Virus record (IMG/VR): IMGVR_UViG_3300045974_000041 | Span: 971 to 64,970 of that record | Source of the DNA: a virus | Taxonomy: Duplodnaviria > Caudoviricetes | DNA length: 64,000 nucleotides | Reading direction: 5' to 3' (one strand) | The notes under the pieces: model-generated | The model's database searches: none | The model's input: the letters and a program-made list of their open reading frames with translations, nothing else | Told to the model about the DNA's origin: nothing | Program-made: the position numbers and the translations under genes | Part shown: in pieces, positions 1 to 64,000 of the stretch | Layout: every line of letters begins with the position of its first letter | Position numbering within the stretch: position 1 is the stretch's first letter

Positions 1-1
1 G

Positions 2-184
2 TTACAACTTAGTGATGCGTCTTTGCACATCCTTGACATACCATTCCACTGTAGTTTTATGTCCTGCCCATTCAGGATAGTTGTAGATGTCTGTAATAGG
101 GGGTTCAACACTATCAAGAAGCCTATCAACCACCCCATAACACTTTAGCAAAAACACTAGCCAGAGATTTTTAATCCATTTCAT
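2..184 (-). CDS. hypothetical protein
   Basis: ORF; likely start MKWIK after AGGAG, overlapping the upstream stop. Confidence 0.55.
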   Translation of the reverse strand: MKWIKNLWLVFLLKCYGVVDRLLDSVEPPITDIYNYPEWAGHKTTVEWYVKDVQRRITKL

Positions 185-1175
185 ATTTAGCTCCTTTCTT
201 GTGCAAAGGTATAAGGCTCTTATCACAAGCTTGCCACTTATCATAGAAGTTCCCTTTTTGGTAGTACAAGCCTAGAACAGAGTAGTAATGTTTGTAAGCC
301 CATTCTCTCCACCAACCTGATGAGATGCTAGTGCAAACTTTCTCCAAGGCTTTAAGGAAAGCTTTATCAGGATTAGTATTGTGAGGGATAACACTACGCT
401 CTAACGCTAGCACAGCAGCCTCTTCATACACTGTAGCAAACTTGTCATTACGTGACATAGCTTCCCACTTCTCTCTATCACACATAACAGCTGCTGACAA
501 CATCTTTGTATAGGCTGGCACATCCCCTAGTTTTACAATCTCATGCAAACTATCATGGCTATAAATGTAATTCACATTATCTGTGAAGAAGTCTTCTTTC
601 TTTTTATTAAGGCTGTATTTACGTTGCTTCGTGTAGCTTATAAGCTCTTCACGTTCTTTCTGCAAACGTAGTAGCTCTCCTGTAATACTTTTTTCTTTGC
701 AATTATGAAAACGCTCCATCCACATAATGTCATTCATAGTTTTCAGAAAGTGTGGAGAATTAGATTTATATTTGTGCGACTGCTTTAACATATATAGTGT
801 CACTACATTAGCTGCCACTTGCTTGCAATTCCACTCATTACCTTCTAATATTAGATTACCAGTGGTACAGATGTATTCATGCAAAGCTTCAATATGGTTA
901 TTAAGCGGCTCATCCAATCCTTCGTAAAAGATTTCAAACTCGATTGCACATCTAGCCTTAGTCGGTTTGATAATGGCTTTATGCTTATTAACCCACTCCA
1001 CCCTTTTAGCTAGGATTGTTGGGCTACTATTTACATACTTCTTGAATGTGTCATAAGAGCAAACAAAATCTAGGTCAGTGTATGTATCCCTATAATTGTA
1101 GAAAAACAAAGGATAACTACCAATAATAGCCAGTACATCTTTTGTACTATAATTCTTTAACATTCCATTTTCCAC
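171..1175 (-). CDS. conserved phage protein with N-terminal nucleotidyltransferase-like motif
   Basis: IIGS...DLDF (Pol beta-type GS..DxD) plus C-terminal HDSLHE / EEAAVLALER / TSISSGWWREW blocks typical of a lytic-phage family. Confidence 0.55.
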   Translation of the reverse strand: MENGMLKNYSTKDVLAIIGSYPLFFYNYRDTYTDLDFVCSYDTFKKYVNSSPTILAKRVEWVNKHKAIIKPTKARCAIEFEIFYEGLDEPLNNHIEALHEYICTTGNLILEGNEWNCKQVAANVVTLYMLKQSHKYKSNSPHFLKTMNDIMWMERFHNCKEKSITGELLRLQKEREELISYTKQRKYSLNKKKEDFFTDNVNYIYSHDSLHEIVKLGDVPAYTKMLSAAVMCDREKWEAMSRNDKFATVYEEAAVLALERSVIPHNTNPDKAFLKALEKVCTSISSGWWREWAYKHYYSVLGLYYQKGNFYDKWQACDKSLIPLHKKGAKYEMD

Positions 1176-1437
1176 GTTTATTTCCTTCTACCCAAGTATT
1201 ATCTTTTGCATAATACTCAAGTGCTGGCATGTTGTCAAATAGTTTTAAAATAAGTTGGCACTCAGGATAAGTGTCTATAATTTCCTGACACTCTAGTAGC
1301 TTTTTGTGTATTAGTTTAATACGTCTATTTACACCAAGCTGTGCTTGTCTATCAGTTTTTGTAGGTATGAGTCTACCAAGCCTATCACGAGAAGGGGCAG
1401 GTTTTAATCTGCCCTTCATATTAGCTTTTGTCAGCAT
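1147..1437 (-). CDS. hypothetical protein
   Basis: 96-aa ORF in a packed operon. Confidence 0.55.
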   Translation of the reverse strand: MLTKANMKGRLKPAPSRDRLGRLIPTKTDRQAQLGVNRRIKLIHKKLLECQEIIDTYPECQLILKLFDNMPALEYYAKDNTWVEGNKRGKWNVKEL

Positions 1438-1443
1438 TTTACA

Positions 1444-1689
1444 TTAGCAACCACTATCATCCCACTCCTCACCACTGTCACTACACCCGCTGTCATTCCA
1501 TTCTTCCTCACCAGAGCTTTCCCAATCTTCTTCTTCAGAGTCATCACGAGCGCCTACAGCAGCCAATAGGAGAGCTTCCAAGCCAATCATCTCCAGATTG
1601 GAGGGGTCTTCAAGGTATAGCTCATGCACTTCCTTAACAAGCTGTGTAGCTTGTGCAATCTTATCATTAATAACACTTTGTGTAGACAT
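1444..1689 (-). CDS. hypothetical protein, very acidic C-terminus
   Basis: AGGAG RBS; repeated EEEW-x-(S/D)SG units. Confidence 0.65.
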   Translation of the reverse strand: MSTQSVINDKIAQATQLVKEVHELYLEDPSNLEMIGLEALLLAAVGARDDSEEEDWESSGEEEWNDSGCSDSGEEWDDSGC

Positions 1690-1698
1690 AACATTCTC

Positions 1699-1992
1699 CT
1701 AGTTAAAAATCTTCTTAATCTTGACAGCAATCTCTGCCACTTTACTTTTCCCTTGCACACTCCAATCAAGATAGAGTTCCCAGCCATCTACACTGTCCCT
1801 ATGTGTTACCACCCTGTAGCCTTTGCTATTAAAGTGTTCTACAATGCTTTGCACATATTCTCCATTAGTTTGTTCAATAGTAAATATAGCTTGCTCTTCT
1901 CCCTTACTATCTGCAAGGTCAATAGCATAGTAGATTTCTTCCAGCCCTTTTGATAGTTGCACATCCATAATGAGCTTGTCAAGATTTGCCAT
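1699..1992 (-). CDS. hypothetical protein
   Basis: 97-aa ORF in operon. Confidence 0.6.
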   Translation of the reverse strand: MANLDKLIMDVQLSKGLEEIYYAIDLADSKGEEQAIFTIEQTNGEYVQSIVEHFNSKGYRVVTHRDSVDGWELYLDWSVQGKSKVAEIAVKIKKIFN

Positions 1993-2275
1993 GCGAGAGT
2001 TTCTCCAAAAGTGTAAGACGTTGTTGAGCTACAGTCGCATTGTGAGCTAAAGTGGTTGTTAAGTCAAGCTGATGTGACAAATCTTTTATCTTGCTAGTGT
2101 AGTATTCTTCTTTCAGCTTTTCCAGCTTGCTGTCACGCACTCCTAGCCAGTAGAGAGCCTTGCGAATAAAGTTTCTATTACGTTCATAGTAGAAAATAAT
2201 ATTAGCTGTTACAAGCTCTTCAGTCTTCACTGTCATACTTAACACCTTCATCTGAGTATTCACCACTGCCACCAA
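1979..2275 (-). CDS. hypothetical protein (true start probably later)
   Basis: ORF overlapping both neighbours. Confidence 0.5.
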   Translation of the reverse strand: MVAVVNTQMKVLSMTVKTEELVTANIIFYYERNRNFIRKALYWLGVRDSKLEKLKEEYYTSKIKDLSHQLDLTTTLAHNATVAQQRLTLLEKLSHGKS

Positions 2276-2585
2276 TCAAGCTACGTGCTAGTTGCTTATC
2301 CTCTTCTGACATATCTTTCATATCACGTAGCACAGCCAACATAGCCTTGTCAGCAGCCCTTTGTTTAGCAGCCTTAGCAGCCATACGCTTGAGCATCTTA
2401 CGACGCCTTACAATACCTCTAGCCTTGATAATTCTTTCCACCATTCTACTATTACCTGTGTCACAATAGTAGGCCAGTTGCGCACTAATACGGGATGTAG
2501 GTGATTTCTCTACATGGTCTGCAAGTTCTTGCAATGTACAGGTTTGATAGTTGAGTTGGTTGGTCTTTTTAACATATTTACGCAT
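2220..2585 (-). CDS. hypothetical basic protein
   Basis: GGAG RBS before ATG at 2585, downstream of a promoter. Confidence 0.65.
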   Translation of the reverse strand: MRKYVKKTNQLNYQTCTLQELADHVEKSPTSRISAQLAYYCDTGNSRMVERIIKARGIVRRRKMLKRMAAKAAKQRAADKAMLAVLRDMKDMSEEDKQLARSLIGGSGEYSDEGVKYDSED

Positions 2586-2616
2586 TGTTATTATTCTCCA
2601 TAATGTAAAGAATACA

Positions 2617-2645
2617 ATATTAGCAGAAGTTTGCAAAAATGTCAA
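2617..2645 (-). promoter_or_regulatory. sigma70-type promoter
   Basis: TTGACA-17-TAATAT with extended -10 TG. Confidence 0.7.
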
Positions 2646-2761
2646 TAGATTTGCACCAATGCTACGCCTTCGGCTTAAAAGCATGCACTCGATTAATCAC
2701 ATAAGTAACGTAACAATGCAAAATAAATATTAAGGATTTCCCTAATATTGGTATCAAAAGC

Positions 2762-2790
2762 TTGACAAAGTGAAAATCTCATGATAAACT
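2762..2790 (+). promoter_or_regulatory. sigma70-type promoter facing into the non-coding repeat region
   Basis: TTGACA-17-TAAACT with extended -10 TG. Confidence 0.65.
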
Positions 2791-2832
2791 GCGTCCTATG
2801 TGCCAGAGAGGTTACAGTGTATATTATACTCT

Positions 2833-3320
2833 CTTATACTACTTATAGTATCTAGTAGTATCTAGTAGTATCTAGTAGAGGTAATACTACTTATAGGCTA
2901 CTGTAGGATGTAGTATGATACTACAAGGTCTATTAGCTACTGGTAGTATCTTACAAGACCTTGTAAGCTCTTGTAAGTAGTAATAGGCTACTCATACTAC
3001 TTGTAACTCTGATAAAGTAATATTAACTACTTATAGGCTCTCTAAGGAGTAATAGTCTACTAGAGTTTATTAGAACCTAGTAAGCCTTTTAGTACCTAGT
3101 AATGTATCTTACTACTCTCCTAATAGACGTTAGTAGGCTTACTGATACTTAAAAGAAATTGGTTAATTACAAGATATAAGTATTAATTATCTAGTAGAGC
3201 TTACTAGGTCTACTAGGTTGTAACAATGTTCTTGTAATGCTAGTAACAGGGATTGTTAGTGATTAGTAGACAGTTAGTAAGCCTACTACTAACTCCATAA
3301 GCCTAGTAAGCTCCTGTAAA
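2833..3320. repeat. ~10-bp-phased array of degenerate YTANTAR palindromes (includes TAGTATCTAG x3)
   Basis: heptamers such as CTAGTAG/CTTATAG/CTTGTAA/CTATTAG start at 2842, 2852, 2862, 2872, 2881, 2890, 2910, 2921, 2930, 2940, 2951, 2960, 2970, 2980, 2991, 3000 and onward. Confidence 0.75.
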
Positions 3321-3968
3321 CTGTCATAGGGGGAGAGGATGATCGTAGCCTAACAGTAGCAGAGAGATTCCTCTCCTTTACAGGAATACTTACTAACTAG
3401 GTTTATTGCAAGTTAGTGATAAGGTGTTCCACCAATTATCGCTGTTCTCCATAATAACCCTGCTAGAGCTGGAAATAAGGTGATAGGTTAGTAATATGTC
3501 GCATTCGCTCCTGTAGGTTTGTTTTTAAAGTCAAAAGCCGAGAAGGTAATAGTGGTGGTAGGATATTGCCAGTTGTTACAAGAGTTGGCACAACCTACCA
3601 AGGCTAAAGAGAGGTTAGCACCAACCATACACGTTAGGATAGTGCAGAAAAGAGCGATAGCGACTCTTGTACTGCCTTGCTACTGTGTCTACATGACGTA
3701 GAAAGTGGCATAGAAGGCTTTGAAAGCTACTTGGAGCTACGAGTTTACCTTTCAAGCTTTCTATCGCCTTCTAGGGGTGTTTATGAGGGATTGAGCAATA
3801 TCAGATTTTTGTGTTCGTGCAAAGATGTGGCAATATCCTGCCAGTCGCCTAATCGCTCTGGCTCGGTTTGGCCGCGCTCATTAGGCTCTATGGCAAATTG
3901 CCAGTGGTGGGATGTTCGTACTAGAACATTCGGATACGTGCAAAGCTTTCCGATCTCCTAGTAAGCCA

Positions 3969-4007
3969 TTTTAAGGCGTTTTAAGGCGTTTTAAGGAGTT
4001 TTAAGCC
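3969..4007. repeat. tandem 10-mer TTTTAAGGCG (about 4 copies, degenerate)
   Basis: ttttaaggcg ttttaaggcg ttttaaggag ttttaagcc. Confidence 0.85.
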
Positions 4008-4088
4008 TTCCAAGCTACCCTTGCCTATCTACCACTGTTATAAAGCCCTGTAGGGTTGTTTCTGTGTCATCTAGCTATGTGTTTGTGC

Positions 4089-4143
4089 AAAAAGAAAAGC
4101 CCTGCAATCCGTGTTAGGGATATACAGGGCTGTACAGGGCTTT
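4089..4143 (-). terminator. rho-independent terminator
   Basis: AGCCCTG...CAGGGCT stem; A-run on the + strand gives the U-tract on the - strand. Confidence 0.6.
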
Positions 4144-4158
4144 GTAACGTCGATGTAG

Positions 4159-4716
4159 CTACAATACACTTGTAATGGCAGCAATTTCAACTTCCTTTAG
4201 CCACTCTATGAGTTGTTCGTGTCTTTCTTGCCATCCTGTGTCTGGTCGAATTTTAGCAAGACGGGAGAATTTGCTATCGTTCGAGGATAGGATGTGCTTT
4301 CCAACACTATCCCACCAGTGTAAAAGGTTTTTGGAGTAGTTTTGCATTGCCAAGCTTTCCCATTCGTGCAAAATAATATTGGGATGCAAAATAATATGTT
4401 TACCACCCTTTAAGTATATTGATGCAAAATCAAAGTTTTCATATAATTCATAATACTCCCAAAGTTGTTCCACAACCTTCTTACGTAATTCCCATACTGG
4501 TACATTAATTCCATGCTTACTTTTAACTAATAAAAGGTTATGACGGAGCAATTTAACAAAATCACTCTTTGTAATCCTGTATAATCCACTAATGTTGTTG
4601 TAATTTTCAAGCATATTCTGTCCTATAAAACTTTGTACTAATTCGTAAAGAACACTTTTACCGTATCTAGGATAACCTAGAAAATTTACATTTGGTTCCA
4701 TTTTAACAAAACTCAT
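4159..4716 (-). CDS. hypothetical protein next to the non-coding repeat region
   Basis: 185-aa AT-rich ORF. Confidence 0.65.
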   Translation of the reverse strand: MSFVKMEPNVNFLGYPRYGKSVLYELVQSFIGQNMLENYNNISGLYRITKSDFVKLLRHNLLLVKSKHGINVPVWELRKKVVEQLWEYYELYENFDFASIYLKGGKHIILHPNIILHEWESLAMQNYSKNLLHWWDSVGKHILSSNDSKFSRLAKIRPDTGWQERHEQLIEWLKEVEIAAITSVL

Positions 4717-4906
4717 CTAAATCGTATATCATCCATTTTAATGGTGAAAGCCCTAGCTTATTACGCTCCACTTGTATCAATCCCCACTCCATTGTTTGTT
4801 CTTCTACCCATTTGTCACGAGCTTCCACGCTTTCAAAATCTTGTAGCACTGATTCGTAATTTCCATACTCATTTTCACGTAGCACTACAGTAATAATGTT
4901 TTGCAT
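4703..4906 (-). CDS. hypothetical protein
   Basis: AGGAG RBS before ATG at 4906. Confidence 0.6.
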   Translation of the reverse strand: MQNIITVVLRENEYGNYESVLQDFESVEARDKWVEEQTMEWGLIQVERNKLGLSPLKWMIYDLDEFC

Positions 4907-4938
4907 ACATTCTCCTAAGTTAGTATTGCTGAGTACAA

Positions 4939-4975
4939 ATAGTAAAGCCCCTGACAATCTCTTGTCAAGGGCTAT
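4939..4975 (-). promoter_or_regulatory. hairpin with embedded promoter (copy 1 of a repeated element)
   Basis: AGCCC(C)TGACAA..TTGTCAAGGGCT inverted repeat; TTGACA-18-TACTAT on the - strand. Confidence 0.55.
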
Positions 4976-4982
4976 TTGCAAA

Positions 4983-5576
4983 TTATTCCATATCTTCTTG
5001 TAAGGCTTTGATGGCTTCCAAGCGTTTAGTAAAACGTTCTGTCAATTCTTCACTATCCATCCACATTGTACGTCCATTTAACACTTCAGTGATTTCACTT
5101 TCTGTCAAGAAGTATTTGTAGTGGTGGTTGATAAGCTTTTCTGACAACTTTTGCACATGTTCCACTTGGGCTAACACGTTATGACCAGCTCCGTAGCTTC
5201 CGTATGTTACGTTATGTACCATGAAGCTTACAAACTCGTCAAAACTAACACTATCAGCTTCCAGTGCTACGAAGGTTGCAGCGCTGCAAACACTGCCCAC
5301 AAGCTCTGCATGGATGTTGCACTCTGCATGTCTCATAGACAGTAGTAATGGTGCTACAGCGTCCAAACTACCACCAGCGCTGTTAATCCGTAGCACAATA
5401 ACATCAGCTTCCGAGGCATTATCAAGGCAATTAATGACACTGTAGAATTGGCTAGAGTGTTCAAATGTGTCATCTAGTTCAAATGTATATACACCACCTT
5501 CATTTGGTTTGAATGTACCTTTAAATGGCTCAAGCTTTCCTTCCATTGTTTCATTTTCTTCGTTGTATTTAGCCAT
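4983..5576 (-). CDS. ClpP-like protease
   Basis: LRINSAGGS, VCSAA (catalytic Ser), FMVH. Confidence 0.85.
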   Translation of the reverse strand: MAKYNEENETMEGKLEPFKGTFKPNEGGVYTFELDDTFEHSSQFYSVINCLDNASEADVIVLRINSAGGSLDAVAPLLLSMRHAECNIHAELVGSVCSAATFVALEADSVSFDEFVSFMVHNVTYGSYGAGHNVLAQVEHVQKLSEKLINHHYKYFLTESEITEVLNGRTMWMDSEELTERFTKRLEAIKALQEDME

Positions 5577-6389
5577 TTATTTTCCTTCGTTGTAGTAAAT
5601 TTTAACAAATGCTCGTGTCAAGCCAGATCGTACACAGTCTTCAGGCTCAAATGTTACAACAGCTATGCCATCGCTAAGGTGATCTAAATCTTCATCACTA
5701 AGGTAGTTAGGTTGTTGTTCAATAACATTTTGCAGAAGATTGATAGTTGATGACAATCCACTTACACCCTTCAAATCATGCTGTCTTTCATCACCTGTAA
5801 AAATAAATTGGCAATTCTTACCGAGTCGTGATAACACCATTTCAAATTCTTCGGCAGTGAAGTTTTGAGTTTCTTCAAATATCACTACACAGTTTTCAAA
5901 ACTCATACCACGTAAATACTCCACAGCAAACATTTCAATCTGTTTCTTCTCTAGTAAATATTTAGTAAACCCGCCACCTAAAAAGTGTGTCAAGTGAGCT
6001 ATAGTTTGTGCAAAATACGGTGCTAGCTTTTCTTCAAGAGTGCCTTTCAACAGTCCTACAGTTTTACCAGCTGCTACAGCAGGTCTTACTAGGTATATCT
6101 TCTCAATTTGTCTGCTATTCATCAAACAAGCTGCATGATAGGTTGCTAACATACTCTTACCAGTGCCTGCGGAGCCTCGTAGCACCACTACAGGACGGCG
6201 TTCTCGTAGGTAGGCTAGGGCAGTACGTTGACGCTGGTTAGCAGGCTCCAAACGAGGTGTATGAGGTCGCTCATAAGGGGTTGCACTATCATTAGCAGCT
6301 GGCTCAATATTGGTGCTACGTCTATTAGCTCTTCTAACAGCTCTATCTTGCTTCGTAGGGGCTTGGGCTTTTCTTTGTGGACGTGACAT
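5577..6389 (-). CDS. phoH: PhoH-family ATPase
   Basis: GSAGTGKS, VRPAV, G.LEEKLAPY, YLRGMSF, EETQN, SRLG, TGD.RQHD, VRSG. Confidence 0.93.
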   Translation of the reverse strand: MSRPQRKAQAPTKQDRAVRRANRRSTNIEPAANDSATPYERPHTPRLEPANQRQRTALAYLRERRPVVVLRGSAGTGKSMLATYHAACLMNSRQIEKIYLVRPAVAAGKTVGLLKGTLEEKLAPYFAQTIAHLTHFLGGGFTKYLLEKKQIEMFAVEYLRGMSFENCVVIFEETQNFTAEEFEMVLSRLGKNCQFIFTGDERQHDLKGVSGLSSTINLLQNVIEQQPNYLSDEDLDHLSDGIAVVTFEPEDCVRSGLTRAFVKIYYNEGK

Positions 6390-6408
6390 TTGTACTCCTG
6401 TTATGTGG

Positions 6409-6442
6409 TAAAGCCCCTGACAATTTCTTGCCAAGGGCTTTT
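6409..6442 (-). promoter_or_regulatory. hairpin element (copy 2)
   Basis: near-identical to 4943-4975. Confidence 0.55.
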
Positions 6443-6445
6443 AGG

Positions 6446-6886
6446 CTAGAGAGGTTTCAAAGGTAGAGGGAAGTAGCCAATACAGTCTTCATCACGCCAG
6501 TTGCCAATTAAGGCTTTGCCGTATTTAGTATAGATTAGCATTGTTCCTTTTGGTGCAGGTTTATCAGGAGTGGGTTTAATAAATCTGTGTTCTAGGCTTA
6601 TCCAACGCTCCCCATCCTTTGACAATTTACCTGATGGTTGTTCATTGTCAACTATTAAATCTTGCTCAACACTAATGTTAAAATGGTTGTTAGAATAATC
6701 TGTTTCAGGCTTAGTTTCTACCTCTTTGTTTTTATTACCAAATATTCTGTCCCACCCATCTTTATAAGCATTTGATGTTGTAGGGGATGTACTAATTGAA
6801 GCACCTGTGATTTCATTTCTAGCTCCACCAAAACCAGAAGTTTTACGAGAAGTCTCGAATTGGTTTTCTAAAAATGTTCTAGCCAT
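6446..6886 (-). CDS. hypothetical protein
   Basis: 146-aa ORF; ARNEITG...YKDGWDRIF motif common in phages. Confidence 0.7.
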   Translation of the reverse strand: MARTFLENQFETSRKTSGFGGARNEITGASISTSPTTSNAYKDGWDRIFGNKNKEVETKPETDYSNNHFNISVEQDLIVDNEQPSGKLSKDGERWISLEHRFIKPTPDKPAPKGTMLIYTKYGKALIGNWRDEDCIGYFPLPLKPL

Positions 6887-7082
6887 TTACAGATTCCTTT
6901 GGAGGGCGTCCTACTGGTTTCTTAGTTTCTTCCTCTTTCTCAATAGTGCAAGTAAAGCCGCCGCCAATTGTCATCATTGGAAGACCGTGAATATCTTCCG
7001 TGATACGCCAACCTTCCAGTACAAGCTGTTGTAGCTCCATACTGTAGTTGTAGATATTAGTTGCAAAGATTTGTCTCTTCAT
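6879..7082 (-). CDS. hypothetical protein with AT-hook-like GRPPK tail
   Basis: ORF; likely start MKRQ after AGGAG. Confidence 0.6.
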   Translation of the reverse strand: MKRQIFATNIYNYSMELQQLVLEGWRITEDIHGLPMMTIGGGFTCTIEKEEETKKPVGRPPKESVNG

Positions 7083-7330
7083 ACAGAAAGCTCCTGTGTT
7101 GTTGCAGCGTACAAACATTCTTCCATCCATGTAGAAAGTTGCACTGTAATATACTTAGTGTCTTCAATACCTAAAACATCTCGTAAAAAGTTTTCAATTG
7201 TCATTGTTTTAAAAATCTGTTTGTAGTGGAAATAGTTAGTAGACCATTCTACAAAATCAGTTGAAATACTGAAAGCACAGTTCTTTAAATCTTCATTCAC
7301 TGTCATGTGTATGTTCATAATCATCCTCAT
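7079..7330 (-). CDS. hypothetical protein
   Basis: ORF in operon. Confidence 0.5.
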   Translation of the reverse strand: MRMIMNIHMTVNEDLKNCAFSISTDFVEWSTNYFHYKQIFKTMTIENFLRDVLGIEDTKYITVQLSTWMEECLYAATTQELSV

Positions 7331-7422
7331 ATTTATCGTCGTCAGAATAGTTTGCTACAAAATCATCAACATCAATATAGTCTGTACTATCGTCTGCTAG
7401 ATTCCAACTATCAATTGTATTA

Positions 7423-7842
7423 CTACTCAATTTTATGTCTCCTTTTATGGGTTGCCATGTCTCTTTCAAACATTTCAACCCATTTTATTTTAAATAGATT
7501 CCTAGCCAATTCTTCAACACTTGGTTGCAAAAGGTCTAGTTCACGACTGTTAAAGAGTTTTGCACTACCTCTATCCCTATACAGTTTGTAGCCACCTCTA
7601 TCTTTTTTATGTTTGAAATAAAATCTAAGTCCACTTTCTTCGTGTGATACAGACCAGAAAGCTATCTCAGAATTTTCATTCCACCAAGCTTTCCAGCCCT
7701 CAAAGTCTGACATACTTAGTATGATTAAGTCTATAGCATCTTCCACAACATCTACAAACTTCTCTTCTTTTTTGTAGACAAGTGTAGGAGGTGCTAGCTC
7801 TAAAGGAGAACCTTTTAAGGTGTTATTCCCAATCTTCGTCAT
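7423..7842 (-). CDS. hypothetical protein
   Basis: 139-aa ORF in operon. Confidence 0.6.
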   Translation of the reverse strand: MTKIGNNTLKGSPLELAPPTLVYKKEEKFVDVVEDAIDLIILSMSDFEGWKAWWNENSEIAFWSVSHEESGLRFYFKHKKDRGGYKLYRDRGSAKLFNSRELDLLQPSVEELARNLFKIKWVEMFERDMATHKRRHKIE

Positions 7843-7984
7843 ACAGGGCTTCCTTGCGCTCTTTCATCTTTTTATCTTTTTCAAGATGTTTACGGCGCTC
7901 ATCTGAGTGTGTCTTATGTCCAAGCTCAACTAGATGTTGATTAAGGGCTTGGCGACGAGGAACAGCTGTGGTTGTTTCTTTCAT
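7823..7984 (-). CDS. small basic hypothetical protein
   Basis: likely start MKETT downstream of the promoter at 8021-8049. Confidence 0.55.
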   Translation of the reverse strand: MKETTTAVPRRQALNQHLVELGHKTHSDERRKHLEKDKKMKERKEALYDEDWE

Positions 7985-8020
7985 TTCTAATCCTATGTGG
8001 ACAGTTGTTAAGGAGATTTG

Positions 8021-8049
8021 ATGATAGGACAATATCAATCGTATGTCAA
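8021..8049 (-). promoter_or_regulatory. sigma70-type promoter (leftward arm)
   Basis: TTGACA-17-TATCAT. Confidence 0.75.
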
Positions 8050-8057
8050 CACATTGT

Positions 8058-8085
8058 TTGACAAACGGGAGATGTGTATTAGTAT
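8058..8085 (+). promoter_or_regulatory. divergent sigma70-type promoter (rightward arm)
   Basis: TTGACA-16-TAGTAT. Confidence 0.5.
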
Positions 8086-8106
8086 AAGAGCTTCTAGGAG
8101 GGTATT

Positions 8107-8577
8107 ATGACACAAGCTATTGATAGTATAGAAGATATTTATGACGAGAATGAGCCAGAAAGTAGTGGCGGGGAGATGAAACCTGCTACTGAATTGAGCT
8201 TTATTCGCACAGAACAACATGACTTAGCATTTCTATATAAAGGGTTGAAGGCTAACAGCCAAAAAGCTATTCGCAGATTGGTGTTAGGTATGGAAAGCGA
8301 GAATGAGAGGTTAGCAATTGATTGTGCTAAGACTCTACTGTCTTTCCAAATGGAAGTTAGTAAAGAAATCAATGCAGATATTATGCAACGAATGATACAG
8401 GAAGTAAAGAACAAAGGTGCTAATCGGGTAATGAAGGACATTATGGATTATGACTACGAGGATGAAAGCTTAACACCTGAAGAAGTTGAGCAGGTTGAAA
8501 AGAAGAAAGCTAAAAGAGTTAGGTCTAATGCTCCCATTATTAATTTCTCAAAAGTAGGAAAGGTGGAAGCATTATGA
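8107..8577 (+). CDS. putative terminase small subunit
   Basis: first gene of the packaging arm, helical, size fits; positional inference. Confidence 0.5.
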   Translation: MTQAIDSIEDIYDENEPESSGGEMKPATELSFIRTEQHDLAFLYKGLKANSQKAIRRLVLGMESENERLAIDCAKTLLSFQMEVSKEINADIMQRMIQEVKNKGANRVMKDIMDYDYEDESLTPEEVEQVEKKKAKRVRSNAPIINFSKVGKVEAL

Positions 8578-9098
8578 TGTATATAGTATGGTTTTTCAAG
8601 GCTTTAATAGACCTATCATTAGTGGTTATTAATCTTCCATTGGCACCATTGGTTGCTACCCTATCTGATAAAGATGGCAATCTTCCTAAGTGGCTAAAAT
8701 GGATGCAAACCAATGATAACACATTATTTGGCGATGATGGTTGGAAGAACTATCATTTTATAAATGGTAGCAATACATCTTGGTGGGCGCGTACTAATTG
8801 GATGTGGAGAAATCCTATGGGGAGTTTCGCATACGATGTTATGGGCGTTATTCCAGAAGGGTGGCTCACTGTAGTAGGTAATGACAAGGTTGGTAATAGA
8901 CCTCTGGTAGAAGGTAGTTGCTTTGCTAAGTGTGCTAACGCTTGGATGGTCTATTATGTTAAAAAGGTGAGTGATACAAAATGTATCCGAATCTACCTTG
9001 GATATAAACTTATGACCAATATCCATGAACATACAAATGAACGTGCAATGCTGGTATATTCCGTTAATCCTTTTATGGGTTGGAGTGATAAGGCTTGA
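8574..9098 (+). CDS. conserved phage hypothetical protein (N-terminal hydrophobic segment)
   Basis: LPKWLKW.QT.DN.L.GD..W and WRNP motifs. Confidence 0.7.
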   Translation: MMYIVWFFKALIDLSLVVINLPLAPLVATLSDKDGNLPKWLKWMQTNDNTLFGDDGWKNYHFINGSNTSWWARTNWMWRNPMGSFAYDVMGVIPEGWLTVVGNDKVGNRPLVEGSCFAKCANAWMVYYVKKVSDTKCIRIYLGYKLMTNIHEHTNERAMLVYSVNPFMGWSDKA

Positions 9099-9123
9099 CA
9101 AAGATAGTGGAATGCTTTAATAT
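9095..9123 (+). promoter_or_regulatory. promoter of the tRNA cluster
   Basis: TTGACA-17-TAATAT. Confidence 0.65.
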
Positions 9124-9135
9124 GGCTTTATTAGC

Positions 9136-9211
9136 GCTGTAGTAGCTCAGTTGGTAGAGCATCGCACTTGTAATGCGGTGGTCGAGGGTTCGAGTCCTTC
9201 CTACAGCACCA
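9136..9211 (+). tRNA. tRNA-Thr(TGT)
   Basis: canonical cloverleaf, loop CTTGTAA, TTCGA T-loop, encoded CCA. Confidence 0.95.
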
Positions 9212-9213
9212 TA

Positions 9214-9300
9214 GGGGAGGTAGACCGTTAAATAGGCGGGACAGACTGTAAATCTGTTGTTATTGCAACCCACTAGGAGCATTACCTAGACACCCCACCA
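9214..9300 (+). tRNA. tRNA-Tyr(GTA), atypical
   Basis: ACAGA-CTGTAAA-TCTGT arm, long variable arm, CCA; T-loop is AGCATTA and the acceptor stem has two mismatches. Confidence 0.75.
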
Positions 9301-9351
9301 GACTTTAACAAAGCCTTCAAAGCTTCCTGATAGCTCAAACCTGAAGGTTAT

Positions 9352-9437
9352 AGAGGGTAGCGCAGCGGCTGCAAAGGAGTTTTGAAAGCTCTGCCATCTA
9401 GGAATAGGTGATTGTTCGACTCAATTACTCTCTGCCA
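9352..9437 (+). tRNA. tRNA-Ser(TGA)
   Basis: AGAGGGT/ACTCTCT acceptor, loop TTTGAAA, long variable arm, G discriminator, CCA. Confidence 0.8.
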
Positions 9438-9439
9438 AT

Positions 9440-9515
9440 CTATCTGTAGGCTAGTAGGTAAGTCGTCTGGTTTGGAGCCAGAAGATCGCAGGTTCGACCC
9501 CTGCCGGATAGACCA
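9440..9515 (+). tRNA. tRNA-Pro(TGG)
   Basis: TCTGG-TTTGGAG-CCAGA, GGTTCGA, CCA. Confidence 0.93.
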
Positions 9516-9516
9516 T

Positions 9517-9594
9517 GTTCTCATCGTATAATGGTTAATACAGTCCCCCTTTCAAGGGATAAACAGAGGGTTCAATTCCCCCTTGAGAACTCCA
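9517..9594 (+). tRNA. tRNA-Glu(TTC), atypical anticodon arm
   Basis: GTTCTCA/TGAGAAC acceptor, CTTTCAA loop, GGTTCAA, CCA. Confidence 0.8.
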
Positions 9595-9654
9595 ATTTAA
9601 AAACCTCTGACGCTTATTAGCATTTTAATAGCGCACCACAGAGGTTACTATTAC

Positions 9655-9873
9655 AGCTCTTACACAATATTGTTTATTGGCGCTAAGGGTTATTTACACT
9701 AGCCTGCAAAGGCTATAACAGAGTACCTGAAAAGGGCTTGTGGAGAAGGCGAATCATTGCCAGCGTAAGCTGCCTATTGGATTCGAGAGTGATGGAACAG
9801 GCAGGGTGGTTGCCATTGCACAATTTAGATGCCCTGATAAGTGAGTGTAACAGCTTGCATATCAGGGCTTTTT
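9655..9873 (+). ncRNA. putative structured RNA of unknown class upstream of terL
   Basis: three GNRA-capped hairpins, end-to-end pairing, and a terminal GC hairpin plus U-tract; no ORF of 60 aa or more. Confidence 0.5.
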
Positions 9874-9897
9874 GTTATCTACCGAAAAGGAGAATAT

Positions 9898-12366
9898 ATG
9901 GGTAGACCTCGTAAGGAGCCAAGGCCGAGGTTCGAGCCTGCTTCTGAAACGCAGTTGAAATTTTTGCAATGTCAAAGTAAATTTATTATTTATGGTGGCG
10001 GTTGAAAGTCCAGTGCTCCACCTTAAACACTCTTCTAATTGCTGGAATAGCTTGTTAGCAAGCCAATCAGCAGCGAAGCCTTTAATTAGGAACGTTCAAC
10101 GACTAGAGCAGAAGCTCGTAGTGCTAAGTGGCACGAAACGGAGAGGGGCTTGGTAGCCTAAGATATAGTCTGATCTGCATAGTGATATGCAGCTGTGGAT
10201 AATTCCACGGGGGTAGATTAACGACCTACCTTGAACAAGCCACAAAGGCTGGCAGTGGCAAGTCCCACTTAGCACTAATGTCAGTGCTACAGTATATCAC
10301 AGACCCTAACTTTAGGGGAGTGTTTATTCGACAAACTAACACACAATTAACACAAGCTGGTGGTTTGTTTCCAGAGGCTTGTGATATGTACAAATACTTT
10401 GGTGCTAAAAGTAAGCAAATGCCTGTACCAACTATCACGTTCCCTTCAGGAGCACAAGTACAATTTAAAGTGTGTGCAGACCCTAGAGATACAAAGAACT
10501 TTGACGGTGGTCAATACAGTTTGGTAGTATTCGACGAAGCTCAATGGCATTCACAGGCTGAAATTAGCTATTTGGAATCTCGTATTCGTTCAAAAGCCAA
10601 AGCACCTCATAGAATGATTTGTACTTGCAACCCTTTGCGTGATAGTTTTTTGTATAAGTTTGTAGAATGGTATCTAGACCCTGAGACGGGGATTCCAAAA
10701 CCAGAACTTTCTGGTACTGAACGTTGGTATGCTCAGTATAACGGAGAATATGTATTTGGTGCAACAGCTGAAGAGTTGATAGAAAAATATGGAGATAGGG
10801 CAAAACCTCAGACATATACATTTATTGCTGCTACGATTTATGATAATCCTATATTAATTCGTAACGTACCAGAATATTTAACACGTCTTGAGAACTTGAA
10901 ACGTACTGAAAGGGAACGTCTACTATTAGGTAGTTGGCATGCTAGAGAAGAAGCCGCAGGCTATTTTAAACGTGATTGGGTAGAAGTGGTTGACCATCCA
11001 CCTATTAACCCTGTATCAGTTGTTCGCAGTTGGGACTTGGCTGCAACACTTGCCACAGAATCAAATCGTGACCCTGACTACACTGCAACAGTTAAAATGT
11101 CTCGTGACAAATATGGAACATATTATATTGAGCATGCAGATAGATTCCGAAAACTTACAGATGGCGTACTAAAGGAAATCGTAAGAGTTGCAAAGGAAGA
11201 TGGCATTGAAAACCTCACAGCCATTACAATCCCTCGTGACGGCGGGGCTGGTGGTAAAACTGCCAATTCTTTCTACACTAGAGTATTGGCAGAACAGGGT
11301 GTACCAGTTAGAAGTGTTGTTATGTCTGGTCACTCTGGTAAAGTACAACGCTTTTTACCATTCTCTTCATTATGTGAAAGTGGTAATGTTAAAGTGGTAA
11401 GAGGTGAATGGAATGAAGCTTTCTTTAATGAATTAGAGAGTTTCGACGGTGGCAGAAAAGGTCATGACGATTAAAATTGGTCGTCAATAAACCTATTGAA
11501 TTCAAGGAATCTCTTCGATAGAATTATCCTAGACAATCTTGAGCGAAGCCCTTATAATATAAGGGAACGTGCAACGACTAGAGCGAAAGCTCGTAGTGTC
11601 AAGTGACACGAAGCGGTAGGCTCTCTCAAAGCCTTGAGAGAGATGATATAGTCTGATCTGCATAGTGATATGCAGCATTTACTAAAAATAAAGGAATCTT
11701 TATGAAAGTCTCAGAAGTTTACACAAACAATGCAGGACAGCAGTTTGAAATTGTAGCCATAGTTGGTAAAAAAGCTTTGGTAAGATTTTTAGAAACATCT
11801 TCCACTAGGTTAGCTTATAGGGAAAATATCACTGCTGGAAAAGTTAAAGACCTCTATTCCAAATCCACTAATGGGGTTGGGTACTTAGGAGAATTTGAGA
11901 AAAATCAGTATTGGAAGCAGGCTATGCAGTTGTGGCGCAATATGATGAAGCGCTGCTACACCGATGACCCTAAAGGGTATAAATACAAAGGTACAACTGT
12001 AGATGCTCATTGGCATTGTTTTGCTAATTTCCATAGAGATTTACCAAAACTGAAAAACTTTTCAAACTGGCTAGCCTTCTACGAAGGTAAGTCAAAAGTT
12101 CAATATAACCTTGATAAAGATTTGCAAGTAGGTAGTAACAATATCTACAGTCCAAATACTTGCGGGTTTGAACTTGAGAGTGTAAACAAGGCCGCTGGCA
12201 AAGGCGGCAAGAGACTGGTAGATGGGTCTTGGGTAACGTCCAAGGCTTAACATAAATGTATGTCGATTGTTGCTCTGATGCTTTTAACACCCTATCAAAA
12301 CAACTACAAATCCCGACCTTTTCAATACCAACATTAGCACAAGCCTCTGTAATTCCACGCCTGTAG
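9898..12366 (+). CDS. terL: terminase large subunit, three exons: 9898-10002, 10248-11471, 12259-12366 (478 aa spliced)
   Basis: splicing restores Walker A YGGG|AGSGKS and nuclease motif HDD|YVD..SDAF; exon 2 has Walker B VFDEA, TCNP and SWDLA. Confidence 0.92.
10003..10247 (+). mobile_element. group I intron 1 (ORF-less, 245 nt) in terL Walker A
   Basis: exon ends in U, intron ends in G; P/Q/R/S = AATTGCTGGAA, AATCAGCAG, TTCAACGACTA, AAGATATAGTCT; P1 and P10 can form. Confidence 0.92.
11472..12258 (+). mobile_element. group I intron 2 (787 nt) with endonuclease ORF, in the terL nuclease motif
   Basis: P1 TGACGAT/GTCGTCA with U-G pair; GAATTCAAGGAA, AATCTTGAG, GCAACGACTA, ATGATATAGTCT; terminal G. 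Confidence 0.92.
11702..12250 (+). CDS. intron-encoded HNH-like homing endonuclease
   Basis: W.NM..RCY, W.CF.NF, LDKD...NIYSP.TC motifs; own AAGGA RBS. Confidence 0.8.
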   Translation: MKVSEVYTNNAGQQFEIVAIVGKKALVRFLETSSTRLAYRENITAGKVKDLYSKSTNGVGYLGEFEKNQYWKQAMQLWRNMMKRCYTDDPKGYKYKGTTVDAHWHCFANFHRDLPKLKNFSNWLAFYEGKSKVQYNLDKDLQVGSNNIYSPNTCGFELESVNKAAGKGGKRLVDGSWVTSKA

Positions 12367-12370
12367 TAAT

Positions 12371-12420
12371 AGTGATATGTACGTAATACCCTCCCCTTAT
12401 TACTTACATATCACTTTATT
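12371..12420 (+). terminator. hairpin after terL
   Basis: AGTGATATGTA..TACATATCACT followed by TTATT. Confidence 0.55.
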
Positions 12421-12428
12421 CTCATCTA

Positions 12429-12456
12429 TTGACAAAAAAGAATGTCATGTTATCCT
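12429..12456 (+). promoter_or_regulatory. promoter of the head genes
   Basis: TTGACA-16-TATCCT with TG. Confidence 0.6.
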
Positions 12457-12497
12457 CGCCTTATTCGCGTTGAGACAATTATTAAAGGAGCCTACTA

Positions 12498-13997
12498 ATG
12501 GCAGAAGAATCTACTGCCTACAGGGCTGTTGATAAGGACACATCACTTCCTAGACTCAAACTTGGTGAAGTAGGCTTTACAGGACTAAGAGTTAGAAACA
12601 AGCAGATTATTGAAGAAACTAATCGTATCTTTCAATTTCCGCAATTCTGTAACCTAGTCCATGAGATGCGTCTTAGTCCACCTGTTGCAACAGCACTAAA
12701 CGCTTACAAGAATACAATGAATCGCTCTGAGGTTGACGTAGTAGTTGATGCAGACGCAGATGACATATTAAAAGAACGTGCAGAATTTATCAAAGAGTGT
12801 TTGCACGACATGCAAGATAGTTGGCAATCAACTATGAGTAGCTTTACACCATATCTGGAATACGGTTTTGGTGTACATGAAATTGTGCTGCGTCGCAGAC
12901 TGAAACGGAATGGTAGTAAATACAACGATGGTCTTGTAGGGCTTGCAAAGATAGCTCCAAGGCATCAGGACACAATAGTTGGATGGGTATTCGATGAGAG
13001 TGGCAACAACTTACTAGGTGTCCAGCAATCGCTTAAATCCCTACAAAATCCTGCAAGGTACTTAAACCGAACTGATGAGAATGGTAGAATCACTATTCCT
13101 CGTGACAAGTTTATCCTAATAACAGCAGACGCTACAAAGAACAATCCTGAAGGTAATTCAATCCTAAAGCCTATCTACTTGGCCTATAAACATTTATCAC
13201 TGTTGCAAGATCAACAACTGCTAGGTGTTGCTAAAGATATTCAAGGTATTCTAAAGATTGCAATTCCTCCACGCTACCTATCACCTGATGCAGATTCTGG
13301 TGAAAAAGCTGTAGCAGATAGTTTTAAGACAATTATTGATAATTACAATAACGGTACACAAGCAGGTTTGCTAGTACCTCAAATGCTAGACCCTGAAACT
13401 AAGCAACCATTGTTTAGTTATGACCTCTTAGAGAGTAAGGGTGTTGCTAAGTTTGATATTGAAAAGATTATTAATAGATTGCAGCAAGATATTTTAACAG
13501 CTTTAAGTTGTGATGCAATTAAGATGGATGCTGCCAAGGCCGGTAGTTTTAGCTTACAAGATGGCACCACAAACATGTTCACACTAGCTATAGCTCACCG
13601 TCTTAGTGAAATTGCAGACGCACTTAATACACAATTGGTTAGAACACTTTTTGAAATGAATGGCTGGGATACATCCAGTTTGCCACGCATTGTATTCAAA
13701 GATATTTCTAGCGCTTCTCGTGATGAGTTTAGTAGTTTTGTTCAACGTGTATTCTCAGTTGGTGGCATTGAAATTGACAGAGATGTTATGAACAAGATTA
13801 GAGAAGTTGGTGGATTCCCACTAAAAGATGATGATGCTCCAATTGACTACGACAACCTTTCTACTACATTAGCAGGTAAATCTTCTAGTGCTGCTGAAGG
13901 GCTTCAGGTAGGTGTTGGTAACGTGAACGGTGGGACTTCAACGTCTACAGTTAGTAGCGGTGACACCACAGTAACTAATACAGAGAATAAACCATAA
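12498..13997 (+). CDS. portal protein
   Basis: 499 aa after terL; YGFGVHE, NPEGNSIL, GSFSL motifs. Confidence 0.88.
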   Translation: MAEESTAYRAVDKDTSLPRLKLGEVGFTGLRVRNKQIIEETNRIFQFPQFCNLVHEMRLSPPVATALNAYKNTMNRSEVDVVVDADADDILKERAEFIKECLHDMQDSWQSTMSSFTPYLEYGFGVHEIVLRRRLKRNGSKYNDGLVGLAKIAPRHQDTIVGWVFDESGNNLLGVQQSLKSLQNPARYLNRTDENGRITIPRDKFILITADATKNNPEGNSILKPIYLAYKHLSLLQDQQLLGVAKDIQGILKIAIPPRYLSPDADSGEKAVADSFKTIIDNYNNGTQAGLLVPQMLDPETKQPLFSYDLLESKGVAKFDIEKIINRLQQDILTALSCDAIKMDAAKAGSFSLQDGTTNMFTLAIAHRLSEIADALNTQLVRTLFEMNGWDTSSLPRIVFKDISSASRDEFSSFVQRVFSVGGIEIDRDVMNKIREVGGFPLKDDDAPIDYDNLSTTLAGKSSSAAEGLQVGVGNVNGGTSTSTVSSGDTTVTNTENKP

Positions 13998-14010
13998 TAG
14001 GAGCCTTTTA

Positions 14011-14874
14011 ATGGCAAAGAAGCACAGCCTTTTTAGGCTTACTAACAGTGTTTATAACACTCCACATTTAACAACTGCAACCAATTTAGACTTCATTCTT
14101 TCATGGCTTGAAAGACGTAATTTTGATATTGAGCCTCTTGAGCCTACTGAATTCCCTGAAGAGGATGATTGTTGCGATGATGAAGATGAAGAGATTGTGG
14201 ATGGGTTTGGAATATTAAAAATTGCTGGCACACTCACTTATCAACCAGTTGAAGGAATGTGTGGAGAGATTGGATGCTCTTACACAGGAATTTTAGAAGA
14301 TGCACAAGAGCTTATCGACAACGGTTGCCACACAATTATTATGGAAGTTAGTAGCGGTGGTGGCAGTGCTAGTCATTGCTTCGAGTATGCTACATACCTC
14401 CGAGAGCTTTGTGATGAGAATGGTGTAGAGCTACTGGCATATATTGATGAGTGTTCTGCTAGCGCTGCCTATGCTCTCACCTGTATTGCAGATGAAATCT
14501 ACATTAATCCGTCAGCACAGGCTGGCAGTATTGGTTGTGTTATCTCTCTAATGGATACTTCCAAAGCAATGCAACAAGCTGGATTGAAACGTATTTACAT
14601 CACATCTGGTAGTGAAAAGGTTCCATTCGATAATGATGGTAGTTTCAAACAGTCTTTCTTAGATGATTTGCAAAAAGAATGTAATAAGCTCAATGAAGAG
14701 TTTACAGCATTTGTTAGTAAGTATACAGGATTAACAGTTGACACTATTAAAGGATTTCAAGCTAAATGCTTCAATGCTGAAGATAGTGTTGCTAACGGTT
14801 TAGTTAATGGAGTATTAACTAAGAATGAATTCGCAGCATTCATTGCCGCGAAGAATAATAACAAGGAGCAATGA
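14011..14874 (+). CDS. head maturation protease (S49 family)
   Basis: SSGGG, SASAAY, AGSIG. Confidence 0.88.
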   Translation: MAKKHSLFRLTNSVYNTPHLTTATNLDFILSWLERRNFDIEPLEPTEFPEEDDCCDDEDEEIVDGFGILKIAGTLTYQPVEGMCGEIGCSYTGILEDAQELIDNGCHTIIMEVSSGGGSASHCFEYATYLRELCDENGVELLAYIDECSASAAYALTCIADEIYINPSAQAGSIGCVISLMDTSKAMQQAGLKRIYITSGSEKVPFDNDGSFKQSFLDDLQKECNKLNEEFTAFVSKYTGLTVDTIKGFQAKCFNAEDSVANGLVNGVLTKNEFAAFIAAKNNNKEQ

Positions 14875-14877
14875 ATA

Positions 14878-15390
14878 ATGCTTGAAGCATTGAAAAAGAA
14901 ACTTGCTGGCGATAAGCCACAGGTAGATATGAAGGAAGTGACAGAACTGGCAACTGCTCTTGAAGCAGCTAATACAGCGCTGGCACTAAAAAGTAATGAA
15001 GTAGTAGAGGCTGTTGCTAAGTTGGCTACGTTTGAGGCTGAAATGGCTACACAGGCTGCTAGTTTGGCACAAGCATTGGAACAACTTGCAGAATTCAAAG
15101 AGCAAGCTGGAGCAAAGGCCGCTAAAGAGTTAGCTGATAAGTTGGCTGCACGTAAAGCTGCACTGTCAGCTGTTGTAGGCGATGATAAGGCTGCTAGCAT
15201 GTTGGAAGGTTTGGCAGGCTTGGATGATAAGAGCTTTGAAGTTGTTGTAAATGTTACAACAATTGCTATGGCTAAAGAAGAAGCTTCCCCAATGTTTCAA
15301 GAAATTGGTGCTAGTGAAGAATCCGCTGATAAGAGCAAAGTTCAAGAATCTCTTGAAATGAAGCTCTTGAAAGCAAAGTACAGTAAATAA
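14878..15390 (+). CDS. scaffolding protein
   Basis: Ala-rich coiled coil between the protease and capsid genes. Confidence 0.65.
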   Translation: MLEALKKKLAGDKPQVDMKEVTELATALEAANTALALKSNEVVEAVAKLATFEAEMATQAASLAQALEQLAEFKEQAGAKAAKELADKLAARKAALSAVVGDDKAASMLEGLAGLDDKSFEVVVNVTTIAMAKEEASPMFQEIGASEESADKSKVQESLEMKLLKAKYSK

Positions 15391-15438
15391 TAGCCATTGC
15401 TATTAGCTTATATTAAATAAAAAGAAAAGGAAAATAAA

Positions 15439-15858
15439 ATGGCTGTTATTGCAACCGATACCCAACGTCTGTCGAATCTGGTAAAGCAACTGGATGCAGA
15501 TGATATGTCGCTCTTCGTTGAACTGGTTACAGTTAATGAAGCTGCTCTCACAACTTACAAGGTTGGTACAGTGCTTGGTAAAATCACTGCATCCGGTAAG
15601 TACATTGTTTCAAAGCAAGCTGCTGTTGACGGTAGCCAAGTTCCAGCTGGTATTGTGGTTGGTAACTCTTTTGGTAGACCTGACGATATGTCTATTCCTG
15701 CTACTACAGATACTAAAGTTCTGGTGTTGGCTCGCGGCAAAGCTGTTGTATCGCGTGGCGCTTTGTTCTTGGATGCCAGCTTTGGTACACAAGTTCAAAA
15801 AGATTTCGCTGAAGCTTCTTTGAAAGCTTTGGGAATTATCACGGAAACTACTAAGTAA
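15439..15858 (+). CDS. head decoration protein
   Basis: GTVLGKIT..GKY...AVDGSQ; precedes the major capsid gene. Confidence 0.85.
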   Translation: MAVIATDTQRLSNLVKQLDADDMSLFVELVTVNEAALTTYKVGTVLGKITASGKYIVSKQAAVDGSQVPAGIVVGNSFGRPDDMSIPATTDTKVLVLARGKAVVSRGALFLDASFGTQVQKDFAEASLKALGIITETTK

Positions 15859-15910
15859 TTTGGTAGATTTTTCTACCTACTCTACCAAATAATAATAAAG
15901 GAAATAAATA

Positions 15911-16936
15911 ATGATTATTCGTTCGTTTTCAAACGGGTTCCAAATTTCTGATTGGTCAGAAGAACTCAATGTAGTACCTAATGAATGGGGTACTATTGGT
16001 CAGCTCGGCCTGTTCCAAGAAGAACCTGTAGCTGCTGATAATGTCACCTTTGAAGAAATCATCCAAGATGGTAGCTTACTGGTTGACCGTGTACGTGGTG
16101 ATAGAAGCTCTGTTGGTAAGGACTACACACGCAAGGTTCACACCTTTGCTGTGCCTCACTTCCCGCTGGAAGACGCAATTCTGCCTAAAGACTTGGAAGG
16201 CAGTCGCGCCTATGGTAAAGCTTCGGAAGAAGAAAAACTTGCAGAAGTTCGCGCTCGTAAGATGCAGCGTATTGCCCGTCAACACGCTTGGACTCTGGAA
16301 GCTGCCCGCGCTCAAGTATTGACAGCAGGTACTGTATATGCACCTAACGGAACAGTGTCACAAAACTGGTTTACAGAGTTTGGTGTTTCGCAAACTACTG
16401 TTGACTTTGTGCTGGGTACTGCTGGTACTAACGTTCTTGGTAAAATTGAATCGGCTATTGCAGCTATTCAAGATAACACTGGTAACGGTGGTGTTATTAC
16501 GGGTGTTGTAGCTCTATGCTCTCCAACTTTCTTTGCAAAATTGATTTCACACGCAACTATCACTACAGCCTATCAATACTACGCTTCGACACAAGACCCA
16601 TTGCGTAGTCGTTTGGCACCTAATGGTAGCGCTTCTGCAATGCACCGCGAATTCTTCTTCGGTGGCGTGCGTTTCGTTGAAATGCGTGACCAATATGCTG
16701 GTAGCCCATTGATCCCTGTTGGCGATGCTGTGTTTATCCCAACTGGTACAGATGCTTTCCGAACGTACTTTGCACCAGCTGGTCGCTTCGGCTTGGTTAA
16801 TACCCTTGGCGAACGTATGTATATGTTTGAAACTGCTTCACTCAATGGTACTAAGATTGAGATTGAAACAGAATCGAACCATATTTCAGCTTGTATGCGT
16901 CCTGCCTGTATTATCCGTGGTTTCAGTTCTAACTAA
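15911..16936 (+). CDS. major capsid protein (lambda gpE-like)
   Basis: 341 aa; VPHFP, IETESN..C.RP ending. Confidence 0.9.
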   Translation: MIIRSFSNGFQISDWSEELNVVPNEWGTIGQLGLFQEEPVAADNVTFEEIIQDGSLLVDRVRGDRSSVGKDYTRKVHTFAVPHFPLEDAILPKDLEGSRAYGKASEEEKLAEVRARKMQRIARQHAWTLEAARAQVLTAGTVYAPNGTVSQNWFTEFGVSQTTVDFVLGTAGTNVLGKIESAIAAIQDNTGNGGVITGVVALCSPTFFAKLISHATITTAYQYYASTQDPLRSRLAPNGSASAMHREFFFGGVRFVEMRDQYAGSPLIPVGDAVFIPTGTDAFRTYFAPAGRFGLVNTLGERMYMFETASLNGTKIEIETESNHISACMRPACIIRGFSSN

Positions 16937-16958
16937 TTGACATAAAAGTCTTTTAATC

Positions 16959-16986
16959 TTTGGGATTCTCTTAGGGGAGTCCCAAA
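16959..16986 (+). terminator. hairpin after the capsid gene
   Basis: TTTGGGATTCTC-TTAG-GGGAGTCCCAAA. Confidence 0.6.
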
Positions 16987-17021
16987 TAATTAGAAGTATT
17001 TAACACTAGCAAGGAAACGTC

Positions 17022-17465
17022 ATGCAACTAGATTTAACAAAAAATGAACACAAAGTAAGACTACGAGTTGGTGACTACCTTGATTTACAATGGTTTCCTG
17101 ATAGTGTCTATACATCTGTTCTAACTGACTGCAATAATAACATTAACAAAGCTACCAAAGCAATGGCAGGTTACATTCTAGGTCAATTAACACGGTCTAC
17201 TAAAGCCCAATTAGCACAAATGGTAAGCTATGACAATCAACAGTTTGACCAGTATTTACAATTCATTCATTTAACTATCACCAATCCTCATTATGATAGT
17301 GCTTGTCCAATACCTTACACTGGTGCTACACCTTTGGATGGTGATATTGGTAATTTCTTGACAGCCTTTCCTAAGAATAATATTGAGTTGCCAGTAGATG
17401 ATGACATGCTCTCTTACGCTGGCATTAATCCAACTGCCACAACTGTTACGAGCCAGACAGTATGA
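17022..17465 (+). CDS. head-tail adaptor
   Basis: VRLRVGD motif; position after the capsid gene. Confidence 0.7.
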   Translation: MQLDLTKNEHKVRLRVGDYLDLQWFPDSVYTSVLTDCNNNINKATKAMAGYILGQLTRSTKAQLAQMVSYDNQQFDQYLQFIHLTITNPHYDSACPIPYTGATPLDGDIGNFLTAFPKNNIELPVDDDMLSYAGINPTATTVTSQTV

Positions 17466-17863
17466 TTACAAATAACAGTAAATGGGACATAGTGGTAGCT
17501 AAGTTTATGAAGCTTTATGGATTTGAGGCTGACATAGTTACAGAAGGTGTAGCAACATATAATCCTGCTACATCTCAATACACCAAACCTACAATTATTG
17601 TTAAAGTTAAAGCTATCTTGATGGAACGTACCCTACCCTTCAATGGTGATATGTCAGATAGTGGTATTCTGTTTGGTGATAAAATATTATATGTTCAACC
17701 ACCTGTAAAATCTTCTCTGTATACTGATGTTGTATTAGATGAGCTACAAGCTAATAGGGATAGGGTCAGAATAAATGGTGATGAGTTTAAAATTGTCACA
17801 TTCAAGAATACAAACCCTTCCACAGCTGATAGCAGTTTGTGGGAATGTTATATAAGGAAATAA
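17462..17863 (+). CDS. head closure/stopper protein
   Basis: YNPAT, ILFGDK, C-terminal YIRK. Confidence 0.7.
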   Translation: MITNNSKWDIVVAKFMKLYGFEADIVTEGVATYNPATSQYTKPTIIVKVKAILMERTLPFNGDMSDSGILFGDKILYVQPPVKSSLYTDVVLDELQANRDRVRINGDEFKIVTFKNTNPSTADSSLWECYIRK

Positions 17864-17864
17864 A

Positions 17865-18263
17865 ATGGCTTTGCAATATAGTGTCGCAGTAAATAATGCA
17901 AGACTTGATGCTGTTGAATCTACTACAGGTGTATCTGCCAAGTTTAGAATCTATTCTGGCACAGTTCCTGCCAATTGTGCAGCAGCTGCTACAGGTACAT
18001 TGCTAGCCGAGCTTATACTACCTTCTGATTGGATGAATGCAGCCAGTGCAGCCAGTAAAACAAAGCTAGGTACATGGACTGGTACAGGGGCTGCTACAGG
18101 CACAGCAGGTTATTTCAGAATTGTAGATAGTGCTGGTACTACTTGTCATACCCAAGGTACGGCTGGTATGTCTGGTACAGACGCAATCCTAGACAATAGT
18201 TCGATTGCTACGGCTCAAACCGTTACAGTTAATACATTTACACTGAATTCTGGTAACCTGTAA
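17865..18263 (+). CDS. virion structural protein (accessory module)
   Basis: NARLDA..IYSGT.P..GTAGYFRI family; Thr/Ala/Gly-rich. Confidence 0.65.
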   Translation: MALQYSVAVNNARLDAVESTTGVSAKFRIYSGTVPANCAAAATGTLLAELILPSDWMNAASAASKTKLGTWTGTGAATGTAGYFRIVDSAGTTCHTQGTAGMSGTDAILDNSSIATAQTVTVNTFTLNSGNL

Positions 18264-19888
18264 TGGCAGATAATTCACTACAACAAGGTACAGATAATAT
18301 TGCAACAGACGATGTAGCCACCCTGAATGGTAGTGGCTCCGCTGGTGTGAAAGTCCCTCGTACAAAAGTTATGTATGGTGATGATGGTGATGCTAGAGAT
18401 GTATCAACCACATTCCCACTACCTGTTATTGATACAGCCCTACAAGCTGCATTTAAACAAAAGAATACAACTGCCAATATTACAGATTTTGGTCAAGTTA
18501 TATTAGCACAAAGACGTGATAGTGATACAGCTGAAACAACTGCTGATGGTCAATATACTGGCCTTAAAATGGACCAAGCAGGCAGACTTAAAGTTGCTAT
18601 CCAAGCTGGTGATATTGTGGCAACCGCTGGTAACATTACAGCTGTATCTAACACTGTATTTGTTAATACTAATCGTCTAGGCGCTTTGTCGATTACACTG
18701 ATTGGTACATCCATAGTAGGCCACAACAGTATTTTTGAAGTTAGTAATGACAGCACAAATGGTACAGATGGTAATTGGAAAACAGTACAAGTTGTTAGAA
18801 CAGATAGCAATGTAATTGAAACAACCACTGGTATATTGGCTGCCACACCTAGTTATGGTTGGGAATTAAATGTAGCCAATTATACTTTCTTTAGAGTGAG
18901 AGCTACAGCCCATACAAGTGGTACAGCATCTTATGTATTAAAGCCTAGTGCTGTTGCAACTGAGCCAGTACCTAGTAGCCAGAATCCAACGCTAGTAGCC
19001 TCTAACTATAGTGTGGCTGGTGTTATTGCGATTAACACAACACTGTTAACAATTGATTGCGCCAACTACAAATCATTATCAATCCAGTGTACCAGTATGG
19101 GTACTACAGGTGTTGTAACTCCACAATGGAGTAATGACGGGGCTACTTGGATTACTGCAACATTGTTGTCAGAATCTGGTGCAAGCTCTACTACCTTTAA
19201 TGCGGCTGTTTTAAGAGCTACTAATGTTATTGCAAGATACTTTAGATTGCAACTCACTACAGCAACTACAGCAGGTACTACAACAATCGTTGTACAGGCA
19301 TCTCAGGCTGCTTTGCCACCTATTGTAACTACACAGCCTGTCAATGGCACTGTAGGGGTAACAGGATACCCCGCAGCCGCTGCAAGTGCTGATGCACTTG
19401 CTAACCCCACTATCACCCAAATCGGCGCTGATAGCATGATCTACAACGGGGCTACTTGGGATAGGGCTAGAAACAATGCCAACATCACAGGTGGTGATAC
19501 TGGTGCTAAAATAGTCACATTCAATGGTGCAACACAAACCAACTTCAATGCCGCTGGTGCTTATATCACAGCAGCAATTGGTGCTGTATCTGGTACTACG
19601 CCTACAATGACGATGCAACTACAATGGTCATATGATGGTGGTACAAACTGGATTAACTTAGGTGCTGCTTCTACTGCTGTTACAACAGGTACACAAAATG
19701 TAACATTTATTGTTTACCCTAACAATACTTCTACAGCTGGTGCAACTCCTGCCAATCTTACTACAGGTGCTGCACAAACAATTGCAATCAATGCCCCGTT
19801 GCCGCGCACTTGGAGAATTGTTTATACAATTGGTGGTACTACTCCTAGCTTCACATTAACTAATATGTATGTGAACTATATCAACTAA
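18263..19888 (+). CDS. putative head/neck fibre with repeated beta domains
   Basis: 541 aa, Thr/Ala-rich; three S.DG..W...(F/W)R units. Confidence 0.55.
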   Translation: MADNSLQQGTDNIATDDVATLNGSGSAGVKVPRTKVMYGDDGDARDVSTTFPLPVIDTALQAAFKQKNTTANITDFGQVILAQRRDSDTAETTADGQYTGLKMDQAGRLKVAIQAGDIVATAGNITAVSNTVFVNTNRLGALSITLIGTSIVGHNSIFEVSNDSTNGTDGNWKTVQVVRTDSNVIETTTGILAATPSYGWELNVANYTFFRVRATAHTSGTASYVLKPSAVATEPVPSSQNPTLVASNYSVAGVIAINTTLLTIDCANYKSLSIQCTSMGTTGVVTPQWSNDGATWITATLLSESGASSTTFNAAVLRATNVIARYFRLQLTTATTAGTTTIVVQASQAALPPIVTTQPVNGTVGVTGYPAAAASADALANPTITQIGADSMIYNGATWDRARNNANITGGDTGAKIVTFNGATQTNFNAAGAYITAAIGAVSGTTPTMTMQLQWSYDGGTNWINLGAASTAVTTGTQNVTFIVYPNNTSTAGATPANLTTGAAQTIAINAPLPRTWRIVYTIGGTTPSFTLTNMYVNYIN

Positions 19889-19903
19889 TAAGGGGAGAAG
19901 ATT

Positions 19904-20515
19904 ATGTCACTTCTCTTATTACTTTCTAGGGCTAGTGCAGGGGGTGGTGTCAATGTCTCTGCCGATATTACAGAGAGTGGTGACACACTTACATCAGATG
20001 TAACACACCCTGTCGTAACCACTGCGAATATTACAGAGAGTGGCGACAGTGTTTCTTCTAGTGTTTTACTACCTGTTGTAGTTAATGCCAATATTACTCA
20101 GGCCAATGACGGTGCTATCAGTACAGCCAGTATAGTTGTAGCAGCAAATACCATCCTGTCAGAAGCTGGCGATGTGATGTCAAGCACTATAACTGTGGTT
20201 AGCAACACTATAAATGTTTCTGCCAATATTACAGAGGCTAGTGATGATGTTATAGCTAATGCTACCATAAAGGTTGCTACTAATGCTGCTATTTACGAAG
20301 TGGGTGATGTCTTGTCCTCCTTTGTTCATGTGGATGTTGGGTTATATCAGCCTGATAAAGATTATATAATAAAGATTGGCAAAGATAATAGGGTTGGCGT
20401 AATTAACACAGAAAATAGAAAAGTAGCTGTGCTGAAGGAAACTAGGACAGGTGTAATTTACTTAGAGGATAGGAGCATAGTTTTGTCAAATACAGGAAGA
20501 GTGGGTGGAGTATGA
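19904..20515 (+). CDS. repeat-containing structural protein
   Basis: six ~22-aa A.ITE.GD..SS repeats. Confidence 0.6.
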   Translation: MSLLLLLSRASAGGGVNVSADITESGDTLTSDVTHPVVTTANITESGDSVSSSVLLPVVVNANITQANDGAISTASIVVAANTILSEAGDVMSSTITVVSNTINVSANITEASDDVIANATIKVATNAAIYEVGDVLSSFVHVDVGLYQPDKDYIIKIGKDNRVGVINTENRKVAVLKETRTGVIYLEDRSIVLSNTGRVGGV

Positions 20516-20808
20516 TTAAAACAAGTGAAGGTGGGTATGAAACTTTACACTCCCCTCTTGCCAGTTTGAATTACAGCTTTGATTGGAATGCTTGGCTAGA
20601 TAGTGGTGAGACAGTTGTAGTTAGTAATTGGGCTAGTGATAGCATAGATATTGTCCTAACACTACAGCAAAACTCAGCAGGAGTTTGTAGTGTGTATGCT
20701 ACAGGTGGTGTAGATGGTAAGGTGTATAAAATCACTAATTACATAACAACATCTGTCAATGCTAAAAAAGATAGCAGAACAATTACACTCGTCTGCAAAC
20801 AACGCTAA
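20512..20808 (+). CDS. putative fibre adaptor protein
   Basis: YSFDW..WL..GET...GG..G..Y.ITN motif. Confidence 0.6.
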   Translation: MIKTSEGGYETLHSPLASLNYSFDWNAWLDSGETVVVSNWASDSIDIVLTLQQNSAGVCSVYATGGVDGKVYKITNYITTSVNAKKDSRTITLVCKQR

Positions 20809-20811
20809 ATG

Positions 20812-20839
20812 TTGACAAATAAGGTTTGTACCCTATAAT
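20812..20839 (+). promoter_or_regulatory. promoter of the neck/tail genes
   Basis: TTGACA-16-TATAAT. Confidence 0.8.
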
Positions 20840-20859
20840 CGCTTTTATAGAGGAAACGC

Positions 20860-21276
20860 ATGGCAGATGAAATTAAAAAAGCTCTCCTAGCTTCCATAGA
20901 AAAATCCAAGGAAGATGTTAAAAAACAAGTTGAGACAATAGCTCAAAACTTCTTTGAAGATGTGATACAAGGTAGTCCTGTACAAAAGGGTGACTTAGTA
21001 GCTAACTGGAATGCTGCTACAAATGCTTTTGATGTATCTATAAATCAGATTACAACAAATCAATTTGCAAAAGTAAATGAGGCTGGTGCAAAGGGTGCTG
21101 CTATTGCCAAAATGAAGGCCAGTATTAGCTGGAAAGATATTAAAGGCGACGGAGACTATTTTAGTTTAACCAATGCCACCCCCTATGCTTACAGGGCTGA
21201 AATGTTAGGATGGGCTGGAACACCTGCTTATGGCATGGTTAGTAAAGCCCTAGTCAGACTAGGAAGCCAAAAATGA
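20860..21276 (+). CDS. neck protein (HK97 gp10-like)
   Basis: SPV.KG...ANW, N..PYA...E.G...P.GMV. Confidence 0.75.
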   Translation: MADEIKKALLASIEKSKEDVKKQVETIAQNFFEDVIQGSPVQKGDLVANWNAATNAFDVSINQITTNQFAKVNEAGAKGAAIAKMKASISWKDIKGDGDYFSLTNATPYAYRAEMLGWAGTPAYGMVSKALVRLGSQK

Positions 21277-21659
21277 GCGTAAGATCAGAATTTGAATCAA
21301 GACTAAATACATGGGCATTGGCAAATAATATTCCTGTAGCTTTCGAGGGTGTACCATTTACCAAGCCAACTAATACGCCATATGCTCAATCATTTCTAGT
21401 TGTAGCTTTGGTAGAAAATCCTAATGTAACAGCAATTCGTACTAGGGCTAAAGGATATTTCCAAGTTAATATTTGGGGATTGGATGGGCTTGGTGCATTA
21501 GAAACTGAAACACTTGCTAATTCTTTAGCAGCAGCTTTCCCTGTAGTACCCAAGATTGGTACTGTCAGTGTTGAAAGGCCACCTTACATTGCGCCAGCAT
21601 TAGTTGTTGATGCTTGGCGATGCGTACCTGTACAAATATATTACAGGGTAGAAAACTAA
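21273..21659 (+). CDS. tail terminator protein
   Basis: VAFEGVPF..P, G.FQVNI...G.G, PVQI.YR. Confidence 0.75.
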   Translation: MSVRSEFESRLNTWALANNIPVAFEGVPFTKPTNTPYAQSFLVVALVENPNVTAIRTRAKGYFQVNIWGLDGLGALETETLANSLAAAFPVVPKIGTVSVERPPYIAPALVVDAWRCVPVQIYYRVEN

Positions 21660-21677
21660 TAATAAAGGAATAATAAT

Positions 21678-22034
21678 ATGGCGGTTATTGCCCAAACAAC
21701 GGTATCAGGTGCTAGCGCTCCTGTAGTTATGACTGTAACTACAATGACAGCATCTGACACTCTTACTTATGTTGCTAACACTAATCAACTACTGGAACTA
21801 GATAATGGTACAGCTGGCGCCCTGCCTGTCGTAATCGTTGGTACAGCTCCCTCTGCTGCTTATCCAGTACCTAACACATCTACCACTGTCTCCCTGACAG
21901 CTGGTTTGACAATCTCTGTAGCCGCTGGTCAGGTCAAGATTGTAAACTTGGACAAGATTAGTGCATACCTTACTGGTACGGGCGTTTGTACCCTTACTGG
22001 TGGTACTGGTATTAAAGCACGTCTGTTCAACTAA
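21678..22034 (+). CDS. structural protein, possibly tail-associated decoration
   Basis: same AATAAAGGAATAATAATATG leader as the tail tube gene. Confidence 0.55.
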   Translation: MAVIAQTTVSGASAPVVMTVTTMTASDTLTYVANTNQLLELDNGTAGALPVVIVGTAPSAAYPVPNTSTTVSLTAGLTISVAAGQVKIVNLDKISAYLTGTGVCTLTGGTGIKARLFN

Positions 22035-22058
22035 TTAAAAGAATAAAGGAATAATAAT

Positions 22059-22502
22059 ATGGCTATTCAATCAGCAGCAGGCGTAACCTTTGCCATTGCT
22101 ACAGTTGCAGGCACCCCTGCTACCTACGATGCTTCAGGTTTCGGTGCTAAAACCTACCAAATCTGCGGTGAAGTTACACAGATCGGTGACTTTGGTAAGA
22201 ACTACAATAAAATCGAACACAAACCAATTGGTACACGTTATACAAAGAAGCTGAAAGGCTCCTACGATAATGGTAGTTTGTCGCTTGACTTGGCATTCGA
22301 CAGTGCAGATGCTGGTCAAACTCTTCTGAAAACAGCAGCTGGTGTTGATACATCGTATTGCTTTAAGATTGTTCTGCAATCTGGTGCTATTCGTTACTTC
22401 ACCGCTCAAACCATGTCAGCCGTTCTGAAAATCGGTAGTGTTGACAATATCCTTGGTATGACAGTATCGCTTGAACTCGACAGCGACATTGTAGAAGCGT
22501 AA
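22059..22502 (+). CDS. major tail tube protein
   Basis: IGDFG, K.KGSYD.G, D..DAGQ motifs. Confidence 0.85.
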   Translation: MAIQSAAGVTFAIATVAGTPATYDASGFGAKTYQICGEVTQIGDFGKNYNKIEHKPIGTRYTKKLKGSYDNGSLSLDLAFDSADAGQTLLKTAAGVDTSYCFKIVLQSGAIRYFTAQTMSAVLKIGSVDNILGMTVSLELDSDIVEA

Positions 22503-22616
22503 CACATTTGGGAGGGCTTTTCAAGCTCTCTCATTTTCTAAGACTATTTTAACAAGTGGTCTTAGAAAATACAACGGCATTTGCCAAATAACAAAACGAG
22601 AAAAGGAACTCTATCA

Positions 22617-23033
22617 ATGTCCAAATCATTTAACATCGCTAGCCTGAAAACTGATGACAGCGCTGTACTTCATTTACGTAGCCCTGCAACCGACGAACTT
22701 CTTTACGCAGATGATGAAAAGAAATTGCCAGTAACTATCACCCTGTTTGGTAGCAGCTCTTCGCAATATCGTAATGCTATCAACGCTATGCAAAATCGTG
22801 CTTTGAAGCGTGGTAAGAAACAAGCCTCTGCTGAAATTATGCGTGAAGAATCCACTGAACTTTTGGTGGCATGTTTCAAAGAGGCTAGCAATTTTGACTA
22901 CGATGGTCAAGCTATTAATGAAGCTGGCTTCCGAGCTGTCCTAGAGGATAGTGGCCTAAGTTTCGTACGAGATCAAGTGGATAGTTTCATTGGGGAACAG
23001 TCAAATTTCTTGAAAGCTGCCGCGAACAGCTAA
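22617..23033 (+). CDS. tail assembly chaperone (G-like)
   Basis: between tube and TMP; ends QVD.F....SNF. Confidence 0.8.
   Translation: MSKSFNIASLKTDDSAVLHLRSPATDELLYADDEKKLPVTITLFGSSSSQYRNAINAMQNRALKRGKKQASAEIMREESTELLVACFKEASNFDYDGQAINEAGFRAVLEDSGLSFVRDQVDSFIGEQSNFLKAAANS
23003..23009 (+). other. -1 programmed frameshift site A AAT TTC
   Basis: X XXY YYZ heptamer in frame; the -1 frame is open into 23051-23467. Confidence 0.75.
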
Positions 23034-23050
23034 TCTTATATGTTAGGCAG

Positions 23051-23467
23051 ATGGCTTGGTTGTCTGCCTGTCCTGAAGATGGCAAAGGTAAATCTAGTAA
23101 AGAAACAAACTATACAAAAATTAAGAATTCAGGCAAAGAACCTGAAATGCCACCCTTAGACGGTGGAGAATACATTATTGAGCTATTCAATGAAGTTGGT
23201 CATTGCGAATCAACGGGCTTTGGGGCAGGGGCAGTGAGTTGGACTAACCTAAAAAGTTGGTACGATTTATCTGGCCTTGCCCTTTCTTCTTGGGAGCTAT
23301 TATTGATTCGGGAGCTGTCTCAGGCTTTCGCAAACGAATATAATAAAAAAGATAATGCACAACCACCTTATAAAGCTACTGTATCTAAGTATCAAATGAC
23401 AGGTGAAAAACGTAAGAAGGTTGAGGATGATTTATTAGCCGCCTTCGAGGTATTTAAAGCAAAATAA
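23051..23467 (+). CDS. tail assembly chaperone (T-like; C-terminal part of the frameshift product)
   Basis: no clear RBS; frame open upstream to the slippery site (LILYVRQMAWL). Confidence 0.75.
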   Translation: MAWLSACPEDGKGKSSKETNYTKIKNSGKEPEMPPLDGGEYIIELFNEVGHCESTGFGAGAVSWTNLKSWYDLSGLALSSWELLLIRELSQAFANEYNKKDNAQPPYKATVSKYQMTGEKRKKVEDDLLAAFEVFKAK

Positions 23468-23487
23468 TAATTGAGGGCGTAATAAAC

Positions 23488-26400
23488 ATGGCAGATAATG
23501 TTACAACGATTAAAGCTCAGGTAGTAGTTGAGGGCATGGGGTCTTACGATGACTTAGTTAAAAAGTCGTCTAATGCCACTACGTCTGTTGAAAAGCTTAT
23601 TGCTAAATTTCAACAACAAGCTGACCTTTTTAATAAGTCTACAGAAGAGATTAACAAGTATAAAGCCATTGTTGCCAAAGCTTCTTCAGATGAGGTTGCA
23701 ATGGCTGCTGCTATTGGTAGAACACTGGATGCTAAAAGGGCAGCTGTAGTTACAGAGAAGGAATTAGTAAAAGCTTACGACCAAGCTATAGCAATGGATG
23801 CAAAGCGTACATCTGCTATGGACGCACAGATTCAAAGAATGGGTAGATTGCAATCCCAAGCTGAAGCTATGAATAAAAAGTTTGATGAACAGAAGAACAG
23901 TGTAAATAATGCTAGTGGGGCTGGTAAACTCTTGGCAGGCGTCTATGAACGTATGTTGGCAGCAGCTGTTGCTTATATGGGTGTTGCTCTTGTAAAAGAA
24001 ACTGTAGCATTGTCTGATGCTTGGCAGAATATGCAAGCTCGTCTTACTATTGCTACAGGTAGCATGGAGAAAGCTAAAGCTGCCCAACAAGACCTTTATG
24101 ATTTGTCACAAAAACTGGCAATCCCTTTAGCAGAGACTGTGCAGTTATATACTCGCATGGCTCCTGCTATGGAGAAGATGGGTAGAAGCACTGCTGATAC
24201 TTTAAAAGTGACAGAAGCTATGGGCTTGGCACTGAAACTTTCTGGTGCTACATCTCAAGAAGCTTCTAGTGCTATGCTACAATTCTCACAATCCATGAAT
24301 AGTGGTGTGTTGAACGGTCAGGAGTTTAATGCTGTATCTGAGGCTGCACCACTAATTCTTGTAGCTCTTGAAAAGCAGCTTGGCAAAACTCGTGGCGAGC
24401 TTAAAAAGATGGGTGCCGATGGTAAGCTAACAATGGACTTGGTAACAAATGCACTGCTCGTGCAAGTGCCAGTTTGGGAAGAGTCTTTTAAGACTATGCC
24501 TGTTACAGCTGAAAATGCTTTCCAAAGATTGAAGAATTCTTATGCTAAGAATGTTGGTGAGAGTGACTTTGTTAGAGAGGCTACCGTAGCCTTGGCAAAA
24601 GTTTTCCTAATGCTAGCAGATAACTTGAATGTAGTAGGCGCAGCATTAACAGCTGGTGTAGTTGTTTTAGGTGCCTATGCAGTAGCTACGGGCGCGCTTA
24701 CTACAGCCTTTGCAGCAGCTTATGGGGCTATGGGTACGCTAGTTACCAGTGTTCTTGCATTGAATCCTCCCATGTTAGCCCTTGTCGCAGTTGCTACAGC
24801 TTTGGGTGCTGCATTTGTATATCTGGCAGTAAAAGAAACAGAATTGGAGAAGGCCGGTAAAAAGCTAGCAGATAACTATGTCGAACAAGCTGAAAAATTA
24901 GCTACACTGAATAAGTTAAAACAGCAGTATGGCGAATTAGCTGACGGTGCAAAAAGATCAGCAGCTGAAGAGATTGAAAAAAATAAAGTTGCCATTCAAG
25001 ATATTAAAGAGCGTATTGGTTTGGAGATTATCAAACAACGGTTAATGCTTAACACTAATGAAGAAATTTATAAAAGTGATAGGATTAAAGAATACAAAGC
25101 TGCTTTGGATATAGCTGCCAAAGCTCTCCAAGTGAATGAAGCTAATTTATATGGTGTAGAACATGCTTCAGCAGCTGCCAATGCAGAAATGAAAAGGTTT
25201 GCTGAACATGGTACTAAAGCAGCAGAGGTTCAAAAGTATTTAGACAAAGCTCCATCTAATATAAGACTAAAAGCAATAAAAGAGGAAAATGAGGCTTATG
25301 CACAAAGCCTGAAAGACGCTGGAGATAATTTGGAGCTACAGAAGAAGGCTCTTGCTGTGCATAAAGAGATGCTTGCCCATATAAATAAAGGTGAAATCGC
25401 TAAAGCCACTGCTGAAGAGACAGCTTATGCAGAATCTTTAAAAACACATGGAAAAGCAGTTGCTGACTTAATAGCCCATAATATTACTCTTAAAGAGCAG
25501 ATAGCTGTACTAAACTCTGGCGGTAATGTTAAAACTATCACATCTGAAACAGAGGCATATAACAAACTAAACCTAGAACTTGATTCTTATAATAAATCCC
25601 TTGCCATATTAAATAGACAAGGCGTTTCTGAAAAAGCTAAGAAAGTTATTAAAGGTCAAATTTCACTGGTTCAAGAGAAGTTGGTGCCCGCTAAAGAAGG
25701 TAGTGATTTATCTATAGAGAAAGCTAACACAGAGGCTAATAGAAGAGCTAATGATAAATTGGCAGCCTCTATTACAGAGGCCACTTTTGCTAGATATAAG
25801 GCTGTAGCTGCTGTTCAGGCAGAAGTTGAAATGTATGGTAAAGGTAGTGATGCTGTAAGAGCTAATACAATCCAATTAGAGGAAGCCTCGCTAGCAGAAG
25901 CTAAGAAGCTTGGTTTGGATGAAAATGCTATCAAGAAAATGGAAGAGCGTATTGACACACTGAAAGCTCTCCTACCTTGGCAACAAAAATTGGATGATTT
26001 GAAATATAATGAGTCTGTACACCAACAAGCCATGAATGCTTGGAAAGAACTAGGAGATACAATTGGTAGCAGTTTGTCCCAAGGTTTTGGTACAGCTGGT
26101 AAAGCTTTAGGTGATTTCGTATCGTCTTATGGTAGTATGCTTACTGAACAAGCTCAATTGAAAGATAAGTTTGATAAGGAAGTGGCAGCACATCCTAAAG
26201 ATCAAGCTAGACTTGAGAAAGAGTATCAAGATAAGTCTACACAAGGCCAATTGAAATCTTATGCTTCTATGGCTAAGTCTGCTCAAGGGTTCTTTAAAGA
26301 AGGCAGCACTGGTTGGAAAGTGATGGGTGCTGTTGAAAAAGGTATCCGTATTGCTAATATGGCTATGGCTGTTCAAGAAGCTGTTGTTAAGATGTCTTCT

Positions 26401-29400
26401 CTGAAAGCTGTGGACGGTGCTAACGAGAGTAGTATGTTGATGCGTATGGCAATGAATGTTAAAGAGCAATTCAGTAATGCTGTAACAGGTGTTTCTAAGG
26501 CTTTGGCATCTGCCCCGCCACCTTTCAACCTATCAATTGCAGCAGTGACAGCCGCAGCCTTTGCAGCGCTTGGTATTGGTGTTATTGGAGCTTTTTCAGG
26601 TGGCAGTGGTAGTGGTCAAGATGAAACTCAAACAGCAGCCTATCGTCAAAAAAATCAAGGCACTGGTACAGTATTTGGTGATGCTTCTGCTAAATCAGAA
26701 TCCATTGCCAAAAGCTTAGAGATAATGGTGAAAGCCTCTGATAGTGGCTTGGCTTATGATGCAGGCATGTTGCAATCTTTGAGAGCAATTGAAGCTGGTA
26801 TTAACAATCTGGCAGCTGTTGGTGCTAGGCAAGGTGTCACAGGCAGCTTCGGTGCAAGTGCTGGCTACAAATACCTCACTGATAGTGGCTTGACAGGCAG
26901 TGCTACAAGTCTTGGCTCTATTATGGGCGGTGGTGGTATTAATGCACAACAGTATGCTACAGAAGAGTTGAAGAGTAAAAACTGGCTAGGACAAATGAAA
27001 ACAACTGGTTATGTAGACCATTTGACAGCTTTGTCTAGCGACATGCAAAGCCAATTCTCTAACATTGTTTTAGGTATGGCAGATAGCATTACAAAAGCTG
27101 GTATGAATTTTGGTGTGTCGGCAGATGTGATGAAAGAGAAACTTTCTAAATTCGTTGTAGATATTGGTCACATTAGTTTGATGGGCTTATCAGCAGATGA
27201 AATTCAAAAAGAATTGAACGCTGTGTTTGGTAAGATGGGCGATGAAATGGCAGCTTTCGTAGCAACAGGTGCTGATGGTAAAAACGCTCTAAGCGAATTC
27301 CAAAAGGTTGGTGAGGGTAGTTTTGAAACCCTTATCCGAATCTCGAATGAATTTACTACCACTAATGCAATTCTTGATGCAATGGGTACTACTTCTGAAA
27401 AAGCTTTCGGTGTTACAGGCATTGCAAGCTTAAAGGCTCGTGAACAGCTTATTGATTTTGCAGGCGGTTTGGACAATCTTGTTAAAGGTATTAGTAGCTA
27501 TAACAAGAATTTCTACACGGCAGCAGAACAAACTAAAATGGGTTTAGATGCTTTGCAAAAATCATTCACTGAGATGAATATGGGTACACTCCCAACAACT
27601 AGAGAAGCATATCGTAAAATGATAGAAAATTTAGTTAACGGTGGTGGGCTGGCAACAGAGGCTGGTAGAAAGCAATATGCACAACTCATCCTGCTAAGTG
27701 ATAAGTTTGCTGAGCTAGTTCCACAAACTGAAGCTGCTACAACTGCTATTAGTAATTACGTACAAGCTCAGAAGGATATGATTAAGCAATATTCAGCAGC
27801 TGAGACTGTTGATGAGGCTTATGCTAAACTGAAAGGCACGTTCTCAGGCTTGGTAGACCAGACAACATTGTTGTCAATGTCCTCTAAAGACTTGAAGGCT
27901 GCCTTGATTGGTATTATTGCTGGTGCAGACCCTACCACAGCTTCTGGTAAAGCCTTATTAGATAGTTTAAGTGCTTTGTCACCAGAGATTGATATTCTAC
28001 TAAAAGCTAGTGATGATTATGCAGCAGCCCTTGTAAAAGAAGCTGAAGCTAAGAAGAGCGCTACAGATAGTATGAATAGCTTTATCAATAAGTATTCTGC
28101 TAGTATGACAGGTAAGCAAGCTAGAGATAGTTTAGTTGCAAAAGGGGCTAATCCTGCTATAGTAGATGAAGTTATTGGCAGAGGTAGTAGCGGTATTAAG
28201 CAATATTTGGTAGATTGGGCTAAGACAGCTGACCCTGCAACTGAGGCTGGTAGAGCGTTAATCAAGGCATTGCAAGACTTAACACCTGAGTTTGATGCAA
28301 TTATCAAGGGTGCTGACGATGCTGCGGCTGCTATTAAAGCTTCGCAAGATGCTCAACAGTCTTTCCATGATAAGTATATGCCTGAAACTGCTGCTGAAGC
28401 TCGGGCTAAGATTATCGCATCTAGTAACAATCCTGACATTACTGCTATAGTTGATAAGGCTATTGCTGGTGGTAGTGGTGCTATTAAAGACATTATCACA
28501 CAACAAATGGCAGCTACTGATGCTACTACAGAGCAAGGTAGGGCATGGATTAAGGCAATGCAAGACCTGTCACCTGAGTTTGATATACTCATCGCATCTG
28601 CTGAAAAAGCTTCGGCAGCATTGGTAAGTAGTATTCAAAATCTTATGTCTGCTAAGAGTGCTATCACAGACCAGCGCAGCGCCATTACAGATGCCAAGTT
28701 TAGTGTCGGTGGTAAGTATGGTGTGGCAGGATATGGTAGTGGTGATTATGTTAGTATGCTTAGTGGCAGAACAGCGTCTGCTAGGGCTGCTTTCAAGGCT
28801 GCTAGTGTGTCTGATAAGGCTGGTGCAGCTGGTAAGCTTGTAGGTGCCTTGCAAGCCCAATTTGAGGCTCAAATGGCACATACACAAGAGCTTCGTAATC
28901 AACAGCAACAAGCTTTTGAAGCTAATAGAGCTAATGCACAAGCAGCAGCTGAAGCTCAGACAGCCTACTTGCAAAATGCTCAACAAGGTGCTGAAGCTCT
29001 CAACTCAATTTATATTGGATTGAAAGAAGCAGCTGAACAGCTCCTATTGTCAGATTTGTCTCCACGCACTATTAGCCAACGTGTTGATATTGCTAAAGAA
29101 ACATTTGACAGTTTGGCTAGAAGAGCAGGCGGCGGAGATCAGGATGCTTTGAGTAAGCTTGGTCAAGCTGGTAATGAATACTTGACAGAATTCCTTACTA
29201 AGTTCCCTAGAGCATCAGCGGAATACGGTAAAGAGTTTGATAGAGTACAAGGTTTGATGGAGCAGTTTGGTGGCAAGGCTCAAGACCCAGCAGCACTTAC
29301 AGCACAGTATTCCCAGCAAATTGCACAGGCTACATTTGATAGCGCTGGTTTTGATAAGCAATGGGCTGATATACAAGCTAAATGGGCTGAAGAGGATAAA

Positions 29401-29754
29401 GCTAGTGCGCAAGCCTTAATAGATCAGATGACAGCAGTTGATGGAGACTTAGGTGCTGCACTTCCAACAATAGATGAAAACATTGCATCTATGGCTACAA
29501 GTTTGGGTGCTATGACTACTGACCTTTCAACTCTTCCAGAAGATATTGCAGCTATTATTCTTGAAGAAAGAAAAGCAGCAGCAGATGCAGCAGCCAAGGT
29601 TGCAGCAGAACATCAAGCAGCTCTGGATAAGATTGCTCAACTACAAGAGGCTCAATTACAAGCTCTGTGGAGACAGCATGAAATCACTGAAGATTTACCA
29701 ATGTACATAGCAGAAGCTTCAGCAAGTGCAACAAGCAATATAACATTACGTTAA
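23488..29754 (+). CDS. tape measure protein
   Basis: 2088 aa, Ala-rich; QFSQ....GVLNGQEFNAV.E domain. Confidence 0.93.
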   Translation: MADNVTTIKAQVVVEGMGSYDDLVKKSSNATTSVEKLIAKFQQQADLFNKSTEEINKYKAIVAKASSDEVAMAAAIGRTLDAKRAAVVTEKELVKAYDQAIAMDAKRTSAMDAQIQRMGRLQSQAEAMNKKFDEQKNSVNNASGAGKLLAGVYERMLAAAVAYMGVALVKETVALSDAWQNMQARLTIATGSMEKAKAAQQDLYDLSQKLAIPLAETVQLYTRMAPAMEKMGRSTADTLKVTEAMGLALKLSGATSQEASSAMLQFSQSMNSGVLNGQEFNAVSEAAPLILVALEKQLGKTRGELKKMGADGKLTMDLVTNALLVQVPVWEESFKTMPVTAENAFQRLKNSYAKNVGESDFVREATVALAKVFLMLADNLNVVGAALTAGVVVLGAYAVATGALTTAFAAAYGAMGTLVTSVLALNPPMLALVAVATALGAAFVYLAVKETELEKAGKKLADNYVEQAEKLATLNKLKQQYGELADGAKRSAAEEIEKNKVAIQDIKERIGLEIIKQRLMLNTNEEIYKSDRIKEYKAALDIAAKALQVNEANLYGVEHASAAANAEMKRFAEHGTKAAEVQKYLDKAPSNIRLKAIKEENEAYAQSLKDAGDNLELQKKALAVHKEMLAHINKGEIAKATAEETAYAESLKTHGKAVADLIAHNITLKEQIAVLNSGGNVKTITSETEAYNKLNLELDSYNKSLAILNRQGVSEKAKKVIKGQISLVQEKLVPAKEGSDLSIEKANTEANRRANDKLAASITEATFARYKAVAAVQAEVEMYGKGSDAVRANTIQLEEASLAEAKKLGLDENAIKKMEERIDTLKALLPWQQKLDDLKYNESVHQQAMNAWKELGDTIGSSLSQGFGTAGKALGDFVSSYGSMLTEQAQLKDKFDKEVAAHPKDQARLEKEYQDKSTQGQLKSYASMAKSAQGFFKEGSTGWKVMGAVEKGIRIANMAMAVQEAVVKMSSLKAVDGANESSMLMRMAMNVKEQFSNAVTGVSKALASAPPPFNLSIAAVTAAAFAALGIGVIGAFSGGSGSGQDETQTAAYRQKNQGTGTVFGDASAKSESIAKSLEIMVKASDSGLAYDAGMLQSLRAIEAGINNLAAVGARQGVTGSFGASAGYKYLTDSGLTGSATSLGSIMGGGGINAQQYATEELKSKNWLGQMKTTGYVDHLTALSSDMQSQFSNIVLGMADSITKAGMNFGVSADVMKEKLSKFVVDIGHISLMGLSADEIQKELNAVFGKMGDEMAAFVATGADGKNALSEFQKVGEGSFETLIRISNEFTTTNAILDAMGTTSEKAFGVTGIASLKAREQLIDFAGGLDNLVKGISSYNKNFYTAAEQTKMGLDALQKSFTEMNMGTLPTTREAYRKMIENLVNGGGLATEAGRKQYAQLILLSDKFAELVPQTEAATTAISNYVQAQKDMIKQYSAAETVDEAYAKLKGTFSGLVDQTTLLSMSSKDLKAALIGIIAGADPTTASGKALLDSLSALSPEIDILLKASDDYAAALVKEAEAKKSATDSMNSFINKYSASMTGKQARDSLVAKGANPAIVDEVIGRGSSGIKQYLVDWAKTADPATEAGRALIKALQDLTPEFDAIIKGADDAAAAIKASQDAQQSFHDKYMPETAAEARAKIIASSNNPDITAIVDKAIAGGSGAIKDIITQQMAATDATTEQGRAWIKAMQDLSPEFDILIASAEKASAALVSSIQNLMSAKSAITDQRSAITDAKFSVGGKYGVAGYGSGDYVSMLSGRTASARAAFKAASVSDKAGAAGKLVGALQAQFEAQMAHTQELRNQQQQAFEANRANAQAAAEAQTAYLQNAQQGAEALNSIYIGLKEAAEQLLLSDLSPRTISQRVDIAKETFDSLARRAGGGDQDALSKLGQAGNEYLTEFLTKFPRASAEYGKEFDRVQGLMEQFGGKAQDPAALTAQYSQQIAQATFDSAGFDKQWADIQAKWAEEDKASAQALIDQMTAVDGDLGAALPTIDENIASMATSLGAMTTDLSTLPEDIAAIILEERKAAADAAAKVAAEHQAALDKIAQLQEAQLQALWRQHEITEDLPMYIAEASASATSNITLR

Positions 29755-29764
29755 AAGGAAAAAT

Positions 29765-31228
29765 ATGGCAATCTCTGACAGTCAATATCTAGCATGGTTA
29801 CAAAAGGATGGTGTTAGACGAGTGGTATTAGTGGAAGTGCAAGTATACAGTGGTAGCTCTATCACTACAAGATATTTGTCAAATTCTGCTTATGCTTCTT
29901 TTCCATCTGATACACCAGCCAATCAACCATACGACGATTTGCTGTTAGAGATTCCACGTTTCTCTAACAGTATGTCTGAAGCCTTTGGCGGGGCTAGTAA
30001 GCCTGCCTTTGGCGATGTTGTAATAGACAATAGCAGTGGTGCAAGAGATAGCTGGCTCAATGATAGTTGGGCTGGTTATCCTATTAACATCTATTTAGGT
30101 GATGTTAGCTGGGCTAAGAGTGATTTTAGACTCATCCTCTCAGGCATTACAGCCGATATTCAGGCTAGAGATAATGCTAGCTTAATTGTTAAAATGAGAG
30201 ATAAGCAAGACCTTCTCAATAAACCTGTCAACTCTAATCTTTATACGACAGGTAGTGCTGTAGGATTGCCAAAGCCTTTGTGCTATGGGCAATGTTACCA
30301 AGTGGAGCCTATACTAATTGACAGTGCTACACACAAATATCAAATACACGATGGAGCTATTAATGGCATTACCACAGTGTATGAAAATGGTTACACCATT
30401 CCATTTACAGCTGACTTAGCAAATGGATGTTTTACATTACCAGCTAACCCAGCTGGACACATTACAGCTGACTGTACTGGTGCAAAACCTTCTGGCACCT
30501 ATATTACCAAAGTTGCTGACATTGCTTTGGATTTGATTACAAGAGCAGGATTGTCAGGCTCTGATATTAGTTCTACCAGTTTGGCTGCAATGAATACGCT
30601 ATGCCCTCAAACAGTGGGATTGTTTATTAAAGATCGTACTAATTTATTGCCAGCCTTAGATGAATTGGTTGCTAGTGTTCAAGGTTATTATGGTTTTGGT
30701 AGAGATGGTAAGTTTCAAATGGGTAGATTATCTACACCAGCTGGCAGTCCTACACTATATTTGATAGCTGATGACATTGAACAATATGGTGTTACAGTTA
30801 AAACTGTTAGCCCTCCTATTAAAACTTATAGAATGGGATATAAACAGTATTACACCATTTTATCAGACGGTGTAGCAGGAGCTGTAACAGAGACTGTTAG
30901 GGCTGATTATTTGAATGAATACAGAGCTGTCACAGCAACTAACACTGTCACTGGATGGCCTTTAGCAGCAGAACCAGAGCTAGTTGGTGGCAATTTGGCG
31001 ATACAATCAGAAGCACAAACAGAGTGTAATAGACGTGCAGCATTATTTAGTGTGCCTAGGAAAGTGTTACAAGTGAAAGCTTTCACAGCCCCACAAAGAA
31101 TAGAACTAGGGCAAGAGATAAATATAACATACCCTCGCTATGGATTGAATAACGGTGTAAATGGTATTGTTATAGGTGTTTCAGAATCTCCAACAAGTAG
31201 TAGAGTAGACTTAGAGGTGTGGTTATAG
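29765..31228 (+). CDS. tail tip/hub protein
   Basis: follows TMP; KPLCYG motif. Confidence 0.6.
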   Translation: MAISDSQYLAWLQKDGVRRVVLVEVQVYSGSSITTRYLSNSAYASFPSDTPANQPYDDLLLEIPRFSNSMSEAFGGASKPAFGDVVIDNSSGARDSWLNDSWAGYPINIYLGDVSWAKSDFRLILSGITADIQARDNASLIVKMRDKQDLLNKPVNSNLYTTGSAVGLPKPLCYGQCYQVEPILIDSATHKYQIHDGAINGITTVYENGYTIPFTADLANGCFTLPANPAGHITADCTGAKPSGTYITKVADIALDLITRAGLSGSDISSTSLAAMNTLCPQTVGLFIKDRTNLLPALDELVASVQGYYGFGRDGKFQMGRLSTPAGSPTLYLIADDIEQYGVTVKTVSPPIKTYRMGYKQYYTILSDGVAGAVTETVRADYLNEYRAVTATNTVTGWPLAAEPELVGGNLAIQSEAQTECNRRAALFSVPRKVLQVKAFTAPQRIELGQEINITYPRYGLNNGVNGIVIGVSESPTSSRVDLEVWL

Positions 31229-31229
31229 T

Positions 31230-32087
31230 ATGGCAAATCCAAATGTAAGGTTTATTATTGACAACTACGCAGATGATGCTACACTTAGCGCTAGTGCTGG
31301 GGTAGTAGCTGCTATGCCTGTCACCAATCTTCAAGACCCTTCTCGTGGTAGATTCATGCGCACCACAAGCATTGCCAGCCAAACAATTAATGGTAATTTC
31401 ACATTAGCAGCTTTGGTAAGTAGTGTTGTATTGTATAGTCATACATTAACATCTTCTGCCACATGGCAAATCAAGTTTTACGATGGATTGAATCAAACTG
31501 GCACACTTTTATTTGATAGTGGAGCGCAGCCTGCCTATTCTGGCAAATCCTTTGGAGAACTTATCTACGGTGTTGACGTATGGGGAGCTTCAGTATTTAC
31601 AGGTTGGGGTAAAGCTTTTAGTCAATTATGGATGAATAGTGGTGTTGTTGCACTAAGTTTTCAAATCATCATTCAAGACCCTTCCAACACTGTAGGTTAT
31701 TGGGATGCTGGTAGACTCATTATTGGCAACTACTTAGAGCCACTAGAGAATATTGACTACGGTGCTATTGAGTTTGGTTGGCAAGAAGATAGCAAACAAA
31801 CTCGTACAGGTGGCGGTACATTAAGAACAGACGTTGCAGCAGCTGGTAGCTTTAGACAACTTTCATTCTCCCTTGACTATTTAAATGAAGGTGAGCGTGC
31901 TAAGTTTGCAGAATTTCAACGTAAAGGTGGTTTGCGAAAAGACTTCTTTGTATCTGTATTCGCAACACAAGGTGGTGCTTTGGAACGTGACCATGCAATG
32001 CTAGGTAAGATTACAACTCTTTCAGCTATGGGCAGACCTAGCTACATTCAAGCAGGCAGTATTAAATTAAATATAGAGGAAGCGTAA
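31230..32087 (+). CDS. tail tip protein (distal-tail-like)
   Basis: position; AGRLIIG...N..YG...RT.GG motif. Confidence 0.55.
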   Translation: MANPNVRFIIDNYADDATLSASAGVVAAMPVTNLQDPSRGRFMRTTSIASQTINGNFTLAALVSSVVLYSHTLTSSATWQIKFYDGLNQTGTLLFDSGAQPAYSGKSFGELIYGVDVWGASVFTGWGKAFSQLWMNSGVVALSFQIIIQDPSNTVGYWDAGRLIIGNYLEPLENIDYGAIEFGWQEDSKQTRTGGGTLRTDVAAAGSFRQLSFSLDYLNEGERAKFAEFQRKGGLRKDFFVSVFATQGGALERDHAMLGKITTLSAMGRPSYIQAGSIKLNIEEA

Positions 32088-32088
32088 T

Positions 32089-32559
32089 ATGGCAGCAGCA
32101 TCGCAAACTTCCGTAGTTATTGCCAATGGAGCTAATGACTACGTTGAAAAAATTAACAGATTTGTAACAGATATTGCTAGTTTGCTTGGTGAGATTGTAG
32201 CAGCGCGTGGTGGTAGTGCTGAAATTGCTACAAGGCTTGCAACAATGCAAACACAACTCAACCAAGCAATATCATCTACAGCAGGCTTAACAGCTGATGT
32301 GGCAGCAAACGGATATAAGATAACAGGGCTTGGTAATGCTGTCAACCCTTCTGATGCTGTTAATCTCACTACAGCTCAGGCTATCCTTTCAGGTGGTGGT
32401 ACTCCCAGCAGTATTGCCATCACTGCATTGAATAAAGGTACTGCTGCTAATCAATCTTTTATTACAATTAATGACAGTGGAGCTATTGTAGGCTCTTTAA
32501 ACACTAATGATATTACAAGAGCTAAAAGAAAAGCTAACATTGCTTTCGCTAGCATTTAA
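32089..32559 (+). CDS. tail fibre proximal protein
   Basis: KITGLG......DAVN fibre motif. Confidence 0.6.
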   Translation: MAAASQTSVVIANGANDYVEKINRFVTDIASLLGEIVAARGGSAEIATRLATMQTQLNQAISSTAGLTADVAANGYKITGLGNAVNPSDAVNLTTAQAILSGGGTPSSIAITALNKGTAANQSFITINDSGAIVGSLNTNDITRAKRKANIAFASI

Positions 32560-32576
32560 TTTAAAGGAAAATAATA

Positions 32577-33296
32577 ATGGCTTTTGATGTTTTAGTAAAT
32601 GGCAATGTAAACGATACATGCATTGCATCATTCGTAACAGCTTCTGGCACCAATCTTAAAATCTTAGTAGATGCTTCTCCTGCTAGAATGTTGGCAGCTA
32701 TCTCTGGTGAAACGCCAGCTGTTAGTAGACCATTACAGGGTGGTGTTAGAATTACAGACGCTACAGCTAGTAGCACAAATGCCTCTGCCAATACTCTGCT
32801 AGTTTATGATGGCATGCAAATCCTCACAGCCACAGCTATATCGGGTGCTGGCTCTGTCACGGTAACTAACGCTACCACTATCACTTTTGGTACTTCTGGT
32901 GCGCCTTATACGGCTGGTATCAGGGTTGGTGATGTGTTGACAGTTTTTAGTGCTAGCGCAGGCGCTGTACCAGAAGCTAATGAAGGTTTGCTAATCCCTG
33001 TTACGGCTGTGACAGCTACAACTATTACAACTTCTGCAACACTTTCTGGTACAGCTGCTTTAGCAATTGGTAGCAGGCTTGTTAAGGTGGCTCTTGATTA
33101 TGCTACAAGCGTTCCTGCTAATGCTGGTAACTCCGCCACTATTGCTAACGTAGCTTTGCTTGCTAACGGTAATGATAGTAGCGCTGATAAGATTGGTATT
33201 GATATGGGTGCTAATAGCGTTCTATTAGCTGGTATGTCAGCTGCTATTTCTGGTACAGGTGCTGTAGTAGCTAGAGCAAAAGCTAGAGGATATTAA
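32577..33296 (+). CDS. tail-associated structural protein
   Basis: Ala/Thr/Gly-rich, within the tail module. Confidence 0.55.
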   Translation: MAFDVLVNGNVNDTCIASFVTASGTNLKILVDASPARMLAAISGETPAVSRPLQGGVRITDATASSTNASANTLLVYDGMQILTATAISGAGSVTVTNATTITFGTSGAPYTAGIRVGDVLTVFSASAGAVPEANEGLLIPVTAVTATTITTSATLSGTAALAIGSRLVKVALDYATSVPANAGNSATIANVALLANGNDSSADKIGIDMGANSVLLAGMSAAISGTGAVVARAKARGY

Positions 33297-33298
33297 GA

Positions 33299-34414
33299 AT
33301 GCCAAACCCTATTCAAGAATTGGGTTTACCTTCCAGACAAGTTAGCGGTAGCAGTAGCCCTACATATTATACACAAACCCCTGTTATTACAACATCACAG
33401 AATATTACAGTACCCCAAGGATGTAAAAAGATTGAAGCACTGCTTGTAGGTGGTGGTGGTAGTGGTGGTGCTGGCATCCTCAACTCCCCTGTACGTGGCG
33501 GTGGTGGCGGATTCGGTGGAGCCTATGTGATGGAACTGCCAATGTGCGTAGGTCAGCTGCAAATCACTATAGGGGCTGGTGGTACTGCTCCTGCTGCTGG
33601 CACTGCTGCTGATGGCACAAGAGGTGGTACTACCAAGATTACAAATAACGGTGTCGTACTCGCAGCTGTTGGTGGCGGCGGGGCAGGGGCGGGCATTAAT
33701 AATTCTTACAGTGTTAGTGATTTACCATACATCTACAGTGGTGTTTATGGCGGAGCAGCAGGAGGTGCAGCAGGGTCTTCGTCAGTTAATAATCAAGGGA
33801 ACTTTGGCAGTGTCCCTCCAAACCTGAACAGGGTAATAGACAGTGCCTATGCTCAATATCCGTCTGTCAGGTCTACAGTGGGTGCGGATTACTCCACAGG
33901 AGCTTTTGGGGCTGTTGCTAACCCGTCATTAGGTACTGCAAACTCTTCTGCTGTTCCGACACCACAGGGTACAGGTTTACACGCATCAGGTAGCAGCAGT
34001 GGTTCAAGCGGCACAGGCACAGGCCAACAACTAAGGGGTATAACCGTACCTCTGGCTGGGGCAGGTACAAGTGGCTGCTACCAATCAGCATCTGCCCACG
34101 CAGTATGTGGAGGTGGCGGTGGCGCTGGCGCTGGCAATTCTAATGGTGGCAACGGTGGCGATCTCACTGGCATCTCTTTATGGGGCTACGGCAACACCAC
34201 AGGCGGTGTTAGTAATGGCTACGGTGGCGGTGGTGGCGCAGGATTGTTAGCTAATGGTACAGCTGGTAGTAGTGCGGGTGGCACATGCTTTGGTGGTAAC
34301 GGTGGTAACGGTGGTGGGGGCGGTGGGGGCGGTACAGACGGTCTGGGTGCTGGCTCTGGGTGGAAAGGTGGCAACGGTGGTAATGGTTTTGCTGTCTTAC
34401 GATTCTATTTTTAA
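33299..34414 (+). CDS. glycine-rich adhesin / receptor-binding protein A
   Basis: VGGGGSGG...GGGGGFGG, many polyglycine runs, ends GGNGFAVLRFYF. Confidence 0.7.
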   Translation: MPNPIQELGLPSRQVSGSSSPTYYTQTPVITTSQNITVPQGCKKIEALLVGGGGSGGAGILNSPVRGGGGGFGGAYVMELPMCVGQLQITIGAGGTAPAAGTAADGTRGGTTKITNNGVVLAAVGGGGAGAGINNSYSVSDLPYIYSGVYGGAAGGAAGSSSVNNQGNFGSVPPNLNRVIDSAYAQYPSVRSTVGADYSTGAFGAVANPSLGTANSSAVPTPQGTGLHASGSSSGSSGTGTGQQLRGITVPLAGAGTSGCYQSASAHAVCGGGGGAGAGNSNGGNGGDLTGISLWGYGNTTGGVSNGYGGGGGAGLLANGTAGSSAGGTCFGGNGGNGGGGGGGGTDGLGAGSGWKGGNGGNGFAVLRFYF

Positions 34415-34423
34415 AGGAATATT

Positions 34424-34918
34424 ATGAAATACGCATTAGTTAAAAATGGAGTGGTAGAGAACATTATTCTAGCTGATAGTGGATTTGCAGCAACACTGGA
34501 AGGCTATGATGCAGTGTTAGATTGTAATGATAGTCAACAGTGTCACCCTAGTATTGCTATTGGTTGGGTATATGATAAAACCAATGGTAGTACATCTCCG
34601 CCTGTCTATGCACCTATCAATCAACTTACATGGGACAATGCCCCTGCTGAATATTGGTGGCTAGATATTGGTACTTTCTTTGACAGATTTGGTAGTAAGA
34701 AGCTGGCAATTCTATCGTCTACTGATGTTTTAGTACAAGCTATTATTATGGATGTGTCAGTAAGAAAATACGTAGACCTTAAAAGAGCAGACGTTGCACA
34801 AGCATTGACATTGATTGCTAATAAAGGGTTATTGACAATTCAAGAGGCTGCTATAATCACTACAACACACACAACAGATTATGAACGCCATATTAAAAAT
34901 CTGCCACAACCAGTATAG
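34424..34918 (+). CDS. adhesin partner / fibre assembly protein A
   Basis: MKYALVKNGVVENII..IGWVYD N-terminus; C-terminal domain paralogous to 36223-36567. Confidence 0.65.
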   Translation: MKYALVKNGVVENIILADSGFAATLEGYDAVLDCNDSQQCHPSIAIGWVYDKTNGSTSPPVYAPINQLTWDNAPAEYWWLDIGTFFDRFGSKKLAILSSTDVLVQAIIMDVSVRKYVDLKRADVAQALTLIANKGLLTIQEAAIITTTHTTDYERHIKNLPQPV

Positions 34919-34926
34919 GAGGATAA

Positions 34927-36222
34927 ATGCCTACAAGTGTACAAGAAATAGGCTTGCCTGCTAGGCAGGTTGTAACAACAGTAACAAGTAAAATTGGCGA
35001 TATGCGCGGTGATACGGAAATGGGCGGCTTAGTTGTAGACCCTGAAGATGGTACAAGTTGGGCTAGAACAGGCACACTGTTCCCAGCAGCAGCATACCCT
35101 AAAGCTGCTAAGAATCCTCGCACAATGGTTAATGGTATAGCAATTACCTTGCCAACGCTTGTAAATATTACAGGTATTGCAGACAATGGTGCAGGTACAA
35201 TTGTTGCAGCTTTCGGTAGTAACTTGGTTATGTATTCCACCGATAATGGGGTTACATGGAATACAGTTAGTGGAGGTAACGCCAACCTTGTAACAGATGT
35301 GGCATGGTGTGCAGCTGCTGGTAGGTTTATCAATGTAGGTAATAGTGCTACAGATGTGACTGTAAGCTGGTCTGCAACAGGTGTTACTGGTTGGACTACA
35401 GGTGTAGCTTTTACTGCTTCATTATCAACAGGTACTGCGGGAACAGCCCGTATTAAGTCTGATGGGAGTACCTGCGTAATAGCAGCCAAGCACAACGGCA
35501 GCTTTCTGTTTACTACTGTCAACGGAGCCTCCGGTTTTACCCGTACCACAGCCTCTGCTTTTGCAGGGGGTCAACCTTATATAACTGTGTTACCTTCATT
35601 GGGGGCTACTAGGTGGCTTGTTGTACAAAACAATGGCAATGGTGGCTTTCAATCTGTAGCGGCTGATGGTAGTGGTACATGGGCTAGTATGAATATTTCA
35701 GCAATAGGTAATATTTGTGGATTAGCTAGTGGTAACGGTATATTCGTAGCTTTTGCTGACTCCCAATCCAGTTATGCGACAAGTATTAACGGAACTACTT
35801 GGACAACTAGGGGATTACCTTTTGCAAATCCCGGTAATGCTCTTGCAGACGGCCTGTTGCCCTACACAGGGGGTGGAGGAAGCTGGGTAAAATTTGACGG
35901 GTTTAGATTTGTAACAGATTGTGGGGCGACTCAGGCTACAGCTGTAGCACAGGGATTATTTGCATACTCCACTGATGGTATTAATTGGACAAGTAGGCAA
36001 CTAACAGTAGGAGCTACAGGCGCTATTAATAATAAATTCGGTGTGTATTCTACAGGGAGTAATCTTTTTGCCTACTACAACGGTGGCGGGGCAGGGTTAA
36101 CTACAGCACAGTATTCCTTTAATTGGGCGACTTCTTGTGATTATGTAGGCAAAGCTCGTAATGGGTTAGTTAATTACTTGTCTGGTAATGTTATGCAGTC
36201 TTCATACGTAAGGATTAATTAA
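34927..36222 (+). CDS. receptor-binding protein B (Asp-box/beta-propeller-like)
   Basis: repeated S.D.G.TW motifs. Confidence 0.65.
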   Translation: MPTSVQEIGLPARQVVTTVTSKIGDMRGDTEMGGLVVDPEDGTSWARTGTLFPAAAYPKAAKNPRTMVNGIAITLPTLVNITGIADNGAGTIVAAFGSNLVMYSTDNGVTWNTVSGGNANLVTDVAWCAAAGRFINVGNSATDVTVSWSATGVTGWTTGVAFTASLSTGTAGTARIKSDGSTCVIAAKHNGSFLFTTVNGASGFTRTTASAFAGGQPYITVLPSLGATRWLVVQNNGNGGFQSVAADGSGTWASMNISAIGNICGLASGNGIFVAFADSQSSYATSINGTTWTTRGLPFANPGNALADGLLPYTGGGGSWVKFDGFRFVTDCGATQATAVAQGLFAYSTDGINWTSRQLTVGATGAINNKFGVYSTGSNLFAYYNGGGAGLTTAQYSFNWATSCDYVGKARNGLVNYLSGNVMQSSYVRIN

Positions 36223-36567
36223 ATGAACGAGCCTCTAACCTTTATACCGCCTGCTCCGACACCTATAAAATGGACAGACACCAACCTAGACCCTACCTAT
36301 TGGCATATTGACGTAGGAACTTTCTATGATAGGCTGGGTAGTGCTAAGCTACCAATCCTAGCTTCCACTGATACAACAGTGCAAGCTATTGTTAAAGACA
36401 CTCAAATCAGATTGTTTATTGACTTGAAACGTCAAGACGTAGCAGACAGTTTGACATACGTATCATCAAAAGTGCCAGCCCTCACTGCTGCTATGATTGT
36501 AACAATTATTACCACTCCGACCACAGAGTATGAACGTCATATTAAAGGAATGGTACAGCCATTATAG
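36223..36567 (+). CDS. adhesin partner / fibre assembly protein B
   Basis: clear paralog of the C-terminal domain of 34424-34918. Confidence 0.65.
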   Translation: MNEPLTFIPPAPTPIKWTDTNLDPTYWHIDVGTFYDRLGSAKLPILASTDTTVQAIVKDTQIRLFIDLKRQDVADSLTYVSSKVPALTAAMIVTIITTPTTEYERHIKGMVQPL

Positions 36568-36576
36568 GACTAGGAT

Positions 36577-37011
36577 ATGTCAATAACAGTAGTATTCACT
36601 AGAAGCAAGAACATTGGTAGCTACCTTATCAGAAAAATCTCTTGGAGCGAATGGAGTCATTGTGCTATAGTTGACTACTCATCTAACACTGTCATTGAGG
36701 CTACATGGCCTCAAGGTGTGATAGAGAGGCCATTAGAGGAATTCTTAGCACAACACACTACTAATGGTGAGGTATGCTTTAGAACCTACAAGGGTGATAA
36801 GAGGGTAGTAGAATATTGTCGTAGCCAAGTAGGTAAGCCTTATGATACACTCGGTGTGTTAGGTGTAGGTATTCATAGAGAATGGCAAGATGATAGTAAA
36901 TGGTGGTGCAATGAATTGATTGAAGCTGGATTAGTAAAATACGGCTACAGTCCTTACATTGCTGCCAATCTTAGACGACTTACACCTCAACATAGGTGGA
37001 TTGTCAAATAA
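36577..37011 (+). CDS. permuted papain-like NlpC/P60 (YiiX-like) protein
   Basis: WSHCAI, VIEA, GKPYD, WWCNEL. Confidence 0.8.
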   Translation: MSITVVFTRSKNIGSYLIRKISWSEWSHCAIVDYSSNTVIEATWPQGVIERPLEEFLAQHTTNGEVCFRTYKGDKRVVEYCRSQVGKPYDTLGVLGVGIHREWQDDSKWWCNELIEAGLVKYGYSPYIAANLRRLTPQHRWIVK

Positions 37012-37025
37012 CCCTGACAAATGGA

Positions 37026-37063
37026 TTGTTAAATAGTGTTAATAAACTAACATTATTTAATAA
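37026..37063. promoter_or_regulatory. 16-bp AT-rich inverted repeat upstream of the peptide gene
   Basis: TTGTTAAATAGTGTTA-ataaac-TAACATTATTTAATAA. Confidence 0.5.
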
Positions 37064-37101
37064 AATGTCATTATAGTAACACAACTTGAAAAGGAAATAC
37101 A

Positions 37102-37212
37102 ATGCCAGTTGGTAGCGGTGGTAAAGATAAGAAAGATGTTCCAACAACGACAGCAACGACAGCTAAAACTAAAGCTGCCCCTAAGCCTGTAGCAACCCCT
37201 AAGAAGAAATAA
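37102..37212 (+). CDS. 36-aa Lys/Thr/Pro-rich peptide (below the ORF-track size cutoff)
   Basis: AAAGGA RBS; MPVGSGGKDKKDVPTTTATTAKTKAAPKPVATPKKK; next ATG 5 nt after the stop. Confidence 0.7.
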   Translation: MPVGSGGKDKKDVPTTTATTAKTKAAPKPVATPKKK

Positions 37213-37217
37213 TGTAA

Positions 37218-37691
37218 ATGAGCCTGAGCATATTATTTGCTAACATCCTAGGACTACTAGCTATTTACAGGAATAGAGGCTGCAAGAGCAGAATGATTGC
37301 TATCCTGATTGTATTAATTATACAGGCTGTATATTTTCCTATTGGATGTGCAATTGATGATGCTTGGGTGTACTACATCTCAGCAGCGGCGGCAGATGTA
37401 TTTGTAGTATGTCTGCTAGCCTCTGTACAATATAGTAGTCTGTCAGAAGACTTACAACTTATATCCCTTACCAGTAGTGTAGTAAATCTTTGGGGATTAT
37501 TAGCATATGAATCCTACATCTCTTCCTCTTTTTATAACACAGCAATGACAACATTATTAGTGATACAACTAATCCGTATGAATAAAGTTACATGGGATGA
37601 CAGGGTTAGTAAGTATATAGAAGATACATTCAGAGGTAGGTGGAATACTTGGACAAGGGGTAAATGGAGTGAAAGAAGCGAGCAAAGATAG
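37218..37691 (+). CDS. multi-pass membrane protein
   Basis: about 5 hydrophobic helices, charged C-tail. Confidence 0.7.
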   Translation: MSLSILFANILGLLAIYRNRGCKSRMIAILIVLIIQAVYFPIGCAIDDAWVYYISAAAADVFVVCLLASVQYSSLSEDLQLISLTSSVVNLWGLLAYESYISSSFYNTAMTTLLVIQLIRMNKVTWDDRVSKYIEDTFRGRWNTWTRGKWSERSEQR

Positions 37692-38070
37692 ACTGTATAG
37701 GGGTATTACCCTTCTTGCTAGGATTGATAGCCAAGCGTTTGCACAATTGTCCATTACCATATTATGTGCATGGATTGTGTACCTATCATTAGATGGAGCT
37801 TATGAATTATTTAATCTCCTTGTAAGTGATAAAGTAGTAATTAAAATATTGGTGTGTGCTGCAATATTCGTCACACCAGCTGCAATATTAGAATACCCTC
37901 CAAAGCTCCTTCGCACAGCATCTAGTACCGCTAGTTTGTTTGCTTGGAGCTTTTTGGCCTTCCTCGCACTATTTCATGGTGGTATAGGTTGGTCAATAGA
38001 TGCTAGCCTCATTATATTAACAGTGTTAAGCTCTGTTAATTATTTTACTATCCTACTAAAAGAAAAATAA
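37669..38070 (+). CDS. multi-pass membrane protein (holin-like candidate)
   Basis: about 4 hydrophobic helices. Confidence 0.65.
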   Translation: MKEASKDRLYRGITLLARIDSQAFAQLSITILCAWIVYLSLDGAYELFNLLVSDKVVIKILVCAAIFVTPAAILEYPPKLLRTASSTASLFAWSFLAFLALFHGGIGWSIDASLIILTVLSSVNYFTILLKEK

Positions 38071-38074
38071 CAAA

Positions 38075-38503
38075 ATGGTGGAGACAACAGATATAGTAGT
38101 AGGTAGTGGCCTAGGGGCTGTACTACTGACAGTGATAATTAGAGTTGGAAGCAAAGTAATAAGTGGCTTGGTAGGTGACAGGGCTGGTGACACAGCTACA
38201 CAGAAACAAACAACCTATATGAATACTCTGGAAAAGCGTAATGAAGAGCTTACAGCAGAGAATACACAATTAAGGAATGACTGGCAAAAGATGGTGAGGG
38301 AAGAAGCTAAACTATCTGCACAAATTGCTAGCCTACGTTCTGATATTGAAAGCCAAGCAGCACACATAGAATATCTCGGGACGCTTATTGAATGGCTTGC
38401 TAGCTGTTCTGATAAACCTTTGCCAGCCTCTTTATTAGCTGAAGGGTTGAAGCGTAGAAAAATAAAAATAACGGAGAACGATTATGGCGAGCAGGAAGAT
38501 TGA
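38075..38503 (+). CDS. single-TM coiled-coil protein (holin/antiholin candidate)
   Basis: N-terminal TM plus coiled coil; overlaps the endolysin start. Confidence 0.6.
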   Translation: MVETTDIVVGSGLGAVLLTVIIRVGSKVISGLVGDRAGDTATQKQTTYMNTLEKRNEELTAENTQLRNDWQKMVREEAKLSAQIASLRSDIESQAAHIEYLGTLIEWLASCSDKPLPASLLAEGLKRRKIKITENDYGEQED

Positions 38504-38897
38504 AGATTTGCACCCTGATTTACAGAAACTTTGTAGACAGTTTTTAGGCCGTTGCCAAGCAGCTGGCCTTTCAACATTCTTAGTATGCACTTATAGAAGC
38601 GATGAAGAACAGAACACGTTATACGCACAAGGGCGTACCGCTGCTGGCAGTATTGTCACACGAGCCAAGGCAGGACAATCTGCACACAATCATACGATGG
38701 ATGGTAAGCCTGCTGCACTGGCTTTTGATATTGGTGTATTATTGAACGGTAAATATGATGGCGCTGGTAAGAGTGATGAATGGGCTAAGAGTGGCAAGAT
38801 TGCTGAAGAGTTAGGTTTAGAGTGGTATGGTAATCCTAAGTCTGAGTTCATTGAGATGCCCCATGTGTCCATGCCAAATTGGAAGAGCTACAAATGA
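38484..38897 (+). CDS. endolysin, M15 L-Ala-D-Glu peptidase
   Basis: TYRS.EEQ..LYAQGRT, SAH, AFD, EMPH. Confidence 0.92.
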   Translation: MASRKIEDLHPDLQKLCRQFLGRCQAAGLSTFLVCTYRSDEEQNTLYAQGRTAAGSIVTRAKAGQSAHNHTMDGKPAALAFDIGVLLNGKYDGAGKSDEWAKSGKIAEELGLEWYGNPKSEFIEMPHVSMPNWKSYK

Positions 38898-39133
38898 AGG
38901 CATTTCTCCTTGGCATGTTTACAGAAAAAGATAATACAACCCCCTGTCCCGTTAGAATTGCAGCTGGTGCGGCCAATGCCGTTTATCACTTTGCAGCTAT
39001 TGCGGGGATTGCAATGGGGCATATTACGCTGGATATTAACACCCTTGGACTATACCTGCAACACATGAGCATGATTATTGCTACAGGTGGTGTGAGTGTT
39101 GGTGCCAAATCAATTATGAAGGCTGATGCCTAA
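38894..39133 (+). CDS. putative holin
   Basis: 79 aa, two hydrophobic segments, directly after the endolysin. Confidence 0.55.
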   Translation: MKAFLLGMFTEKDNTTPCPVRIAAGAANAVYHFAAIAGIAMGHITLDINTLGLYLQHMSMIIATGGVSVGAKSIMKADA

Positions 39134-39147
39134 CAACGGAGCTATTT

Positions 39148-39741
39148 ATGACATTAAGCGTTACAGCTATGCAAGCTAAAATTGCAGGAATTATATTAGC
39201 TGTAACGCTAATAGCAGGATTGGGAGTGTACACAGGTATTAAGCTTGCAACCCACAAAACAACCACAGAAAACGTATCAGATACCTCTGAAGAGCATTAC
39301 ATGGATGGTAGTAGCATGTTACGTAGGCAAGGGGCTGGTGAGCATGTTTCTGTGCCTTCTAGCCCTATTACAATCCCTAAGGGTGGCAAAGTGTTAAGGA
39401 AAGCAGGCGTAACAATTGCACCTGACAAGAAAGCTGATAAAGATGGTAAGTGTCCAGATGTGTCAGTTAATTTTGCATTGGTAGATGATGGCAAAGGTGG
39501 TAGACGTGTAATAGCTTCATCGCCAGATGGTAAAGTTGTTGACGGGTACGATATACCTGTTATAAAGGAAACAACATATGTCACTAATAAGACATTTGTA
39601 GGTTTGTCTTATAGTGCTAGAAAATCTGTTGGAGTGTTTATTGACAGAGACTTAGCTGCCAATTTAAGAGTTGGTGGTAGTGTAAGTAGAAGTGAAGACG
39701 GCAAGCTAGATGCCAGCCTGAAAGTTGGTGTCTCCTTTTAA
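39148..39741 (+). CDS. spanin-like protein (N-terminal TM, C-terminal amphipathic beta strands)
   Basis: position in the lysis cassette; TM anchor; ends LKVGVSF. Confidence 0.5.
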   Translation: MTLSVTAMQAKIAGIILAVTLIAGLGVYTGIKLATHKTTTENVSDTSEEHYMDGSSMLRRQGAGEHVSVPSSPITIPKGGKVLRKAGVTIAPDKKADKDGKCPDVSVNFALVDDGKGGRRVIASSPDGKVVDGYDIPVIKETTYVTNKTFVGLSYSARKSVGVFIDRDLAANLRVGGSVSRSEDGKLDASLKVGVSF

Positions 39742-39763
39742 TGTAATTGTAAGGAGAATTAAC

Positions 39764-40042
39764 GTGCAACCAACCCTGATACAAGTAGCACATGCAGTAA
39801 ACAAATTCCCAACAGGCGTAATGCCAGCAGGTATAAGGATAACAGTTATGGGTGTACAAGAGCAAGTAGTTCCTGCTGCACCCTACCAAGCTATCTTTGA
39901 CCTAGAAGCTGGTACGTATGACGCTGTAGCTCAAAGTGTAGATGCCAATGGCAGTGCTTTAGGCGAAGCCCTAAAGACCACTTTCACTGTTGAAGATGGT
40001 GTATCTGTAGATGTACCAGTGAGTATTCAAATAGGATTGTAA
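39764..40042 (+). CDS. hypothetical beta-rich protein
   Basis: AAGGAG RBS before GTG. Confidence 0.6.
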   Translation: MQPTLIQVAHAVNKFPTGVMPAGIRITVMGVQEQVVPAAPYQAIFDLEAGTYDAVAQSVDANGSALGEALKTTFTVEDGVSVDVPVSIQIGL

Positions 40043-40145
40043 TACAAAATATTATGCTTTCCCTGTAATGGAGCCTGAAAGGGGCTTCAGAATGTAGGAG
40101 TAGTATCCGCAATTGTGTAGCGTACTTGAAGGAAAGGAGCCATAA

Positions 40146-41111
40146 ATGGTTGACTTGAATTCAGTGAGTGCAAGCTTACTAAGTCACGAGAGTAGAAGTC
40201 AAGCTCGATTTGAAGAGTTGAAATCTATCGTATCACAATCAAAGGAGAACGAAATGACACATGAAAAAGAAGCTGTTGAAGTTAATAACATTTTCAAGGG
40301 AAAGGGACATGGTATGGAAAGCATTTTACCTATGTTGGGGACAGGTGGTTTTGGTGGTGGCAGTGCTATCGGTGCTGGCGCATTGGGTTTCGTAGCGGGT
40401 GCCGTGTTAGGCGGCAATGGTAACGGGGGCTTGTTTGGAGGGGATAGTAATGGTAATAGTGGCACTGTCCAAGAATTGACAGAGATTGCCACTCTTACTA
40501 AAGTTGGCGACAGTATTGCTGCGACACAGCTGGCAGCTGCTAACACACAAAATGTAGTTAATACAACAGCTGCACAAACACAGACAGCAACGTTACAGCA
40601 AACTATCGAGCTTAACAATGCCATCTCACAACAAAGCTTGTCACAACAAGCTCAAATTGCAAACGTTAAAGATGCTGTGCAAACCAGCCTGTTAGCCTCC
40701 CTTAGTGCTATCAGTGGCGTATCTACAAATGTGGATAAAACTGGAAGTATGTTGGCAGCATCTATTGTAGCAGAAGGACAAGCTACAAGAGCGCTTATCA
40801 ATGAAATTAATACTGCCAATCTTGGCAGGGAATTGTCAGACACTAAAGCAGCCCTAATCGAGTTGAGAAGTGACAGTGTTAGCCGAGCTCATGCTAGAGA
40901 GGTTGAAGTGAATGTAACACAAACTGTCAACCAAAATCAAGCACAATCACAAGCTCAACAACAATTCCAAATCCTTGCAAACTTGGCAGCACAGGTACAA
41001 AACCTTGCCAATGATGTACAGATTGTAAGACAATCGCAATCCACTGTCAACTTCGGCACAATGACAGGTAGTGGTCAAACTGCTAGCGCTGCTAACACTC
41101 GTGTAAACTGA
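40146..41111 (+). CDS. Gly-rich hydrophobic segment plus Gln/Thr/Asn-rich coiled-coil protein
   Basis: 321 aa; second in-frame start with RBS at 40254. Confidence 0.75.
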   Translation: MVDLNSVSASLLSHESRSQARFEELKSIVSQSKENEMTHEKEAVEVNNIFKGKGHGMESILPMLGTGGFGGGSAIGAGALGFVAGAVLGGNGNGGLFGGDSNGNSGTVQELTEIATLTKVGDSIAATQLAAANTQNVVNTTAAQTQTATLQQTIELNNAISQQSLSQQAQIANVKDAVQTSLLASLSAISGVSTNVDKTGSMLAASIVAEGQATRALINEINTANLGRELSDTKAALIELRSDSVSRAHAREVEVNVTQTVNQNQAQSQAQQQFQILANLAAQVQNLANDVQIVRQSQSTVNFGTMTGSGQTASAANTRVN

Positions 41112-41112
41112 G

Positions 41113-41319
41113 TTATTTGCCAGAAGATAGGAAGGACATATACTCTGCCCAAATAAGTTCCACAATAGGTTTCAGACGTGCAGAAGCTAAGAACTGTGGC
41201 AAGCCTTCACACCCTTCTTCAATGTGCTTCTCTACCCATGTGAGTTGAGTAGGCGTTAGACATTCTGAAGTGTGCTTTACAACAAGCTGTTGTAATACGA
41301 GAAGTGCGATGGGTGACAT
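41113..41319 (-). CDS. hypothetical protein
   Basis: AGGAAGG RBS. Confidence 0.5.
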   Translation of the reverse strand: MSPIALLVLQQLVVKHTSECLTPTQLTWVEKHIEEGCEGLPQFLASARLKPIVELIWAEYMSFLSSGK

Positions 41320-41342
41320 ATAATTCCCTTCCTATAAAAGTT

Positions 41343-41383
41343 AAAGCCCTATAAAGCCTAATAAGCTCTATAGGGCTTTTCTT
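41343..41383. terminator. probably bidirectional terminator near the junction of the convergent arms
   Basis: AAAGCCCTATA...TATAGGGCTTTT. Confidence 0.7.
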
Positions 41384-41500
41384 ATTTGTGGTCGCCAATA
41401 CTATCTGTTTGTCGGTTACTATCAATCCATTGCTTAATTAGTACAGGAATTGTAAGGAGCATTACAAACAGCGTAACACGAGCTTTTACAAAGTCTGCCA

Positions 41501-41767
41501 TTATTTCAACTTAGCCTCAAGTGCCTTAAAGATTGTGGCAGCATTGTCAACTTCATCTACCTTGTCTTTATACATGGTGCGGAAGAACTTGGCAAGAACA
41601 GCTTTATCAATCTGGAACTTCTCTGACAACTCTTCCACCATTACTTTAAAGTCTGCCTTAGCATTCTCTTCACGCTCTAATACACGTTCAGCTTCTGCAT
41701 AAGCACCTTGAAATTCTACAGGATTAACATTGGCTGCCAAGAATACATTTGCGTCATTATCAGACAT
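41501..41767 (-). CDS. dsDNA-binding protein (T4 DsbA/GapR-like)
   Basis: helical E..K.D.K....E...KF.ID.......YK pattern. Confidence 0.55.
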   Translation of the reverse strand: MSDNDANVFLAANVNPVEFQGAYAEAERVLEREENAKADFKVMVEELSEKFQIDKAVLAKFFRTMYKDKVDEVDNAATIFKALEAKLK

Positions 41768-41957
41768 TTTTATTTCCTTCTTCTTTACGTTTAACATAGA
41801 TTTCTACTACTGAGCAAAACAAACCTAACACTACACCAATAACAGCTGCACCTAAAAACCCTACATTGAAGATGTTTGACAAGCTGATAAACAGCATCAC
41901 CATTACAACAAAGAATGGACTAAATTGTGGTTTGAAAAAGTCATAAAAGAATTTCAT
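41760..41957 (-). CDS. small membrane protein
   Basis: two hydrophobic helices. Confidence 0.55.
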   Translation of the reverse strand: MKFFYDFFKPQFSPFFVVMVMLFISLSNIFNVGFLGAAVIGVVLGLFCSVVEIYVKRKEEGNKNV

Positions 41958-41972
41958 AATAGTATTTCCTAG

Positions 41973-42419
41973 TTAAACTTGCTTGTTAAGTTGGTTGTCA
42001 ATACGTTTAAAAGCAATTGCATACTTTTCCATACGCTGTACATCTTTTTCCGTAATTCCTTGTAACCGTGTAATGTCTGAATTATCTCTTAAATCTTCAC
42101 GCTTGACAAGCATTGCATCGTGATTAGTAAGACAACGTGTAATAAATTCTTCATAAGTTTCACCACGTTGCTTTGTCAGAGCTTTCACGCCTGCAATCAC
42201 TCTATCAGACATCCCTTCTAATTGCAAATCGGCGTAAGAAACACCACAATCCTCTACAACATCATGCAGCACTGCAATTGCCATCAACTCTTCATCAGTG
42301 GTTCGTAGGCGCATCATCATTCGCAGAGGGTGTAAGATATAAGGCTTACCACCCTTATCAAGTTGCTCTAAGTGTTCAGAGGCTGCGAGGGCAATTGCTC
42401 TAGCCAGATTGTTAGCCAT
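41973..42419 (-). CDS. HD-domain (p)ppGpp hydrolase-like protein (SpoT/Mesh1 type)
   Basis: H..Q.DKGGKPYILHP, AVLHDVVED, VK..DL.DN. Confidence 0.85.
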   Translation of the reverse strand: MANNLARAIALAASEHLEQLDKGGKPYILHPLRMMMRLRTTDEELMAIAVLHDVVEDCGVSYADLQLEGMSDRVIAGVKALTKQRGETYEEFITRCLTNHDAMLVKREDLRDNSDITRLQGITEKDVQRMEKYAIAFKRIDNQLNKQV

Positions 42420-42612
42420 TTTAAATCTCATCCATAATAATTTGTGTACCAAGAGTGGCAGGGTTAATACCACGTTGCCAATTCACTCCAACAACACCTT
42501 CGTGGAGCATTTGCATTACGTTGATATTATTGAAGCTTGGTGCAAAGTAGGCAAAATCTAGATTCATTTTCATCTTCCTGAGAATTCCCCGCTTTCGCGG
42601 GGCTTGTTAAGG

Positions 42613-42972
42613 TTAGGGGAATACTGCGTTATAAATCTCTTCACACAATTCGTTTGCTGTATGGTCGCATATAATTTCATCAGCAGAATTACCATAAACT
42701 AAGTAAAACCAGCCAACCCTTACACCTTCACTATCACGAATTACAAGTTGTTCTTCATCACAGGCCATTAGATTATCACAAATTTCCTTGAAGCTACCAC
42801 TTCTCTTTACAGGCCATTCACCGCCATCGTTCACACTAACAACTAACCCGCGAGACAAGATGTTACGAATCAGTTTACGAAGGTTGGTTTGCTCGCCAGC
42901 TACGCGCAGTGCAATTTCTTTGTTCATTCTACCATCTGCTACCAGTGCTGCGAGTTGTGCTTTGCTGTACAT
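42613..42972 (-). CDS. hypothetical protein
   Basis: own promoter and RBS; LVYGN...I.D motif. Confidence 0.7.
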   Translation of the reverse strand: MYSKAQLAALVADGRMNKEIALRVAGEQTNLRKLIRNILSRGLVVSVNDGGEWPVKRSGSFKEICDNLMACDEEQLVIRDSEGVRVGWFYLVYGNSADEIICDHTANELCEEIYNAVFP

Positions 42973-43008
42973 TTGAAGCTCCTAAGTTGTGTCGTGTTGA
43001 CAGGACAA

Positions 43009-43037
43009 ATAGTATGCTCATCTAAAAGTAATGTCAA
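43009..43037 (-). promoter_or_regulatory. sigma70-type promoter
   Basis: TTGACA-17-TACTAT. Confidence 0.75.
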
Positions 43038-43061
43038 CACCTATTGCCAATTATTTTACAA

Positions 43062-44783
43062 TTATTGGCACAACTCGCACTCACCCTTACTGGCAGCTAC
43101 ACCAGCCTTGCTATAGCAATAGTAGAGTCCCAATATCATAGGGTCTAAGAAAGCCTCTCTATGAATCTCAGCAATGTACTCTTCATCCTCTTCAGCTGCA
43201 AAGAACAAATTCAAACTCTGACCTTGACACAAATTCCGCTGTCGAACAGATGCTAAGCGTAAGATGGCTCGTTGGTCAATCTCAAATGCTGTCTTAAACA
43301 CAGCCTTTTCTTCATCTGTCAACCATGCCACTTTTTGCACGCTACCCATAGCGTCTGTAAGCTCTTGCATGTGCTTGTTGTCATACACGCCACGCTTCTT
43401 CATAAGCTCAATTAGTACAGGGTTAGCTCTATCAACTTCGCCAGCTGGTGTTAGCTGCGTAAAAGTCATAGCAACATCAGGGTTAATACCTTCTGATACA
43501 CCAGCCATTAGTAATGCACTAGACTTCGTAGGAGCAATAGCTGTACGATGTGTATTGCGTACCCCATAACCTTTGCACCATTCTGGTTCACCTAACACTT
43601 GTGCCATCCATTGTGAAGCTTCCAGACTTTGATCGTGCAGATGCTTAAACAGTTGGTTGTTAAAGAAATGAGCCTCCATGCTTTCAAACGCAATCATATT
43701 GGCTTGCAAATAGGTGTGAAAGCCACAAACACCTAGTCCAAGCGGCCTGCCTAGCTTCGTACTTTTTACAGCCTTCTCGCAGCCTTCTATGCCCTCCGCT
43801 TTACGAATAAAGTCTTCTGCAACACAATCTAACATCACTGTAGCAATGAATACAGATTTGTTATTCTTAATAGTGTCCCAATGGACAGCATTCATAGAGG
43901 ATAGTACGCAAGTGTATGTCATGTCTTCGCTAGAGTGCAAGTGAATTTCATTACACAATTGCGGGGCTACAACATCCAGCTCTAAGTCTTTATACATATT
44001 CGGAGAACGCGCATTGATTTTGTCAATGAATGCAAAATACCCCTTACCAGTTTTCATCTTCACTGTCATGGCAGTTTGGAATCGCTCAATAGCTTCCTCG
44101 TCACCAGCTTCCAAACGATTGGTAAATTTGTCTGAAATGTTCCAGCCAATGTTCAAACCATCAGGGGCTTCTTCTAAATAGGCGCAAACCTCGTTAAAGT
44201 CTCCATGCTCGACAGGGAGGTATGCAGCCCAAGCACCACGTCTACTAGAGCCTTGTGCTACATACTCCATATCCTGTACGAAGCCTTTAATAATAGGCAG
44301 CACACCATTGCTAACAACACCTTTAGTTGTCTTGCTACCACGAGGCTGGATATGCCCTAAATAGGAGGCTGTGCCGAAACTGTTCTTTGTAAGAACAGCC
44401 ACTTCTTTCTTAGCCTCGTAGATGCCTGCAATGCTATTAGAAATAACATTGCCAGAGCAGCTTACAGGAAATCCTCGTGAAGTGCCAGTGTTACCAATAA
44501 CAGGTGTAGAGCCTGATAGGCGTCCTTCCCACATCTCATTAAAGAAAGCATCAGACCATGTAGTATAACCCTCATCCTTCCACCAGCTAGGATAATGGCC
44601 TTCAATGTATTGTGCAAGTGTATCAGCAATACGACGATATTGTTCTCTAGGTGTGACAGCTTCAAACAAGTATTTACTCTTGAACAACTGCCAAGCTCCT
44701 GTACTCCACCAAGGAGCCATTTCACCTTTGGCTTGTAACTCTTTACGCTCTTTGCTAAGCTTATCATACAAGCTGTCTGTCAT
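43062..44783 (-). CDS. nrdA: ribonucleotide reductase class I alpha subunit (short, no ATP cone)
   Basis: VSC, QLCNEI, TCVLSS, IAPT, GLYY, C-terminal CxxC. Confidence 0.93.
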   Translation of the reverse strand: MTDSLYDKLSKERKELQAKGEMAPWWSTGAWQLFKSKYLFEAVTPREQYRRIADTLAQYIEGHYPSWWKDEGYTTWSDAFFNEMWEGRLSGSTPVIGNTGTSRGFPVSCSGNVISNSIAGIYEAKKEVAVLTKNSFGTASYLGHIQPRGSKTTKGVVSNGVLPIIKGFVQDMEYVAQGSSRRGAWAAYLPVEHGDFNEVCAYLEEAPDGLNIGWNISDKFTNRLEAGDEEAIERFQTAMTVKMKTGKGYFAFIDKINARSPNMYKDLELDVVAPQLCNEIHLHSSEDMTYTCVLSSMNAVHWDTIKNNKSVFIATVMLDCVAEDFIRKAEGIEGCEKAVKSTKLGRPLGLGVCGFHTYLQANMIAFESMEAHFFNNQLFKHLHDQSLEASQWMAQVLGEPEWCKGYGVRNTHRTAIAPTKSSALLMAGVSEGINPDVAMTFTQLTPAGEVDRANPVLIELMKKRGVYDNKHMQELTDAMGSVQKVAWLTDEEKAVFKTAFEIDQRAILRLASVRQRNLCQGQSLNLFFAAEEDEEYIAEIHREAFLDPMILGLYYCYSKAGVAASKGECELCQ

Positions 44784-45757
44784 ACCTTTGCTCCCCAAGT
44801 GAAACTCTTTTTATCCCAATCCCTGCTATATTCTCTACCAACACCTTGAAAGAAGTCATTCATTTGGTAGTTATTGATACCTTTGTAAAACCAGTCTGCA
44901 ATAGGGTTGTACTTCACTTCAAACAACGATGGCAAGCCAAGGTTGTTAAGGCATACATTGATACGGCTCTGTGCAAAGTGCTTTAGCTGCACATCTGTAA
45001 TACCGTCCTGCTTACCCTTTTCAAACAGCTTATCGACAATCAAGCACTCATGCAAATAAATCTGATGTGCAGCTTCATTGACAGCTTGCTTGAATTGTTC
45101 TAACTCTTGTGTAGTGCGTTTCTGTTCTGCTAGCGCTGTCTTAACAATCAATGCACCACCCACAGCGTGCAAGTTTTCATCTCGTGCAGACATATTCAAA
45201 CCACGTACAACATTCTGGATACGGTTCTTACCACCATTTTGATAATGCTTCAAGTATGCAAAGTTGGTGTAAAGTACACTACCTTCCACCATACTGAAAA
45301 TAGCTGTTGACAACTCATCATCAGGATTATCAATCAGTGTTTCAATAAATTTAATACGGTCTGACAATACACTATCATCCAAGTAAGACGAATGGAATTC
45401 CAATGTAGCAATGCCAAGCTCTTTGTTAATTTCATTGTAGAACGGTGCATGACTATTCAACTCTACGTGTGCAAAACACGCTGCCATACGTTGCACACCA
45501 ACACTAGGGTATGCCTTAGCAATTCTACCACTCCAATGCTCATTACCTACAAATGTCTCATACTTTGTAAATAGCTTCAATGTAGTGATAGTGCCATGAT
45601 ACTCTGACTCTGACATATTCACTAATAGGTCTTGCTTATCTTTCCCCACCTTGATTTCATTCCAAGGCCAGAAGATTTTCATTTGTTCATCTGCAATTTT
45701 ACTAAATTCTGGATAGGAGTCTACATACTCCGTCACTGTCTTAAATGGAATTGTCAC
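44780..45757 (-). CDS. nrdB: ribonucleotide reductase beta subunit
   Basis: FWPWNE, E..H..FY, VEG..LY..F, RDE.LH, DFF. Confidence 0.92.
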   Translation of the reverse strand: MTIPFKTVTEYVDSYPEFSKIADEQMKIFWPWNEIKVGKDKQDLLVNMSESEYHGTITTLKLFTKYETFVGNEHWSGRIAKAYPSVGVQRMAACFAHVELNSHAPFYNEINKELGIATLEFHSSYLDDSVLSDRIKFIETLIDNPDDELSTAIFSMVEGSVLYTNFAYLKHYQNGGKNRIQNVVRGLNMSARDENLHAVGGALIVKTALAEQKRTTQELEQFKQAVNEAAHQIYLHECLIVDKLFEKGKQDGITDVQLKHFAQSRINVCLNNLGLPSLFEVKYNPIADWFYKGINNYQMNDFFQGVGREYSRDWDKKSFTWGAKV

Positions 45758-45828
45758 GCATATCCCTTTCTTATTATTTTATCTACAAGGACAGAGATTA
45801 TAACTCCATCCTTGTAAATTGCAACAGG

Positions 45829-46314
45829 TTACAAAGCAATTTTACCACGTAGCTGAATAATAATGTCAGACAGGGTTGAAAGCATTGTGCTATCTTCTTT
45901 ATAACAATCATTCAACTGGCTTTCTGGCAACTTCTCCCATACAACTTCCTCACCACCATCACTAAAGTTATTGAAGTTCACAGTGTTACCTGATAGTTCT
46001 ACAAGTTCCTTAGTTAGTGTAACATCTGAGTAGGCTGTAGCAGCAATACGAGAAGTCATATCACAAATCTTACTTTGTGTCCAAGCCCTATCAATACGAG
46101 GGCTACCAGAATAAATATAACCAATTCCGGTGTTATTGTTCATGTCACGATGGTTAGCAGCAAACACACCAAAGGGTTTATTAATATCAATGCCTAGCAA
46201 ATGTAGGAATGGTTTAACAACTCCATCGTTTACAATGTTGATCAATTCTACTTCATTACGAAACTGTGCTTTCACCTCTGGAATGGTTAGTAGGTCACGA
46301 GCGCTTACATTCAT
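45829..46314 (-). CDS. hypothetical protein
   Basis: ORF coupled to the upstream stop. Confidence 0.65.
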   Translation of the reverse strand: MNVSARDLLTIPEVKAQFRNEVELINIVNDGVVKPFLHLLGIDINKPFGVFAANHRDMNNNTGIGYIYSGSPRIDRAWTQSKICDMTSRIAATAYSDVTLTKELVELSGNTVNFNNFSDGGEEVVWEKLPESQLNDCYKEDSTMLSTLSDIIIQLRGKIAL

Positions 46315-46790
46315 AGCAGGCCACCCATAGTGACAGGTACACATTCTGATAAGTCTACAGGAACAAAGTTGGAAGGCTTCATAACCTTGCCATATTCATT
46401 CTTAATTACCCAGCGAGATGTTACAGCAGTAAACTCAGCACTCCACGTAGGGTTGGCTGCTAGGGTGGCATCAACAACAGCTTTATCTGTAGGGAATTTG
46501 CTAAGGTTATTAATCCCAACTAGCTCGCAAGCTTTTTCTACATCACAGCCTAGATTGGCTAATAGTTGTAACAAGCCATCGTTAGTTACTTTAACGTCAA
46601 CTGCACCATCTAACACTTCTACCCAATTTGTGATAGGTAGGTCAAACGCATCTACAGTTTCTTTCAACTCACTTTCAATGTATTTCAATTGATTGTTAAT
46701 CTTGATGTAAGCTTCACCAGCCTGATAGATGGATTTTAAGTTGCCAGCAGTGATGTTAAATTCTTGTGTAGCTTCATAGTGTTTATCCAT
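46311..46790 (-). CDS. MazG-like nucleotide pyrophosphohydrolase
   Basis: E.E..E, EVLDGAVD, NLSKF, GKVMKP. Confidence 0.75.
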   Translation of the reverse strand: MDKHYEATQEFNITAGNLKSIYQAGEAYIKINNQLKYIESELKETVDAFDLPITNWVEVLDGAVDVKVTNDGLLQLLANLGCDVEKACELVGINNLSKFPTDKAVVDATLAANPTWSAEFTAVTSRWVIKNEYGKVMKPSNFVPVDLSECVPVTMGGLL

Positions 46791-46800
46791 ATTATTCCTT

Positions 46801-47079
46801 TTAATTAATGATGTGATAAGATTTTAGCCACATTGTCATAAGCTCACTAACACCCTTATACTCAATAGCTTCATTATACTTATACACTTCTTCTGTGTTC
46901 ACTTTACACAACACAATCTCATCGTTATACAGGTGAGCGCCATAAGCCGTGTCATCCTGAATAAAGTAGTCTGTGTATGTGTTGAAGTGTTCGGCTACTT
47001 GGAAAGCCACCCTACCATCGCTAAGACAAATTAGCAAGACAGGGCAGTTACCCATTTTAAACACCTTCTGCATTAACAT
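46801..47079 (-). CDS. hypothetical protein
   Basis: ORF in operon. Confidence 0.55.
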   Translation of the reverse strand: MLMQKVFKMGNCPVLLICLSDGRVAFQVAEHFNTYTDYFIQDDTAYGAHLYNDEIVLCKVNTEEVYKYNEAIEYKGVSELMTMWLKSYHIIN

Positions 47080-47081
47080 AC

Positions 47082-47276
47082 TTAATCCTTTAAATGCTTA
47101 TTATCCACCTTTTCAGGTGTAATAGCCACTATAATGCGTGTGATTGGCAAATTCTGTTTGTATTTACCTTCCCACCACACTTTAACATCATTTGCTATCT
47201 CTTCATAAGAGAATTGCCCTGTAGCTTCTAGGATATGCTTTTTGCTACCGCCTTGCACACCAATCTTGTATTTCAC
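47082..47276 (-). CDS. hypothetical protein
   Basis: ORF in operon. Confidence 0.5.
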   Translation of the reverse strand: MKYKIGVQGGSKKHILEATGQFSYEEIANDVKVWWEGKYKQNLPITRIIVAITPEKVDNKHLKD

Positions 47277-48232
47277 TTTTTATACCGTTTCATTAAGTAT
47301 TTCAAGCTTACAAACATAGGGTCATAACTACCCTTGTGAACATTATGCTTAACAATCACACCACGGAAGTGATGATTACCTTGTACACCTTTATATCCTT
47401 CATTATGAGGGTAGCAGGCTCCTGCAATCAATCCCCATTGCTGAGTGCCTGATGTTGGCAGAAAACGTGTTGCTACGTCAAGTGTTTGTTTATGGCCTTG
47501 TGTGAAACTTTCGCCAACCTTTTGTAAAATATTCAAAGTGCTACCACCATAAGGTTTACCAGTGAAAGGATTAGCAAAGAAGTGGCAGTAGTTAATACCG
47601 TCAATGTTGATAGGTGTCAGAAATGGCACTACTTCCCATCCAAACTGTTCATATTGCAAGCTATCCATTGTCAAGAATCCTTCAAGCTCCGGATTGGATT
47701 CAATATGACGTGTCAACCTATCTTCGTGATTACCAAGCGTCAACACCATACGAGGCTGGTAGTCAGGATTAAACTGTTGGTAGGATCGCAAAGGTGCTAG
47801 TAGTGTTTCCATACCTTTTACAGCTGCATCAATATCTTTTTGAATACGACGCCCTTCAGCACTCTTCTTACCTTTGTCATAGCTTGACAGGCTTTCAAGG
47901 TCTGCAAAATCACCAAGATGGATGATTACATCAGGCTTCTTAGCCACAATATATTCACCAATGCAACGGAGCCAATCAAGATTGGTAGATGCCTTAACTT
48001 GACTATCAGGGATAACAAAGTGTGTTACATCCTTTTTCTTATTGGCCTTAACCTTACTAGGACATAAGACAGTTTCAACAATATCAACAGGTGTATCTAC
48101 AGTGTGTAGAGTTTCTACAGTTCGTAGAAAATCACTAACAGTAGATTTGCCAATACCTAGCATCTTGGCAATGTTACGCCATGACATACCAGAGTTGGAA
48201 AGATTGATTGCAGTGGAGTGCCAGTGTTTCAA
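47273..48232 (-). CDS. calcineurin-like metallophosphoesterase with N-terminal HTH
   Basis: IPDSQ, HLGDFAD, LGNHE, QGH; SWRNIAKMLGIGKSTVSD helix-turn-helix. Confidence 0.85.
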   Translation of the reverse strand: MKHWHSTAINLSNSGMSWRNIAKMLGIGKSTVSDFLRTVETLHTVDTPVDIVETVLCPSKVKANKKKDVTHFVIPDSQVKASTNLDWLRCIGEYIVAKKPDVIIHLGDFADLESLSSYDKGKKSAEGRRIQKDIDAAVKGMETLLAPLRSYQQFNPDYQPRMVLTLGNHEDRLTRHIESNPELEGFLTMDSLQYEQFGWEVVPFLTPINIDGINYCHFFANPFTGKPYGGSTLNILQKVGESFTQGHKQTLDVATRFLPTSGTQQWGLIAGACYPHNEGYKGVQGNHHFRGVIVKHNVHKGSYDPMFVSLKYLMKRYKK

Positions 48233-48555
48233 GATAGTTGTCCCTCTAAGTGAGCAATACGGTGTTTCAATTCTTTAATCTCAGCACGAATTTTATGGTT
48301 TTTGAAGTCTGAAGTGTTACTATATACAACCTCTCCTACCCTATTAGGGTTAATGCTGGTCATACCAAACTGCTCTTTGCAAATAGTTTGGATAACATCA
48401 CTCCCACTAAGGTCTAAGCTAGATAAGTGGTAATATTTATCCTTCTCGTCTACGAATACCCATTCACTATTTTTTAGGAATGCAATGTGCCATTCATCTT
48501 CAATTTCAACACGATAGAGAGGTTTGAGAATACGTGCAAAATCTTCTTTAGTCAT
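48229..48555 (-). CDS. hypothetical protein
   Basis: ORF in operon. Confidence 0.55.
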   Translation of the reverse strand: MTKEDFARILKPLYRVEIEDEWHIAFLKNSEWVFVDEKDKYYHLSSLDLSGSDVIQTICKEQFGMTSINPNRVGEVVYSNTSDFKNHKIRAEIKELKHRIAHLEGQLS

Positions 48556-48556
48556 T

Positions 48557-49081
48557 TTACAATCCTTTTCTGATAATCTCTGTCAAAGCTTTTCTACGCT
48601 TAACTTCATTACTAACATCTGTGTAGCCATGCTTGTTTAGTAATGCCAGCATAGCAGGTTTTGTCATCTCTTTCAACATCTTGATAGCTTTAATTTGTAC
48701 AGTAGCTTCTTCCAATGTCACACCCTGTTTTTCAGAGTAGGTTTTAATGTTGTGGCAAGTGTCACACAATACTTGAAGCTTGTCAACATCACAAAACAGC
48801 CTTTGTACAAACGGTGCTAGGTGACTCCAGTCTGTCAATTCACCAGCAGGCGCTATATGGTCTACTGCCACCTCTTTAAAGCTATACAAGCCCTTACAAG
48901 AAGCACAAGCATAACACACCTTCTGACGCTTGTTATCACCCTTGTAAGGCTTCTGTGCAGCCTTTAGAGCCATAAAAATAGGAGGCCAGCGCCTGCTAGC
49001 ACTCCGTAACACAGACCGTATGTATGTTAGAAAGCGCTTGTCATCGGATGACAATATTGGCGCAGCTTTCTTAGTTGCCAT
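48557..49081 (-). CDS. HNH endonuclease
   Basis: CASC, VDHI.P, LQVLCDTCH..KT. Confidence 0.85.
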   Translation of the reverse strand: MATKKAAPILSSDDKRFLTYIRSVLRSASRRWPPIFMALKAAQKPYKGDNKRQKVCYACASCKGLYSFKEVAVDHIAPAGELTDWSHLAPFVQRLFCDVDKLQVLCDTCHNIKTYSEKQGVTLEEATVQIKAIKMLKEMTKPAMLALLNKHGYTDVSNEVKRRKALTEIIRKGL

Positions 49082-49460
49082 AGATAGATTTCAAGCGAAA
49101 AAACTCTCTTAGTGTCAAGCTGTGTATAAATTGTACACCACAGACAAGAAAACTGCCCCTACCTGAGTTTGTACTTACTCCGTTAATGTAGAAGTCGTAA
49201 ATACAATAAACTTCTTGGAAAATGGAATGATCGGCAATCTCAATAGACACATGGGCAAGACTGGTGTAACGGTCTTTGATAGTTCTCTCGAACTTCGCAA
49301 TGTTATGTATGAGTTGGTAAGTAATATCTCCGTTTTCGTCGTTTGCTAACAGATCAACTTTAAACAAATTATGGAATGCTTCCCCCACTTCACTACTTTG
49401 ATCGGTGTATCTTTCACCCTTCTCTGTCATAACAATTACGCGCACATCTTTAAAGTTCAT
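49071..49460 (-). CDS. hypothetical protein
   Basis: ORF in operon. Confidence 0.55.
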   Translation of the reverse strand: MNFKDVRVIVMTEKGERYTDQSSEVGEAFHNLFKVDLLANDENGDITYQLIHNIAKFERTIKDRYTSLAHVSIEIADHSIFQEVYCIYDFYINGVSTNSGRGSFLVCGVQFIHSLTLREFFRLKSIYGN

Positions 49461-49747
49461 ACAATGCCTTTCAATTTAATATCAGCTGTTGGACAAAGGA
49501 CTTCTCTCTTAGCCTCTCTCACTTGCAATTCTATCACTTCATATAAACCATAATGCTTATTAAACATTTGTTTATGTTTAGCTTCAGCTTTACCTTTCGT
49601 AGTGTATGTGGCAGGAGAATTACTACTACCTGTACGCATGTAAAGGCCAAACTGCTCTGTCCTGCTAATTCTCTCTACCTTTGGTTTTCTCTTAACCACC
49701 CAAAGCTGTGTAAGCTCTACGTCTTCCACGTCTAGCCAGTAGTGCAT
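49457..49747 (-). CDS. hypothetical protein
   Basis: ORF in operon. Confidence 0.55.
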   Translation of the reverse strand: MHYWLDVEDVELTQLWVVKRKPKVERISRTEQFGLYMRTGSSNSPATYTTKGKAEAKHKQMFNKHYGLYEVIELQVREAKREVLCPTADIKLKGIV

Positions 49748-50793
49748 TATTCAATCCCTAGCTTGTCTAACATCGTTGGGACATGCACACAATCACCTTT
49801 ACGTCTAAGCATCATAGCCAATGTCCAATTCTCTTGCAACATATATTTCCAATCAATCTTAATCTTATCACCACGCCAGCCTACAATTTCCATAGGCTCA
49901 GGATAGATTGTTTTGTAACCAGTTGCAAGCGCTTTGATAGCTTCCTTATGCTTCTTGCAATCTTTCAACAGTTTGTAGCTAGCCTTCTCACCCCACTTTA
50001 CACTTGGGTTTCCACTGTTAGCTTTGTAATTGTCTACACTGTCTCCGCATAGTATCTGGTGGTAGAGCCACAAAGCCCCTTCCCCATCTACATCTCCCTT
50101 GGCATTCAAGTAAAGCTCTCCTAGCCCCTCTACAAGTCTTGGAATAGCCTTTACACCACCTTCTTCAGATGGATGATAATCTTTGTCAGGATTAAAGTGC
50201 CAACCTTCCGTTTGCTTTGCATCCTTATCAACAGCGATGGCAATCACTTTCACCTTACCATTTTTCTTCCAAGCCCTATACCCTTCCAAGCAATCAATAG
50301 CAACCATATCATCAGCTTCTACACCTTCTACTAGATGACAATTATGAATAGCCATTGCATACTCTTTCATAGCATCTAAATGTATAGGACGTATCAGGTC
50401 TTTACGATTACCTTTATACTCCATCACTGTAGCAGCATTGTTTCTAAATGTCTCACCTCTACCTGTGTAGCCATAATAACTCTTAGCACCTAAGTTTTCA
50501 CAAATCTTCCTAACATCTTTGTCAAGCTTCTTAGTGGCAATATGTATTCCTAAATCAATTTGCAAATCTTCTACAACGAAGTCTTCAGCTTTATACGCTT
50601 TGCCATATTCTTCATTTTGCTCTTTAATCCAACCACCATCCTTTGTACGCCAGTTTCCCCATAGCTCTGTACGATTGGAGAATGTGAAAGGCTCACCAGT
50701 TGGGATGTGTGTAGCACAAACCTTAGTTTGCTGTGCTGAACAAGCTGCTGCATAGATTGCAAAGTCCATGTCAAATACTAATTTTATTTCCAT
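49747..50793 (-). CDS. 5'-3' exonuclease (T7 gp6-like)
   Basis: FDMD, FR......YKGNR, EADD, DKD, GDSVDN. Confidence 0.88.
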   Translation of the reverse strand: MEIKLVFDMDFAIYAAACSAQQTKVCATHIPTGEPFTFSNRTELWGNWRTKDGGWIKEQNEEYGKAYKAEDFVVEDLQIDLGIHIATKKLDKDVRKICENLGAKSYYGYTGRGETFRNNAATVMEYKGNRKDLIRPIHLDAMKEYAMAIHNCHLVEGVEADDMVAIDCLEGYRAWKKNGKVKVIAIAVDKDAKQTEGWHFNPDKDYHPSEEGGVKAIPRLVEGLGELYLNAKGDVDGEGALWLYHQILCGDSVDNYKANSGNPSVKWGEKASYKLLKDCKKHKEAIKALATGYKTIYPEPMEIVGWRGDKIKIDWKYMLQENWTLAMMLRRKGDCVHVPTMLDKLGIE

Positions 50794-50816
50794 ATACTCT
50801 CCTAGCTGGAATGATA

Positions 50817-50849
50817 AAAGCCTCCTACCCCTGTTAAGGATAAGAGGCT
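50817..50849 (-). terminator. terminator after SSB
   Basis: AGCCTC...GAGGCT stem; A-run on the + strand. Confidence 0.55.
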
Positions 50850-50893
50850 ATTAACTACCTCACAGGTAGCTACCTTACAGGAAGCTTACATTC

Positions 50894-51592
50894 TTAATAA
50901 GGAATGTCATCTTCTTCATCAGATTCTACGGGCGGCTTAGGCTTCTTGACAGGTTTTGTAGGCTTAGCAGGAGCTTCGTCTTCTTCCTCGTCAGCTTTAG
51001 TAGCTTTCTTAGGGGCTGTCTGCTTCTCTACAGCTGCCTTGCTATCCTCTGGAAGTGCTGCTAGCTCTTTAACACCCCAGCTGCTACCAACTGCCACGCT
51101 AGCGCTGCTATCACCATCACCCTCGTCAGGTGGTGTGTATTCAATCATATCTGTTACTAGGATTGATACAAGCTGCACGTTCAAACCAAAATTGTTAGAA
51201 TATGAGGAGTATTCCAAACTGCCTTTACTACCATTACCAATCAACTTTGTAGCTGTTACATCTACAATCTTGCTGCCAACCTTTTGAAATGCCCGTGGTC
51301 GATATTGCTCTGGCAGAGGTACACCATCTTTAGAGGCCATCTTTTTGATGTTAATGACATATTGATTTTCTTGTTCAGGGAATGGAGCTTCAAAGCCGTA
51401 TTTAGCTTCAAAGTCTTCAGTGTCAATAGCCTTTGCATCAGTTTTACTGCCTTTGAACTCAGTATTCCAAGCCTTAGCAGCAGCCTTGCTCATAACACAT
51501 GCGACGCTAAATTCGGTGTTAGCTTTGTTAATTGCTGGTACAGGATTCTTAATCTTGGTGAAAGCGAAGAATACATTATCAAGAGTAGCCAT
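50894..51592 (-). CDS. single-stranded DNA-binding protein (T7 gp2.5-like)
   Basis: LIGNGSKG motif; acidic tail ending DDIPY. Confidence 0.8.
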   Translation of the reverse strand: MATLDNVFFAFTKIKNPVPAINKANTEFSVACVMSKAAAKAWNTEFKGSKTDAKAIDTEDFEAKYGFEAPFPEQENQYVINIKKMASKDGVPLPEQYRPRAFQKVGSKIVDVTATKLIGNGSKGSLEYSSYSNNFGLNVQLVSILVTDMIEYTPPDEGDGDSSASVAVGSSWGVKELAALPEDSKAAVEKQTAPKKATKADEEEDEAPAKPTKPVKKPKPPVESDEEDDIPY

Positions 51593-51684
51593 ATCTATAG
51601 TTCCTTTAAGTTAAATAATGTGCAGAGCATTTGCGTTATGACTACTGCACTAGCCAGCTGGTTCCAATCAGCTATTATGGAATT

Positions 51685-51759
51685 GAAAAGAATGTGTAGG
51701 ATTTGAACCTACATTGCCACCACTCAAAGGTGGTATCTTGCCAGTTAGATGAACATTCT
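51685..51759 (-). tRNA. degenerate tRNA, Gln(TTG)/Ser(TGA) ambiguous, no CCA
   Basis: full cloverleaf (AGAATGT acceptor, GTAGG-TTCAAAT-CCTAC); loop TTTGAGT; 3' end TTTCA. Confidence 0.65.
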
Positions 51760-51763
51760 TATT

Positions 51764-51842
51764 TGGTGAAGGCGGCAGGACTCGAACCTGCATTGATCCA
51801 CTTACTCGGCTACGGGTTAGAAGCCCGTTGAGATACGCCCCC
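51764..51842 (-). ncRNA. D-arm-less tRNA-like RNA with Arg(TCT) anticodon arm
   Basis: GGGGGCG/CGCCTTC-ACCA, ACGGG-CTTCTAA-CCCGT, GCAGG-TTCGAGT-CCTGC; only 7 nt where the D arm should be. Confidence 0.75.
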
Positions 51843-51850
51843 ATGTTTGT

Positions 51851-52069
51851 CTATCGCTTCTTAATCCCTGCCAAGCTCCCTACTAAAATGAATAGCAAAG
51901 CCACTCCAAAGATTGCTGCTATGATGGCTAGAGGAATCCACAGGGGACTCATAACCCACACCCAACTCCAAGTTGCCACCGCGCCAATCCCTGCCAGCTT
52001 TAAAGTGATAAAGATTAGCAACAGGATGCCAGCGAAGGGGAATGTGTTTGCAGCTTTATTAGTTGACAT
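51851..52069 (-). CDS. small membrane protein (conserved phage family)
   Basis: FITLKL.G....WSWVWV.SPLWIP. Confidence 0.75.
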   Translation of the reverse strand: MSTNKAANTFPFAGILLLIFITLKLAGIGAVATWSWVWVMSPLWIPLAIIAAIFGVALLFILVGSLAGIKKR

Positions 52070-52225
52070 TATACACCTTTCTAAGATATTTGCAAATAAT
52101 TCGTTCCGCTTACAATTATACGGAGCTAGCTTAACGTACTAGCTGCATGTTCCCAATAGTACACCTATCACGTTCCTTGAAACGACTCTGCTTGAGTAAA
52201 GGGCAAGCTACGTTGCCAGAATTTA

Positions 52226-54349
52226 TTAGTGAATCTCACACCAGTTTCTACCTATTTTAGCCTCTCCGTCTAATTCGACGGACAGTTTTAATAGTTTCCC
52301 TGCTTCCCTGATAGCTTTGATAGACATTTCTGCAATCTCGTCAGCAATATCAGGGCTTACTTCCCAAGTGTACTCATCGTGGTAGTAAATCACTCGTCTT
52401 ACTTCATAGCCTTTATATAAGTAGCAAGGCTTGTAGTTGCTGTCAAGCTCTATGCCACCTAACCAACTATCCATCAAAGCACATGCTACATCCATTACAA
52501 TCGCACCACAACTTTGAAAACAAATGTTGATAAGGCTGTGCTTACTTCTGGTGCAAAGCATTCTACCATCAATAGCTTTTACATAACGCTCTCTGCCGAC
52601 ACCTTTCCAATAATTCTCAATACCTTCCTTGAGTACCTTCAGAGCTAGGTTATTATCCCAAAAATTGTCATACATTCTCTTCCCAACCGACTCCGGCTTA
52701 CCGAGTGTCTTGGCAAGTTTTGGCGGGCTACAACCATACAAAATAGCGTAAATGCCTGTTTTTGCTTTATTCCTCCAAGGCTTAAAATCCTTGTCATCCT
52801 TGTTGAAATCTGGTGAATCAAGATCAAACTTTGCAGTCTCTTCTGGAAAGAAGATTTTGGAATTCCTGCTATGCACGTCGCCAAACATAACAACATTAGC
52901 ATACTCACCACCATCATACTTGAATGTGTATGCCCCTGCTACACGATTTTCCAAGCCTGCTGCATCAGTACCTACAAACACTGTTCCTTCAGGAGCCTTG
53001 AAAAGTTCTCTAAACTCTTTACCCAATAACACATCGTCAGACGCTTTTGGCACGTTACAAACTTGCCTATGTGCCTGTCTAAACGTATTAGTAATCTTAC
53101 TAGCTCCTGCTGTCAATCTCCCATCAATAGCGATTCTAGGCTCTTCAATCCACGTAGAAAGCACTCCAAGCCTATTACGCAAGCTTAGATACCTAACCAC
53201 CTTTTTAGGCGTTTCAGCCTCGATTAAAAGCAAATTAGGGCATATCTTGCCAGCTTCTTGTAGCTTAGGTGTTGTAGGGATGAGTTGTTTATTATCATCC
53301 TTCTCAAACTTACCCTTACTGTCTTTCTTGTAGTTCCACAATGTAGGTTCCCAACCAAGCTCTAGGAAATAATCTTTCATTTCCATCTGGTCTTTCAGCT
53401 TCATTGGTAACTTTACATCTAGCAATACATTACTACCCACTTCGTAACACTTGCCATACGCATCTACAATCCTACCATCTTCCAACACTTTGCAATTATG
53501 CTTCTCTACAAAGTTAAGCATGTGGCTACTATACTCACCATTCTTTTTGAATGGTTTAGCAGGCATTGTGTAATATCCCCCTTCACCCTTCTTCAAAGGT
53601 CTTGGTGGCAAGAGAGGTTCAATCTCTTGTGCAATCTCTTCGATGTAAGCTTCAATACGAGGCTTCAATATTTTGGCCTTATCAATGTCAAAACTAACAC
53701 CTGTCACAGCTTGACACTGCATTAGCCAGAATGCTTTTTGCCCAAGTCGGTAAGAAGGGTGCGGAGTCCAAGAAGCTCCATACAACTTCTCAGCAGCTGT
53801 CCATTGTCGTTTAAACAGTCCAGAGTTTGCCCATACGTCTTGGTCGCAATAATCTTCCATGAGAATATGGTAGAAACTAAACTCAAAGCCTTTAGGCTCA
53901 TCACCTGTCATAGCACCAGCTGCCACAAGCTTTCCTCGATAATCCATCTTCTCTGAGCCAGTGTTAAAACACAATGATTCCAGAGAATAGCTGTTTAAAT
54001 CTGGCTCTAAGAATTGTGCAAGGTAGAATGTATCAATAAACTGTACAGGCTTCCCTTCAAAATAGTCTTTACCCTTCTTACCAACTTCTGTCCTAATATC
54101 TAGCAACTTCCACATGGCTAGATTGTCATAACCTAAAATGTTGTGACCAGCTACAACACAACCGTCTGGAAAACTATTAAGCCACTCCATCCATCTGTCA
54201 TAACTATCTTGCACACCATCACGGAACGGATGCAAGGAAATGCTACGTTGGTTGTCAATACTACGAGCATTAATATACCAGATAGTTGTTACAGCCGGAT
54301 AAAGGTTGTCTCCTTCAATGTCATATATAAAACCTTCTGGTAATCCCAT
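52226..54349 (-). CDS. DNA polymerase family A (T7-like) with 3'-5' exonuclease
   Basis: YDIE, GHN..GYD, GTDAAGLE.R, R..AKT..YA.LYG, YHDE. Confidence 0.95.
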   Translation of the reverse strand: MGLPEGFIYDIEGDNLYPAVTTIWYINARSIDNQRSISLHPFRDGVQDSYDRWMEWLNSFPDGCVVAGHNILGYDNLAMWKLLDIRTEVGKKGKDYFEGKPVQFIDTFYLAQFLEPDLNSYSLESLCFNTGSEKMDYRGKLVAAGAMTGDEPKGFEFSFYHILMEDYCDQDVWANSGLFKRQWTAAEKLYGASWTPHPSYRLGQKAFWLMQCQAVTGVSFDIDKAKILKPRIEAYIEEIAQEIEPLLPPRPLKKGEGGYYTMPAKPFKKNGEYSSHMLNFVEKHNCKVLEDGRIVDAYGKCYEVGSNVLLDVKLPMKLKDQMEMKDYFLELGWEPTLWNYKKDSKGKFEKDDNKQLIPTTPKLQEAGKICPNLLLIEAETPKKVVRYLSLRNRLGVLSTWIEEPRIAIDGRLTAGASKITNTFRQAHRQVCNVPKASDDVLLGKEFRELFKAPEGTVFVGTDAAGLENRVAGAYTFKYDGGEYANVVMFGDVHSRNSKIFFPEETAKFDLDSPDFNKDDKDFKPWRNKAKTGIYAILYGCSPPKLAKTLGKPESVGKRMYDNFWDNNLALKVLKEGIENYWKGVGRERYVKAIDGRMLCTRSKHSLINICFQSCGAIVMDVACALMDSWLGGIELDSNYKPCYLYKGYEVRRVIYYHDEYTWEVSPDIADEIAEMSIKAIREAGKLLKLSVELDGEAKIGRNWCEIH

Positions 54350-54357
54350 ATAGCCCC

Positions 54358-54618
54358 TTAACTGTTATCAACGTCCTTCATAGTGTAGCACAAGTCATCA
54401 AACTCTTGCAACCACTCATTAGGAATTTTCTTGCTAGCATTATTATACCGTAACATTGCTTCCAACAACTCTGTCACCCTCATCCTATCGACAACCTCTC
54501 TAGGTCTGCAAGGGATAGGAGAAAGATTTTTAGCTAAGTATTCTGCAAAGTTGTCACGAGCGCTCTCTTTTGACAATACAGCTTTAACATTTGGTGGGTC
54601 AAAGAACCTATTAGACAT
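54358..54618 (-). CDS. hypothetical protein
   Basis: R..ELLEAM.RY...K.IP.EW..E motif common in phages. Confidence 0.65.
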   Translation of the reverse strand: MSNRFFDPPNVKAVLSKESARDNFAEYLAKNLSPIPCRPREVVDRMRVTELLEAMLRYNNASKKIPNEWLQEFDDLCYTMKDVDNS

Positions 54619-54871
54619 ATTTCGATAACCTCGTTAGTTGGTTGATAAGGGTGTAAGCGTAGTAGTCAATACCATCTCGCATTCCACCACTATAAGCGTC
54701 ATCAATATTACCTCCAAAGCGGTTTTCCGCATCTACAAACTCTTCCTCTTCTTCCTGATATTCTTTAGCTCGTCTAGCAAGCATATCTATTACCCACACT
54801 AGCAACGGTTTACAAGCCTCTCCTGAAAAATCTTCTATCTTAGCCTGTAACTCTTTGATTTCAGTTTCCAT
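54611..54871 (-). CDS. hypothetical protein (possible distant paralog of the next two)
   Basis: ORF in operon. Confidence 0.6.
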   Translation of the reverse strand: METEIKELQAKIEDFSGEACKPLLVWVIDMLARRAKEYQEEEEEFVDAENRFGGNIDDAYSGGMRDGIDYYAYTLINQLTRLSKYV

Positions 54872-55110
54872 TACCTGTTTACCTCATCAGTCAATTGTAC
54901 ACCAAATCTGCACACTGTAGAGTAAGCATGTTGCAATAAGTGTTCAGCATAACTTTTAATACCTTCAGCATACTCATCTAAGTCTCCTTCATCAATATCT
55001 TGAGCATTGATTGCAAAAGATGATAGTAGTTCTTCAATCAGTTCATAAAGATACTCAGAAGGTATATGTTTTATTTTTTCCAGTATTTCAGTCTTTCTAG
55101 GTATTGCCAT
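54871..55110 (-). CDS. hypothetical protein (paralog)
   Basis: MAIPRKTEILEKIKHIPSEYLYELIEELLSSF. Confidence 0.65.
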   Translation of the reverse strand: MAIPRKTEILEKIKHIPSEYLYELIEELLSSFAINAQDIDEGDLDEYAEGIKSYAEHLLQHAYSTVCRFGVQLTDEVNR

Positions 55111-55370
55111 TATTCTTCACCCTCATTATCATCAAAGGCTTCTTTCTCATAACCATCAAGAAGGTAGTCAGTAAGATTTAGTAAAAATCTCGCACAACTT
55201 TCTTTTCCTCTCTCGAAGTCTTCATCTGGAAACCCATGCCTTTCACCTTCAGGGTCGGTATTAGTATTTACCGAAAAAGATGTTATTAGCTCATCCAACA
55301 GCTCATAAACATACTCAGGAGGAAGTTTTTGGATGCGGTGTATTAGCTCTAAGCTTGTAGGTAATGCCAT
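55110..55370 (-). CDS. hypothetical protein (paralog)
   Basis: MALPTSLELIHRIQKLPPEYVYELLDELITSF. Confidence 0.65.
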   Translation of the reverse strand: MALPTSLELIHRIQKLPPEYVYELLDELITSFSVNTNTDPEGERHGFPDEDFERGKESCARFLLNLTDYLLDGYEKEAFDDNEGEE

Positions 55371-55379
55371 TATTACTCC

Positions 55380-57388
55380 TTAATAATCCGTGTGATTCGC
55401 TTCCAACCACGACCTCTTATCCCACAACTGATGAGACACGTTATCGTAATAATAGTCTCCACATGGCCCTGTCACACCGTTATCTCGATTCTTTGAGATG
55501 TAGGCTTTAGTTGTGTTACGCACTACAGGGTCATCTGCCATCTTATCACGAACCAGCAAGATATTCAAAGCAGCACTCTTGAAAATGGTACTGCTGCCAG
55601 CAAAATCTTCTTCACTAATCATAGCACCTTCACTGTTTTGCTTTGCACCACCACCACTCTTACGGACATGGTTGATGTTAATAAAGGTGATATTGTGAGA
55701 CTTGATAAGCGCCTTCTGCCATTTCAAGAATAAAGATTGATCTTCAATAGACAGCCCGTCAAGAATATCCTGAAGAGGGTCTAGTACAATCACCTTACAA
55801 TCACAAGTGATTACAAGCTGCTCTACAGTATTTTGTAAATCAGCGATAGTGCCATCACGGTCATCTACTAAGTGCCAACGGTGACTGCCATCATCGCGAA
55901 AGAACAGTTCCTTTTGCGCTTGCTTTACCTCATCACTCTGCAAATAAGCCATCTTCTCTTCACGAGAACTCATGTTTGAAATCTTCTTACCTAAGTGACG
56001 AGATAGCATAGACAAACCATAACTACCTGCATTTAATTCCATACTAACCACACCTACACGGTGAGGGCTGTTAAAAGCTAGATAGTACACAATCGTGTCT
56101 ACATACACAGTTTTACCCAACATTTGTGTTCAAGATAGGTCGTTAATCTATCCCCGCCAATTGGCAGCTATATGTCACCATATAGATCAGACTATATCAT
56201 CCTCTCAAGGAGAGGGTATGCGCTTCCACCTACTTAGGTGTACTCCATTTCTGGATAGTCGTTGCACGTTCCTCACTGTTGTAAGGCTTCGCTCAGGATT
56301 GTCTCATTACTGTGATTTGAGAGTTTCCCTGAATTCACATACTTCTCAATAAGTGTCGCCACTTAAAGGGGCTATTAAAAACCGCTCCCAGCACCAATGT
56401 TACATATACGTCCCAAACTTAACCCGCCTGTCATTTCATTAAGCTGTGACATGAACGGTGGGAACATAATCTTTTCAACATCTACTTCTTCTAGGATTTT
56501 ACTTGCTAAATCCCCACTACCAACAATACCCACTGGTACATGCTGTCGAGCCTTGAAATAAGCATTGATAAATTCCTTCTGCTTACCAGCCTCTAATAGC
56601 TCATTCACATCCTTAGCATTGAAACTGGCAATATACACTTTACCCTTTGGCAACACCTTGACAGCTTTATCAGTAGCTTCTTTGCCAGCTTCATCATTAT
56701 CAAAGATTAGAATGATTTTGTCAAACCTGTCAAACCATTCATAATGAGCTTTCAGTTGTTTCATGCTACCTGTTTCACCAGTGACAGGACTCACTACAGG
56801 GGTTTCTTCACCTGTCCAACCACTTTGAACAGCATATTGCACAAGCATATCACGAGCAGACATGCAATCAATTTCACCAGCTGTTACAACACATACCTTA
56901 CTGTTGGAATTCCTATAGCGAAACAGTCCAAACAATTCGCTAGTATTTCCCACCTTGCCAATAGTTGAAAAGCTTTTAGGTAGCTTTCTCACTTTGAATC
57001 CAGCGATACTACCCTCTTCAAAGATTGGGTAGAAGTGTGCTAAAGGCTTACCATCCTCTTCACCCACCTTAGTACGAACTCCATACCACTTATATGTCAA
57101 GTCACTAATACCCCGTACACCAAAACCTTTGGTAGTGGTGAACTGTTTTAGCTCATCCAATTCTTCATCTGTAATCACTTCTGCTGCCATAAAACTACTC
57201 TCCCAATCAATGTCTTCATAGCCCTGTTCGGCTGTCAGCTTGCCAAGGTAATCGCTGCTAGGCTTTGTATAACCACAAGAGAAGCAATGACTGCCCCTCT
57301 CATCGCCATATACGTGCAGATTGTTACGATGCCTATCTCTACCATTGGCAGCACAGCGAGGGCATTGTGCCTTGTACTCTTCTGCCAT
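55380..57388 (-). CDS. T7 gp4-like primase-helicase, two exons: 57388-56381 and 56120-55380 (582 aa spliced)
   Basis: zinc finger CPRC..CFSC, TOPRIM GEID/FDND; splicing restores Walker A GAGSG|LGKT; SME, VLDP, NHVRK, KNRDNG. Confidence 0.92.
56121..56380 (-). mobile_element. group I intron 3 (ORF-less, 260 nt) in the helicase Walker A
   Basis: exon ends in U, terminal G; GAATTCAGGGAA, AATCCTGAG, GCAACGACTA, ATGATATAGTCT. Confidence 0.92.
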
Positions 57389-57396
57389 TATATTCC

Positions 57397-57696
57397 TTAT
57401 TTCCGATTTGCTGCTAGATACCCTGCCAGTCTAACCAAGGCGCTATTTTCTACCACTTTCCATGCCTCTTCAGGATTTGGTAGATATTTACGTGGAGGGC
57501 TACCTTCTAGTACGTCTAGTACAGCATGCAGCTGTTCCACCTCATTCTCAAGATTAACTTTCTGTTCGTAGGTGTATTTGGAGCTATTCTCTTTAGTAGT
57601 CAACGAAGCATTGAGCTTTACCACTTGAGCTTCCAAATCCACAATCTGATTTTTAGAATTACGGAGTTGTGTTGTTACACTAGGTTTAGTTGCCAT
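57397..57696 (-). CDS. hypothetical coiled-coil protein
   Basis: AAGGA RBS. Confidence 0.6.
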   Translation of the reverse strand: MATKPSVTTQLRNSKNQIVDLEAQVVKLNASLTTKENSSKYTYEQKVNLENEVEQLHAVLDVLEGSPPRKYLPNPEEAWKVVENSALVRLAGYLAANRK

Positions 57697-57698
57697 GC

Positions 57699-58055
57699 TT
57701 ATTCCTTTTCTGAAAATTTCCAATAGTAGCGAATGTCAATCTTTACTACTTTACACTTGCTACGCTCTTCTTTAATCTGTCTTCCATCATTATCTTGATT
57801 AAGAAATCCAGCTGGCAAAGTGTCAATACCCTTTAGCTGCGGGTTGTAGTGCTGAAACATCTCTACATCCCTGCTGACATTGAAAGCTTGCCAAGGACTA
57901 TCAACATATCCAATGTAACGATTGTTGGAGTTGTCAACTCTAACCACTGCAAACTTGTTTGTCAACTTGTTTACAACATACCAGCGAGACTCTTCTATAC
58001 CCCTTTCAGGGTTAGCAACAACCTCTGAAGGGGTTGGTGTCAGTGTGTTAGGCAT
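57699..58055 (-). CDS. hypothetical protein
   Basis: ORF in operon. Confidence 0.6.
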   Translation of the reverse strand: MPNTLTPTPSEVVANPERGIEESRWYVVNKLTNKFAVVRVDNSNNRYIGYVDSPWQAFNVSRDVEMFQHYNPQLKGIDTLPAGFLNQDNDGRQIKEERSKCKVVKIDIRYYWKFSEKE

Positions 58056-59016
58056 CTGTATAGCACTCCCCTGTCAACGTCTTACGATGCTGAATCCAGC
58101 CCTTGAAATTTCCACTCCAAAGCTCACCATCTGAATCCATGTGGCTAACACCTGAAGGCCAGAATAGTTTGCTGCCTTGTTCAAAACTTCTACACTCGGT
58201 AAATGGCATTGGAGTTGCTTGGTGTTCCAAAGCACTGGAATGTTTCTTCTCACTGCCTACAAGTCTATCATAAACTTGCTTACTCTTGTCAAGTGTGTAA
58301 TCAACATTACGATAGGATACAGCTGCACAACGGGCTGCACTTACCTTGATAGCATCTGCTGTTGCCACTTCCTGTTCGTTTCCATTATCCCCTTCCACAA
58401 GATATAGCAACTCACCAGCGCTGCTACGCTTACAAGCAATATAGGGTAGGTGATATTCTCCATAACTAAGCTCCTGTGGCTTACTACTATCATAGGCGAT
58501 TTTCATACACTTTGCAATCTCTGCAATAGTTGGGTCAGCAGCTTCGTCACAACGCAGCCAGAAGAAGTTATCATACTCTGTGGAGCTGATAACACCCTTA
58601 ATCATCTGGAAAGGCTCTGTTAGGCGATTATACACTTGTTTGTGGTAGCCGCTCTCATAAAACCGTTCCATCCATGTAACAGCATCTTTCTTGGCAGATT
58701 CCCAAGCAATCTCTGGAGAAATGTATTGCCCATTACCAGAATGAATGACAACATTACTATCAACACCCTTATCCTGCATGCCAGCGTTAGCTTCACCAAA
58801 TCGTACAGGACGTGCTGTGAGTTGGCTAATCATCTTCTGGAAGGGAATAGCACGAGAGCTGGCGTAGTTACGAGACAGCTGGCGATGTGTATTCATTTCT
58901 GCCAAAACAATACGAGGGAATTCCACTTCAAAAGTTGTCAGACGCTTACTACTTGGTGCAACACTGTCTGCCAAAATTGTAGCGCTAATACCATACACTC
59001 CATCCACTTTCACCAT
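58048..59016 (-). CDS. thyX: flavin-dependent thymidylate synthase
   Basis: AEMNTHRQLSRNYASSR, NFFWLR, HSSALEH. Confidence 0.88.
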   Translation of the reverse strand: MVKVDGVYGISATILADSVAPSSKRLTTFEVEFPRIVLAEMNTHRQLSRNYASSRAIPFQKMISQLTARPVRFGEANAGMQDKGVDSNVVIHSGNGQYISPEIAWESAKKDAVTWMERFYESGYHKQVYNRLTEPFQMIKGVISSTEYDNFFWLRCDEAADPTIAEIAKCMKIAYDSSKPQELSYGEYHLPYIACKRSSAGELLYLVEGDNGNEQEVATADAIKVSAARCAAVSYRNVDYTLDKSKQVYDRLVGSEKKHSSALEHQATPMPFTECRSFEQGSKLFWPSGVSHMDSDGELWSGNFKGWIQHRKTLTGECYTDA

Positions 59017-59017
59017 A

Positions 59018-59419
59018 TCATTTCTCCATCATAAATTTATGTTTGCCAATTGTTTTCACAACTTTAAGCTTACTAATCCATCTAGCCCTCATGTTAGTGC
59101 GAACGAAGTATTCTGTCTTCGCAGGTACAATAGGGTGCATTCTAGACACCCTATCATAAATAGCAAGCATTTTCTTGTCAGGACTCCTGATACACTTACT
59201 AGCCCATGAAAATTGACTTTGTTCTATTAGTACACCATTGACGGATAGATGACGAAGCTTTGTACGATTAAGAATAACATCCATAACAGCACGCTTGCCT
59301 TTGTCACTCTCAGTGTTGGCTTCTTCGTAAATAGCACGAGCTAACAATGCCCTGTCAGGGCTATGAATGCACTTAGCAGACACAGACAGTGACAGGAGCA
59401 TCAGTATTGCATATTTCAT
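59018..59419 (-). CDS. SleB-like cell wall hydrolase with signal peptide
   Basis: LARAIYEEA..ES..GK.AV..VILNR, QFSW, IGKHKF. Confidence 0.85.
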   Translation of the reverse strand: MKYAILMLLSLSVSAKCIHSPDRALLARAIYEEANTESDKGKRAVMDVILNRTKLRHLSVNGVLIEQSQFSWASKCIRSPDKKMLAIYDRVSRMHPIVPAKTEYFVRTNMRARWISKLKVVKTIGKHKFMMEK

Positions 59420-59820
59420 TTGTAACGATACATTTGCTTTTGTGCAGCTTCTAAACTAATAGCACCTTTGCAAACGTCCTTATTCAGTTTAGTCTCAAGA
59501 ACATCTTTCTCTACAGCATTTTCATTCTTGGAGGTGTCCCAAGATTGTAACCAGAGATTATCAGGTGATGTTGGACTACCACCAAGAGAGATTGGAATAT
59601 AATGGTCAAGCTCGTAAGCTGACAAGTATTCCTTTGGAGCATATTTACGCATAAGTTGTTTCTTAATTGTGTTAGTATAGCTGACAGACGGTCGTACACT
59701 GCTACTCCAACCTGCTACACAAATTGTTGAACGAATATTATTTTGATTGACAGCAGGGTTAAGCTCCCCTTTCGGGGCAGGCATAACACCCATTGTCAAT
59801 GCTAGGATTAGTGGTAGCAT
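59416..59820 (-). CDS. HNH-like protein with signal peptide
   Basis: YELDHYIPISLGG.P....NLW.Q; hydrophobic N-terminus. Confidence 0.7.
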   Translation of the reverse strand: MLPLILALTMGVMPAPKGELNPAVNQNNIRSTICVAGWSSSVRPSVSYTNTIKKQLMRKYAPKEYLSAYELDHYIPISLGGSPTSPDNLWLQSWDTSKNENAVEKDVLETKLNKDVCKGAISLEAAQKQMYRYK

Positions 59821-61142
59821 TATAGTCCTTTTGCAGAGTTAAGTTGTTGCATGATGCGCTCGTAGCTATCAGCTTCGGATTTATCTGTACGAAGCTCTAC
59901 AAACACTGGAAGGAACAAACTATACGTTGTCTTACCTTCACTGTCAATAACATCGTTAGCCTCCACTTCAACAATCTTACCAACAACACCATCGTTGAAA
60001 AGAACTTTCCGATCAGCATCTGTGAAGCCAGAGCCTACACGACATTTCACTTTACTACAAGAGCTTTCCAGTTCAAAGCCACCTAACATTCCCTTGGCCT
60101 TTCCCTCGCCTTCGTAAATTCCTACAATTTTCATATCACAAGTGAATTGAATTTTCAGTTTCACTTGCTTAGGGCTTGTGTGGTCTTTGTAAGGTAGGCT
60201 AAACATCTTGATTACAGCCCCTTCAGCACCCTCTGAGAGCTTCAAAGCATAGAAGGCTTTAGCTTCTTCCATACTACTAACAACTTGCGTTTGAATAACA
60301 CTGTAAGGGCGTGTAGGCACACTCTCTACAAGCTTGTTAAGGCGTCCAAGACGTACAACATAGTGTACATCACTGCTACCTTCGTGCCACTCTTGGAATG
60401 TCAGATAGTCCCAAGCTTGGATATAAATATCATACTTATCGTCAATCTCACCACTCTTCAGTAGCTTGTTAAGAATACCATTACCAATCTTGCGTGAGAG
60501 TAATGCACAGTTTTCAAAGATGACAGCTTCGCCACACAGTACGACACCATCTGGTAATGTGCTAGCAAGCTTCTCAGCGTACTCTTTAGGCCATGCAGTA
60601 CCATTACGGGTGAATGCAAAGCAATCCCCTGTAGGCGTTTTGCCAAATTGCACATACTGACCATCACTTTTAAGCTGTACAAAGAACTCTTTTTCTTTAC
60701 TAAATGCAGCTTCAATTTTATTATCTAGTAAAGAGCAACGCATATAACTCGGTACGAAGAAAGCGTCAGGCCACACTTTCAATACTAATGTTTCACCAAC
60801 GTTAGCTTTAATGTCTTTCAACAAAAGCATTGACAATAACTCTTGGCCTTCTGCATTAAGCGTTTCAAGTCCTTGCTTAATGTAAGCTTTAGCAGCATTT
60901 CCACTCACCTTACGTGTAGAAATATCACGCAAAGCCAATACAATATCATTATCTGAAAACTCACGTTCACCAACCTTATCGACAGTTGGTAGCTTTGTCA
61001 GGAAGAAATTGATAGCAGGCGCTGTTACAGCTGTCAGGTAGTTTTGGAAGTGTTCATTGTCCTTGTTAGCTTCCATAATGGCAAGCTTCTCTTTACTAGA
61101 GCTAGTGGATTGTAGGAGTTTAGTAAACTGGTAAAGCGTCAT
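59820..61142 (-). CDS. ATP-dependent DNA ligase
   Basis: KSDG, CGE, AWD, EGAVIK, KLK, VGSGF, FLPVF..LR.DK. Confidence 0.93.
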   Translation of the reverse strand: MTLYQFTKLLQSTSSSKEKLAIMEANKDNEHFQNYLTAVTAPAINFFLTKLPTVDKVGEREFSDNDIVLALRDISTRKVSGNAAKAYIKQGLETLNAEGQELLSMLLLKDIKANVGETLVLKVWPDAFFVPSYMRCSLLDNKIEAAFSKEKEFFVQLKSDGQYVQFGKTPTGDCFAFTRNGTAWPKEYAEKLASTLPDGVVLCGEAVIFENCALLSRKIGNGILNKLLKSGEIDDKYDIYIQAWDYLTFQEWHEGSSDVHYVVRLGRLNKLVESVPTRPYSVIQTQVVSSMEEAKAFYALKLSEGAEGAVIKMFSLPYKDHTSPKQVKLKIQFTCDMKIVGIYEGEGKAKGMLGGFELESSCSKVKCRVGSGFTDADRKVLFNDGVVGKIVEVEANDVIDSEGKTTYSLFLPVFVELRTDKSEADSYERIMQQLNSAKGL

Positions 61143-61656
61143 TTGGAATTTCCTTTTTGTTCATAACGTAAACAATAATATCACGAGTGGGAAAGCTTGT
61201 GCTAACTATTTCTTCAATGATATTCCAATCTCCACCACCCAGCCCTGCACCGATCTTGGGCATAGCTATGGGAGATTTTGAGGGATATGTATAATTAATT
61301 ACAGAGAAAACTTCTTTCAAAGCATCATAACTCACATACCTCTTGCCATCTGTACCATACCCGTCTTGTGTTACAGCATTAATGATCAGTTTAGTGTTAT
61401 GCCTATCATTACCTGCAATCCAAGCTTTACTGAAAGTGCCTAGAAACTCTTTGGAATTTCCATCATATCTTGCATAACCCTCTTGGTAGGATTTATAAGC
61501 TGCTGGAAACTTGGTGCAAATAGTCTTAGCAACACCTTTGCCCATAACACCTCTATTATTGCAGCCATGAATTATGAAAATTTCGTCAGCCTCTGTAACA
61601 TCTCCAATTTTGTAGTAGATGTTATGGAATCTCCCACTTATCCAATTAGTTGTCAT
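61120..61656 (-). CDS. macro domain (ADP-ribose processing) protein
   Basis: GDV, HGCN..GVMGKGVA, MPKIGAGLGGGDW. Confidence 0.9.
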   Translation of the reverse strand: MTTNWISGRFHNIYYKIGDVTEADEIFIIHGCNNRGVMGKGVAKTICTKFPAAYKSYQEGYARYDGNSKEFLGTFSKAWIAGNDRHNTKLIINAVTQDGYGTDGKRYVSYDALKEVFSVINYTYPSKSPIAMPKIGAGLGGGDWNIIEEIVSTSFPTRDIIVYVMNKKEIPNDALPVY

Positions 61657-61931
61657 AGTTGACCTTGTTCGTAGACAGAGTATCCAAGGCGTTTAAGAAT
61701 ATATGTAATAACAATCATAGGTAGTTTGTTGATGTAAATTGCTAGGAGATACACACCTATTAATGGCACAGAGATAGGCCAGAAAGCCAACATCTTACCC
61801 ATATCGGCTACCTCCCACTCATGGATTGCTTTGGGTTTATCGCAATAAGGCTTTAGCTCGGCAAAGATAATACAAGCTACCATCCATAAGATGATAAACA
61901 CTAGGAAATAAAATAGCAGCAGTTTAATCAT
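61653..61931 (-). CDS. membrane protein
   Basis: two hydrophobic segments. Confidence 0.55.
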   Translation of the reverse strand: MIKLLLFYFLVFIILWMVACIIFAELKPYCDKPKAIHEWEVADMGKMLAFWPISVPLIGVYLLAIYINKLPMIVITYILKRLGYSVYEQGQL

Positions 61932-62266
61932 TCTTCCCACCCATGTAAAGGACAATTAGATGATATGACGTATCTACCATAAGGGTAGCTGTCATCATTG
62001 TCCATCTTGGGACAAGTGCAACGAGGAACTTCCCAAAAACGATAGTAGTTTTGATTAACACCAAACTTCCAAACCTCTTGCAACTTCTCTTCAATTGCCC
62101 AAAGCTTGTCAGTGTATTCTTTACGATTGGTACGAATAACATCTTCTTCTGTGCTTAGAAGCTCTTCAAACAACTCTTTTCTGATGTAGTGTAGTAGCTC
62201 CACTAATTGAATGTCCTTAGTTGTCAAGACTTGCTTCTCTGCTAAATTCATATTAACTGTTGTCAT
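61928..62266 (-). CDS. conserved phage protein with Cys/His zinc-binding motif
   Basis: LQEVWKF...FW..P.CTCPKMDN...CPLH. Confidence 0.75.
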   Translation of the reverse strand: MTTVNMNLAEKQVLTTKDIQLVELLHYIRKELFEELLSTEEDVIRTNRKEYTDKLWAIEEKLQEVWKFGVNQNYYRFWEVPRCTCPKMDNDDSYPYGRYVISSNCPLHGWEE

Positions 62267-62687
62267 TTTTACCTTTCTGTAGTATACGCACAGCTTCTTT
62301 TACGCTCTCTACTTTTTGAGCAGTCTCTTGAAGCTTCTTAATCTTTGTAAGAGCTTCAGCAATATCTACCGCTGGCTCTAGTGGTAAATCAACACGTACA
62401 CCCCCTACATATAATGTAGCTACGATGCAGTCAGTGTATGCGTCAATCATACGGGAATTAACGTATAGTTGAATTTTCTCATTCTTTCTAAACTGGAAAG
62501 AATTCTGTACTACACTCCAATCATCAGGACTATTAAGGTAGCCAATAAACTCATCTAGCAGAAGTTGCATATCCTCACTAATAGCTATTTCTTTAGGGAG
62601 TGTAAAGAAAGCTACCACTTTATCACTCCAGAGCAAGCTAGCTACTAAACAAATACTCCCTGCCACCACTGCTAAGTGTTCTATCAT
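62253..62687 (-). CDS. hypothetical protein, N-terminal TM
   Basis: ORF in operon. Confidence 0.6.
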   Translation of the reverse strand: MIEHLAVVAGSICLVASLLWSDKVVAFFTLPKEIAISEDMQLLLDEFIGYLNSPDDWSVVQNSFQFRKNEKIQLYVNSRMIDAYTDCIVATLYVGGVRVDLPLEPAVDIAEALTKIKKLQETAQKVESVKEAVRILQKGKNDNS

Positions 62688-63208
62688 TTCTTAGCCCCTT
62701 GCAAAATCTTGGCAACAGCTTTCTCTAGCGATAGTTCCACTTGCTTTCTATGAACAGCGTTTTCCCTGTCTTCCCAAGCATTAATAGCATCAATAAGTTT
62801 ATCCTTTTCAACCTCTGTCAGTTGAATATCATCCAAGAAACTCCCATCCAAAGTGAAACGTAGACGGACAATTAGCTTACCACGGCTTGAACGGAATGAG
62901 ACAGATAAGTCTGCAACAGTGCATATCATGGTAACACTGGAATATCGTTCCCAATTCTCTTGCACATTGAAGCTATCAATGATAGTTTGAATGTTTGTGC
63001 GAACACTGCTACCAGCTGTCCCTACAACATCTTCGCCACGTTTGTTATCAACCTTCTCTAACTCTTCTAGCTCCTTTACATAATCTTCAGCACTGAGAAT
63101 TTTACCACGACGTTTATTTGCCAAAAATGTAACTAATAAACCTGCCAACAGAGAGAAAGCTACGGCATAGCATACCATTGACACAAAATTTAAACTAAGC
63201 ACAATCAA
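62684..63208 (-). CDS. hypothetical protein, N-terminal TM
   Basis: ORF in operon; similar architecture to its neighbour. Confidence 0.6.
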   Translation of the reverse strand: MIVLSLNFVSMVCYAVAFSLLAGLLVTFLANKRRGKILSAEDYVKELEELEKVDNKRGEDVVGTAGSSVRTNIQTIIDSFNVQENWERYSSVTMICTVADLSVSFRSSRGKLIVRLRFTLDGSFLDDIQLTEVEKDKLIDAINAWEDRENAVHRKQVELSLEKAVAKILQGAKK

Positions 63209-63812
63209 TTTCCTTTTTAAGAGTTGCTACAGTTGCCCTACCAATTTCTAACCCTAATGATAGTAGTTCTAGGTGGATGTTGTCAATAGTTGGTTTGATG
63301 CCAGATTCTTTAAAACGCTCTACAATCTCCTTGATAGCCATAATGTTTGCACGCTTTGTTTCGCTAGCAGGACGTGCTAACAGGTTGGCCTTGGCAGCTT
63401 CTGTAGCCATACCATCTTTGACACGCTTTACTAGGGTATCTTTCTCAAAACACGCTACAGCTGCAAGAACTGTAAGCATGAGTTTGCCAACAGCACCAGC
63501 AGTGTCAATACCATCACGAATGAATACAATGCTTACACCCATTTCTGTGAGCTTTTCCACTGTAACCAGTACGTCTGATGTATTACGGCCTAGACGGTCT
63601 ACAGCGTAGCACAGAACAATGTCACCAGCCCTAAGCTCACCTAGTAGGGTACGAAAAGCTAGACGCTCAAAGGCTGGCTTGGAGCCACTAACACCATGAT
63701 CTACAAATACATTTGCATCTTCTACAGCATAGCCACGTTGTTTGATAGCATCAATCTGAAGTTGTACATCTTGTTCAGAGGTTGATACGCGGAGGTAGGA
63801 GTAGACAGCCAT
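63195..63812 (-). CDS. small serine recombinase (resolvase/invertase family)
   Basis: YLRVST.EQ, D.GVSG, GD......DRLGR, IDT...GKLM. Confidence 0.92.
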   Translation of the reverse strand: MAVYSYLRVSTSEQDVQLQIDAIKQRGYAVEDANVFVDHGVSGSKPAFERLAFRTLLGELRAGDIVLCYAVDRLGRNTSDVLVTVEKLTEMGVSIVFIRDGIDTAGAVGKLMLTVLAAVACFEKDTLVKRVKDGMATEAAKANLLARPASETKRANIMAIKEIVERFKESGIKPTIDNIHLELLSLGLEIGRATVATLKKEIDCA

Positions 63813-63845
63813 TTCGTTCTTCCTGTGTTTCGTTTCGATAGATGA

Positions 63846-63874
63846 ATAGTATAGAAATCGAAGGGGTGTGTCAA
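63846..63874 (-). promoter_or_regulatory. sigma70-type promoter of the resolvase operon
   Basis: TTGACA-17-TACTAT. Confidence 0.75.
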
Positions 63875-64000
63875 GCACAAATGAAAACAACCCTAACATT
63901 TCTGCTAGGGTTGCTAATAAGGTGTAAGCTCTATGTAAGGATTCTAGTGAAAATGCTAGCGTTCGTAATTCTTTGAAAACAATTTTTGTTTAAACGTTTT

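Follow-up and report, generated by a model that had tools for sequence, protein, structure and literature searches.

The window, the whole stretch of 64,000 nucleotides that we analysed, carries the following features around the start of terL.

9095 to 9123, plus strand: putative sigma-70-like promoter TTGACA-17-TAATAT, called by its match to 10 of 12 consensus positions
9136 to 9594, plus strand: five tRNA genes (Thr, Tyr, Ser, Pro and Glu) found by ARAGORN, three of which reach the Rfam tRNA gathering score
9602 to 9646, plus strand: lineage-specific hairpin AACCUCUG...CAGAGGUU directly 3' of tRNA-Glu, present in the minimum-energy fold and in the centroid of 9595-9880
9831 to 9873, plus strand: intrinsic terminator, found by folding as a G+C-rich 38-nt hairpin GCCCUGAUA...UAUCAGGGC of -21.4 kcal/mol followed by the U-run UUUUU
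9886 to 10002, plus strand: start of terL, with the ribosome-binding site AAAGGAG (about 9886-9892), the ATG at 9899 and exon 1 ending in ...IIYGGG

By its match to the consensus, the promoter at 9095 is likely the start of the transcript that carries the element between the tRNAs and terL. Co-transcription with the tRNAs, as proposed in a sequence-only reading of this DNA, is plausible with the element lying behind this promoter and the five tRNA genes. In the nearest relative, L042 (TerL 61% identical, gene layout alike and terL interrupted at the same place), a different long hairpin directly follows the tRNA at the place of 9602-9646. The Rfam search identified a group I intron after exon 1 of terL. 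The small protein encoded upstream (8107-8577) belongs to no Pfam or PHROG family and thus offers no candidate partner protein.

The segment from 9655 to 9873 had been read as one structured RNA of about 220 nt. Inspection of the sequence revealed the following pairings.

9700 to 9715, plus strand: hairpin TAGCCT-GCAA-AGGCTA
9726 to 9735, plus strand: hairpin CCT-GAAA-AGG
9761 to 9772, plus strand: hairpin CAGC-GTAA-GCTG
9689 to 9693 with 9715 to 9719, plus strand: helix GTTAT/ATAAC
9750 to 9755 with 9780 to 9785, plus strand: helix CGAATC/GATTCG, also present in the centroid fold of 9595-9880
9678 to 9681 with 9812 to 9815, plus strand: helix TGGC/GCCA
9770 to 9775 with 9799 to 9804, plus strand: alternative pairing CTGCCT/AGGCAG
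9655 to 9665 with 9845 to 9855, plus strand: long-range helix AGCT-C-TTACAC/GTGTAA-C-AGCT
9831 to 9839 with 9860 to 9868, then 9869 to 9873, plus strand: terminator arms GCCCTGAT(A)/(T)ATCAGGGC, then TTTTT

All the hairpins and helices of the sequence-only reading were found, none displaced by more than one base. The segment had also been called free of open reading frames. It holds no conserved frame: those of 34 and 55 amino acids that do occur are missing from L042, which is why the small-ORF readings (MPA*, 34 aa and 55 aa) were dropped. When the plus strand of 9655-9873 was folded, the z-score was -2.02 (7 of 200 shuffles were equally good), compared with -0.96 for the minus strand (34 of 200), and the longer segment 9595-9880 gave -2.66 (2 of 200). 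The core 9724-9830 alone had a z-score of -0.10, with 83 of 200 shuffles equally good, and its minimum-energy fold differs from the family fold described below. By these models, the thermodynamic signal of the element appears weakly above chance.

The segment 9595-9898 was searched against Rfam 15, which gave no match at the gathering score and none at E values up to 10. In six relatives, the search at the position of the motif (E up to 1) returned nothing but a sub-threshold mir-145 match of 28.8 bits (cut-off 50) touching L113 at 1951-2053. The element matches no Rfam family, and the earlier statement that it lacks the hallmarks of a tmRNA, RNase P or riboswitch was borne out by the absence of such matches, as well as of any ribozyme match. 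Nothing points to the packaging-associated RNA that had been suggested speculatively; no Rfam family was matched, and the phi29 pRNA family is presumably among those in Rfam. A tRNA-like reading of the 73-nt core was rejected by inspection, ARAGORN and Rfam, and a sigma-54 promoter reading of GGC-N8-TGC was dropped by eye, its spacing being one base short of the consensus.

Searches by sequence similarity were equally negative. A blastn search of 9595-9900 against 50,697 phage records found no match, and nhmmer and blastn against the first 18 loci of TerL relatives returned only chance words of 12-27 nt. Exact-word scans of IMG/VR with two of the window hairpins gave 13 and 9 loci, and a scan with TTGTGGAGAAGGC-N5-12-TGCC gave 53; none extended past the pattern. 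A pattern scan of 185,579 prokaryote genomes yielded eight loci, none of them a family member (best 14.1 bits). In a lookup of sequencing runs, the sequence occurred in one DNA run, possibly that of the source sample, and in no listed RNA run. Searches of article full texts turned up no account of the motif.

The comparison with related loci identified 9734-9827 as a divergent copy of a previously uncatalogued, conserved RNA of about 73 nt with two hairpins. We found 35 distinct copies in related uncultured phages, of which the complete records among those examined are about 80-90 kb long. The motif consists, in this order, of the strand GUGGAGAGGG, hairpin H1, CUAAAG, hairpin H2 with the loop GGCAUGGUWGNGUGGCG, and the tail CACCGAAUU. 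H1 has 6 bp (GGNNNN/NNNNCU) and a 6-nt loop and lies immediately 3' of GGAGAG, and the H2 loop is 11-17 nt long. The hairpins are thus short (5-7 bp) and are accompanied by long conserved purine-rich single strands. A variable hairpin, H0, lies 5' of GUGGAGAGGG. In most relatives its sequence is unrelated, with a loop of GAAA, UAAG, UUAG, UUCG or GAGA, and it ends 2-6 nt 5' of (U)AGUGGAG.

The two helices were then supported by covariation, the kind of evidence that had been proposed for homologues upstream of terL. When 10 sequences were simply aligned with MAFFT, the RNAalifold consensus contained both H1 and H2, and 9 of its 11 pairs showed compensatory changes. In the alignment fitted to the model (33 distinct rows), 92.8% of the cells were paired, against 62.2% after shuffling and 32-42% when the partner strand was slid. 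The alignment made by MAFFT only (30 distinct sequences) had 79.1% paired, against 58.3% in the shuffled controls and 37-46% with the slid partner. In either alignment, none of 500 shuffles was as high as the observed value, and both hairpins covary strongly. Since the helices contain many G-U pairs, which would be A-C mismatches on the opposite strand, the RNA strand is the plus strand; at one H1 pair, G-U accounts for 24 of the 31 cells in the model-fitted alignment. The compensatory changes, including these G-U pairs, indicate that selection acts on the plus-strand RNA.

A signal at the DNA level (a pac or cos site, a terminase-binding site or a phage promoter) would agree with the fact that phage packaging sites are frequently found near terminase genes, and a spacer would agree with the unconserved 5' 80 nt of the element and with the weak thermodynamic signal. 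However, the compensatory changes with their G-U pairs point to the RNA of one strand, and the motif sequence is unrepeated in the genome, as seen in searches of the window and of the whole record. For the conserved core, both ideas are largely refuted by the covariation. We regard them as hardly credible, together with the notions of one 220-nt tetraloop-docked RNA or of no function at all.

The window's own copy was delimited by aligning it to the covariance models R1 and R2, which we built for the motif.

9655 to 9733, plus strand: lineage-specific 5' part of the element, outside the conserved family, which does not align with L042 and lies beyond the covariance-model match
9726 to 9735, plus strand: CCU-GAAA-AGG, a weak 3-bp hairpin at the H0 position, ending 2 nt before UUGUGGAG and 6 nt before GGAG
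9738 to 9749, plus strand: purine-rich 5' strand UUGUGGAGAAGG (family GUGGAGAGGG), conserved across the family, with one occurrence in the window
9750 to 9785, plus strand: probable expanded H1 by its position, the base CGAAUC (9750-9755)/GAUUCG (9780-9785) enclosing CAGC-GUAA-GCUG
9790 to 9818, plus strand: H2, (U)GAUGG/CCAUU(G) by model alignment, covarying in relatives, with a 17-nt loop carrying GGCAGGGUGG (9800-9809; family GGUWGNGUGG)
9819 to 9826, plus strand: tail CACAAUUU (family CACCGAAUU) by model alignment

The family signature, in which the 5' strand GUGGAGAGGG precedes GGUWGNGUGG in the H2 loop and then CAC(C/A)(G/A)AAUU in the tail, is present in the window as UUGUGGAGAAGG, GGCAGGGUGG and CACAAUUU. 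Under default filters, the copy reached 18.5 bits in the R1 search and 22.4 bits (E 0.0063 in 277 kb) in the R2 search, in the syntenic position; with the filters off, the score was 9.2 bits (E 0.0075 in 304 nt). The other accepted members score 24-77 bits, which makes the window copy the weakest of them. Its H1 differs most. The covariance-model alignment treats this region as a 33-nt insertion, and the family's 6-bp helix with a 6-nt loop is replaced in the window by a branched structure of 36 nt that lacks the GG/CU closing pairs. We take CGAAUC/GAUUCG to be the expanded H1 from its position, rather than from covariation in the window itself. Folding the core 9724-9830 as a single sequence predicts neither H1 nor H2 of the family; we nevertheless infer that the window copy folds like its relatives. 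It could be a decaying copy. L042 has an R1 score of 66.6 bits and has in common with the window TTGTGGAGAAGGC-N6-TTGCCAGC and the terminator, the 13-mer TTGTGGAGAAGGC being identical in both.

These comparisons reduce the proposed single RNA of 220 nt to a conserved unit of about 90 nt (9734-9827) and the terminator. Of the structures listed by the sequence-only reading, CGAATC/GATTCG at the H1 position and the terminator agree with the comparative data, whereas neither L042 nor the family has an equivalent of the long-range helix, of the GCAA hairpin or of TGGC/GCCA. The hairpin at 9790-9818, which that reading had missed, is backed by the relatives as H2. The three GNRA caps that it had listed are not features of the family: GCAA and GUAA are specific to the window, and only CCU-GAAA-AGG occupies the position of the variable H0. 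The GCAA hairpin (UAGCCU-GCAA-AGGCUA, 9700-9715) is included in the lineage-specific 5' part, as is a boxA-like GCTCTTACACA at 9656-9666.

The distribution of the motif was analysed with R1, which at E < 0.01 matched 34 of 68 sources, in every case on the plus strand of terL-oriented loci. Since the loci derived from TerL spanned only 2.5-4 kb on each side of terL, such positional statistics are biased, which was partly offset by whole-record and pattern searches. When the complete records of the window's genome and of four relatives were searched, a single strong match (E 1e-15 to 1e-16) came from each relative. The best match of the window's own record was the element (18.5 bits, E 0.0039), and the next had an E value of 0.70; the remaining matches in the five records had E values of at least 0.26. 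A location-blind pattern scan of IMG/VR added nine model-verified copies among 21 new contigs, and seven of the nine are followed on their own strand, at a distance of 75 nt to 1.7 kb, by terL as the next large gene. All strong matches were in the orientation of terL. The window copy is single, lies on the terL strand and ends 72 nt 5' of the terL ATG.

The order of motif, terminator and terL is kept through insertions of tRNA and endonuclease genes. L152 and L108 are 94% identical over 386 nt 5' of terL, yet their TerL proteins are only about 40% identical, which shows that the leader serves different terL genes. In the window, L042 and L107, the motif is directly 3' of tRNA genes at the terminator of the operon; many copies, and most family members, sit behind protein-coding genes instead.

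The position at the junction between untranslated tRNA RNA and mRNA would suit an RNA processing or stability element, that is, a site of nuclease entry or protection between the upstream transcript and the terL message. The many copies that follow protein genes argue against this, and a terminator directly behind a processing site would have no obvious use. In a bolder form, the element might be a small self-cleaving ribozyme. In small ribozymes, invariant nucleotides of junctions and loops are typically framed by helices whose sequence is free to vary, and the motif has two or three such helices; no Rfam ribozyme family matched it, however. Either form we judge to be very unlikely.

We then turned to the terminator. 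The terminator-like hairpin that had been noticed before terL is present, its U-run ending 25 nt from the terL ATG (9899); a simple terminator scanner missed 9831-9873, its loop limit being 8 nt. The stretch between this terminator and the ATG is too short for a promoter. A homologous hairpin, AGCCCUG...CAGGG(C)U, again with a U-run, is present in L042 and L107. A hairpin with a U-run occurs at most 200 nt behind the motif in 26 of the 35 distinct copies, with several unrelated stem sequences (the terminator called for L182 is doubtful). It begins 1-10 nt behind the motif in 19 copies and 85-123 nt behind in seven, which have 85-123 nt of extra structured RNA in between. The other nine copies have no terminator within 200 nt. 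Among these, L113, L131 and L136 have the motif tail right next to the ribosome site and ATG of terL (gap 11-12 nt), and L009 and L003 have a gap of 28 nt. In L115 and L116 at least, a sigma-70-like promoter lies behind the terminator and a homing-endonuclease gene between the terminator and terL, so terL need not depend on read-through there. In the window, the structural module contains additional promoter-like sites, such as those at 12429 and 20812, so that control by the terminator does not extend to the entire late region.

Given its place in front of a terminator, the motif could just as well belong to a stable RNA as its 3' domain. Motif and terminator would then end a small RNA made from the tRNA or upstream operon and acting in trans, and the adjacency of terL would reflect synteny. 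This is consistent with the copies directly behind tRNAs that end in the operon terminator (window, L042 and L107), with the terminators after 26 of 35 copies, with the lack of a detected antiterminator pairing, and with a leader that travels with the upstream DNA and not with terL in L152/L108. The conserved single-stranded purine tracts could serve as a seed or as a protein-binding site. On the other hand, five of the nine terminator-less copies sit in the terL 5' UTR, 11-28 nt from the start codon, and the motif of L108 has no visible dedicated promoter in front. Moreover, the order of motif, terminator and terL survives the insertions, and no complement of the conserved strand was found elsewhere in the window. 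We consider a stand-alone RNA possible but doubtful.

The sequence-only reading had also offered an attenuator gating terminase expression, with a helix between 9655-9665 and 9845-9855 as the switch. With an intrinsic terminator directly before terL, such an attenuator comes close to our preferred reading, but an antiterminator pairing was not found. The two strands of the proposed switch can pair, yet they are unconserved, and all predicted folds form the complete terminator instead. Across the family, the motif and the terminator's 5' arm paired no better than shuffles did (mean z = -0.17, n = 26), and a motif-terminator antiterminator was dropped.

This result also bears on a riboswitch-type or protein-titrated attenuator, in which a ligand or phage protein bound to the purine-rich core would toggle a terminator and antiterminator, or the ribosome site. 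Such a device would be expected to have what the family shows: a conserved core with variable helices, a single copy within a 5' UTR, and alternative expression platforms, here a terminator in 26 of 35 copies and an abutting ribosome site in three. Besides the chance-level pairing with the terminator arm, the 85-123 nt of extra structured RNA before the terminator in seven copies speaks against it. A closing helix P1 of the 5' flank with the tail was dropped for lack of covariation support (64.6% paired against 67.4% shuffled, 476 of 500 shuffles as high; permutation p = 0.13), and so was an upstream CUCC partner for GGAGAGGG (mean z = -0.12; 4 of 35 below -1.64). Autoregulation by TerL is hard to reconcile with a leader that is common to TerL proteins only about 40% identical. 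A ligand- or protein-operated switch is in our view unlikely.

Given the family, its two helices, its strand, its single copy, its position and its association with a terminator, all of which are established, we predict that the motif and the terminator are a cis-acting leader that sets the read-through into terL, a function in which we have about even confidence. A transcript from the upstream genes, here from the promoter at 9095 through the five tRNAs, would carry the motif towards terL, and together with the terminator at 9831-9873 the motif would form the terL leader. The folded RNA would act in cis on transcription and modulate termination, deciding how many polymerases pass into terL. 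The most likely route would be via the elongating polymerase or via a bound factor, as in put-like or nut-like antitermination, and a mutually exclusive antiterminator hairpin would be the less likely one. Because no antiterminator pairing was found, we picture the leader as put-like rather than riboswitch-like, and the chance-level complementarity of motif and terminator favours an action on the polymerase over a hairpin switch.

To our knowledge, put is the only class of factor-independent antiterminator RNA, so the motif, should it turn out to be one, would be the second. It is a tentative thought, which we put forward with little confidence, that the motif represents an evolutionarily independent RNA class that, as put, alone renders the bacterial RNA polymerase terminator-resistant, used by a clade of large, apparently lytic environmental phages to extend transcription from the tRNA or early region past a terminator into the DNA-packaging gene. 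An equally novel variant would be a riboswitch of the phage that times packaging by sensing a host metabolite through its purine-rich core. The control of late and packaging genes is understood in a handful of model phages, and we know of nothing comparable for most environmental phages. A conserved single-copy RNA before terL in dozens of uncultured phages is a testable handle on it, one that persists through tRNA and endonuclease insertions and even through replacement of terL. As a factor-independent antiterminator, the RNA would be a compact and portable part for synthetic biology; as a ligand- or protein-binding RNA, it would link the state of the host to DNA packaging. In either case, the model can be used to annotate a recurring 'empty' gap in phage genomes.

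Several known systems resemble parts of this arrangement. A known example of a small RNA released from a tRNA operon is that of glyW-cysT-leuZ in E. coli, whose 3' external transcribed spacer is an untranslated RNA between the last tRNA and the operon terminator; in the window, L042 and L107 the motif is placed likewise. Unlike the spacer, most copies of the motif follow protein genes, and some have no terminator. With terminator-type riboswitches, the motif shares a structured 5' UTR core followed by a terminator or a ribosome site, but it has no closing P1, no conserved antiterminator and no Rfam riboswitch match.

A nut-like element was suggested by GCTCTTACACA in the window, which is identical in 11 of 11 positions to the boxA and spacer of nutR. 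This alignment score was reached by 6 of 300 shuffles, and GCTCTTA lies upstream of the motif in 2 of 35 distinct copies; the boxA/nut reading was therefore dropped as a family feature. A nut site would have a conserved CGCUCUUA-like boxA and, about 8-9 nt later, a boxB hairpin whose pentaloop is GNRA-like. Downstream of GCTCTTACACA there is no such pentaloop hairpin, the nearest GNRA hairpin in the window being 34 nt away, and R1 found nothing in the nutL and nutR loci of lambda.

The Q protein of lambda acts through DNA and sigma pausing and not through a conserved RNA fold, whereas the motif is such a fold. The lambda late leader itself, pR'-6S RNA-tR', is a short untranslated leader whose strong terminator at the end separates a host-type promoter from the packaging and head genes (in part after PMC9378689). 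As far as this account goes, the window follows the same logic of a leader that ends in a terminator before a packaging gene.

The put RNAs of HK022 (putL and putR) are processive antiterminators that act in cis and need no protein. PMC9378689 describes them as about 70 nt long, with two stem-loops, located between a promoter and downstream terminators, and as acting on distant terminators without a hairpin switch. The motif has no homology to them in sequence or structure: with filters off, R1 gave a best match of 4.3 bits (E 2.8) in HK022 24000-36500. Its hairpins are short (5-7 bp) and combined with long conserved purine-rich single strands, and unlike HK022 its host phages are not lambdoid. 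The likeness is in the architecture, since the motif too has a core of about 73 nt with two covarying hairpins, lies 1-123 nt before terminators and has no antiterminator pairing. What characterises put is the binding of the β' zinc-binding domain of RNA polymerase and the suppression of termination without protein factors, which a put-like motif would be expected to share.

The element at 9655-9873 (+) includes an atypical copy of a new conserved RNA family that is coupled to a terminator before terL. The window covers most of its source record, an uncultured virus of 64,970 bp. Genes are encoded on the minus strand up to ~7.8 kb and on the plus strand from ~8.1 kb, where the following features were placed:

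8107-8577 (+): small ORF without a family in the family search
8574-9098 (+): DUF7338 ORF
9095-9123 (+): sigma-70-like promoter TTGACA-17-TAATAT (consensus match)
9136-9594 (+): five tRNA genes
9595-9898 (+): non-coding stretch of 304 bases from the tRNA cluster to terL
9899 (+): ATG start of terL
9899-10002, 10248-11471 and ~12262-12366 (+): three exons of terL (borders ~10002/10248 and ~11471/12262)
9947-10192 and 11416-11675 (+): group I introns in terL (matches to Rfam RF00028)
11702-12250 (+): HNH endonuclease ORF inside the second terL intron

The TerL protein is at most ~44% identical to those of cultured phages (Pseudomonas PAK_P-type and Erwinia phages). Group I introns were also observed near or in terL of L005, L006, L017 and L113 (L-numbers denote loci of related uncultured phages), and terL of the nearest relative, L042, is broken at the same position as that of the window. 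Intron invasion of terL therefore appears to be recurrent in this clade. The window has a third group I intron at 56168-56390 (-) and a second tRNA locus at 51687-51842 (-), consisting of a tRNA-Ser (51687-51760, -) called by both ARAGORN and Rfam and a weaker tRNA (51767-51842, -; 38.8 bits) called by Rfam and not reported by ARAGORN.

The sequence-only reading had described the element as one highly structured RNA of ~220 nt. All the hairpins and helices that it named were present at the positions it gave, and as it had expected of a novel RNA, 9595-9898 matched no family of Rfam 15, whether the gathering score or an E-value limit of 10 was applied. By thermodynamics the structure exceeds chance only weakly: the plus strand folded with z = -2.0 (7 of 200 shuffles were as good) and the minus strand with z = -0.96, and this thermodynamic evidence alone is not persuasive. 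The terminator hairpin at 9831-9868, followed by UUUUU, was the only feature common to all predicted folds. Once it forms, it is incompatible with the proposed long-range helix.

Direct DNA searches with the element found no relative. Retrieval guided by TerL gave 18 IMG/VR loci (<= 59% identity), none of which could be aligned to the element, and 10 metagenome loci. Among the latter was L042, with a TerL 61% identical to that of the window and the same gene layout. Its minus strand holds divergent genes, one of them PhoH-like by eye, and these are followed by a small ORF, a promoter, a tRNA-Thr, a non-coding stretch of ~180 nt, a terminator and the interrupted terL. The window and L042 have similar terminators and share an exact 13-mer and 8-mer at fixed spacing, TTGTGGAGAAGGC-N6-TTGCCAGC. 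The sequence GGAGARGG was found upstream of terL in L002, L009 and L003 and, in a wider TerL-profile scan of 46 loci, also in L107, L108, L113, L117, L119 and L144. It was followed in every such locus by two hairpins, the first of differing sequence and the second conserved in its loop.

From a MAFFT alignment of 10 stretches of ~73 nt, RNAalifold derived a consensus of two hairpins (H1 and H2) in which 9 of 11 pairs show compensatory changes, and the covariance model R1 was built on this consensus. R1 matched at E < 0.01 in 34 of the 68 sources searched, every time on the terL strand. In the whole records of four relatives there was one strong match each (E 1e-15 to 1e-16), and the best match in the window's whole record was the element itself (E 0.0039). 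Scanning IMG/VR for the pattern irrespective of location gave 35 loci, 21 of them on new contigs, from which the model verified 9 further copies, and all searches together yielded 35 distinct motif sequences. A second model, R2, has the consensus gGauUaGUGGAGAGGG-cggc-aauuUG-gccg-CUAaAg-aucacg-GGCAaGGUAGgGUGGCG-Ccgug-uCACcAAUUu. In most members a further hairpin, H0, whose sequence is free and whose cap is often a tetraloop, ends 2-6 nt 5' of the consensus.

Covariation of both hairpins is strong. In the model-fitted alignment 92.8% of the cells were paired, compared to 62.2% in shuffles (0/500) and 32-42% when the partners were slid. An alignment by MAFFT only, holding 30 of the 35 distinct sequences (the window, L112, L116, L126 and L167 were omitted because they carry an insertion or a deletion or nearly duplicate another row), gave 79.1% compared to 58.3% (0/500) and 37-46%, respectively. 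Since G-U pairs are frequent in the helices, the plus-strand RNA is the selected form. A closing helix of the 5' flank with the tail and an upstream partner for GGAGAGGG were tested and found no support.

Six strong members had no Rfam family match at E up to 1, and scanning 185,579 prokaryote genomes by pattern detected no family member. In the full-text literature searched, no description of the motif turned up. One copy, L018:4001-4074 (-), which R2 scores at 26.7 bits, is on the strand opposite to its locus. A second terL-like N-terminus, also on the minus strand, lies ~0.8 kb downstream of this copy, so the contig has terL-like sequence on both strands. In the gap before terL, two loci without a model match showed short resemblances: L004 (1560-1590) has TAGTTGTGGGAACC, and L006 (2568-2727) has GATAGCCCTG and GCGTAAGC with a terminator behind them. 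They could be what is left of the motif or of its terminator.

In the window, both models placed the motif at 9734-9827 (R1, 18.5 bits; R2, 22.4 bits, E 0.0063 in 277 kb). R2 with filters off on the 304-nt gap gave 9.2 bits (E 0.0075). The following parts are present:

9738-9749 (+): 5' strand UUGUGGAGAAGG, kept
9790-9795 with 9813-9818 (+): H2, 5-6 bp
9800-9809 (+): H2 loop motif GGCAGGGUGG, kept
9819-9826 (+): tail CACAAUUU, kept

H1 is substituted by a branched hairpin of 36 nt, a CGAATC/GATTCG helix around CAGC-GUAA-GCUG, both of which the sequence-only reading had listed. Folded singly, the stretch did not adopt the family fold (z = -0.10), and its membership therefore rests on homology, synteny and L042 as a bridge. 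It might be a variant or a copy in decay. The single ~220-nt unit was a real observation with wrong boundaries. Relatives of the 3' part upstream of terL revealed covarying structure. The 5' 80 nt, to which the GCAA hairpin and the long-range helix's 5' strand belong, are lineage-specific. The CCU-GAAA-AGG hairpin occupies the H0 position of the relatives. All 11 nt of GCTCTTACACA (9656-9666) agree with boxA and the first spacer bases of lambda nutR; this is probably chance, since GCTCTTA occurs upstream of the motif in only 2 of the 35 members.

A hairpin with a U-run follows within 200 nt in 26 of the 35 distinct copies, beginning 1-10 nt behind the motif in 19 and 85-123 nt in 7 (the call in L182 is doubtful). 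The terminator stems have several unrelated sequences. Counted per locus, with L170 and L172 included although they have the same cores as L134 and L123, the terL ribosome site and start come next in 17 copies (motif-terL gap 11-190 nt; 72 nt in the window), and in 18 an ORF is inserted, by eye an HNH- or GIY-YIG-type homing endonuclease, placing terL 0.8-1.7 kb from the motif. In the divergent copies L160 and L182, terL lies 2.3 and 4.4 kb downstream. Nine copies have no terminator; three of these adjoin the terL ribosome site with a gap of 11-12 nt, and in two more the terL start is 28 nt away. In the main rival reading, a stable RNA acting in trans would have motif and terminator as its 3' domain, and their arrangement would fit this as well.

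The inserted ORFs of L121, L134, L138, L123, L114 and L142 have in common a conserved, apparently structured leader of their own behind the terminator, uuuGUGGCGAACGGACU(A/G)...GAUAGCCAC...UUAUUAAC...GUAGGAG. A different insert family in L002, L050 and L133 has a common leader of another kind. Between motif and terminator, one subgroup (L111, L117, L126, L127 and L167) carries an extra module of ~110 nt that forms several hairpins, among them GAGCG...CGCUC, CGC-GUAA-GCG and GACUAG...CUAGUC, and L144 carries a different insert of ~100 nt.

L108 and L152 share 94% identity in the 386 nt that precede terL (L108:1981-2366 and L152:4949-4564; small ORF, leader motif and terminator), whereas their TerL proteins are ~40% identical. 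The leader is therefore an independent module, used with more than one kind of terL gene, and together with the terminator it resembles a joint at which modules recombine. The mosaic boundary is sharp, exactly at the terL start.

In the window, where 25 nt separate the U-run from the ATG, and in L042, L107, L108 and similar phages, the gap between terminator and terL is too short for a promoter, and L108 1400-2500 showed no promoter-like site. In these phages terL must therefore presumably be transcribed by upstream polymerases that read through the terminator. Against read-through control, inserted endonuclease genes carry a sigma-70-like promoter behind the terminator in some phages, and further promoter-like sites lie inside the window's structural module. 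From its placement we infer that a conserved, strand-specific, single-copy fold before a terminator or terL ribosome site would most simply be a cis-acting controller of read-through. A classical hairpin switch is less likely, as pairing of the motif with the terminator was tested and no competing pairing was detected.

Because, in addition, the terminators are unrelated and their distance varies, an action of this controller on the elongation complex is favoured, which might be direct, as for the HK022 put RNA, or via a factor, as for nut sites. R1 matched neither the lambda nutL and nutR loci nor the HK022 early region (24000-36500), where putL and putR presumably lie. As described in PMC9378689, put RNA is protein-independent, acts at a distance and has two stem-loops in ~70 nt; the motif has two hairpins in ~73 nt.
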